A DNA stretch of 37,759 nucleotides from Elusimicrobiota bacterium (GTDB lineage Bacteria; Elusimicrobiota; Elusimicrobia; UBA1565; UBA9628): contig JAYVZL010000081.1 in the NCBI GenBank assembly GCA_043783505.1, positions 1 to 37,759 on the forward strand, read 5' to 3'. The notes beneath the pieces are model-generated. The model did no database searches. It worked only from the letters and a program-made list of their open reading frames with translations, and had not been told where the DNA came from. The position numbers and the translations under genes were made by a program. This document shows positions 1 through 37,759 of this stretch, in pieces (positions within the stretch are counted from its first letter, which is position 1; the number at the start of each line of letters is the position of its first letter).

Positions 1-44
1 TTCTCGGCGATCCCGAACTCGTCAAGAAACTCGAAAAGCTTTAA
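1..44 (+). CDS. 3' end of an unidentified gene entering the window (...LGDPELVKKLEKL*)
   Basis: Frame 3 is open from the window edge to TAA at 42-44 with GC3-rich codons; too short to assign a function. Confidence 0.5.
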   Translation, partial: LGDPELVKKLEKL

Positions 45-66
45 ACGTCCAACGGTGGGCGACCGC

Positions 67-174
67 TCACGGCACGGCCTTCCCGTCGCGACCGAGAAAC
101 CGATACCGGCAGTCGCGCGGCGGTTCGAAGGTTTCCTTGATCGTCCGAGGGGAGCCGAAGCGCATAAAGATATT
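67..174 (-). pseudogene. Remnant duplicate of the pruA 3' end
   Basis: 82-147 matches 1073-1138 at 59/66 nt. Translation SPRTIKETFEPPRDCRYRFLGRDG vs pruA SPRTIKETFEPPRDYRYPFLGRDG. No upstream pruA homology beyond ~170. Confidence 0.85.
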
Positions 175-190
175 CACAGTTTCCCGGGGG

Positions 191-214
191 CCAACTAGCG
201 TCAACGCTAGTTGG
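191..214. repeat. Perfect inverted repeat CCAACTAGCGT-CA-ACGCTAGTTGG
   Basis: 11-bp arms read directly; lies 44 nt downstream of the 258..1073 gene; no poly-U tail. Confidence 0.75.
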
Positions 215-257
215 GACACTTCCTGTGGGCAAGTCGGAGATCGCCTAAACGGCGCCA

Positions 258-1069
258 CTATCTGAAAAGTCGGTTGATTTCCGTTGTCTGCAGAAGCTGA
301 AGAATCGTTGGGGAAACGGCGGCCGGATGCGCCTCATCCATTAGATCTCGCGCCACCTTTAAGCCGAGATTATGCCGTTCATCGTCTCCGGGAACATACA
401 TGTTTTTAAGTTTTCCGTAATGGCTGGGAAAAAGTTTCTTCGAGGCCTGCAGTTCGCACCAAATCGCGTAGGCCTCCATAAGAATACTTTCGCGAGATGC
501 TCGCGACTGAAGGCTCTGGACCCGGGGGATCATTTTCTGCACGATTGGTATTTGCCAGAGCTCCTGGCTCATATAGACATGCCCATATTCATGGACGACT
601 GTGGCTAGGTAGCTTTCGCGAGTATCATAGATGCTTCGGCGGCGGCGCTGTATTTCTTTCTGAATCGTCCAGGGTGAGCACGTAAAGTACGGCGCTGGAA
701 CTTTTCCGGACAAGATTTCCCAGACAAAATCCTCCCCGCCGGCGCAGCGAGCCATGGCTCTTTCGCTGACCGCGGAATTGTGAGGGATTTGATAGATGGT
801 GTATTCCCGCCAAGCGCCCCGCTTAGGCAAGGAAAGGTCATTATGCCGGGAATAGATAAAAAGATTTTCTGAGTCATACAGCACTATGCCCGTACTGCCA
901 ACACCGTGCGCAAATAAATCTTTCTCAACCGATAAGGCTGAAGATATCCCATCCTGAAGCGCATCGAAGTCTGTTTGATCGGCGCGGTAGCTCGGAACCG
1001 ATAGCTCTTGGGCATACGAACAGACGCAAACCGCAAGAGACAACAAAAGACTATTTCGCAGGAGCTTCG

Positions 1070-1073
<4 letters not shown>
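258..1073 (-). CDS. Secreted hypothetical protein, putative zincin (gluzincin-like) metallopeptidase
   Basis: 271-aa ORF; signal peptide (..VCVCSYA|QE); VVHEYGH = HExxH with a downstream E in ILMEAYA; GTGA overlap with the pruA stop; visibly lower GC than its neighbours. Confidence 0.65.
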
Positions 1074-2701
<1,628 letters not shown>

Positions 2702-2716
2702 GCCGCGATAATACCA
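2702..2716 (-). promoter_or_regulatory. Extended -10 promoter, predicted leaderless pruA mRNA
   Basis: Minus strand TGG-TATTAT-cgcggc-ATG; -10 box 6 nt from the start codon; no SD sequence. Confidence 0.6.
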
Positions 2717-2781
2717 AAAAGCGGCGCGACGCCCGTCTTGGGCATGACATAAGTTCTTAACGGAACGCGGCTACACTTTTG

Positions 2782-3597
2782 ATGCCGCTCATGATTGACA
2801 CCGAACGATCGATAGACGAGCTCTCGCGCCTTCATGTGCAGATCATGCGCAAGAGTGCGGACGCCCTTCAGGAGGCGACGCAGACCTCTCAGAAGCTTCT
2901 CCTCGAACGCGAAGAGGCCATCGCGCGTTTGCGCACGCAGGTCTCAAACCTCAAGGCGTCGCTCGAGCGCGGCCGATCGGTGGTCGCGGCGAAGAAAACC
3001 GCGCCGGTCGCCGCGGCGAGCCCCACGAAGTATCCTGAGATTCCAGTTCATTCGATTTCGGTCCGCGAGAAGGAGGCCGCCGAGGACTCGGCGCCCAAGG
3101 CGGTTTCCCTCCCGCGGACCGGACGATGGAAAAAAGCGGCGCCCTACGCGGCCATCCTCGTTTGCGCCGCGGGTCTTGAGATGGCGCGCGCGCGCTGCCA
3201 CGCGCGCGCGGAACTCGCCGATCTCGCCGCTCTCGCGCAACCCGCTCCCGCCGTGTTCGCCGACAATGGCCGCTCTTTCTCCAAAGGCGGACCGGTGCTA
3301 AGCGAGGACGACCGCTCGCAAGAGGCCGTGCTTCTCGTCCATCAGTGGAAGCTGCCCGGAGACGAGATGTCGCTGAGCGAGCGCCTGGGCGGAGAACTCG
3401 ACCTTCCCGGCTCTCGTCCGAGCTGGAGCGTGGAGCGCACCAGCGAACGCGGCTACCGCGTGACCTTCCAAGAGGGCGTCAACGCCGTGCCCTACGCCTT
3501 CGAAGCCGATCTCGACGCTAAGGTCGTCTGGCCCACCGCCGAAACGCAGGAACTTCTAGCTCCTCGCCTTGCGTCGCTTCGCGACGCGGTACGCTAA
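2782..3597 (+). CDS. Hypothetical protein: N-terminal coiled coil, one TM helix, small C-terminal domain
   Basis: Long ORF with genome-like codon usage filling the space between pruA and the ASCH gene; heptad-like E/Q/L-rich N-terminus; hydrophobic YAAILVCAAGL. Start uncertain (2779/2782/2791). Confidence 0.7.
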   Translation: MPLMIDTERSIDELSRLHVQIMRKSADALQEATQTSQKLLLEREEAIARLRTQVSNLKASLERGRSVVAAKKTAPVAAASPTKYPEIPVHSISVREKEAAEDSAPKAVSLPRTGRWKKAAPYAAILVCAAGLEMARARCHARAELADLAALAQPAPAVFADNGRSFSKGGPVLSEDDRSQEAVLLVHQWKLPGDEMSLSERLGGELDLPGSRPSWSVERTSERGYRVTFQEGVNAVPYAFEADLDAKVVWPTAETQELLAPRLASLRDAVR

Positions 3598-3625
3598 ACG
3601 GACTTATCCGCTCTATTTACAAGCT

Positions 3626-3644
3626 CAACTGTCGTCAACGACAG
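3626..3644. repeat. Hairpin CTGTCGT-CA-ACGACAG related to the hairpin at 191-214
   Basis: Shares CAACT-NN-CGTCAACG-NN-AG with 192-210; lies between convergent genes. Confidence 0.5.
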
Positions 3645-3677
3645 AGAATAAGCGCGCTGGGCATAACGCGCGAAAGT

Positions 3678-4160
3678 CTAATCCGCGATCTCCGGTGGCC
3701 ACACGACCCGGAACCGCTCGCAGACGGTCTCGAGGTCGTCGCTGAAATAAAATTTATCCCGCGCGGCTTCCATCGCGAAGTAGCGACGATGACCCTCGAG
3801 CCAGCTCGCCAGCGTGCGGTCCCCTTCGCCCTCGTCCCAGGCGAATTGAGCGTCGACTTTACACAATGGTTTTACCGCGACATCAGTCGTTTGCCACACA
3901 CAGCGAGGCGCACCTTTCCCATCGATAAGAACGACATGCTCTCCAAGACGCGGCATGGCTTCCCCGCCCTCGGTGAAATAGCGGAACAGCCCGGCGGTCG
4001 CGCGCTTGGGGCCGGAGACCACGAGCTCGGCCAGCTTGTCGGCCATGTCCGCGCCGTCGCCGAAGGCGACGACGTCGTAGTCGTCGTGTTCGATCCCGCG
4101 AGCATGCCGAAAGATGCGCCAAAACTCGCGGATCTCGGGTGTCTTTGGAAGGGACGGCAT
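3678..4160 (-). CDS. ASCH-domain (PUA-like) protein, YhfF-like
   Basis: Motifs AFGD..MADKLAELV.SGPKRATAG and EGEGDRTLASWLEGHRRYF, typical of this ASCH subfamily. Confidence 0.88.
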   Translation of the reverse strand: MPSLPKTPEIREFWRIFRHARGIEHDDYDVVAFGDGADMADKLAELVVSGPKRATAGLFRYFTEGGEAMPRLGEHVVLIDGKGAPRCVWQTTDVAVKPLCKVDAQFAWDEGEGDRTLASWLEGHRRYFAMEAARDKFYFSDDLETVCERFRVVWPPEIAD

Positions 4161-4170
4161 GTGAACGCGC

Positions 4171-5352
4171 TTACTTGATGAGGACCAAGCTCGACGTGTA
4201 GCCGTGGATGAAGTTGCGCCCGTCCACGGGACCGAACTCGCCGTTGGCGAAGAAGCCGGCCATCGGCACGGGGCCGCGCAGGTTTTGGACCAAGGTCGCG
4301 TCGTGGTCGGGCTCGCCGTACAGGCCGCGGCCGCGGCCGCAGCAGGAAAATAGCAGGGCGCCTCGCGGCGCGGCGTCGGCCTTGGGCAGGGCCGAAAGCA
4401 ACATGGAGAAGTCCTGGTCGGAGGTGTGCGCGTCGCGCAGTTGGAACTGGAGCGTCTGGCCGCGGCGCAGGTGCGCGCCCAGCACCAGTGAGCCCGAGGC
4501 GTGGTCGTAGCCGATCAGGTTGCGGATGACGAAGTCGCCGCGCGCAAAGCCCGCGCGCTGCTCGTTCATCACCATGCCCGCGAAAAGCGAGCTGCGCGCC
4601 AGGCTCTGGTCCTCGGGCGAGCAGCGCGAGAGGACCTCGCGCAGGACTTCGAGAGGATTTCGCCCGCCGAGCTCGTGGAGCACATTGCCCTCGGCCTTGG
4701 TCACGATCAGCGGCTCGCCGATCGGCCGGCAGCCCTGCGCCACGACGGTCGAGAGCTCGATCGCTCCGGTGAGCGCCACGCCCGCCATGCCCTCCGTCAA
4801 GACCGAAGATCCCACCAGCATCCAGGACGGGCGGCGCAGGAGGATGCCGCTGGCCATCCCGCCGATCAAAGGCGCGCCGGGGTAAGCCTCGTTGAACAGG
4901 ACCGCCACTTTCTCGGGATCGGCAGTCGTCGGATCGCCTAGGATCAGGAACTTGGGCGATTCGTTCGGATACAGATCGAGCTCGGCCACCAGTGCTGCGC
5001 CATTCTCGAACTTTACGAGCTCAGCCGAAGAGAGCGCGAAAGGCTGAACCCGAACGCCGGGCAAGCGCATGGCTAAGATCGAGATCGCCGGGGCCAACTC
5101 CACCTCTCGCCGGCCGGAGATGACGCCGCTCGCGTTGCAGCCGAGAACGCGCAAAGGCGCGAGTTCCTTGGCCAGTATGCCCGACAAGGCGGAGGGATCG
5201 AAGTCGTCCCAAGTCTCGGCCGCGAAGACAAGCGCTAAGTCGCAGGGCACCGGGCCTAGGCGCCGGCGAGCCTCGCGCGCAGCCTGCACGGCGGCCTTGC
5301 GCCAATCGACGTCGTCCGAGAAGCCCTCGGCAAATACTTTCGGCTCGCTCAC
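4171..5352 (-). CDS. FIST-domain signal transduction protein
   Basis: FIST_N/FIST_C motifs: LGCNASGVI, LIGGMAS, VVAQGCRPIG, DFVIRNLIG, FSCCGRG, GFFANGEFGP. Start placed at GTG 5352, overlapping the upstream TGA (GTGA). Confidence 0.9.
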   Translation of the reverse strand: MSEPKVFAEGFSDDVDWRKAAVQAAREARRRLGPVPCDLALVFAAETWDDFDPSALSGILAKELAPLRVLGCNASGVISGRREVELAPAISILAMRLPGVRVQPFALSSAELVKFENGAALVAELDLYPNESPKFLILGDPTTADPEKVAVLFNEAYPGAPLIGGMASGILLRRPSWMLVGSSVLTEGMAGVALTGAIELSTVVAQGCRPIGEPLIVTKAEGNVLHELGGRNPLEVLREVLSRCSPEDQSLARSSLFAGMVMNEQRAGFARGDFVIRNLIGYDHASGSLVLGAHLRRGQTLQFQLRDAHTSDQDFSMLLSALPKADAAPRGALLFSCCGRGRGLYGEPDHDATLVQNLRGPVPMAGFFANGEFGPVDGRNFIHGYTSSLVLIK

Positions 5353-6878
5353 TTGGGCGTCCCCTTGAGCGCAGCCGCCAAAGCGGGCACGTCCGACGGC
5401 GCCGCGGCATCGGCTATCCGGCGCAAGTCCAAGCCGCAGGCGAACAAACGCGGGTACGTCTGCGCCTCCAGGCGATGCGCCATGATGTAGTCCTGATCGT
5501 CGGGATCGACGAAGGAGATCACCTTGCGCGGCAGATAGAGCCGGTGCACGGCGGCAAGAAGAGCCTCGGCCTTCGCCTCTCCCGGACGGCCGACCAGCTC
5601 GAAATCCATGCGCCCCCGCGCGTGAAGATCGGCGACTCGCGCCAGGGGTGCTAGGGCGCGCGCGGAGCCGTCCGACGCGGTCCACGCCCCGCGCAGGCCC
5701 CATTCGAGCCAGCGCCGGTAGTTGTGGTTGCCCTTGAGATGGTGAAGACGGCGGCAAGCCTCGAGCGCTAAGGCGTTGAGAGCCGGATCGATATGAGGCT
5801 CGCGCAGGACGGCCGGATCGTCGGCGCGCGTCACGCGGTCGAGAAATCCTCCCGTCTCGCGCTCCCAAAGCTCCTGAAAAAGAAATCGCAGCATGGCGTC
5901 GGCGAACTCGCGATTGGCCTTGACCCCGGTAGCGAGAAAGCCGTCGGTGAAGGCCAGCGCCGTCCAAGCCGCGTCGCCGAGCAGGCCGCACACGTACTCG
6001 CCTTCGCCGCCGCGCGCGTGCAGCAGCCCCAGGAGAGGATCGTGCAGGCGCGACTGCAGGAAATCCAGGGCCTTCTGAGCCGCCTCCCCGGCCCCCGGAT
6101 GGCCGAAGGCGCGCGCGCGCAGCAGCGCCATCGCCGCCTGAGCGTTGCCGTCGGCCGGATAGACGGGATCTTGCGGCGCCGGAGCGCGACGGAAAGCGCC
6201 GACCTTCGCGTCGAACAGCTCGGTCAAAAGATAGTCGCTGGCCGCGGCCGCGGCCTCGCGCCAGCGCGCCGACCCGGTCAACGCGTGCGCGTCCCACAGA
6301 AGATATGTCCAGCGCGCCTGCCGCGACAGTTGGAGCCCCGCGTTGGTTTCCACTGCGAACTCCAACGCGCGGTTCAAAGACTCTCCGGCTTTGACGTCGC
6401 CGCGTTCTCCCACGCAATGGAGTAGGACTTCGATTAGCCCTAGGTCCGCCTGCGGCCCGTATCCGCTTATCTCGGCGAAGACCGAGGAAACCATCGCCTC
6501 GTCGGGCGCCGCGTCCAGCGGAGTCTCCCTCACCGCTCCCGTCCAAGCCGCATCAGTCGGGACTTCCGACGGCAAAGGCAAAGACGCCGCAATCGCCATC
6601 CGTACCAGCGTAGGCCCCGAGTCGGACGAAGGCAGCGGCAAGACCGCGCGGCGCGTGCCCTCGCAATCCATGATCAGGGCGCGATGGCGGCCGATGCGAG
6701 CGGCCGCGTCGGGACGCGTCTCGGGATCGACGAGCACCGCCACGAAGCGGCGCGAGATCTCGCCTTCGGCCTCGGACAAAGCCGGCGGCGGCAAAGCACC
6801 GATCGCGGCCAGAATCGGCTTGCCCTGCGCTTTGGCAAGAGCGAACGCCTCCGGCGTCCAGGACACCCAAGAACTCAT
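5349..6878 (-). CDS. YyaL/DUF255-like protein (degenerate thioredoxin-like domain plus alpha/alpha toroid)
   Basis: N-terminus WVSWTPEAFALAKAQGKPILAAIG and FVAVLVDPETRPD resemble YyaL; repeated helical units (GLLGDAAW, LWERETGGF). The CxxC motif is absent. Confidence 0.75.
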   Translation of the reverse strand: MSSWVSWTPEAFALAKAQGKPILAAIGALPPPALSEAEGEISRRFVAVLVDPETRPDAAARIGRHRALIMDCEGTRRAVLPLPSSDSGPTLVRMAIAASLPLPSEVPTDAAWTGAVRETPLDAAPDEAMVSSVFAEISGYGPQADLGLIEVLLHCVGERGDVKAGESLNRALEFAVETNAGLQLSRQARWTYLLWDAHALTGSARWREAAAAASDYLLTELFDAKVGAFRRAPAPQDPVYPADGNAQAAMALLRARAFGHPGAGEAAQKALDFLQSRLHDPLLGLLHARGGEGEYVCGLLGDAAWTALAFTDGFLATGVKANREFADAMLRFLFQELWERETGGFLDRVTRADDPAVLREPHIDPALNALALEACRRLHHLKGNHNYRRWLEWGLRGAWTASDGSARALAPLARVADLHARGRMDFELVGRPGEAKAEALLAAVHRLYLPRKVISFVDPDDQDYIMAHRLEAQTYPRLFACGLDLRRIADAAAPSDVPALAAALKGTPK

Positions 6879-7933
6879 GAGGAGGATTTATCCTCGGCGA
6901 GCTCGAACATCCTCTCGATGGGCCGGCGGGCGCGCGCGGCGACGTCGGCGGGGACTTCGATGCGCTGCGAAGCGGTCGGGCGCTCGAGCGCGGACAGCAC
7001 GCGCTCCAATGTCGTGGCCTTCATGTGCGGGCACAGGCGGCACATGGGCACGAACACCTTGTCGGGAAACGTCGTGCGCGCCAGGTCGCCCAGGCCGCAC
7101 TCGGTGATGAGCATGTAAGAGTCGGCTTTGTGGTCGTCGACCCACTTCATCATGTCGCCGGTGCCGCCGACGTAGTCGACGACCGAGGTCAGGCCCGGAG
7201 AGCATTCGAAGTGCGCGAGGATCTTCACGCCTGGATACATCTTGCGGTAGAACTCCACCGACGCCGAGTCGAAATTGTCATGGACGATGCACGAGCCGTC
7301 CCAGATCACCAGCTCCGTGCCCAGCGTCTTGCCCAGATCCTTGGCGAGATTCTTGCCCATCATCGCGTCGGGCGCGAAGATGACCTTCGGGTGCTCGGCG
7401 AACAGCTTGCGCAGTATCTTGGGCGCGTTGGCCGAGGTCACGACCACGTCGCATTCGGCCTTCACCGCGGCGGTCGTGTTGATGTAAACGGCCACGGGCG
7501 CGCCCGGATGCTTCTTTTTAAGGGCCCGGACATCGGCGGGGGTGATCGACTCGGACAAGGAGCAGCCGGCTTCGGCCGCCGGAAGCAGGACTTCCTTATC
7601 GGGACTGAGGATCTTCGCCGTCTCGGCCATGAAGCGCACGCCGCAGAACACGATGCGCTCCGCGTCGGACTGCGCGCCCTGCTTGGCGAGCTTATAGGAG
7701 TCGCCGATGAAATCGGCCACTCCCAGCAATATTTCCGGCCGCTGGTAGACGTGGGCCGGGATGACCGCGCGCTTTTCCTTCTTGAGGCGGTTGATCTTCC
7801 AGGTCAAGAGCGCGGCGCGCTCAAGCTCGGCGTCGCGATAGCCGAGGGCGGCCAAACCCTTCTCGGCCAAACGCTCGGCCTCGGCCTCGAGCTCTGCGGG
7901 AGTGGGCGCCGGCGGATGCGTCTTTATCGCCAT
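6875..7933 (-). CDS. nadA: Quinolinate synthase A ([4Fe-4S])
   Basis: AHVYQRPEI, GDSYKLA, FCGVRFMAETAKIL, AGCSL, YINT, GSCIVH, CPHMK; three cluster-ligating Cys motifs present. Confidence 0.95.
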   Translation of the reverse strand: MAIKTHPPAPTPAELEAEAERLAEKGLAALGYRDAELERAALLTWKINRLKKEKRAVIPAHVYQRPEILLGVADFIGDSYKLAKQGAQSDAERIVFCGVRFMAETAKILSPDKEVLLPAAEAGCSLSESITPADVRALKKKHPGAPVAVYINTTAAVKAECDVVVTSANAPKILRKLFAEHPKVIFAPDAMMGKNLAKDLGKTLGTELVIWDGSCIVHDNFDSASVEFYRKMYPGVKILAHFECSPGLTSVVDYVGGTGDMMKWVDDHKADSYMLITECGLGDLARTTFPDKVFVPMCRLCPHMKATTLERVLSALERPTASQRIEVPADVAARARRPIERMFELAEDKSSS

Positions 7934-8634
7934 AGATCGAGCTCCGGATAGTTCGAGAAAACGCCGTCGACTCCAAGGGCGGCCAAACGGTCGCGATCCA
8001 TGGGCGTGTTCACTGTGTAGACGAGAATTTTGAGGCCGCGTTCGCGGGCGGCTTTGACCGTGCGCGCTAAAGTCTGTCGGATGCTCAAGTTGAGGCTTTC
8101 GGCGGCCAGCTCCTTCATCTCGACAAAAGCGGTCTTCAACGTCGTGAGACCGAGAAGATAACCGATGCGCAGGTTCTCGTCAAGGGAACGCACCGAATAG
8201 AGAGCCACGTGATCGAAACTTGACACCACCGTGCGCTCCCCAACCCCGCGCTTGTGGATTAAGTCCACGACCCGTTCCTCGATGCCGGGATAGACCCGCG
8301 AACCGTGTTTGATCTCGACGTGCAGCTCGACTGAACGCGGCAGAAGGTCATAGACGTCCTCCAAGCGCGGCAGGCGCTCGGCGAGGAAGCGCTTATCGAA
8401 CCAGGATCCCACGTCGACGCCGGCGGCTTCTTCCCAATGCAGGCTTTTAAGACGGCGCTTGTCGCGGCCGCACCGCTTGAGATCGTCGTCGTGGGCCACG
8501 ACCAGCTGATGATCGAGGGTCTGGTGCACGTCGAGCTCGATGGCCTTTGCCCCCATATCGAGCGCGCGCCGGAAGGAGGCTATCGTGTTCTCGGGTGCGT
8601 GGCCGCTGGCGCCTCGGTGAGCGATGACTAGCAC
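7924..8634 (-). CDS. Glycerophosphodiester phosphodiesterase (GDPD family)
   Basis: IAHRGASGHAPENT, IELDV, VVAHD, VEIK, VSSFD, VYTVN, GVDGVFSNYP. Start reassigned to GTG 8634, overlapping the PHP stop. Confidence 0.92.
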   Translation of the reverse strand: MLVIAHRGASGHAPENTIASFRRALDMGAKAIELDVHQTLDHQLVVAHDDDLKRCGRDKRRLKSLHWEEAAGVDVGSWFDKRFLAERLPRLEDVYDLLPRSVELHVEIKHGSRVYPGIEERVVDLIHKRGVGERTVVSSFDHVALYSVRSLDENLRIGYLLGLTTLKTAFVEMKELAAESLNLSIRQTLARTVKAARERGLKILVYTVNTPMDRDRLAALGVDGVFSNYPELDLWR

Positions 8635-9455
8635 TTGTCCACCTTCTCCATGACGGCCGCGTAGCCCGCGTCGTCGTATTCGATCCCCAAGCGCTCTTCC
8701 CGGCCCGTTCCCGGCCCGTGAAAATCTGATCCGCCGCAGGCCAATAAGCCGCGGCTGAGAGCCCAATGGCCGTAGTTCCGGACTTGGGTTGGCGTGTGGC
8801 CCGCATAGAGGACTTCCACGCCCTGGAGGCCCGCGCGAACCAGCTCCTCGAGATCGTTTTCCTTGCCGGCCGTTTGAGGATGGGCGAGACAGGCCGTGCC
8901 GCCCGCGTCGCGGATCAGCGCGATGGCCTCGGCCGGGCTCGGCCCCATCGAGTCTACGTAGCCGGGCTTGCCCTTGATAAGGAACCGTTCGAAGGCTTCC
9001 TTGCGGCTTTTCACCACGCCCAGACGCCGCAGCGCGTCGGCCACGTGAGGCCGGCCGATGGTCTCATGCGCGCCCGCGCGCACCAAGTCGAAATCGATGC
9101 CTATGCCCAGGGCGCGCAAATTTTCCACGATGCGCTTGGCTCGGATGGTCCGGCGCTCGCGAAACTCGCTTAAGCGCTCGGCGAATCCAGGCGAATCGGG
9201 ACGAAACCCGTAGCCGAGGACATGGACTCGGTCGGCCAGGCCTTCTCCAGCGCAGTTGATCTCGATGCCTAGACGCACCTGTAGATTCTCGGCGGCTCCC
9301 GCCGCGAAAAGGTCGGCGGCGCCGGAAACGCTATCGTGGTCAGTGAGGACGAGGGTATCGACGCCGTTTTTGACCGCGCGCGCCACGAGCTCGGCGGGGG
9401 TCAGCGTCCCGTCGGAATAGATCGAATGGCAGTGCAGCTCGACGCGCTTGGACAC
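8628..9455 (-). CDS. PHP-domain phosphoesterase (TrpH/YciV-like)
   Basis: ELHCHSIYSDG, LTDHDS, GIEIN, HVLGY, GRPHVA, LAHP, GGSDFHG. Confidence 0.92.
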   Translation of the reverse strand: MSKRVELHCHSIYSDGTLTPAELVARAVKNGVDTLVLTDHDSVSGAADLFAAGAAENLQVRLGIEINCAGEGLADRVHVLGYGFRPDSPGFAERLSEFRERRTIRAKRIVENLRALGIGIDFDLVRAGAHETIGRPHVADALRRLGVVKSRKEAFERFLIKGKPGYVDSMGPSPAEAIALIRDAGGTACLAHPQTAGKENDLEELVRAGLQGVEVLYAGHTPTQVRNYGHWALSRGLLACGGSDFHGPGTGREERLGIEYDDAGYAAVMEKVDKC

Positions 9456-9459
9456 GGCG

Positions 9460-9690
9460 TCAAACCGAGACGACTTCCTTGATCTCGGGGATTTCCTGGC
9501 GCACCATGCGCTCCACGCCGCCTTTCAAGGTGGCCGTCGAGCTCGGGCACGTGCCGCAGGCGCCGTGCAGGCTGACCTTCACGATGCCGTTGGCCTCGTC
9601 GACCGACACCAGCGAGATATCGCCGCCGTCGGATTGGATGTAGGGCCGGATCTTCTCGAGAACTTTCTCAACGCGCTCATAAGTGGTCAT
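9460..9690 (-). CDS. Nfu/NifU C-terminal-type Fe-S carrier
   Basis: IRPYIQSDGGDI...GACGTCPSSTATLKGGVE with CxxC; 76 aa. Confidence 0.93.
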   Translation of the reverse strand: MTTYERVEKVLEKIRPYIQSDGGDISLVSVDEANGIVKVSLHGACGTCPSSTATLKGGVERMVRQEIPEIKEVVSV

Positions 9691-9702
9691 AAAAATTCCC
9701 CC

Positions 9703-10170
9703 TCACTTCCCGGATGATATCTTATCGAGCCAGGCAGGTGCGGCACCGCAAGTCCCGCCTTTTTCCGCGAGGATGGCGGCCAACGTCACGCTCTCGAAGT
9801 AACCCGTGATCAATTCTCCCAGACGGCGCCACACCGGCGAGATGGCGCAGCGGTCCTGATGATGGCAGTCCTTGGCACCCCCGTCGTATTTTTCGCAGAC
9901 GTCCTCAAAGACGTCTCCGTCCACCGCGCGAGCCACCTGACCCAGCGTGATCTCCTCGGGGCGGCGCGAGAGCACGTAGCCGCCGGTGCTGCCGCGATGG
10001 CTGAGGACCAGCCCGGCGCGCCGTAGCTTGACGAGCAGTTGGCTGACGTAGTCGGCCGGGATATTTTCGGCGCCGGCCAGGCGCTCCGCCGGATACGGCG
10101 CCTTGCCGTGCTCGCGCGCCAGAGTCACCATCAGACGCGTGGCGTACTCGATGGAGCTTGTTATCTTCAT
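9703..10170 (-). CDS. Rrf2-family transcriptional regulator (IscR-like, three C-terminal Cys)
   Basis: MKITSSIEYATR, wHTH, LRRAGLVLSHRGSTGGYVL, C-x9-C-x5-C. Confidence 0.92.
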   Translation of the reverse strand: MKITSSIEYATRLMVTLAREHGKAPYPAERLAGAENIPADYVSQLLVKLRRAGLVLSHRGSTGGYVLSRRPEEITLGQVARAVDGDVFEDVCEKYDGGAKDCHHQDRCAISPVWRRLGELITGYFESVTLAAILAEKGGTCGAAPAWLDKISSGK

Positions 10171-10177
10171 AAGCCCC

Positions 10178-10510
10178 TCAGTACAGCCCCAACTGCTCCT
10201 TCGCGTCTTCGGTCGCCATCGTGCGCGGATCCCAGGCCGGCACGAAGGTCAGATCCACGTCCACGTCCTTGATGCCCGGCAATTTAGTCAGTGCCGTGTG
10301 CACCGAGGCCAGCAGCATAGGCCCGTAGGGGCAGGCCGGGGAGGTCAGGGTCATGCGCACCTTGACGGAGGGACCCTTGGGCGAAGTCCCGAATTCCGCG
10401 CCGTACACGAGCCCGAGATCGACGATGCTGATGTGAATCTCCGGATCGACGACGGGCTGAAGGGCCGCGCCGACCTGCTTGAAAGTTGCGGCGGTGTCGG
10501 TCGCGGTCAT
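10178..10510 (-). CDS. sufT: SufT / DUF59 (MIP18-family) Fe-S maturation factor
   Basis: VVDPEIHISIVDLGLVY, MTLTSPACP, FVPAW; located in the suf operon. Confidence 0.88.
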   Translation of the reverse strand: MTATDTAATFKQVGAALQPVVDPEIHISIVDLGLVYGAEFGTSPKGPSVKVRMTLTSPACPYGPMLLASVHTALTKLPGIKDVDVDLTFVPAWDPRTMATEDAKEQLGLY

Positions 10511-10965
10511 GACTTCGCTCCTGAGGCGTTCGCCTCAAAGCCCTGCATCACGGTGTTCCAGCCCAACGTGGCGCATTTCACGCGCAGGGGAAATTTCCGA
10601 ACGCCCTCGAGGCTGGCCAGCTGCTCGAGCTCCGGCGGCAAGCCGGAGACGGGCGCGTTTTCCAGCATGAGCCGCTTAAAAGCGCCCACGAGCTCCTTGG
10701 CCTTGGCGATCGAAGCGCCCTCCAGGGCCTCCGCCATCATCGCCGCCGACGCCTGGCTGATCACGCAGCCATGGCCGGCGTAGCGGAGCTTGCTGACCTG
10801 GCCGTCCTTGAGCTCGGCCGTGATCTCGAGCTCGTCGCCGCACACCGGGTTGATGCCGCGGGCGCGCAGGTCCGCCGGATCGAGCTTGCCCTTCCGCGCG
10901 GAGGAGCGGAAGTAGTCGAGCAGCACCTCGCGGTAAAGATCTTGCAGCTCCGAATCGCCTTCCAT
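10507..10965 (-). CDS. sufU: SufU sulfur-transfer protein
   Basis: LYREVLLD, NPVCGDEL, GCVISQASA, RVKCATLGW, with the SufU-type insertion between Cys2 and Cys3. Confidence 0.92.
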   Translation of the reverse strand: MEGDSELQDLYREVLLDYFRSSARKGKLDPADLRARGINPVCGDELEITAELKDGQVSKLRYAGHGCVISQASAAMMAEALEGASIAKAKELVGAFKRLMLENAPVSGLPPELEQLASLEGVRKFPLRVKCATLGWNTVMQGFEANASGAKS

Positions 10966-12214
10966 TGCGCACCCCCGCTTTCGGCTTGACCCTAAAAAAA
11001 TCGATCGTGCGCTTGAGCGCGCGCGCGAACGCCTCGACGTCGGACTCGTCGTTATAAAGGTAAAAGCTGGCCCGCGCGGTTCCGCCGCACTGGAGCTTAT
11101 GCATCAGCGGCTGGCAGCAGTGATGGCCAACGCGAACGGCGACGCCCTCGAGGTCAAAGGCGGTCCCCACGTCGTGCGGATGGAGACCGGGGACGTTGAA
11201 CGAAACCACGCCCGAGCGCTGAGCCGGATCCTTGGGCCCGAGCACCATCATCCCCTCGGCCTCGAGCAAAGCCCGGGTCTTGTCAGCGAGAGCGTGCTCA
11301 TGCGCGCTGATCGCGTCGAGCCCGACCGCCGTCAAATAATCGAGCGCGGGACCGAAGGCGACCTGGTCGGCGAAGTTGGGCGTGCCCGCCTCGAATTTGT
11401 AAGGCAGCGCGTTCCACGTCGATTTCTCGAGCGTGACACGCGAGATCATGTCTCCGCCGCCTAGGAAAGGATCCATCGCCTCGAGCAGCTCCTCGCGGCC
11501 CCACAGCACGCCTATGCCAGTCGGGCCCAGCATCTTGTGGGCGGAAAAAGAAACGAAGTCCGCGCCCCAGGCCTTAAGATCTATCGGGCGGTGTGGCGCC
11601 CATTGGCAGGCGTCAACGGATACGACCGCGCCGGCGCTCTTACCTAGGCGGATGAGCTCGGCGACAGGATTGACCGTTCCTATCGCGTTTGAGAGTGCCG
11701 TAAAAGTAAAAAGCTTAGGAGCCTCGGAGAGAAGTTTTTTAACTTTCTCCAAATCGAGCGTCCCATCGGGCTCGATCGGAACGTATTTAACGACGACGCC
11801 TCGCTCAGCGGCGAGCAATTGCCACGGAACGATGTTCGAGTGGTGTTCCATCTCGGTGGACAGCACGATGTCGCCTGCCTTCAAGAACTTTCGACCCCAG
11901 GCGTGCGCCACCAGATTCAAAGATTCGGTCGCGTTCCGAGTAAATATTAATGTCTCCGGCTTCGGCGCGCCGACGAACGCCGCCAGCTTCGCGCGCACCG
12001 CCTCCGCCATGTTCGTCGACTCTTCGGACAAAGTGTGCACGCCGCGGTGGACGTTGGCGTTGTGTTTCTCGTAGAAGTCGACGAGGGATTGGATCACCTG
12101 CCGCGGCTTCTGCGTGGTGGCCGCGTTGTCGAGATAGGCCAGGGGCTTGCCGTGCACGAGCCGTTTGAGGATCGGGAAATCGACGCGAAGCTTGGCTGGA
12201 TCGAGTCGCTTCAT
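10676..12214 (-). CDS. sufS: Cysteine desulfurase SufS; conserved part ends ~10994 and the ORF reads on 105 codons across sufU
   Basis: YLDNAATTQKP, HRGVH, MEHHSNIVPW, SAHKMLGPTGIG (PLP Lys), FEAGTP, VRVGHHCCQPL, RASFYLYN. The true 3' end is uncertain (see findings). Confidence 0.93.
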   Translation of the reverse strand: MKRLDPAKLRVDFPILKRLVHGKPLAYLDNAATTQKPRQVIQSLVDFYEKHNANVHRGVHTLSEESTNMAEAVRAKLAAFVGAPKPETLIFTRNATESLNLVAHAWGRKFLKAGDIVLSTEMEHHSNIVPWQLLAAERGVVVKYVPIEPDGTLDLEKVKKLLSEAPKLFTFTALSNAIGTVNPVAELIRLGKSAGAVVSVDACQWAPHRPIDLKAWGADFVSFSAHKMLGPTGIGVLWGREELLEAMDPFLGGGDMISRVTLEKSTWNALPYKFEAGTPNFADQVAFGPALDYLTAVGLDAISAHEHALADKTRALLEAEGMMVLGPKDPAQRSGVVSFNVPGLHPHDVGTAFDLEGVAVRVGHHCCQPLMHKLQCGGTARASFYLYNDESDVEAFARALKRTIDFFRVKPKAGVRNGRRFGAARSLPRGAARLLPLLRAEGQARSGGPARPRHQPGVRRRARDHGRAQGRPGQQAPLRRPWLRDQPGVGGDDGGGPGGRFDRQGQGARGRF

Positions 12215-13539
12215 AAGAGGGCCTCCCCGGCTTCCGGCATGCGCGCGCGCAGAGCGCTCTCAAGAGCAAGGCGCAGCGCCTCGAGCTTCACGCGCTCGAC
12301 CATTTCCGAGCCAAAAGCATAGACTAATAGGCGGCGGGCCTCGTCGGAGTCCACGCCGCGCGAGCGCAGATAGAACAGCGCCTCGGGCGAGAGCTGGCCG
12401 ATGGCGCCGCCGTGCTTGCAGGACACGTCGTCGGCCAGGATTTTGAACTCGGGGTTGGTGTTGACCGAGGCGTCCTCGCAGAGCAATAGATTGCGGTTGT
12501 AGACCTGCGCGTCAGTTTTCTGCGCGCCGGGTCGCACCTCGATGAGCCCGTCGAAGACGAAACGCGACTTCTCATCGAGAACGGCCTTGTACAGCTCGCG
12601 CGTCGTGCCACCCACGGCCTCGTGAACGACGATCGTGTGATGGTCGGCGATCTCGTCGCCGTGCAGCAGCGACAGCCCGTTGAGAACGCAATCGGCGCCC
12701 TCGCCGGCGATCGTCACGCGCATATCCTCGCGGATCAGGGCGCCGCCCAGCGTGAAGACGTGGGACTCGTAACGCGCACGGCACCCAACGCGGACTAAAG
12801 TCGCCGCGGTGCGCACGCCGGAAGCGGCCTCGCGCTGCAGACGGTAGTGCTTGAGGGCGGAGTTTTCGCCCAACTCGACGTCGCACAGGGCGTTGGTCCA
12901 GAACGCCGCGCCGGGCTCGCCCAACGACTCCTCGACGATCTCGGCCTGGGCGCCTGGCTCGAGCACGACCAGGGAGCGTAGATGCGCCATCGCCGGCCCG
13001 CGGGACGCGTCGGGGGCGGAAGCTTCGACGATGTGAATCGGGCGGTCAAGACGGACGCCCCGACCGACGCGGATAAACACTCCGTCGCGAAACAGACCAG
13101 CGGCCAAAGCCGCCAGAGGCAGGCCCTCGGGAAGACGCTCGAGAAAGGGACGCAGGGCCTGCGATGAGTCGCCCAACGCCTCGGCCATGGACTGCACGCT
13201 TACGCCCTTGGGCAAGTCCGACAGGATCGAACGCTCGCGCGAGACGCGGCCGTTCTCGAGCACGATCTGATGAAAGGCGAGAGGGCACAACGCCTTGCCG
13301 GCCGCCGCGCCGCGGCGCTCGGGGCGCTCGGCGGGCGCGAATGCGGACTCGAGAAGCGGCGCCGTCGGTGTAAAGCGCCAATCCCCGCGCCGAGCCGTCG
13401 GCGCGCCCTGCGCCTCAAAAGAAGCTATTGCGGCGGTCCGGACCGTTTCAAGCCATTGGGGCCCGCCCGAGGGCAAAGCCGCCTGAGCCTGGGTCAAGCG
13501 GGCCTTGAGCGCGGGGGCGACGGTCAGCGTCACGCTCAC
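12211..13539 (-). CDS. sufD: Fe-S cluster assembly protein SufD
   Basis: [49 protein letters not shown]. Confidence 0.93.
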
Positions 13540-14294
13540 GCGGCCACCTTCCCCGCGTCCTCGATCCAGCCGTAGCCCTCCTTCTCAAGCTGAAGGGCGA
13601 GCTCCTTGCCGCCGGACTTGACGATCCGGCCGCCGGAAAGGACGTGGACGTAGTCCGGCACGATGTAATCCAAAAGGCGCTGGTAATGCGTGACCAGAAC
13701 GACGGCGCGTTGAGGAGAGCGAAGTTTGTTGATGCCGTTGGCCACGATCTTGAGCGCATCGATGTCGAGACCTGAGTCCGTCTCGTCAAGAAGCGCCAAT
13801 TTCGGCTCAAGCACGGCCATTTGCAAGATTTCGTTTCGTTTCTTTTCCCCGCCCGAGAAGCCCTCATTGACGGAGCGATTAAGGAAAGAGGGATCCATCT
13901 CCACCATCTTGGCCTTCTCCTTGATGAACTTGAGGAAGGCGCCCGCGTCCATCTCGGGCTCGCCGCGGTGCTTGCGCAAGGCGTTGTAGGCGGCCTTAAG
14001 AAAATACTTGTTGGAGACGCCGGGGATCTCGACGGGATATTGGAAGGCGAGGAACACGCCCTCGCGCGCCCGCTCCTCGGGCGCCATCGTCAGCAGGTTC
14101 TTGCCTAGATATTCGGCGGTTCCCTCGGTCACCTGATAGCCGTCGCGGCCGGCCAAGACATAGGAGAGCGTGCTCTTGCCCGAGCCATTGGGGCCCATGA
14201 TCGCGTGCACTTCCCCGGGCTTCACCTCGAGGTTCAGCCCCTTTAAGATGATCTTGTCGGCGACTTTCGCGTGCAGGTTCTTTATCTTCAGCAT
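13536..14294 (-). CDS. sufC: Fe-S cluster assembly ATPase SufC
   Basis: [59 protein letters not shown]. Confidence 0.97.
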
Positions 14295-15733
14295 CAGCCT
14301 ACGCTCCCTTCCAAGGAAATGTTCATGAGTTTGTGCGCCTCGACGGCGAACTCGAGCGGGAGTTCGTTGAAAACCTGCTTGCAGAATCCGTTGACGATCA
14401 TGCCGACGGCGTCCTCGGTGGACAGTCCTCGCTGGCGCAGGTAAAAAAGCTGGTCCTCGCCGATCTTGGACGTGGACGCCTCGTGCTCAAGGGTGGCGGA
14501 GGTGTTCTTGACCTCGAGGTACGGGAAGGTGTGCGCGCCGCACTTGTCGCCCAGGAGCAGGCTGTCGCATTGAGAGTAGTTGCGAGCGCCCGTCGCCGAC
14601 TTGGCTATCTTGACCTGGCCGCGGTAGGCGTTCTGCCCATGTCCGGCCGAGATGCCTTTGGAGATGATCGTGGACTTGGTGTTCTTGCCGATGTGGATCA
14701 TCTTGGTGCCGGTGTCGGCCTGTTGATAATGGTTGGCCAAGGCCACGGAGTAAAATTCCCCCACGGAATTGTCCCCCAACAGAATGCAGGACGGATACTT
14801 CCATGTGATGGCCGATCCCGTTTCGACTTGCGTCCAGGAGATCTTCGAGCGCGCGCCGGCGCATTTGCCGCGCTTGGTCACGAAATTGTAGATGCCGCCC
14901 TTGCCGTTCTTATCGCCCGGGTACCAGTTTTGGATAGTCGAATACTTAATCGAGGCGTCGTCCATGGCCACGAGCTCGACGACGGCGGCGTGCAGTTGAT
15001 TTTCATCGCGCATCGGCGCCGTACAGCCCTCAAGATAACTGACGCTGGCGCCCTCTTCAGCGACGATCAAAGTTCTTTCGAATTGCCCCGTGTCCTTGGC
15101 GTTGATCCGGAAGTAGGTCGACAATTCCATCGGACATTTGACGCCCTTGGGGATGTAGCAAAAGGATCCGTCGGAGAAAACGGCGGAGTTGAGCGTCGCG
15201 AAATAATTGTCCGTGTATGGAACGACAGAACCAAGGTATTTTTCAAGCAGCGCGGGATGCTCGAGCACGGCTTCTGAGAACGAGCAGAAGATGACCCCGG
15301 CTTCGCCCAATGTCTTTTTAAACGTGGTCGCGACCGACACGGAGTCGAAGACTGCGTCGACTGCCACGTTGGAGAGCATCTTCTGCTCATCGAGAGGAAT
15401 GCCCAGCTTGTCGAACGTGGCCCGAATCTCGGGGTCGACCTCGTCCATCGACCCCAGCTTCTTCTTGGGCTTGGGAGCCGAATAATAGATGATGTTGTTG
15501 TAGTCGATCTTCGGGTAATGGACGTGCGCCCAAGTCGGCTCGGTCATCCCCAGCCAATGCTTGTAGGCCTTAAGCCGCCAGGCGAGCATGAAAGCGGGTT
15601 CGTTCTTTTTCTTGGAGATCAGCCGGACGATGTCCTCATTGAGGCCGCGGGGCACCTGGTCGGCCTCGATAGCCGACTCAAAACCGTACTTATACTCCCG
15701 ATCGGCTATTTCCTTGAGATCCTGATTGGCCAT
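14294..15733 (-). CDS. sufB: Fe-S cluster assembly protein SufB
   Basis: [69 protein letters not shown]. Confidence 0.97.
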
Positions 15734-15739
15734 GTTCGC

Positions 15740-15768
15740 AGTATACCATTCCTGACTCTTTTAGTCAA
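15740..15768 (-). promoter_or_regulatory. sigma70-type promoter of the suf operon (predicted leaderless)
   Basis: Minus strand TTGACT (15768-15763), 17-nt spacer ending TGG, TATACT (15745-15740), 6 nt, then the sufB ATG. Confidence 0.8.
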
Positions 15769-15772
15769 GAAT
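15748..15772. promoter_or_regulatory. Rrf2/IscR type-1-like operator overlapping the -35 box
   Basis: ATTCCTGACT-CTTTT-AGTCAAGAAT: 25-bp palindrome with one mismatch and the GACT-N5-AGTC core of IscR type-1 sites. Confidence 0.75.
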
Positions 15773-15894
15773 TGGCCTCATCGTCGCGCCCCGCAGCTAA
15801 CTCTAAAGCCGACCAGCACCCTAGGCCTTCTGGCCCGACTTTTTTTCCCCTCCGGCCCATGCGCCGATTTCGTCCGGCGTGTACCATTGAGGCG

Positions 15895-18800
15895 ATGTCC
15901 TCAAAGAAACATATCGCCGCATTGTTGGCGGCGCTGCAGATCGCGTGGTCCTTCTCAGCGGGAGCTTATCAAGCCCTGGCTCAGAGCGTCATCCACTCGC
16001 CGCAAGTCGGCGTCACGGGCCATGTCGTCGCGCCGCCGGTCGTGGGAAATCTTTCCTCTCAGCGGACAACGATGTCGGTCATGCCGCAAGACTTGTCAGT
16101 CTTCGCGCTGCCCGGGAACGCCTTTCCAGTCTTCGCAGCGATGCCGTCGGTCTTTCAGGCCAACCCTTCCCTGGTCGCGAAAGTCGTCCGCTCGCGCCCG
16201 TTCAAGGTTCCCCAAAGCCAGAAAGTTCCGTCCGTCCTTCCACGCAACATCCCGACGGAAGGATCAAAACTAGCCGGCGACAAAGCCTTCGCCGCGGTCT
16301 ATGACGAGAAGCTCCTCGACAACCCCGAGGCGACGCCTTCCGCCGCCGTCCCCGTTTCGGCCGCGCCGTCCGCGCCCGCCGCGATGCGTCCTCATACGAT
16401 CTCCCTCGCCAAAGCGAATCCTCTCGCCGACGCCGCGATCCCTGTTCCCGCCGCGCCGACACCGGCTCAAAGTCTCTGGCAGAAGCCCTCGGTTCAAGCG
16501 ACGCTCGGCGCGGTCGCGATCGCGGCGTCTTTGGCCGCCTTCGGGATCGCGACGACGGGAACCGTCATCCTGGGCGCACTGGGTATTCCGTGGATATTGA
16601 AGCTCGGCTGGCCCTGGAGTAAAAAAAATATTGAGTCCGGTCCCAAAGCGGTCAAAGACGTAGCCCTCGCCGGCCCGCTCATGTGGTTCTCGGCGGCCTC
16701 GCTTCTCTCTCTGGTCTCCATCGGGCGCGGCTCAAGTCCTTTATGGTACGCGGTCAACGGCGCGGGCGTGATCGAAAGCCTGACTATCCTCGGTCAGCTC
16801 AACGCCTACAAGAAGAGCCCAAAAGCGATGATCGCCACGGCCGCGACGATCGCGGTCGTCGCGGCAGGAGTCGCGGTCGTCGCCAGCCAGGTACTGCTGC
16901 CGCTCTCCGCCGGACTCACGGCGGCGTTCTGGGTCTCGATGGGCCTGCTCTGGCTCCTCGACGCTCCGCAAGTCCAGCGCAACTATCATTTATTTAAGGA
17001 CCAGGGCCGCACGCCGGAAGGCATCTCCGCGGGCTCCAAAGCCTTACTGGTTCTGGGCAGCCTCATGCATCTCTACGCCGCGATCATGGGCGCGGATGTG
17101 TCCTGGATGATCAACGCGGGCATCGCCGTCGTCATGGGCTCGACGATCCTCGCACAGATGTACCTTCCACGCCAGGCCAACGCCGTTATTGGTCCACTGG
17201 TGCGCGGCGTCGAGAAGCTTCTCTCCTTCATCCGCCCCGCGAAGGCCGCGACAGTCGCCGTGGCCCCTGTTGCCGCCGCCGCCCCTATTGAGGAAGCCCG
17301 CGCGCTCGTCGCCAAGGAATTCGCGGGAACCGACTACACGCGCTTCAAGGGCGTCAACGGCAAGGAAGCCCTCGACTCATTGGCCGAGAAGGCCGCAGCC
17401 CTGCCTGGGCGCAGCGCGATCATGCTCGGGGCGCCGACCGGGGCAGGCAAGTCCACGGTTTCGGCGGCGGTCGACAAAATCCTGCCCGGTCGCATCGCCA
17501 TATTGCCCGTGGACCGCTACTTCCGGCCCATCGACGAGGTTCCCAAGGGGATAGACGGCAAGCCCGACTTCGACCAGCCGCAGTCTCTTTACCTCGAACG
17601 CGCCGCGGCCGCCGCAAAAACCCTGCTCGAAGGAGGCCGCATCGAACTTCCGGTGCACGTGATCAACGGCGGCACGCGCTGGGACAGCGGCGAGTTCATG
17701 CAGCTCGACAAAGACGACATACTCATCATCGATTCGATCTACGCCTCCCACGAGCTGTTCGTTAACGCCGTTAAAGGGCACCAGTCGCTCAACGTTTACC
17801 TAACCGCGCCGACGTCCGTGCGCCTCGCGCGCCGTCTCAAGCGTGACATCGTCGAACGCGGCATCTCCGCGGAAAAGAACCTCCAGATGTGGCCGCAAAT
17901 TCTCATCGATGAGCGCGAGCACATTCTGCCGTTGCGCGCCAAGGCCGACGTGGTCCTAAATCTCGTCGGCGAGGAGGAATTGAGCCGCCTGCCCGAGACC
18001 TACGCCGAGATCATGGCCAAGAACTGGGAGGTTGCCGGCAAGGACGCGCGTGTCACCGAGCTTTTCACGCGCATGATTAAGGCCTCCATCGCGGCCGACG
18101 CCGCGCCGCTGTCGGCCGAAGTCCCGCAAGTGGACGTCACGGGAACCCCCCAGGCGCCGGAGCGCTTAAAGGTCCTCATCGATCACGCCCTTCGCGCCTA
18201 CGCCGACGTGCAGGACGATCATGCCCACCAAAAGAACTTCTCTGATTTTCACGTCCACGCCGCCGTAGAGCTCGCCGACGGGCGCTGGTTCTCGGCCGGC
18301 AACGTCGAGCTCAGCCGCGAGCTCACGCTCTGCGCCGAGCGCGCGGCGATCATGGCCGCCCTGGAAAGCTCGAAGCTCTCGCAGATCGTGCGCACGGTCA
18401 TCGTCAGCAACAGCGGCGAGCAGTTCAAGAAGCTGTGCGCCGAATGCCTGAGCTGGCTGGCCACGGGAAAATATTTCTCGCCCGAGACCGAGATCGTCAG
18501 CGTGGCGCGCGACCCGGCCAGCGGCCGCTTCTCGATTAAGATCAAGACGCTCAAGGAGCTTCTCCCCTTTCACGTCCCGTCCGCCGGGCTGGCCTCGATC
18601 ACGCAAAAGCCCGTCGACTCGCTCGAGCTCGACGTCAGTCCGCGCGCGGCCGCCTTAAATCCTTCCACTCGTGAGTTGACGAGCCTGATGGCGCAGGCGC
18701 GGCGCGCCTACGTCGCCGGCTCCGCGGAGCGATTCTCGACTAATCCCGCGGCCGCCGCCGTCAGCCTTGCGCCGTTCGGCCGCGCCAGCGCCGTCCGTTT

Positions 18801-19140
18801 CCAATGGGCGCCCCGCTTCAGCGAAGCCGAGGATCTGCAGGCCGCCTCCGCCGCGTTGGAAAAAACCACGCGCCTTCAGACGCGCCTGCGTCCGATCCTG
18901 CGTTTTATCGACCGCATGGCTTTCGGAAAGATGGGCCTCGAGGAGCGCTTCCTTGGCGCGCCTAAGATCGCGGCCCTCGCCTACTACGGCAAGGACGTCG
19001 ACATGCCGCGCATCCCAAGCTTCGGACGGCTCGTCAAGCAGGGCGCGAGCAAGGACACGCTGATCCTGCGCATCGAGAACGACCGCATCGCCGTGCGCGC
19101 GCTCGACGAGTACTTGCCGGAAATATACGGCCTGCCCTGA
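15895..19140 (+). CDS. Multidomain fusion: signal peptide/leader + SWEET/PQ-loop-like membrane domain + uridine kinase-like P-loop domain + cytidine deaminase domain(s)
   Basis: Start reassigned to ATG 15895 (TACCAT 7 nt upstream; signal peptide follows). TM region ~16490-17175 (APQVQRNY..EGIS). Kinase ~17410-17970 (GAPTGAGKST, PVDRYF, DFDQP, RLARRLKRDIVERG). CDA ~18160-18570 (FSDFHVHAAV, GNVE, CAER, CAEC). Confidence 0.8.
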   Translation: MSSKKHIAALLAALQIAWSFSAGAYQALAQSVIHSPQVGVTGHVVAPPVVGNLSSQRTTMSVMPQDLSVFALPGNAFPVFAAMPSVFQANPSLVAKVVRSRPFKVPQSQKVPSVLPRNIPTEGSKLAGDKAFAAVYDEKLLDNPEATPSAAVPVSAAPSAPAAMRPHTISLAKANPLADAAIPVPAAPTPAQSLWQKPSVQATLGAVAIAASLAAFGIATTGTVILGALGIPWILKLGWPWSKKNIESGPKAVKDVALAGPLMWFSAASLLSLVSIGRGSSPLWYAVNGAGVIESLTILGQLNAYKKSPKAMIATAATIAVVAAGVAVVASQVLLPLSAGLTAAFWVSMGLLWLLDAPQVQRNYHLFKDQGRTPEGISAGSKALLVLGSLMHLYAAIMGADVSWMINAGIAVVMGSTILAQMYLPRQANAVIGPLVRGVEKLLSFIRPAKAATVAVAPVAAAAPIEEARALVAKEFAGTDYTRFKGVNGKEALDSLAEKAAALPGRSAIMLGAPTGAGKSTVSAAVDKILPGRIAILPVDRYFRPIDEVPKGIDGKPDFDQPQSLYLERAAAAAKTLLEGGRIELPVHVINGGTRWDSGEFMQLDKDDILIIDSIYASHELFVNAVKGHQSLNVYLTAPTSVRLARRLKRDIVERGISAEKNLQMWPQILIDEREHILPLRAKADVVLNLVGEEELSRLPETYAEIMAKNWEVAGKDARVTELFTRMIKASIAADAAPLSAEVPQVDVTGTPQAPERLKVLIDHALRAYADVQDDHAHQKNFSDFHVHAAVELADGRWFSAGNVELSRELTLCAERAAIMAALESSKLSQIVRTVIVSNSGEQFKKLCAECLSWLATGKYFSPETEIVSVARDPASGRFSIKIKTLKELLPFHVPSAGLASITQKPVDSLELDVSPRAAALNPSTRELTSLMAQARRAYVAGSAERFSTNPAAAAVSLAPFGRASAVRFQWAPRFSEAEDLQAASAALEKTTRLQTRLRPILRFIDRMAFGKMGLEERFLGAPKIAALAYYGKDVDMPRIPSFGRLVKQGASKDTLILRIENDRIAVRALDEYLPEIYGLP

Positions 19141-19220
19141 TCCGAATTAATTCCCGGGAATAGCAACCGTCAATAGTAAACGGCGCTCCCCTCCAAAGGT
19201 CTGCTGCGAGCCGCGCGATT

Positions 19221-19236
19221 TGGTACTTTCTTCTTC
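19221..19236 (+). promoter_or_regulatory. Extended -10 promoter, predicted leaderless
   Basis: TGG-TACTTT-cttcttc-GTG(19237); no SD sequence. Confidence 0.5.
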
Positions 19237-20337
19237 GTGCTGACGACCCTGCCTCTGCTTTTGGCCCTATGCGCCGCCCCCCCACGCGCTCTCGCGCAAG
19301 CCCCCGCTGAAGCGCCCGCCTCCACGGCCACTTTGCGCGGCGTGCACTTCACCGGCTGGGCCGCGGGCGTGCCCAAGGTGCGGCGGAAATTCATCGCGGA
19401 CATGAAGTCCGGCGGTTTCAACGCGGTCGCTATCGCGCTCAAGGATTACGAAGGCAAGGTTTTCGTGCGCTATGTCCCGCTATCCATGCAAACCGGCGCT
19501 TTCGTCAACGCGATCCCCGACCTTCCCGGGACGGTGCGCGATTTCAAGGACGCGGGCATCTACACCATCGCGCGCATCGCGATATTCAAAGATGACCACC
19601 TCGCCCGCGCGCGTCCCGATCTGGCCATCCACTTTCCCGACGGCCGCATCTGGGCCAACGACAAGGGCACCGCTTGGGTCGACCCTTATAAAAAAGAAGT
19701 ATGGGAATATGTCATCGACATCGCCTCACGCGCCGCTCTCGCGGGCTTCGATGAGATCCAATACGACTACATCCGATTCCCATCCGACGGCAAGACTCGC
19801 CAGTGCCGGTACTCGCGCAAGAACCACTCGCCCGCGACGGCGTCCGAAGCCCTGCGTGAGTTTCTGACCCTGGCGCGCGAACGCCTAAAGCCCCTGGGCG
19901 TCAAAATATCCATCTGCACCTTCGGCTTGACGACCAGCGTCGACAACGGCATGGGCATCGGCCAGCGTCTGGAGCAGATGGCCGACTTAACCGACTACGT
20001 GTCGCCTATGATGTACCCCTCGCACTACGCCAAGGGCGAGTACGGCCTTAAAAATCCGAATCGGCAGCCGTACCTGACGATCCACCATGGAATCAAAGAC
20101 GCCCTCCGGCGCCTGGGGGGCAAGCCGGAGGCGCTGCGCCCTTACCTGCAGGACTTCTCCCTGGGAGTGCGCTACACGCCCGCCTACGTACGCACCCAGA
20201 TCCTCGCGGCAGAGGAATTGGGCGTGCGCGGCTGGATACTTTGGAACGCCCAAAATCACTATTCCTGGTCTGCGATCCAAGCCGGGCCGATCATAAGCCC
20301 CGAACCAGCCGGCCAGCCGTCCAAGGAAAAGCCATGA
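19237..20337 (+). CDS. Secreted putative glycoside hydrolase (DUF4015-like TIM barrel)
   Basis: Signal peptide; YTIARIAIFKD, WVDPY, GFDEIQYDYIRFP, SPMMYPSHY, RPYLQDF, WILWNA. Confidence 0.85.
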   Translation: MLTTLPLLLALCAAPPRALAQAPAEAPASTATLRGVHFTGWAAGVPKVRRKFIADMKSGGFNAVAIALKDYEGKVFVRYVPLSMQTGAFVNAIPDLPGTVRDFKDAGIYTIARIAIFKDDHLARARPDLAIHFPDGRIWANDKGTAWVDPYKKEVWEYVIDIASRAALAGFDEIQYDYIRFPSDGKTRQCRYSRKNHSPATASEALREFLTLARERLKPLGVKISICTFGLTTSVDNGMGIGQRLEQMADLTDYVSPMMYPSHYAKGEYGLKNPNRQPYLTIHHGIKDALRRLGGKPEALRPYLQDFSLGVRYTPAYVRTQILAAEELGVRGWILWNAQNHYSWSAIQAGPIISPEPAGQPSKEKP

Positions 20338-23246
20338 AATACCTCGCCTCTCTATGCCTAGCCGTGATCGTCGCCGCTCCCGCCGCGGCCAAATCCAAAG
20401 CGATTCCTTCGCTCGCGCCGTCCGTTCCGGCGGTACAAGAAAGCCCCCGACTCGACGACCCGATGGCCGTGAGCATCCATCGCCTGCCCAACGGCCTGAG
20501 CGTCTACCTCAGCCCCAACAAAGGCGAGCCCCGCGTCTCCGTCCGCGTCGCGGTGCGCGCCGGCTCCAAGAACGATCCGTCCGACAGCACGGGGATGGCG
20601 CACTACCTAGAGCACATGCTGTTTAAAGGCACGACGCGCCTCGGAACGCTCGACTATGAAAAAGAGCGCCCGCACCTGGAACGCATTCGCGAGCTTTACG
20701 AGGAGCTTTTCAAGACCAAGGACGAGGCGGCTCGCGCCAAGGTCTACAAAGAGATCGACGCCGTCAACGGCTTGGCCGCGAAGTCGGCCGTACCCAATGA
20801 GATCGACCGTTTCTATCGCGGCATCGGAGCCTCACGGGTCAACGCGCATACCTCCCATGAGGAAACGGTCTATCAGGTCAGCATCCCCGCCAATCGGCTC
20901 GAGGCCTGGGCCACGCTCGAAGCGGAGCGGTTCAAAAATCCCGTTTTCCGCCTTTTCCAAACCGAGCTTGAAACCGTCTACGAGGAGAAGAATCGCCGGG
21001 ACGACAACGCCGAGAGCGTTCTCAACGACGAGGTGGAACGGCGCCTTTTTAAGGTCCATCCATACGGGCAGGAGATCATCGGGAGCCTGGAGCATCTCAA
21101 GAACCCCTCGCTGTCGAAGATGTACGCCTTCTATGAGAACTGGTACTCGCCCAACAACATGGCCATCGCGCTATCCGGCGACTTCGACCGGGCCTCGACA
21201 CTCGCGCTGATCAAAAAGCATTTCGCCGCATGGACGCCGCGGCCGCTGCAGGCGCTGCCCGCATGGGAGCTGCCCAAACCAAAGGGCGCGGAGAAGCACG
21301 AGGTGAAATACGAGGCCGAGCAAAAGGTCGTCCTTGCCTGGCTGACCGCGTCGCGTTCCAACTCCGACGCTGACGCGCTCGAAGTAATGGACATGGTCGC
21401 CAACAACTCCGCGGCGGGCCTGCTGGACCTGCGCCTTAATCAGGCGCAGAAAGTGAAGGCCTCCGGATCGGGCCCCATATTCAAGAACGACGCCGGCTCC
21501 TGGAATGTCTGGGCAACGCCTAAGAAAGGACAATCTCTCGAGGAGGCGGAAGGCCTGCTCATGAGCGTCCTCGACTCCCTGAAGGCCGGTGATTTCACCG
21601 AGGACGACGTGGCCGCCGTGATCACGGATTTCGAGATCTCCGAAAAATCCAGGTTGGAGTCGAACGAGGCGCGGGCCGAGCTCATGGCCGAATCGTTCCT
21701 CGCGCTCGAGCCCTGGGAACGGGCCGTCGGCCGCCTGGACCGCATGCGCAAGATCAACAAGTCCGACGTCGTGCGCGTCGCCAAAAAATACTTGGGTTCC
21801 GATCGCGTCATCGTCTACCGCCGCGACGCCAAGACCGAGATCGCCAAGATATCCAAGCCCTCCTTCACGCCCGTGGCCATCGATCCTTCGCGCGAATCGG
21901 CCTTCCTCAAAGAGCTTCGCGCCATCCCGGCCGCGACTCTCGAGCCGCGCTGGCTCGTCGCCGGCCGCGACTATCAGATCACGCCCGTCGAAGGCGGTCG
22001 CCTCTACACGACCAAGAACCCCTACAACGACCTGTTCTCGCTCTCCTTCCAATTCGAGCGCGGCTCGCGCGCGGAGCGCGAGCTGTGCGCCGCGGTCGAC
22101 TTGCTTGAGCTGTCCGGCGCCGGTCCTTGGACCGCCGATGAATTCAAGAAAAAGCTCTACGCCTTGGGCACCACACTCTCCTACTCCTGCGGGGAGCAGG
22201 ACAGCTCGATCCAACTCGCCGGCCTCGACAGGAACCTCTGGGACTCGCTGCAGCTGGCGGCGCAGCGCTTCGACTGGCCCAATATCGAGTCCGGGACTCT
22301 CGCCAAGATGATCGACGTCACGCTCGGCGCGCGCGAAGATGAAAAGAAGAACCCCGGCGCCGTCCACTACGCCCTAGGTCAAGCCGCCATGCGCGGACGC
22401 GACAGCGAGGTGCTCAAGCGCCTGTCCAACGCCGAACTCAAGGCCCTCGAGGAGACGCGCCTCAAAGGCCTCATCCGCGACTTCCCGCTGCACCCGTGGC
22501 GCGCGGCCTACGTGGGCAACCGCTCCCCCTCGGAGATCGCCAAGCTCCTCGAGAGCGGCCGCCGCCTGCGTGCCGTGCCGCCGCGCGTGCCCCTCAAATT
22601 CCTGCGCCCAACCGGCGGCACGCGCGTGCTCTTCACCCAGCGCGACATGCTCCAGGCACAGGTCGGGCTGTTCGCCGCCGATGAGACCTATGACCCGGGT
22701 CGAGTCGTCGACTACCAATACTACTCCCAGTACATGGGCGGAAGCTTGAGCGGTGTGATCTTCCAAGAAGTGCGCGAGTCACGGGCCTTGGCCTACACAG
22801 CCGCCGGCGGGCACACGACGACGGCCGAAAAAGGCGACGACACTCAGATCTGGGGTCAACTCGGCTGTCAGGCCGACAAGACGCCCGAGGCAGTCAAACT
22901 GATGCTGTCCCTGCTCGCCGATTTCCCTTCGTCGGAAAAGCGTTTTCGCGAAGCCGCCAAATCCATCGAGGAGTCCTACCGCTCAAACCCCGTGCCTTTC
23001 CGCTCGATCCCAGCGACCGTGATCAGCTGGGAAGACCAAGGCATCGATGGCGGCGATCCGAGGCCGAAGCGTTTCGAGCAAGCACTCAAATATTCCCTCC
23101 CGAAGTTGGAATCTCTGGCCCAGAGCTTCAAAGCCAAGCCCATGACCGTTTGGATACTCGGCCATCGCGATCGGGTGGGGCTCGACTCTCTCAAGACCCT
23201 GGGCGAGTTCGAGGAAAAATCCCTCGACTCTCTGTTCCCCTACTGA
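20334..23246 (+). CDS. Secreted M16 (insulinase/pitrilysin) zinc peptidase
   Basis: Signal peptide MKYLASLCLAVIVAAPAAA; LPNGL, GMAHYLEHMLFKGT (HxxEH), VNAHTS, VYEEK, EVRESRALAY. ATGA overlap with the upstream gene. Confidence 0.92.
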   Translation: MKYLASLCLAVIVAAPAAAKSKAIPSLAPSVPAVQESPRLDDPMAVSIHRLPNGLSVYLSPNKGEPRVSVRVAVRAGSKNDPSDSTGMAHYLEHMLFKGTTRLGTLDYEKERPHLERIRELYEELFKTKDEAARAKVYKEIDAVNGLAAKSAVPNEIDRFYRGIGASRVNAHTSHEETVYQVSIPANRLEAWATLEAERFKNPVFRLFQTELETVYEEKNRRDDNAESVLNDEVERRLFKVHPYGQEIIGSLEHLKNPSLSKMYAFYENWYSPNNMAIALSGDFDRASTLALIKKHFAAWTPRPLQALPAWELPKPKGAEKHEVKYEAEQKVVLAWLTASRSNSDADALEVMDMVANNSAAGLLDLRLNQAQKVKASGSGPIFKNDAGSWNVWATPKKGQSLEEAEGLLMSVLDSLKAGDFTEDDVAAVITDFEISEKSRLESNEARAELMAESFLALEPWERAVGRLDRMRKINKSDVVRVAKKYLGSDRVIVYRRDAKTEIAKISKPSFTPVAIDPSRESAFLKELRAIPAATLEPRWLVAGRDYQITPVEGGRLYTTKNPYNDLFSLSFQFERGSRAERELCAAVDLLELSGAGPWTADEFKKKLYALGTTLSYSCGEQDSSIQLAGLDRNLWDSLQLAAQRFDWPNIESGTLAKMIDVTLGAREDEKKNPGAVHYALGQAAMRGRDSEVLKRLSNAELKALEETRLKGLIRDFPLHPWRAAYVGNRSPSEIAKLLESGRRLRAVPPRVPLKFLRPTGGTRVLFTQRDMLQAQVGLFAADETYDPGRVVDYQYYSQYMGGSLSGVIFQEVRESRALAYTAAGGHTTTAEKGDDTQIWGQLGCQADKTPEAVKLMLSLLADFPSSEKRFREAAKSIEESYRSNPVPFRSIPATVISWEDQGIDGGDPRPKRFEQALKYSLPKLESLAQSFKAKPMTVWILGHRDRVGLDSLKTLGEFEEKSLDSLFPY

Positions 23247-23935
23247 GCTTCGTCTTCTTTCACGGCGGCTTCTAGATCCTTGCTGAGGGGATCCAGCTCG
23301 TTTTTGAGCTTGGCGCGATCTTCCGCCGGCAACGGAGAGGCGTCCAGCTGCTTTTGGATGTCCGCCAGCTTGGCGCCGGCGTCGCCGGCCAGCTTGCCGA
23401 CCGGGGCGTTCGCCTTCGCCCCGCGGGCCTTGAAATTGGACACGGAACCGTTGGCGCGACTCATCAATTCGGATCGATTCGTCACGCCGTAATGGACGGT
23501 GGACGCCAGGGCTCCGTCGCGGACTTCAGCCCTCGCCGCGCCTCGCGCTTTTTTGACGCCGGCCGCGGCGGTCTTCTCCTCGATGACCTTGTCCTTGAAC
23601 CGAAGCTCGGCTGAAGAGCCGCCGCTAGTCGCGTCTAGATGCTCGCTCACCTCGAGCTTGGGCGCGAACGCGAGCGAAGAAGCCGGGGCAGCCGTCGACG
23701 GCGACGGCGACGACGGAATGATCGAACCCGCCCGAGACGCATCCGAGGATATCTCGTTTTCCGCGCTCATTCTCGAGGCGAAAGGCTTGGCGGGAATTTC
23801 GCCTTGTTCCGCGGGAGTGGCGGGAGAGGCGCCAAAGGCCGGTGACGCCGAAGGCAAAAAATATTTCGTCATGGCCGCCCCGCCGATGGCCGAGACCACC
23901 ACGAAACTCAACAAACCGATGATCAACGCTTTCAT
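23240..23935 (-). CDS. Hypothetical protein with N-terminal membrane anchor and Ser/Pro/Ala-rich linker
   Basis: ORF from ATG 23935 (GGGGG SD-like run upstream); hydrophobic MKALIIGLLSFVVVSAIGGAA; candidate promoter TTGAAT-N16-TATACT at 23985-23958. Confidence 0.7.
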   Translation of the reverse strand: MKALIIGLLSFVVVSAIGGAAMTKYFLPSASPAFGASPATPAEQGEIPAKPFASRMSAENEISSDASRAGSIIPSSPSPSTAAPASSLAFAPKLEVSEHLDATSGGSSAELRFKDKVIEEKTAAAGVKKARGAARAEVRDGALASTVHYGVTNRSELMSRANGSVSNFKARGAKANAPVGKLAGDAGAKLADIQKQLDASPLPAEDRAKLKNELDPLSKDLEAAVKEDEAQ

Positions 23936-24029
23936 GACATCCCCCGACGACTCCACCAGTATATCCGCGGCCCACTCAAATTCAAGGAAAAGGGCCTATT
24001 TTTACTGAAATTTTACTTTGGGCGCGGCT

Positions 24030-25085
24030 TTATAACGCTCGAGCCGCGGGAGTGGACAGCTCCGCGGCGAGCTTGGCGAGAACGTCGTCGTTTGGAAAGC
24101 GCGCGACGCCCGCGGCGGCGCGCTTAACGGCCTCTATGTTCCGGCCCAGCGCCATAAGGGCGCGGATGCCGTTGATATGAAAAGATCGCTCCTCGGGATA
24201 CTTTTCCAGGGCCCGGCCGCACAGCTGGGCGCATTCGCTCATACGCCCGCTGCGTCCATACACCGCGGACAAGCCAAGCCACGCGTACGCCTCATGGCCC
24301 CGGTGCTCGATCCACTCGCACAGGGCCTCGGCCTCGCCGTACATCTCAAAGCCCATCAGCGCGGTGAACACGTCCTCGAGGTACTGGTCGCCCGAGCCTC
24401 CGAGCGTCTGGAGGTGGCGCAGAATCTGCAAAAAGTGGCGGCAGGGCACCCAGGCGTGCTTCTCTCCCAGGGGCAGGCGCACCAGGCGTCTTAAATCCTC
24501 GGGGGTGAAGCGGCCGGCGTCAGGCATCACGAGAAGTATGGGCTTATCTTCGCCGGGCCAAGGCTTGAGGCGGCCGAAGGAGAGTCTCGCGCCGGCCGGG
24601 ATCACCAGCTTCTCCAGCGGCAGCTCGTGGCGTCTGGGCCCCTCATCGATGACGCGGCCCTCGGACAGGGCGCGCACGTCGTCCCACGGCACCGACACGA
24701 ACATTCCGGGGTCGAGGTAGAGCCTGATGCCGGCGAAGCGCTGCACGGCGCGCAGCAGGGTGAAGACTTGGCCGGGGGTATGGCCCATCCAGAGAAACTC
24801 CTTGCCTTTCGGGGTCTTCAGGCGTCTCGCGGAGACGAAGTCGCGGACGCGGTCGCGCGCGGGAAACACCGGCACCCACACGCCGCCCAGCTCGGGGTCC
24901 TTGTCCGCCCAAACCGGAAACGAGGACTCGGGCTTGGTCACGCGCTTGACCTCTCCTTCTTCAAGCGGGGTATCGACGGTCAAAAGGTAGGTTTCAGAGC
25001 GCATCAGCTCCTTAAACAATGCCGTGCGCGGAAGACGTGGATCCCGCGCCGACCGTCGGATTAGGTGCTCGAGATTCTCAACCAT
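24030..25085 (-). CDS. Hypothetical protein: SseB-like N-terminal domain and C-terminal TPR repeats
   Basis: LFKELMRSETYLL...WVPVFP resembles SseB-family N-domains; AYAWLGLSAVYGRSG..ALEKYPEE..ALMALGRNIEA has a TPR pattern; candidate promoter TTGACG-N17-TAAAGT at 25123-25095. Confidence 0.65.
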   Translation of the reverse strand: MVENLEHLIRRSARDPRLPRTALFKELMRSETYLLTVDTPLEEGEVKRVTKPESSFPVWADKDPELGGVWVPVFPARDRVRDFVSARRLKTPKGKEFLWMGHTPGQVFTLLRAVQRFAGIRLYLDPGMFVSVPWDDVRALSEGRVIDEGPRRHELPLEKLVIPAGARLSFGRLKPWPGEDKPILLVMPDAGRFTPEDLRRLVRLPLGEKHAWVPCRHFLQILRHLQTLGGSGDQYLEDVFTALMGFEMYGEAEALCEWIEHRGHEAYAWLGLSAVYGRSGRMSECAQLCGRALEKYPEERSFHINGIRALMALGRNIEAVKRAAAGVARFPNDDVLAKLAAELSTPAARAL

Positions 25086-25273
25086 ATTACCCTCACTTTA
25101 ACCCCGCAACCGGGGGGCGTCAAGACCCATTTCAACGAACGCAACAAAAGGCCCACATATTTCTAGGTCTAATGAGCGGCTCCCGTTTCCCCGATGGACC
25201 CATACGGTTTCTCCCGCTTCTCGATAGAATAGACGCTCGCACTTCGCGCTCAAATCACGGAGGAATACCCCCG

Positions 25274-28156
25274 ATGTTCAAGACGTCACTCGCCTCTCTC
25301 ATCTCGATCTCGCTTTTCGCGGCCGGCCCCGTCACCGCCGCCGCTCAGACCGTGTCGCGCGCCGCCGTCGGCGGCGTCAACGTTACGCCGATGATCGGCA
25401 ACAGCCTTCACAGCGGCGTCCAGGCGGCCCCCCTCCTCAATATGCCGGCCCTCTCGCCGAACAGCGCGATGATCATGGCTCCCGCCCTCGCCCCGACCGC
25501 GCTCCCGGCCACGCTCACGCCGACCGTAAAAGCCATGGCCGCCGCGCCTGTTTCGGCTTCTCCGTTGGCCGCGATCCAGTCCGATAAGGTCGCCGATAAG
25601 GCTCCCGCGCTCAATGCGTTATTCGATAGCTCCTCTCAAAAAGATGCTGAACTTGGGTCACAAGATGTAGACAATTCGAAGGTTTTGCCTATCGAGGTTG
25701 CATTCGATCCGGCAAATGCTCCTAAAGGCCATGTCGATGAATTCGAAAGCGCAATGATTGACAATCGAGAGAAGCTGCTCTCATTTTTGAAGACTAATTA
25801 TTCCATCACGGATGAAGATATCGCCTCGAAGTCGGTTCAACTTCGTATCCTCAACGCCACGACCGTGTTTAATCGGGTGGGCCATAAGACCGAGGCGCAT
25901 GAACAGTATGTCCTCCAACTGGAAAGGAAAGATGCGGAAGGGCATATGCGGCCAATAAATCCATCGTTTGCGGGTCAAGTTTGGTGGGTATGGGACCAAC
26001 AACGAGTGGTGAGGCTTGGTCTCGGGCTCGCAATACCTACCCCGACCGCCGTGAAATTTACAGGCGCGGCCGCAGTCGCCAATCCTATCCTTTTCTCGAT
26101 TGGGCTCGGTTCAAACGCTCAAATTAAAGACGCTTTCGAAGAGCAGCATTTCACAGGGGAAATCTTTAAAGTCGATCCCAAAAGCCAGATAAAGAGTTCC
26201 GAGTTGCCGGCTGTTAGCGATGCCGCTCTATTCCTTAAGAAGGGCGCCGGCTTCTACCAAGACACTTACCGCATTTCGTTGCTCAATCAGGATATCTACG
26301 TCGTGACGTGGAGTTGGCGGGCCGGGCGCACGATAGGGCTTTTCTCATTGGATGGGAAAACCATCGCAACGTTCGATAAGTGGAACTGGACGGTCGCGTC
26401 AGACACCCTCTTTAGCGGCTCTGCCGATTTCACTGCGAGTGCCGTCCAAAAGATCGACTCAAACAAGCCGGGCAATATCGATGCCTTCACGAAATCGGAA
26501 GACGGGGGTCTGAGCAACGAGAACAACCCCACTAGCCCCAACATCAAGCTCTTCGTGTATCAAACCCTCCTCAAAGTCGGCTTGTCGCGTCCCGTCACGG
26601 ACGTTCGCGAGCTCGTCAAGCCCGGCGCGGAGGCCGACCTCTTAAATCGCGGCTTCCACAGGGAACCCGACTCCAAGGGCATCAGGCTATACCTCCTCGG
26701 GCTAGAATCCCTTGGGAACAACGGCCAGCGCGTCGCCTATTTCAAGAACGGCACCGTCGACTTGGCCTCCGTCATCCAGCCGGGAGCTGTCGATACCTTC
26801 AGCATTCAGACCATCAAACTTGACAAAGCGGGCGTCATTTCAAACAAGACGGAATTTTTCGGCAACTCCGCGCCCGGCGCGACCGCGTCCGCCAAGAACA
26901 TTGTTGAGACCCTTGCGCTTCAGGCCGGCCCAAGCTCCCCCATTCAGCACTTTATTCTGCACTACCGCGGCATTCGGATGCTGACTTCCGAGGAACTTGA
27001 GCAGGTGAAGAAGAATATCCAAGCGACCGGAGCGCGCATCTCCGAGGAAAGCGCTTCCCTGCTGATGGTCGCCGGAAACGCCAAAAAATTGAAGGCTCTC
27101 GTCGCCTCCATGCCGGGCTGGACCTTGGCTCCGGAAGCCGCCTCTGCCAATCTTTTGTCCCCCGCCGTGCAGACCAAGAAGCCTGGCAACACCGGCATCG
27201 CGGGCGGCGTCATTTTTCAGGCGGTCTCTGAATTTAAAAATAAAAATTCCGCCCGCATCCTCGCCATCAAAGGCGTCTCCGGTGTGAGCGTCGCAATCGC
27301 CAAAGGTCCGATCAGCTCTCACGTCCTGCTCATAGACCTCGACAGCACCGTGCCGCAAGCGACGGTGGACGCCGCCATCAAGAAGCTTCCCGGATATGAC
27401 GGAAATTTAATCCATATCAAATACGAGATGATGGGCCCGATCGCGGCTCAAAACACTTCGGAAGCTCCGCCCGCTAAAGAGCGGCCGACTAAAACAGGCC
27501 CCGGCGGTCAAAATGTCATCTCGGGCTCGGAACTCGATTCTTTGTTCAGCCGCTGGAAGCCCAACCTCGCGATAACTAAGGAGAAAGGTCCGATCGCCGT
27601 CAAAGGCCCGGTTCTACCCAGTCAAACCGTTCCGGTCATCGAGCGCGAGCCCCTGCCCAAGTCCAGCGTCCTGCGCCAAAAGACAGAGGAGCTTGACGCC
27701 CAATGGGGAGATGACAACATCATGAACGGCTCGGTTGGCACATTGTCCGGACGATTCAAGGGCGTGCCCTCCAGCATCCAGATCAGCGTCGCCGCGAAAG
27801 TCATCCTCATGCAGACTTTCGAGGAATATGAAAGCCGCAAGCTTGAAAACTCCGTCGCCGCCTCGCCCATTCCGCTCAAGGATGCCATCGAGAAGGCGGT
27901 GATCAACCTCGCGGACGGTTTCAATTTAGACAAGAGCAACCCCGAGAATCTTGATGGCCTGCGCGAGCAGATCTCGCCCCTGACCTCTCTCCTGGGCAAA
28001 ACAGGCAGGGTCGTCGCCGTCTCGGCGAAATCGACTGCGATGGACGAAAACTCAGATCCCGCGGTTAAGGTGAACGTCGGTCTCGTCCTATTCGTCAATC
28101 AAAAGACGGGCGAATACGTCGCGTTCTACGCCCGCCAAGCCGGCGAATCACTCTAA
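25274..28156 (+). CDS. Large secreted modular hypothetical protein (960 aa)
   Basis: Start reassigned to ATG 25274 (GGAGG upstream); signal peptide ..VTAAA|QTV; Pro/Ala leader ending NALFDSS; several unrelated modules follow. Confidence 0.8.
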   Translation: MFKTSLASLISISLFAAGPVTAAAQTVSRAAVGGVNVTPMIGNSLHSGVQAAPLLNMPALSPNSAMIMAPALAPTALPATLTPTVKAMAAAPVSASPLAAIQSDKVADKAPALNALFDSSSQKDAELGSQDVDNSKVLPIEVAFDPANAPKGHVDEFESAMIDNREKLLSFLKTNYSITDEDIASKSVQLRILNATTVFNRVGHKTEAHEQYVLQLERKDAEGHMRPINPSFAGQVWWVWDQQRVVRLGLGLAIPTPTAVKFTGAAAVANPILFSIGLGSNAQIKDAFEEQHFTGEIFKVDPKSQIKSSELPAVSDAALFLKKGAGFYQDTYRISLLNQDIYVVTWSWRAGRTIGLFSLDGKTIATFDKWNWTVASDTLFSGSADFTASAVQKIDSNKPGNIDAFTKSEDGGLSNENNPTSPNIKLFVYQTLLKVGLSRPVTDVRELVKPGAEADLLNRGFHREPDSKGIRLYLLGLESLGNNGQRVAYFKNGTVDLASVIQPGAVDTFSIQTIKLDKAGVISNKTEFFGNSAPGATASAKNIVETLALQAGPSSPIQHFILHYRGIRMLTSEELEQVKKNIQATGARISEESASLLMVAGNAKKLKALVASMPGWTLAPEAASANLLSPAVQTKKPGNTGIAGGVIFQAVSEFKNKNSARILAIKGVSGVSVAIAKGPISSHVLLIDLDSTVPQATVDAAIKKLPGYDGNLIHIKYEMMGPIAAQNTSEAPPAKERPTKTGPGGQNVISGSELDSLFSRWKPNLAITKEKGPIAVKGPVLPSQTVPVIEREPLPKSSVLRQKTEELDAQWGDDNIMNGSVGTLSGRFKGVPSSIQISVAAKVILMQTFEEYESRKLENSVAASPIPLKDAIEKAVINLADGFNLDKSNPENLDGLREQISPLTSLLGKTGRVVAVSAKSTAMDENSDPAVKVNVGLVLFVNQKTGEYVAFYARQAGESL
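25467..25503 (+). repeat. 37-bp exact direct repeat, copy 1 (copy 2 at 28390-28426)
   Basis: CGATGATCATGGCTCCCGCCCTCGCCCCGACCGCGCT in both paralogous leaders (encodes MIMAPALAPTAL). Confidence 0.9.
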
Positions 28157-28196
28157 TCGTTAGTCGACATCCGTTCAATTGATGAGGAACATCCGA

Positions 28197-29162
28197 ATGT
28201 TTAAGAATTCTTGCACTTCGATCATTTCAGCCGCCATTCTCGCCGCCGCCCCCCTCACCGGCGCCGCCCAAACCGTCTTGCGCGGCGCCGTTATGGGGAT
28301 CAACACGACCCCGATGGTCGTCACCGGACTTCAGAGCCCCGTCCAGGCAACTTCTCTTTTTAACATGCCCGCTTTGTCGCCGAGTGTCCCGATGATCATG
28401 GCTCCCGCCCTCGCCCCGACCGCGCTTCCGGTCGCGCTGACGCCGGCTGCGAAAATCACGGCCGTCGCGGCCGTCGCAAATTCGCCGCTGTCCGCGATCC
28501 AGTCCCTGACTGTCGCCAATAAGACTCCCAACACTCTATTCGACAGTGCCTCTCAGAAAGAGGAGCTACCCGCAGTCGATCAGAATGATCTCAACAACGA
28601 AGTCGATCACCACAGCTCTTTCATCAAGCTCTACATGTACCAGAACCTTCTAAAAGCCGGGCTGAACCCCATCACGGACGCCCGCGAACTCATGAAGCCC
28701 GGCGCGGAGACCCTGCTCCTCAACCACGGTTTCAAACGGCAAGCCGACGTCGAAGGGACCAAGATCTACCTCCTGCGTACCGACATGAACAACGCTCAGA
28801 GCGTCTCCTTCTACAAGAACGGCTCCGCCAGCCTCACTTCCGTCTCGAAGCCCGGTTCTCAATTGTTCACTGAGACGATCAGCATCGACGACGAGGGGTA
28901 CATCTTCAACGACACGGGATTTTTTGGCAGCAGCACGGATGAGATAAAACGGTTCATCGCCACAAACCGCGCCGCTATCATGCGCATCCCAGGAGTCAAA
29001 GGGGTCGGCATCGACATTAAGAGACAGAACGGGGCAGGCGTACTCATCATCATAGACGACTTTACTACAACAGAAAAAATGAGAGCTCAGCTGCATGAAA
29101 CAGCTCCTGAACTAAAACGCTTTCCGATCAAATTCGTGAGAGTCGGCCCAAGCGTCGATTAG
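28197..29162 (+). CDS. Secreted hypothetical protein, short paralog of 25274..28156
   Basis: Signal peptide ..LTGAA|QTV; homologous leader ending NTLFDSAS; two modules align with internal modules of the upstream gene. Confidence 0.8.
   Translation: MFKNSCTSIISAAILAAAPLTGAAQTVLRGAVMGINTTPMVVTGLQSPVQATSLFNMPALSPSVPMIMAPALAPTALPVALTPAAKITAVAAVANSPLSAIQSLTVANKTPNTLFDSASQKEELPAVDQNDLNNEVDHHSSFIKLYMYQNLLKAGLNPITDARELMKPGAETLLLNHGFKRQADVEGTKIYLLRTDMNNAQSVSFYKNGSASLTSVSKPGSQLFTETISIDDEGYIFNDTGFFGSSTDEIKRFIATNRAAIMRIPGVKGVGIDIKRQNGAGVLIIIDDFTTTEKMRAQLHETAPELKRFPIKFVRVGPSVD
28390..28426 (+). repeat. 37-bp exact direct repeat, copy 2
   Basis: Identical to 25467-25503. Confidence 0.9.
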
Positions 29163-29197
29163 ACGATCACGCGCAGACTACAGTGTCGCAAGACGTC

Positions 29198-31441
29198 ATG
29201 ACCAGGCTCAAAAAACAACTCGCCAACCTCCTCACGGCCGCTATGATCGCGGCCTCGCTGCCCTGGAGCGCCTACGCTCAGAATGTCCGCCTAACGCAGC
29301 CGGCTATAGCGCGGATTCCCGGGATAGCGGGCCTACTCCCATCCACGCAGCTTCCCCTCGCGCTGAACCCGAACGCCGTCGCGGCGCAGCCTATTCTTCT
29401 AATCCCTACAATCAACTCTCAACAGGCCCCATCGACCATTGCAAAGCCTAAAAGTCCGCTGAGCATTGCCGGCGCAGAGAGTGCCCTCACGGTCGCGGCG
29501 CCGACGCAAACCGAGACAGCTAAACACGCGGCCGACGACGTCCTATTCGACGGCACGCGAACACGGGACGCGAAGGAACTCAATACAGCCGTCGCCGCGC
29601 CGACCGGCTCGGCGCGCAAGATGGAAAAGCTCGCGCGGATATCCGGGGAAGCGGTCGGCCGCGAGGCGCTGCGGAAGTGGGTGCTTAAGACCGTCCTTCA
29701 ATTCGGATTCGAGAAGGACGCGCGCCAGATCAACAAGGTCATCGAGCGCCTCGCGACCTCGCAGGAAACCGATCGCTGGGACGCGCTTAAACTCAGCCCT
29801 TCCGAGACCTTGACGTTCTCCAGCCCGAACGGCGGCAAGGAATCCGCCATCGAGTTCACCCGCGACAACGGCAAGGGACATAAGCCCACCATCGTCAGCG
29901 GGCGTTACGACGGCTCGGGCGGCTACAGCCTGAGTCTTCAGTTTCCGCAGATGAGCCATAGCCTGGTTCTGACGCAGGACAAGAAGATCAAGAAAGACCC
30001 TGCCGTGAAACAGCTTTCCGACACGGAATTCGCCGCGTGGCTGACGACCCAGGAAGGGCTCGAGAACGTGGACGCCCTCGCGCGGCGGCAGCTGGACCAG
30101 CCAGGCTTCGCGGCCTGGGAGGAATTCAAGGATAAGCGCGGACACTATCCCGCGTTTTCCCCGCGCGCGGCCCTGCTGGGCGAGATCACGACCGCCGAAC
30201 TCTATCACCTGCTCGATTGGAACGGATTTCAGGAGCAATACAAACAGCAAGGAAAAGTGCGGCTTGATATCATCTACGGCTACATCGGCGATGAAAAACT
30301 GGGCGAGCCGGATCCTATCGACCTCGAGCAAGCCCGCGAAGTCGTCAAGAAACTGAAGGCGAAAGGCTACAGCCAGACAGGAGACGTCCTGTCAAAAGAA
30401 TTCTCCTACAAAGGAAAGCTCGTCACCCTCGAAGTGCGCGTGACTCCAGCGGCGATTTCCAACGTCGTCCTTACAAACCGCATCTCCAAAATACTCGACC
30501 ACGCGGGAATACATTCGCACAAAAACATCATCCGGAACATCCTCGAGAAGGGAACGGCCCGGGCCTGGATGTTCCCCGCCGGCGCCTCCGCACAGTGGCT
30601 GACGGCCACCATCAACGAAGAGATCGACAATTTCAACCGCCTCCAAGACAGTAGTTCATTCAAGGCCAAGAAAGCCTTTGAGGAGTCGCTCTCGAAAGCC
30701 GACGTCGTCGTCTACGACGGCCACTCGGGCGCCGGCTACGGCTTCCGCTTCGGACCCAAGAATCTCTTCCTGGACCGCGTCTTCACGTTCACTTTCGGAA
30801 GGCTGCGCCTTTACATCGACAAGCAGATCGAGAAGATCAGCAAGATCGGCTTCGTGCAGCGTTTTCTCCGAAAGCTTCCCTGGAATGAAGACGGCTATTT
30901 CTACCTCGAAATGTTCACGATCCCTTTCCTATCCGGCAAAGCCCTCAACGAACTGATGATCGATCCCCTGAGGCAGCGCCAGCTTCTATTTTTCGACGCC
31001 TGCAGGACTCTGTTCCTCTACGACAAGGCTTGGAGAAAGCTCATGCAAAGCTACCAACGACTGATGAAGCCCGAGCAAATCGATTTAATCGGCACCGCGA
31101 ATGACTCCAGCACCGGCGACGGCGTGGCCGCCAAGCTCAACATGGTCGACGCCGTCGAAAAAGCCATGAACGCCAAGCAGATCGTCGATCATCTTCGCTC
31201 CGGCTCCGTCGACGGCACCCAATACGCGCCCGGGAAATTGATGGGCGTGGCGGACGGCACCTATGATGATATCTTCCGCGACCCGGAAAACAAGGCACAC
31301 CCATCCCACACTCCCAACACCGATACCCCGGGCTTCATCATCGACAATAACGGCGCCCAAGTGAACTTTTTTAAGCCCAGCGACCAGCAGCAATCCTTCC
31401 CCTACTGGACGCTTCAGCCCTCGCCGTATCGCGGCTATTGA
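29198..31441 (+). CDS. Secreted protein with putative clan CD (caspase/gingipain-fold) cysteine protease domain
   Basis: Signal peptide ..WSAYA|QNV; leader ending DVLFDGT; DVVVYDGHSG and LLFFDACRT fit a His-Cys dyad, each following a hydrophobic strand. Confidence 0.65.
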   Translation: MTRLKKQLANLLTAAMIAASLPWSAYAQNVRLTQPAIARIPGIAGLLPSTQLPLALNPNAVAAQPILLIPTINSQQAPSTIAKPKSPLSIAGAESALTVAAPTQTETAKHAADDVLFDGTRTRDAKELNTAVAAPTGSARKMEKLARISGEAVGREALRKWVLKTVLQFGFEKDARQINKVIERLATSQETDRWDALKLSPSETLTFSSPNGGKESAIEFTRDNGKGHKPTIVSGRYDGSGGYSLSLQFPQMSHSLVLTQDKKIKKDPAVKQLSDTEFAAWLTTQEGLENVDALARRQLDQPGFAAWEEFKDKRGHYPAFSPRAALLGEITTAELYHLLDWNGFQEQYKQQGKVRLDIIYGYIGDEKLGEPDPIDLEQAREVVKKLKAKGYSQTGDVLSKEFSYKGKLVTLEVRVTPAAISNVVLTNRISKILDHAGIHSHKNIIRNILEKGTARAWMFPAGASAQWLTATINEEIDNFNRLQDSSSFKAKKAFEESLSKADVVVYDGHSGAGYGFRFGPKNLFLDRVFTFTFGRLRLYIDKQIEKISKIGFVQRFLRKLPWNEDGYFYLEMFTIPFLSGKALNELMIDPLRQRQLLFFDACRTLFLYDKAWRKLMQSYQRLMKPEQIDLIGTANDSSTGDGVAAKLNMVDAVEKAMNAKQIVDHLRSGSVDGTQYAPGKLMGVADGTYDDIFRDPENKAHPSHTPNTDTPGFIIDNNGAQVNFFKPSDQQQSFPYWTLQPSPYRGY

Positions 31442-31472
31442 CGCAGCTCTGGCCTAGCGCTACACTCGGGCA
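31438..31472 (+). promoter_or_regulatory. sigma70-type promoter, predicted leaderless
   Basis: TTGACG (31438-31443), N17, TACACT (31461-31466), 6 nt, GTG 31473. Confidence 0.75.
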
Positions 31473-31931
31473 GTGGATGAAGAAGAGACCCCTTCCGTAG
31501 CGCTCGCGTCTCCCAAAGACAAGCTGATCCTCATCGTCGACGACGAGGAGACGATCCGCACGTTCCTCGGGATTTGCCTGACGACGGAAGGCTTCGAAGT
31601 GCTCACGGCCATCAACGGCGTCGACGGCGCCGCTCGGCTTGAAGAGAGAACTCCAGACCTCATCGTCGCCGATCTGATGATGCCTCGTCAAGGCGGCTAC
31701 GAGTTTCTTCAGTCGCTGCCGGCCGCCGGGATAAAAGGCGTCGGCATCTTCGTCATCACCGGCAGCAATCTCGACTCCTCGACGGTCGACATGCTCAAGC
31801 GCGACGCCGGCGTCGATGAGTTTTTCACAAAACCCCTCAAGGTCAGGAATTTCATCGCGGCCGTGCATCGCCGGCTGAAGACCCTCCCCGTCGCGGCCCA
31901 CGGCACCGGCGGCCTCAACGATCGCTCCTAG
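31473..31931 (+). CDS. Single-domain response regulator (CheY-like receiver)
   Basis: ILIVDDEE, PDLIVADLMMP (phosphoacceptor Asp), VITG, FTKP. Confidence 0.92.
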   Translation: MDEEETPSVALASPKDKLILIVDDEETIRTFLGICLTTEGFEVLTAINGVDGAARLEERTPDLIVADLMMPRQGGYEFLQSLPAAGIKGVGIFVITGSNLDSSTVDMLKRDAGVDEFFTKPLKVRNFIAAVHRRLKTLPVAAHGTGGLNDRS

Positions 31932-31962
31932 ATGCTATAAGACTTTCCTTAACAGCATCTGT

Positions 31963-31987
31963 GCCGGGGGCCCCTCCGGGGCCCGGC
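31963..31987. terminator. GC-rich stem-loop, possible terminator
   Basis: GCCGGG-GG-CCCC-TCC-GGGG-CCCGGC downstream of the response regulator; no adjacent U-tract. Confidence 0.4.
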
Positions 31988-32030
31988 CTAGACGTTTTGC
32001 GCGCCTCTGCGGATATGGCAAAATAAGAGG

Positions 32031-32564
32031 ATGATCGTGAGCATCGGCGTTCGAAAAGTCACCCAGCTCGGCAACCCGGTCCTGCGCAAGGTCCTACGCC
32101 GTCTCAAGCCGGAGGATATCCGCTCGGCGGAAATGCTCCGTCTGGTCAAGGAAATGGCCGCCACGATGGAAGAGTACGACGGCGTTGGAATAGCCGGCAA
32201 CCAAGTCGGCGAGGACCTCTCCGTGTTCGTCATGGGCCTGCCCAAGGGCACTAAGCGCCACCCCGACGGCATCGAGCTGACCGTCGTGTTTAATCCGGTG
32301 ATCAAGCCCGTCGGCGGCGAGTCTGAGGAAGATTGGGAGGGCTGTCTTTCCGTGCCCGAACTGCGCGGGATCGTGCGCCGGCACAAGAAGCTCGAGCTGT
32401 CCGGGCACGGCATCGAGGGCAAGCCTTTCAAAAAGATCTACGAGGGCTTCCCAGCCCGCGTGATCCAGCACGAGACCGATCACCTCAACGGTCTGGTCTA
32501 CCTCGACCGCATGGACGGCCTCAAATCCCTCAGCTACATGAGCGAGATGGGCCGGCACGGCTAG
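32031..32564 (+). CDS. def: Peptide deformylase
   Basis: GNPVLR, GVGIAGNQVG, EGCLS, QHETDHLNG. Confidence 0.95.
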   Translation: MIVSIGVRKVTQLGNPVLRKVLRRLKPEDIRSAEMLRLVKEMAATMEEYDGVGIAGNQVGEDLSVFVMGLPKGTKRHPDGIELTVVFNPVIKPVGGESEEDWEGCLSVPELRGIVRRHKKLELSGHGIEGKPFKKIYEGFPARVIQHETDHLNGLVYLDRMDGLKSLSYMSEMGRHG

Positions 32565-32567
32565 CCC

Positions 32568-33545
32568 GTGGCCGCCGCCATCGAGACGACGGGCCTCACC
32601 AAGGACTACCGCTCCCCCGTCAAGGAACCCGGACTGTGGGGCGGCGTCAAATCCCTGTTCGACCGCAAGTATAAGGACACCCGCGCCGTCGACGGCATGA
32701 CCTTCCGCATCGAGGAAGGCGAGCTCGTGGGATTCTTGGGCGCCAACGGCGCCGGCAAGACCACGACCCTGAAGATGCTCTCAGGGCTTCTCACCCCCAC
32801 CTCCGGCGCGGCGACGGCTTTGGGGCATGTTCCCTGGAAGCGCGAAGCCTCCTTTCAACGTTCGATCTCGCTCGTCATGGGCCAGCGCTCCCAGCTTTGG
32901 TGGGAAATCCCGGCCTACGAGACTTTTCGTCTCAATCAAGCCATTTACGGCTTGTCCGAGGCCGACTTCCGCGTCCATCTCGACGAGCTCGTCGATCTCC
33001 TTGAGCTGAAGGAGCATCTGGCGGTACCGGTCAAGAAGCTCTCATTGGGCCAGCGCATGCGCGCCGAACTCGCCGCCGCCCTCCTGCACCGCCCGCGTCT
33101 GCTCCTGCTTGATGAGCCCACCATCGGCCTCGACGTGGTCATGCAGAAGAAAGTGCGCGAGTTCATCAAGATCTATAACAAACGCTACGGCGCGACGATC
33201 ATGCTCACCAGCCACAACATGACCGACGTCGTCGAGCTATGCAAGCGCGTCATCGTCATCGAGAAGGGCCGACTGCTCTACGACGGCGCGCTCGACCGCC
33301 TCGTCGAACGCTACGCCGACTACAAGATACTGCGCGCCCGCTTCACCGCGCCGGTCGACCCCGCCGGGCTCAAAAGCCTGGGGAACGTGGTCAAAGTCGA
33401 GAACATGATCGTCACGATCGAAGTCCCGCGCGAGAGGATGGCGGCCAGCGCGGCTGCGCTCTTGAAGTCCTACCCCGTGGCCGATCTCAACGTCGAGGAC
33501 GTCGCCATCGACGACATCGTCCGGCGGCTGTTCACGCACGCATGA
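32568..33545 (+). CDS. ABC transporter ATP-binding protein
   Basis: GANGAGKTT, MGQRSQLWW, LSLGQRMR, LLLDEPTIGLD, LTSH. Confidence 0.95.
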   Translation: MAAAIETTGLTKDYRSPVKEPGLWGGVKSLFDRKYKDTRAVDGMTFRIEEGELVGFLGANGAGKTTTLKMLSGLLTPTSGAATALGHVPWKREASFQRSISLVMGQRSQLWWEIPAYETFRLNQAIYGLSEADFRVHLDELVDLLELKEHLAVPVKKLSLGQRMRAELAAALLHRPRLLLLDEPTIGLDVVMQKKVREFIKIYNKRYGATIMLTSHNMTDVVELCKRVIVIEKGRLLYDGALDRLVERYADYKILRARFTAPVDPAGLKSLGNVVKVENMIVTIEVPRERMAASAAALLKSYPVADLNVEDVAIDDIVRRLFTHA

Positions 33546-34336
33546 ATAAATATTTTGTCGCTTATAAGATCGCCCTGCAGGAGACGCTCCAACGCCGTTC
33601 GACCTTGATCATGGACCGTTTGGGCGGATTCGCGGTGGTGATCAGCCTGTACTCGTTTTGGATCGCGCTAATAGGCGACAAGACCTCTTTCTTAGGCTAC
33701 ACGCGCGCGGAGATGCTGACGTACGTTCTCCTGCTCAACGTTTTGCGGTCGTTCGTCTTCACCGGCCGAGGCTGGCAGTTGGTCGGTGAGATCTCGTCTG
33801 GAAAGATCTCGTCCTATCTGGTCCGTCCTGTCAGCTATCACGGCTACGCCTTATCTCTCGACTTAGCCCAGAAAACGGTTCACGTTGTCTCTGCCGTTCT
33901 GGAAGTCGGTCTTTTGGCGCTGCTCGTGCGCGGTCAATTGTTCCTGCCTCGCGACCCGGCAACGTGGTTTCTGTTCTCGATTTCTGTCGTCTTGTCCTCG
34001 CTTCTATTCTTCTTTCTCGAATTCATGGTCAGTTCCTTGGCCTTCTGGACGTCCGAGTCCGGCGGCCCCCTTTTCTGCTTTGAACTGTTCCTACAATTCG
34101 CCGCGGGGGCTTTTTTTCCTTTGGACGTTCTTCCCGCCGGCATCCGCGCCGCGCTCGAGTCCACGCCGTTCCCCTACATGGTTTATTTCCCCGTCCGGAT
34201 CTTTCTCGACAAGGTGACCACCACCGAGGCCATGCGCCTGCTCAGCATCGAGACCGCCTGGCTGATCGCCGTCACGACGGCGGCCATGATGGTGTGGAAT
34301 CGCGGCCTGCGCGTCTATTCCGCGGAGGGCGGATGA
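33542..34336 (+). CDS. ABC-2 family permease (DUF990-like)
   Basis: Start ATG 33542 (ATGA overlap); ~6 TM segments; GYTRAEMLTY, EISSGKISSYLVRP, GAFFPLDVLP, YSAEGG. Confidence 0.9.
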   Translation: MNKYFVAYKIALQETLQRRSTLIMDRLGGFAVVISLYSFWIALIGDKTSFLGYTRAEMLTYVLLLNVLRSFVFTGRGWQLVGEISSGKISSYLVRPVSYHGYALSLDLAQKTVHVVSAVLEVGLLALLVRGQLFLPRDPATWFLFSISVVLSSLLFFFLEFMVSSLAFWTSESGGPLFCFELFLQFAAGAFFPLDVLPAGIRAALESTPFPYMVYFPVRIFLDKVTTTEAMRLLSIETAWLIAVTTAAMMVWNRGLRVYSAEGG

Positions 34337-35127
34337 GAGCGGTGCTTAGAAAATACTGGACCATCTGGCTGCGCACCGCCTCCATGGCGATGCAGGCCCA
34401 GCTCTCCTATCGCCTGGGCTCTTTCGGCTTCCTGCTGGGCAAGATGATCCGGCTCGTCTTCTTCTTCGCCTTCATGGCGGCCGTGTTCCAGCACGTCGAG
34501 ACCGTCGCCGGCTATTCGCTCGTCGAGACCGCTTTGTTCTTCATGACCTTCAATCTCGTCGACATGGCCGCGCAGATCTTCTTTCGCGGCGTGTACGGGG
34601 CTCGGCGCACCGTCAGCGAGGGCGATTTCGACTTCTACTTGGTCCAGCCCTGCTCGCCTTTGTTCCGCATGACCTGCTCGACCGTGGACTTCTTGGACGT
34701 GGTGACCATCGTCCCGGTGGTCGTCATGACCGGCATGGTCTTCGCGCGCCTGCCGCCGCTGGGCTGGGAGCGTTACGCCGCGTACGGCCTGCTCCTAGCC
34801 AACGGCGTGGCCCTGATCTTCGCCATCCACGTCCTGGTCGCCGGCTTGGCCGTGCGCACCCAGGAGCTCGAGAGTGCCATCTGGATCTACCGCGACATCA
34901 TGTTCATGGGCAAGTTTCCCGTCGATGTCTACGCCCCGGCCGTGCGCTGGGCTCTCACCGTGGGCGTGCCGATAGCGGTCATGACCACTTTCCCGGCCAA
35001 GGCCCTGCTCGGTCGCCTGTCCGCCGCGTGGATCGTCTACGCGCTGGCTTTGACCGCCGTAGCACTTCCCCTCTCGTATCTGTTCTGGCGGAACTCGGTC
35101 GCGCGCTACACGTCGAGCTCCAGCTGA
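34333..35127 (+). CDS. ABC-2 family permease (DUF990-like)
   Basis: Start ATG 34333 (ATGA overlap); EGDFDFYLVQP, KFPVDVY, C-terminal RYTSSSS. Confidence 0.9.
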   Translation: MRAVLRKYWTIWLRTASMAMQAQLSYRLGSFGFLLGKMIRLVFFFAFMAAVFQHVETVAGYSLVETALFFMTFNLVDMAAQIFFRGVYGARRTVSEGDFDFYLVQPCSPLFRMTCSTVDFLDVVTIVPVVVMTGMVFARLPPLGWERYAAYGLLLANGVALIFAIHVLVAGLAVRTQELESAIWIYRDIMFMGKFPVDVYAPAVRWALTVGVPIAVMTTFPAKALLGRLSAAWIVYALALTAVALPLSYLFWRNSVARYTSSSS

Positions 35128-35164
35128 CATATGGTCGTAACCGCTAAACGTTATCCTCACTGCG

Positions 35165-35548
35165 ATGGATAAAGCCAGCCGCATCCAGGCCCGCGTCCCC
35201 AGCGACATCACCGTCGAAGTGTTCACCGGACCGGTGGGCGGCATCCGCATCGGCGAAGGCGCCCTGCTCGACTTGAGCCTCAGCGGCTGCCTGCTGCGCT
35301 TCTCCGGCATGCTCAAGATCGGCTCGACCTACCGGCTGCGCTGCACGTGGAAAGACGGGATCTTGGATCTGCCCGGGCGCGTCGCCCGAGACGCGGGACG
35401 CTCGGGTGAGCCGCTGGCCCCTCAATACGGAATCGCCTTCAATCTCACCTATGATCAAGAGAAGACCCTGCGGCTGCTCGTCGACTACGTCCAGCGCACG
35501 CACAAGCCCGAGCAAGGCGGCTTCATGAGCGGCTATTGGTCCGGCTAG
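35165..35548 (+). CDS. PilZ-domain (c-di-GMP-binding) protein
   Basis: RxxxR (RIQAR) and D-x-S-x-x-G (DLSLSG) motifs, then GRVAR..YGIAF; TATCCT 7 nt upstream of the ATG. Confidence 0.85.
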   Translation: MDKASRIQARVPSDITVEVFTGPVGGIRIGEGALLDLSLSGCLLRFSGMLKIGSTYRLRCTWKDGILDLPGRVARDAGRSGEPLAPQYGIAFNLTYDQEKTLRLLVDYVQRTHKPEQGGFMSGYWSG

Positions 35549-35571
35549 ATTGTGCCGGGCCCTCGCCCAGT

Positions 35572-36921
35572 CTATGCTATGTCGAGGGCGGCGACGCGAA
35601 AGGTGGGAGCGCCCAAGGATCCCTCGAAAGACAAGTCGTCGGCCACGCCGTCCACGTCGGCCAGAAGATCTAGAAGCTGCCCGGACATCATGGCGCCCTT
35701 GATCGGACGCGCGAGCAGACCCTTTTCGATCGAAATGCCGGAGATTCCCACCGAGAAAGCGCCCGAGACGGGATCGACCATGTGCATCCCGAGAACCTCG
35801 GAAACCAGAATGCCGTCGCGCGTGCCGGAGATGAGCGCCTCCCGAGTCTGGGTTCCCGGCGCCAGGTACAGATTCGACGCCCCCGGCGCGGGCATATCCT
35901 TGTAGGAGCCGCGATAGGCGCAGCCGTTGGAGATCACGCCGGCGCGCGCGGCGCTGGCCGTGTCGTAAAAATACTCGCGCAATACGCCGGCTTCGATCAT
36001 GGCCTTGTCGCGCGTGGGCAGGCCCTCGTCGTCGAAACGACAACTGCCCAATCCCCCGTGTCGGCGAGGGTCGTCGCGCAGCATCACCAACGGCGAGGCC
36101 ACGCGTCGCCCTATCTTGTCCGCCAACAGCGAGCGTCCGCCCTGAACTTCCTCGGCCGACAGAAGTTCCGCCAGGAGCTCGAGAAACTCTCCTCCGACCC
36201 AAGGCTCGAAAAGCACCGCACGCTTCCCGGCCGCGGCGCGGCGCGCGCCGAGCAAAGATCCCGCGCGCCGCCCTGCCTCGCGGCCCGCGGCGGCGAAGTC
36301 GAGCGCCTCTGCCCGGCGCTCGGCGCGATAACCTTCGCCAAGCTGCACCTCGGCGCCGTCCTCGGCCGCGACGACCAGGCTCACGCTGGCCGAGCCCCCG
36401 CGCTCGCTGGCGAACAACCCGCTCGTGCCGGCCACGACCGTCGTGCCGCGGCTCTCGCCGTACTCGCAGCGCAAGATCTTCGCGACGCCGGGCTGGGATT
36501 TAGCCGCGGCCTCGGTCTCGAGCAATCGCGCCTCGATGTCCGCCCATGGCGCGCTAAACAGCTTCTCATCCCACAGCGTCGCGGCCAAAGACGCGTCCTC
36601 GCCTCCGCTCTGAGGCCCGGGAAAGACGCGGCGTCGGTCCGGCGCGGCATGCGGCAGCTGCTCGAGAGCCAACGCGTAAAGCTCCTTGATCGCCGCCAAG
36701 TCCGCCCCGCCGGCCGAGGCGAAGCCCACGCGCCCGTCGCGCGCGACGCGCACGCCCGCGCCGTCGGTCTCCGACGCCTCCATCCCATCGCGCTCACCCT
36801 CGCGCCGAGACAACGTCCGGTCCTCGCCGCGCGAGAGATAGAGCTCGGCCGAAGTTTCCGGCGATTGGGCCTTCATCCAGGCCGCGGCCTCGCGCGCAAG
36901 AGTCTCTAAATTAGTGTTCAT
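35572..36921 (-). CDS. pmbA: TldD/PmbA family protein, PmbA (TldE) type
   Basis: GVRVARDGRVGFAS, GRSLLADKIG, LRDDP, FDDEG, SNGCA, ASNLYL, DPVSGAFS; lacks the TldD HExxGH motif. Confidence 0.85.
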   Translation of the reverse strand: MNTNLETLAREAAAWMKAQSPETSAELYLSRGEDRTLSRREGERDGMEASETDGAGVRVARDGRVGFASAGGADLAAIKELYALALEQLPHAAPDRRRVFPGPQSGGEDASLAATLWDEKLFSAPWADIEARLLETEAAAKSQPGVAKILRCEYGESRGTTVVAGTSGLFASERGGSASVSLVVAAEDGAEVQLGEGYRAERRAEALDFAAAGREAGRRAGSLLGARRAAAGKRAVLFEPWVGGEFLELLAELLSAEEVQGGRSLLADKIGRRVASPLVMLRDDPRRHGGLGSCRFDDEGLPTRDKAMIEAGVLREYFYDTASAARAGVISNGCAYRGSYKDMPAPGASNLYLAPGTQTREALISGTRDGILVSEVLGMHMVDPVSGAFSVGISGISIEKGLLARPIKGAMMSGQLLDLLADVDGVADDLSFEGSLGAPTFRVAALDIA

Positions 36922-36998
36922 AGTGAACGGCTAAACGGCAAACCAGAAAGACACGACACGAAGCACGGAATATGTCGTAAACCATGGTCAAAGGCAAA

Positions 36999-37217
36999 TT
37001 ATCGGCCCAGGGCGGACCAACCCATATAAAGGAAGAGAAAGGAGACCAGCAGAAAGAACATCCCCCACTTCCTTCGCTCGAGAGCGATATAGGCGTCATT
37101 GAGCACATAGTCGCGCAGAACCGCGTTCATGCGTTCGATGAGATCGGGGCGGTATAGATACCCCATCCCCAGCAGGCCGGACAAAACACCGATGAAAATC
37201 TTAAGGCCGGGGGTCAT
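36999..37217 (-). CDS. Small hypothetical membrane protein (2 TM)
   Basis: 72-aa ORF with two hydrophobic segments; AGGA upstream of ATG 37217; co-directional with pth and pmbA. Confidence 0.6.
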   Translation of the reverse strand: MTPGLKIFIGVLSGLLGMGYLYRPDLIERMNAVLRDYVLNDAYIALERRKWGMFFLLVSFLFLYMGWSALGR

Positions 37218-37266
37218 GGTCGCTTCCTGCGGCAATCGATGCGACCATTTCCTCGCATAGGCTCGC

Positions 37267-37759
37267 TCATCCAGCGGGATTATAGCGATTCATTGCCATG
37301 TCGATGTCGTTTTTACAAACGACGTCCACGGCCTCCATCGCCAGAGACAAAGCCGCGTCCAACCCCGCCTCCTCGGTCTTACTGAACTTGCCTAAAACAA
37401 ACGCCGAGGAATCCATCTTCTCCGGCTGAGGACCAATGCCGACGCGTAGGCGCGGCACCTCCTCGGTCCCGAAGTGCTGAAGAATGGACAGCATGCCTTT
37501 TTGACCACCCGCGGAGCCCTTCTTGCGCAGGCGAATCTTCCCCAGCGGCAGGGCAAGTTCGTCGTAGACAATCAGCATCTCGGCAATCGCCACGTTATGA
37601 TACGCGGCGAACTGCTTGACGAACTCCCCGGACAAGTTCATGAAGGTCATGGGCTTGGCGACCCATAGATCCCCGTGTTTGGCGGCCACGCCCAGCCCCT
37701 TGAAGTCCTTCCAAAAAGAGTCCGCCTCGCCGACCAAGCGGTCGGCGAGGCGGAAGCCC
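37267..37759 (-). CDS. pth: Peptidyl-tRNA hydrolase (5' end outside the window)
   Basis: Frame open to the window edge (GFRLADRL..); KPMTFMNLSG, IVYDEL.LPLGKIRLR, GSAGG, RLRVGIG, FVLGKF. Confidence 0.93.
   Translation of the reverse strand, partial: GFRLADRLVGEADSFWKDFKGLGVAAKHGDLWVAKPMTFMNLSGEFVKQFAAYHNVAIAEMLIVYDELALPLGKIRLRKKGSAGGQKGMLSILQHFGTEEVPRLRVGIGPQPEKMDSSAFVLGKFSKTEEAGLDAALSLAMEAVDVVCKNDIDMAMNRYNPAG

Follow-up and report, generated by a model that had tools for sequence, protein, structure and literature searches.

A candidate three-part N-terminal export leader on cysteine-poor proteins from one order of Elusimicrobiota

Introduction

In curli (type VIII) secretion, the N22 segment of CsgA, which is 22 aa long, Gly/Asn-rich and serves one amyloid subunit, directs unfolded cargo to the outer-membrane channel CsgG. 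The leader described here resembles N22 in being a charge-poor, disordered mature N-terminus behind a Sec signal with Cys-poor cargo, but it is 60-120 aa long, Pro/Ala-rich, carries an FDG motif and precedes dozens of large enzymes. Disordered, charge-poor threading segments with short motifs, and avoidance of Cys on unfolded passage across the outer membrane, are also features of colicins, autotransporters and type I substrates; colicins, however, lack a signal peptide and are imported rather than exported, autotransporters have a C-terminal barrel, and none of these systems is known to have an FDG-type motif. The bipartite signals of complex plastids likewise combine a signal peptide with an acid-poor, unstructured stretch containing a key aromatic residue, and tag second copies of housekeeping enzymes and carriers, but they are eukaryotic and use known translocons, whereas the tag described here belongs to a bacterium not known to have a second compartment and has its Phe where the spacer ends.

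In Bacteroidetes, most substrates of signal peptidase I (SPase I) are described as carrying Gln at position +1, the Q-rule (Bochtler et al. 2018, PMC5837995). The signal peptides studied here likewise consist of n-, h- and c-regions with AxA, and show Gln at +1 in 11/22 class proteins, but here it is the tagged class in which Gln is overrepresented (21/237 in other AxA signal-like proteins), and the rule includes neither a spacer nor an FDG motif. [quoted passage not shown] 2020, PMC7736352). They are likewise lineage-specific additions to housekeeping proteins, with one FtsZ paralog of a pair extended, but the account of them in that report includes no combination of signal peptide, spacer and motif and no exclusion of Cys (PMC7736352).

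The DNA analysed here (the window) is a stretch of 37,759 nucleotides from an uncultured Elusimicrobiota bacterium (GCA_043783505.1, contig JAYVZL010000081.1), for which an undescribed N-terminal tag had been proposed on four genes. We give roughly an even chance to the reading that the tag is a lineage-specific, three-part export leader, made of a Sec signal and a further sorting or processing signal. Its parts would be an ordinary Sec/SPase I signal peptide, usually exposing Gln, a disordered Pro/Ala/Leu-rich spacer of 60-120 aa holding 30-68 aa without charge, and a short linear motif, [LM]-F-[DE]-[GNS], before the first folded domain. The tagged proteins would leave the cytoplasm via Sec, and the spacer and FDG would then serve an additional step, which may be unfolded passage through an outer-membrane channel, retention in the envelope, or cleavage at the FDG junction by a processing peptidase that takes off the spacer. 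Should the tag prove to be a sorting signal, a little-studied phylum would have a new route for exporting or processing proteins, and the tag would supply a simple sequence rule for predicting the exoproteome of the lineage, with at least 30 proteins per genome.

Materials and methods

Signal peptides and genes were called using our own crude rule set, not SignalP. Sec/SPase I signals were recognised by a basic n-region, a hydrophobic core of 10-15 aa, a helix breaker and small residues at -3 and -1. To be counted in the leader class, a protein had to match the profile, carry [LM]-F-[DE]-[GNS] where the spacer ends and contain 30 aa or more in a row without charge. Motif enrichment was assessed on 57 proteins picked blind to the motif, by a signal-peptide-like start and an acid-poor Pro/Ala spacer.

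Results and discussion

Genes of the window

The following features, all on the forward strand, were considered. The coordinates and sequences originally given for the four genes (g1-g4) were correct.

15895..19140, forward: g1, 1081 aa, doubtful class member (sequence, domain scans)
19237..20337, forward: DUF4015 enzyme, comparator; signal peptide ALA/QAP (slash, predicted cleavage), spacer absent
20334..23246, forward: M16 peptidase, comparator; signal peptide, about 20 aa, then the domain
25274..28156, forward: g2, 960 aa, leader and modular cargo without known family, 0 Cys
25274..25345, forward: g2 signal peptide, aa 1-24, predicted cleavage AAA/QTV (sequence and own heuristic)
25346..25621, forward: g2 spacer, aa 25-116, with 22 Ala, 11 Pro, 4 K+R and 2 D+E
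25622..25630, forward: g2 F-D-S motif, F117 (sequence)
28197..29162, forward: g3, 321 aa, paralog of g2
28539..28547, forward: g3 F-D-S motif, F115 (sequence)
29198..31441, forward: g4, 747 aa, leader and rare cargo (sequence)
29546..29554, forward: g4 F-D-G motif, F117 (sequence)
30722..31003, forward: g4 candidate catalytic dyad, H509 (D-G-H-S-G) and C602 (F-F-D-A-C) (conservation)

Four signal-peptide-like starts ending ALA/QSV, AAA/QTV, GAA/QTV and AYA/QNV were confirmed, as was the aromatic residue at 136 in g1 and at 117, 115 and 117 in g2-g4. The tag proposed for all four genes holds for g2, g3 and g4, which have in common a signal peptide, a Pro/Ala-rich spacer of 89-92 aa and then L-F-D-[GS]. 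The linker had been called acid-poor; it is in fact uncharged, the longest uncharged stretch in these spacers being 43-56 aa (56 aa in g2). The strongest match to the leader profile within the window was g2 (E 2.7e-28), and the g4 leader resembles that of g2 weakly (E 0.002). As originally noted, two of the four genes are paralogs, g2 and g3 being 60% identical in the leader and 49% in the cargo block.

The tag could not be demonstrated on g1. The layout of g1 is a signal peptide, a Pro-rich spacer and Y136-D instead of FD, followed by a multi-helix membrane block (approximately aa 200-455), a uridine kinase (509-695) and a cytidine deaminase-like part (766-893), with Cys at 813, 848 and 851 only. 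Like class members it has a signal peptide with Gln +1, a spacer rich in Pro and few Cys; it is not counted as a member, being missed by the profile built from 22 leaders even at E<10, carrying V-Y-D, which is not the enriched motif, and having a longest uncharged run of 29 aa. The two comparator enzymes lack the spacer, as had been stated. Gln at +1 is not exclusive to the leader, since the DUF4015 enzyme also has ALA/Q.

Signal peptide, spacer and spread of the leader

Each of the four window genes and all 22 aligned leaders show the signal features, with an n-region charge of +1 to +4 and a c-region composed of a helix breaker and AxA/Q. A conserved Arg lies 4-6 residues past the predicted cleavage site. 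Spacers in the class are 60-120 aa long and rich in Pro, Ala and Leu, the longest charge-free run measuring 30-68 aa across the 22 leaders, and the motif sits 3 to approximately 65 residues ahead of the first folded domain. A lipoprotein (SPase II) signal was ruled out by the absence of Cys at +1: there is no Cys at the cleavage site of g1-g4, and none in any of the 22 spacers. The Tat motif S/T-R-R-x-F-L-K is absent from g1-g4. T-R-R is present in some other members, and TatC is encoded in the genome. The Q-rule also involves a glutaminyl cyclase; a search of the source genome, which is 83% complete, gave no enzyme of the plant type (PF05096).

The rules yielded 22 candidates from 2524 called ORFs of the 3.2 Mb source genome, and the working set of 22 proteins is spread over 19 contigs. 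The leader profile gave 24 matches in this genome at E<=0.01, and a local profile added 9 further proteins at E<0.05, so that the class comprises at least 22 proteins and about 30 by profile. The leader recurs in genomes of relatives, and profile matches were restricted to one order of Elusimicrobiota, that of the source. The tag proved to be uncatalogued, as had been suggested: over the leader (residues 1 to about 140) no Pfam family was found across 73 scanned tagged proteins and no NCBIfam family at E<=0.1 across 15, and a literature search returned no description of it. A common tag on dozens of unrelated, nearly Cys-free proteins makes this a candidate undescribed protein-sorting class.

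The FDG motif

No 3-mer was more enriched at spacer ends than FDG, seen in 7 windows where 0.44 were expected (p 2.9e-7). The wider pattern F[DE][GSNA] occurred at the spacer end in 20/57 proteins, compared with 24/335 windows further down the same proteins and 883/13039 windows in other proteins (controls approximately 7%), and the control pairs YD, LD, VD, AD, WD and ID were not enriched at spacer ends. The original prediction had been made to depend on genome-wide enrichment of the motif and on its occurrence beyond the local paralog pair, and it stands on both counts, because the motif is enriched at spacer ends relative to controls and the class spans 19 contigs and related genomes. In tagged Lon orthologs from 4 same-genus genomes, the signal peptide, AQV.xR and F-D-G are invariant while the spacer diverges with in-frame indels; between orthologs, no element of the leader is better conserved than the motif. 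The F column is invariant in leader alignment A2, and among relatives [x]F[DE][GNSQDA] was found at residue 113-164 in 17/22 profile matches, a count that is partly circular because the motif lies within the profile.

In the AF2 model of tagged Lon, pLDDT is below 50 over residues 1-152, including FDG, and the folded domain begins near residue 153, which would make FDG a free linear motif. The domain begins 3 residues after FDG in tagged GlgA and 7 in PNK3P, and this short distance fits a junction between leader and mature protein. The same closeness to domain starts, together with poor conservation of the spacer sequence and the failure to find a partner or machinery (none in the window, only weak CsgG-like matches in the genome), would suit an ordinary signal peptide followed by a passive disordered linker, with FDG acting as a hinge or N-cap that carries no sorting information. 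We regard this explanation as unlikely. The motif lies in a region disordered in AF2 and is followed, at varying distances, by unrelated folds, so it belongs to no single fold; moreover, the tag is linked to Cys loss and to duplicated cytoplasmic enzymes, and is absent from ordinary exported enzymes of the same genome.

Cargo, cysteine exclusion and carriers

The leader design recurs on unrelated cargo. Pfam-assigned cargo consists mainly of hydrolases, carriers and paralogs of housekeeping enzymes. Tagged hydrolases include Endonuclease I, SLT, M28, S8 and M13; to our knowledge, the families Endonuclease_1, SLT, M28 and S8 are exported wherever they are known. One tagged M28 protein exists in the class, and glutaminyl cyclases include an M28 type. 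Cargo Cys was absent from 27/32 class proteins, compared with 195/1798 proteins of the proteome (p 2.5e-16), 45/159 ordinary signal-peptide proteins and 87/930 soluble proteins without a signal peptide. Untagged and tagged paralogs have 8 and 1 Cys in GlgA, 4-5 and 0 in adenylate kinase (Adk), and 4 and 0 in Lon, respectively. A single cargo Cys is present in each of g4 and a tagged C1 peptidase. Cysteine exclusion and the presence of bona fide exported families fit an export-linked role of the leader beyond that of a plain signal peptide.

Other cargo weakens the export reading. Extra tagged copies of cytoplasmic enzymes were found in the source genome (Lon, with Walker A, Walker B and catalytic Ser all intact, and an RNase R-like protein) and in relatives (GlgA, Adk, PPK2, MoxR); PspA is also among the cargo. 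ATP, ADP-glucose and polyphosphate, of which Lon, Adk, PPK2, MoxR and GlgA need one or another, are not expected in the periplasm. The reading is also weakened by the conserved Arg near the cleavage site, since Arg 4-6 residues past that site is unusual for Sec substrates. The surprise is that an intact ATP-dependent Lon and paralogs of Adk, PPK2, MoxR and glycogen synthase bear a leader of the export type and have shed Cys. If these enzymes act outside the cytoplasm, thinking on energy in the bacterial envelope would need revision; alternatively, a canonical-looking signal peptide has been put to a use other than export.

Five polytopic carriers are tagged: the MFS protein C120, C271 and its complete ortholog P0020 (in which the leader-MFS fusion is retained), C20 and the TLC-like C273. 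In each, a Lys/Arg-rich segment places the part right after the leader in the cytoplasm, as does the MFS motif-A loop in C271, and C271, C20 and C273 have no hydrophobic helix separating the leader from that segment. The export reading is weakened by this predicted cytoplasmic location, which argues that the part after the motif may stay in the cytoplasm in some members; transporter cargo poses a topology paradox for a Sec export leader.

The carriers and the nucleotide-dependent cargo (Lon, Adk, PPK2, MoxR, GlgA, RNase R-like) would be accommodated by a membrane tether, in which the signal-like helix remains in the inner membrane or the spacer crosses back through it, as a weakly hydrophobic stretch in the C120 spacer could do, so that cytoplasmic enzymes and carrier N-termini are tied to the membrane and not exported. 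This appears rather improbable to us: the charge of the n-region, the helix breaker and AxA/Q resemble cleaved signals, Endonuclease I, SLT, M28 and S8 cannot act in the cytoplasm given their usual roles, Cys exclusion exceeds that of ordinary signal-peptide proteins and tagged paralogs have lost Cys, and most spacers are too Pro-rich and weakly hydrophobic for a bilayer (17-residue hydropathy maximum 0.9-1.9).

A further reading, which we hold to be quite improbable, places an ATP- and nucleotide-using proteome outside the cytoplasm, either in a periplasm that is energised or in a membrane-bounded compartment not yet recognised, with the leader as its import tag. Tagged Adk, PPK2, Lon, MoxR, GlgA, PspA, nucleases and a protein fusing a TLC-like carrier to half an adenylate kinase would then constitute a nucleotide economy past the inner membrane, all shedding Cys.

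Delivery into a prey or host cell, with the uncharged leader threading cargo to where ATP and nucleic acids exist, is very improbable. The recipient would supply ATP to ATP-dependent cargo, the cargo as a whole is rich in nucleases, a 3'-phosphatase, PLD, peptidases and a lytic transglycosylase, and in colicins the N-terminal translocation domain is likewise disordered, poor in charge and equipped with short binding motifs; GlgA, PPK2, MoxR, PspA and carriers, however, are unlike effectors, the window shows neither an immunity-gene pattern nor an injection system, and genomes of 2.5-4.9 Mb give no sign of host dependence. The idea of polymorphic effectors for a host or prey found no support, nor did that of a polymorphic toxin family, as the Pfam-assigned cargo is largely hydrolases, carriers and housekeeping paralogs on 19 contigs and no toxin or immunity family was found within the window. 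Chance, through low-complexity translation of high-GC DNA or one duplicated gene start, is next to negligible: the leaders of g2, g3 and C242 are paralogous and g1 has no significant similarity to the other window leaders, but this explanation is refuted by the controlled enrichment tests, by members on 19 contigs, by orthologs that keep the motif through spacer divergence and by the leader-MFS fusion kept in P0020.

As originally noted, no secretion machinery is visible in the window, which counts against the export leader, and CsgG-like matches in the source genome were two, weak and partial (36.7 and 29.9 bits; profile positions 6-102 and 22-101 of 210).

Cargo of g4

Only 3 relatives of the g4 cargo were found among 5.8 billion clusters; one of them, P0006, is 73% identical to g4 and retains the leader and L-F-D-G. 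Pfam, NCBIfam and PDB sequence searches gave no match for this cargo, and the AF2 model of residues 482-747 was unusable (pLDDT<50). The nearest named atlas clusters of this part were Peptidase_C25, CHAT and DUF6345 (0.81-0.84, under the reliability bar and a lead only). Clan CD cysteine peptidases have a caspase-like fold and a His-Gly ... Ala-Cys catalytic dyad. H509 and C602 of g4, the latter the sole Cys of its cargo, are invariant in 4/4 homologs and form a candidate catalytic dyad.

Genes of the window

The original prediction assigned four genes of the window one N-terminal leader, consisting of a signal peptide, a Pro/Ala-rich, acid-poor linker (spacer) and an [LV][FY]D motif, ahead of differing cargo (the rest of the protein). 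In the leader class as defined here the spacer holds an uncharged run and the motif is [LM]-F-[DE]-[GNS] (FDG). Coordinates and sequences were checked and the four genes are present as described:

15895-19140, + strand (g1): signal-peptide-like start, Pro-rich spacer, multi-helix membrane block, uridine kinase domain and cytidine deaminase-like part
25274-28156, + strand (g2): leader; no Pfam or NCBIfam match
28197-29162, + strand (g3): paralog of g2; no Pfam or NCBIfam match
29198-31441, + strand (g4): leader; no family match

The paralogy of two of the four holds, the g2 and g3 leaders being 60% identical and one cargo block 49% identical; between the leaders of g4 and g2 there is weak similarity (E 0.002). 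The leader of g1 has no similarity to those of g2-g4 and was unmatched by a profile of 22 leaders even at E<10; on present evidence g1 should not be counted among the members. Its membrane block holds a PQ-loop-like stretch (LDAPQVQRN) and is fused to the uridine kinase and cytidine deaminase-like region, and judged by sequence g1 looks like a fusion for nucleoside uptake and salvage. Its only cysteines (813, 848 and 851) all lie within the deaminase part.

Three relatives of g4 were found among 5.8 billion protein clusters. The nearest (73% identity) keeps the whole leader including L-F-D-G, and the other two (46–48% identity) have a called start near the cargo and no leader in the called form. 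The single cargo cysteine of g4, C602, is invariant along with H509. The AlphaFold2 (AF2) model (mean pLDDT 43.7) was too poor for a fold search, and a PDB sequence search with g4 was empty. A cysteine protease is a plausible but unproven identity for this cargo.

The rest of the window contains housekeeping genes (e.g. SUF, NadA, Def, Pth, ABC-2 transporter, TldD), and its gene content bears out the predicted absence of secretion machinery. The secreted DUF4015 and M16 proteins were also correctly described as lacking the leader: in both, the signal peptide is followed almost immediately by the domain. That the M16 peptidase processes the leader is only an idea, and co-variation with the leader would be expected of every gene specific to the order. 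An untagged PHP-domain protein (8628-9455, - strand) is a 30% identical paralog of a leader-bearing (tagged) PHP protein on contig C325. A 791 aa protein (4171-6546, - strand) has FIST N and C domains confined to its last 350 residues, and its first 430 residues have no family match.

Genome-wide test of the motif

The genome (3.2 Mb, 385 contigs, 83% complete) yielded 2524 genes after ORF calling with a crude GC3 filter. The signal-peptide test was rule-based and too permissive, with 1000 positives. Independently of the motif, 57 proteins were picked in which a signal-like start is combined with a non-hydrophobic stretch, 50 aa or longer, that is poor in acidic residues and rich in Pro/Ala. 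Near the spacer end of these proteins FDG was the top-ranked 3-mer (7 windows vs 0.44 expected, p 2.9e-7) and LFD ranked third. F[DE][GSNA] occurred in 20/57 spacer-end windows, compared with 24/335 windows located more downstream in these proteins (p 1e-7) and 883/13039 windows of other proteins (p 5e-10). Motifs with Y, L, V, A, W or I replacing F were not enriched at spacer ends. With these controls the prediction fails neither by lack of positional enrichment nor by restriction to local paralogs, since FDG is enriched genome-wide. The reverse test, for acid-poor Pro/Ala sequence before FD motifs, discriminated weakly (5.2% vs ~2–4% in controls) and was contaminated by membrane proteins; a noisy count of non-transmembrane uncharged runs of at least 40 aa followed by the motif gave 21/64 N-terminal vs 16/127 internal runs.

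The rule-based list comprised 22 candidates. Genes on C144, C261, C321 and C370 were left out by eye as atypical, and those on C242, C24 and C31 and the second gene of C213 were added through BLAST or profile. The resulting working set of 22 proteins on 19 contigs extends the leader beyond the local paralog pair. BLAST and a 6-seed leader profile recovered close paralogs only and the 22-seed profile was required, which matched nine further proteins of the genome at E<0.05. The profile search of genomes with the 22-leader alignment gave 24 matches in this genome at E<=0.01. Library-wide, 23 proteins among 1.84 billion matched at E<=0.001, several of them belonging to this genome and all matching at the N-terminus, the reach of this search being limited by the low complexity of the profile.

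Leader anatomy

In the 22 leaders the signal peptide has a basic n-region and a ~12 aa hydrophobic core; Gly or Pro comes next, ahead of AxA. Gln follows AxA in 11/22 class proteins vs 21/237 other AxA signal-like proteins, and an Arg usually lies 4–6 residues after the predicted cleavage site. Spacers are 60–121 aa long and contain 21% Ala, 12% Pro and neither Trp nor Cys; they carry 3–11 K+R and 0–5 D+E, and each includes one charge-free run of 30–68 residues. Leu or Met precedes the motif Phe in 15/22. This Phe (22/22) is the sole invariant column of the alignment and is followed by Asp (20) or Glu (2), then by Gly (12), Asn (4) or Ser (3). A Lys or Arg is often found 4–6 residues past the motif. 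The first Pfam domain begins 3 to ~65 residues after the motif.

In an AF2 model of the tagged Lon N-terminus, made from five orthologs, residues 1–152 including FDG have pLDDT <50 and the fold begins at ~153, so that FDG is, as modelled, a free linear motif outside any fold. The protein P0016 (476 aa) has two copies of the spacer-end module …SPL.AIQS…V.D..PAL..LFDNASQKE, one in the leader and the other at ~385–415; internal duplication of the motif-bearing segment can thus occur in the g2 family.

Cargo and cysteine content

Tagged LonA passes the NCBIfam equivalog cut-off, and its Walker A, Walker B and D-G-P-S-A-G are all intact. Other cargo in the genome includes nucleic-acid enzymes (RNase R-like (RNB), Endonuclease I and RNase T-type exonuclease), peptidases (M13, C1-like, M28 and S8), PNK3P, PHP, several PLD, SLT, ABM with lipocalin, three MFS carriers and many proteins without family. 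In relatives the leader is found on glycogen synthase, full adenylate kinase, PPK2, MoxR, PspA/IM30 and subtilase. Enzymes bearing it are additional copies: the genome also has Lon, RNB, M13 and PHP genes without the tag, and canonical GlgA was found in 5/5 genomes checked, three of which also have tagged GlgA. A 709 aa protein on contig C273 (L112:1162-3291, - strand) joins a leader variant (R-F-N-G) to half an adenylate kinase (the N-terminal half, Pfam ADK positions 3–88 of 151) and a TLC/MFS-like carrier; beyond the genus, TLC-like orthologs measure ~420–450 aa and lack an N-terminal addition.

Cargo without cysteine was found in 27/32 class proteins vs 195/1798 genome proteins (Mann-Whitney p 2.5e-16), 45/159 ordinary signal-peptide-like soluble proteins and 87/930 soluble proteins without signal. 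Tagged and untagged paralogs differ likewise (GlgA 1 vs 8, Adk 0 vs 4–5, Lon 0 vs 4), and the counts for the four tagged orthologs of Lon are 0, 0, 0 and 1. A single cargo cysteine is retained in g4 and in the C1 peptidase. The tagged Endonuclease I homolog on contig C254 (L088) belongs to a normally disulfide-rich family, and its cargo has no cysteine. Cysteine avoidance is typical of proteins working in, or crossing unfolded into, the oxidising extracytoplasmic space, and the exclusion seen here is the strongest indirect evidence that the tagged proteins leave the cytoplasm.

Possible function of the leader

We see about an even chance that this is a Sec export leader, in which the signal peptide would direct export and the spacer and FDG would then act in a further sorting or processing step. 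Were the spacer merely passive, which we consider rather unlikely, the conservation of the motif and its link to cysteine loss would be left unexplained.

Some cargo does not fit export: the substrates of Lon, Adk, PPK2, MoxR and GlgA are not expected in the periplasm. Tagged carriers have a Lys/Arg-rich segment directly after the leader, followed by the MFS motif-A loop in the C271 carrier and in P0020, a complete ortholog of the leader-MFS fusion found in the library-wide search; this loop indicates that the post-leader segment is cytoplasmic. By crude hydropathy, no hydrophobic helix lies between signal peptide and first carrier helix in the C271, C20 and C273 proteins, and one weak candidate does in C120. 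A membrane tether would account for the carriers and ATP enzymes but not for the cysteine loss, the exported families of hydrolases or the signals of cleavage type, and we think it distinctly unlikely. Delivery into other cells is less likely, being highly improbable, and chance is close to negligible.

The genome contains TatC and three secretins, along with two weak matches to CsgG, and no link between any of these and the leader was found. In the tagged proteins scanned, the leader lies outside every Pfam and NCBIfam model. The literature searches found no description of it, and the terms 'signal peptide' and 'secret' are absent from the main text of a preprint on groundwater Elusimicrobia (10.1101/765248).

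Distribution among relatives

The leader profile matched 22/31 related genomes at E<=0.01, with a maximum of 12 matches per genome; positives were 14/18 in the same genus, 2/6 in a second family and 5/6 in a third family of the order. In a phylum sample of 301 genomes, with 13 candidates scored in each, positives were 8/26 and 2/4 in two families of the order, and the other 270 genomes had no profile match. Sensitivity of the profile is limited: in one profile-negative genus, adenylate kinases do carry the tag, with A-F-D-N and T-F-D-G as motifs. The motif lies at residue 113–164 in 17/22 profile matches from relatives, a count that is partly circular.

Across four genomes of the genus, the tagged Lon orthologs share an invariant signal peptide, AQV.xR and F-D-G, and their spacers diverge by substitutions and in-frame indels. 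Genome G019, which belongs to a different family within the order, encodes at locus L030 a paralog of Lon whose signal peptide (SYA|QF) is plain and which has neither the substrate-binding N domain nor the spacer; signal-bearing Lon is thus not confined to the FDG leader.
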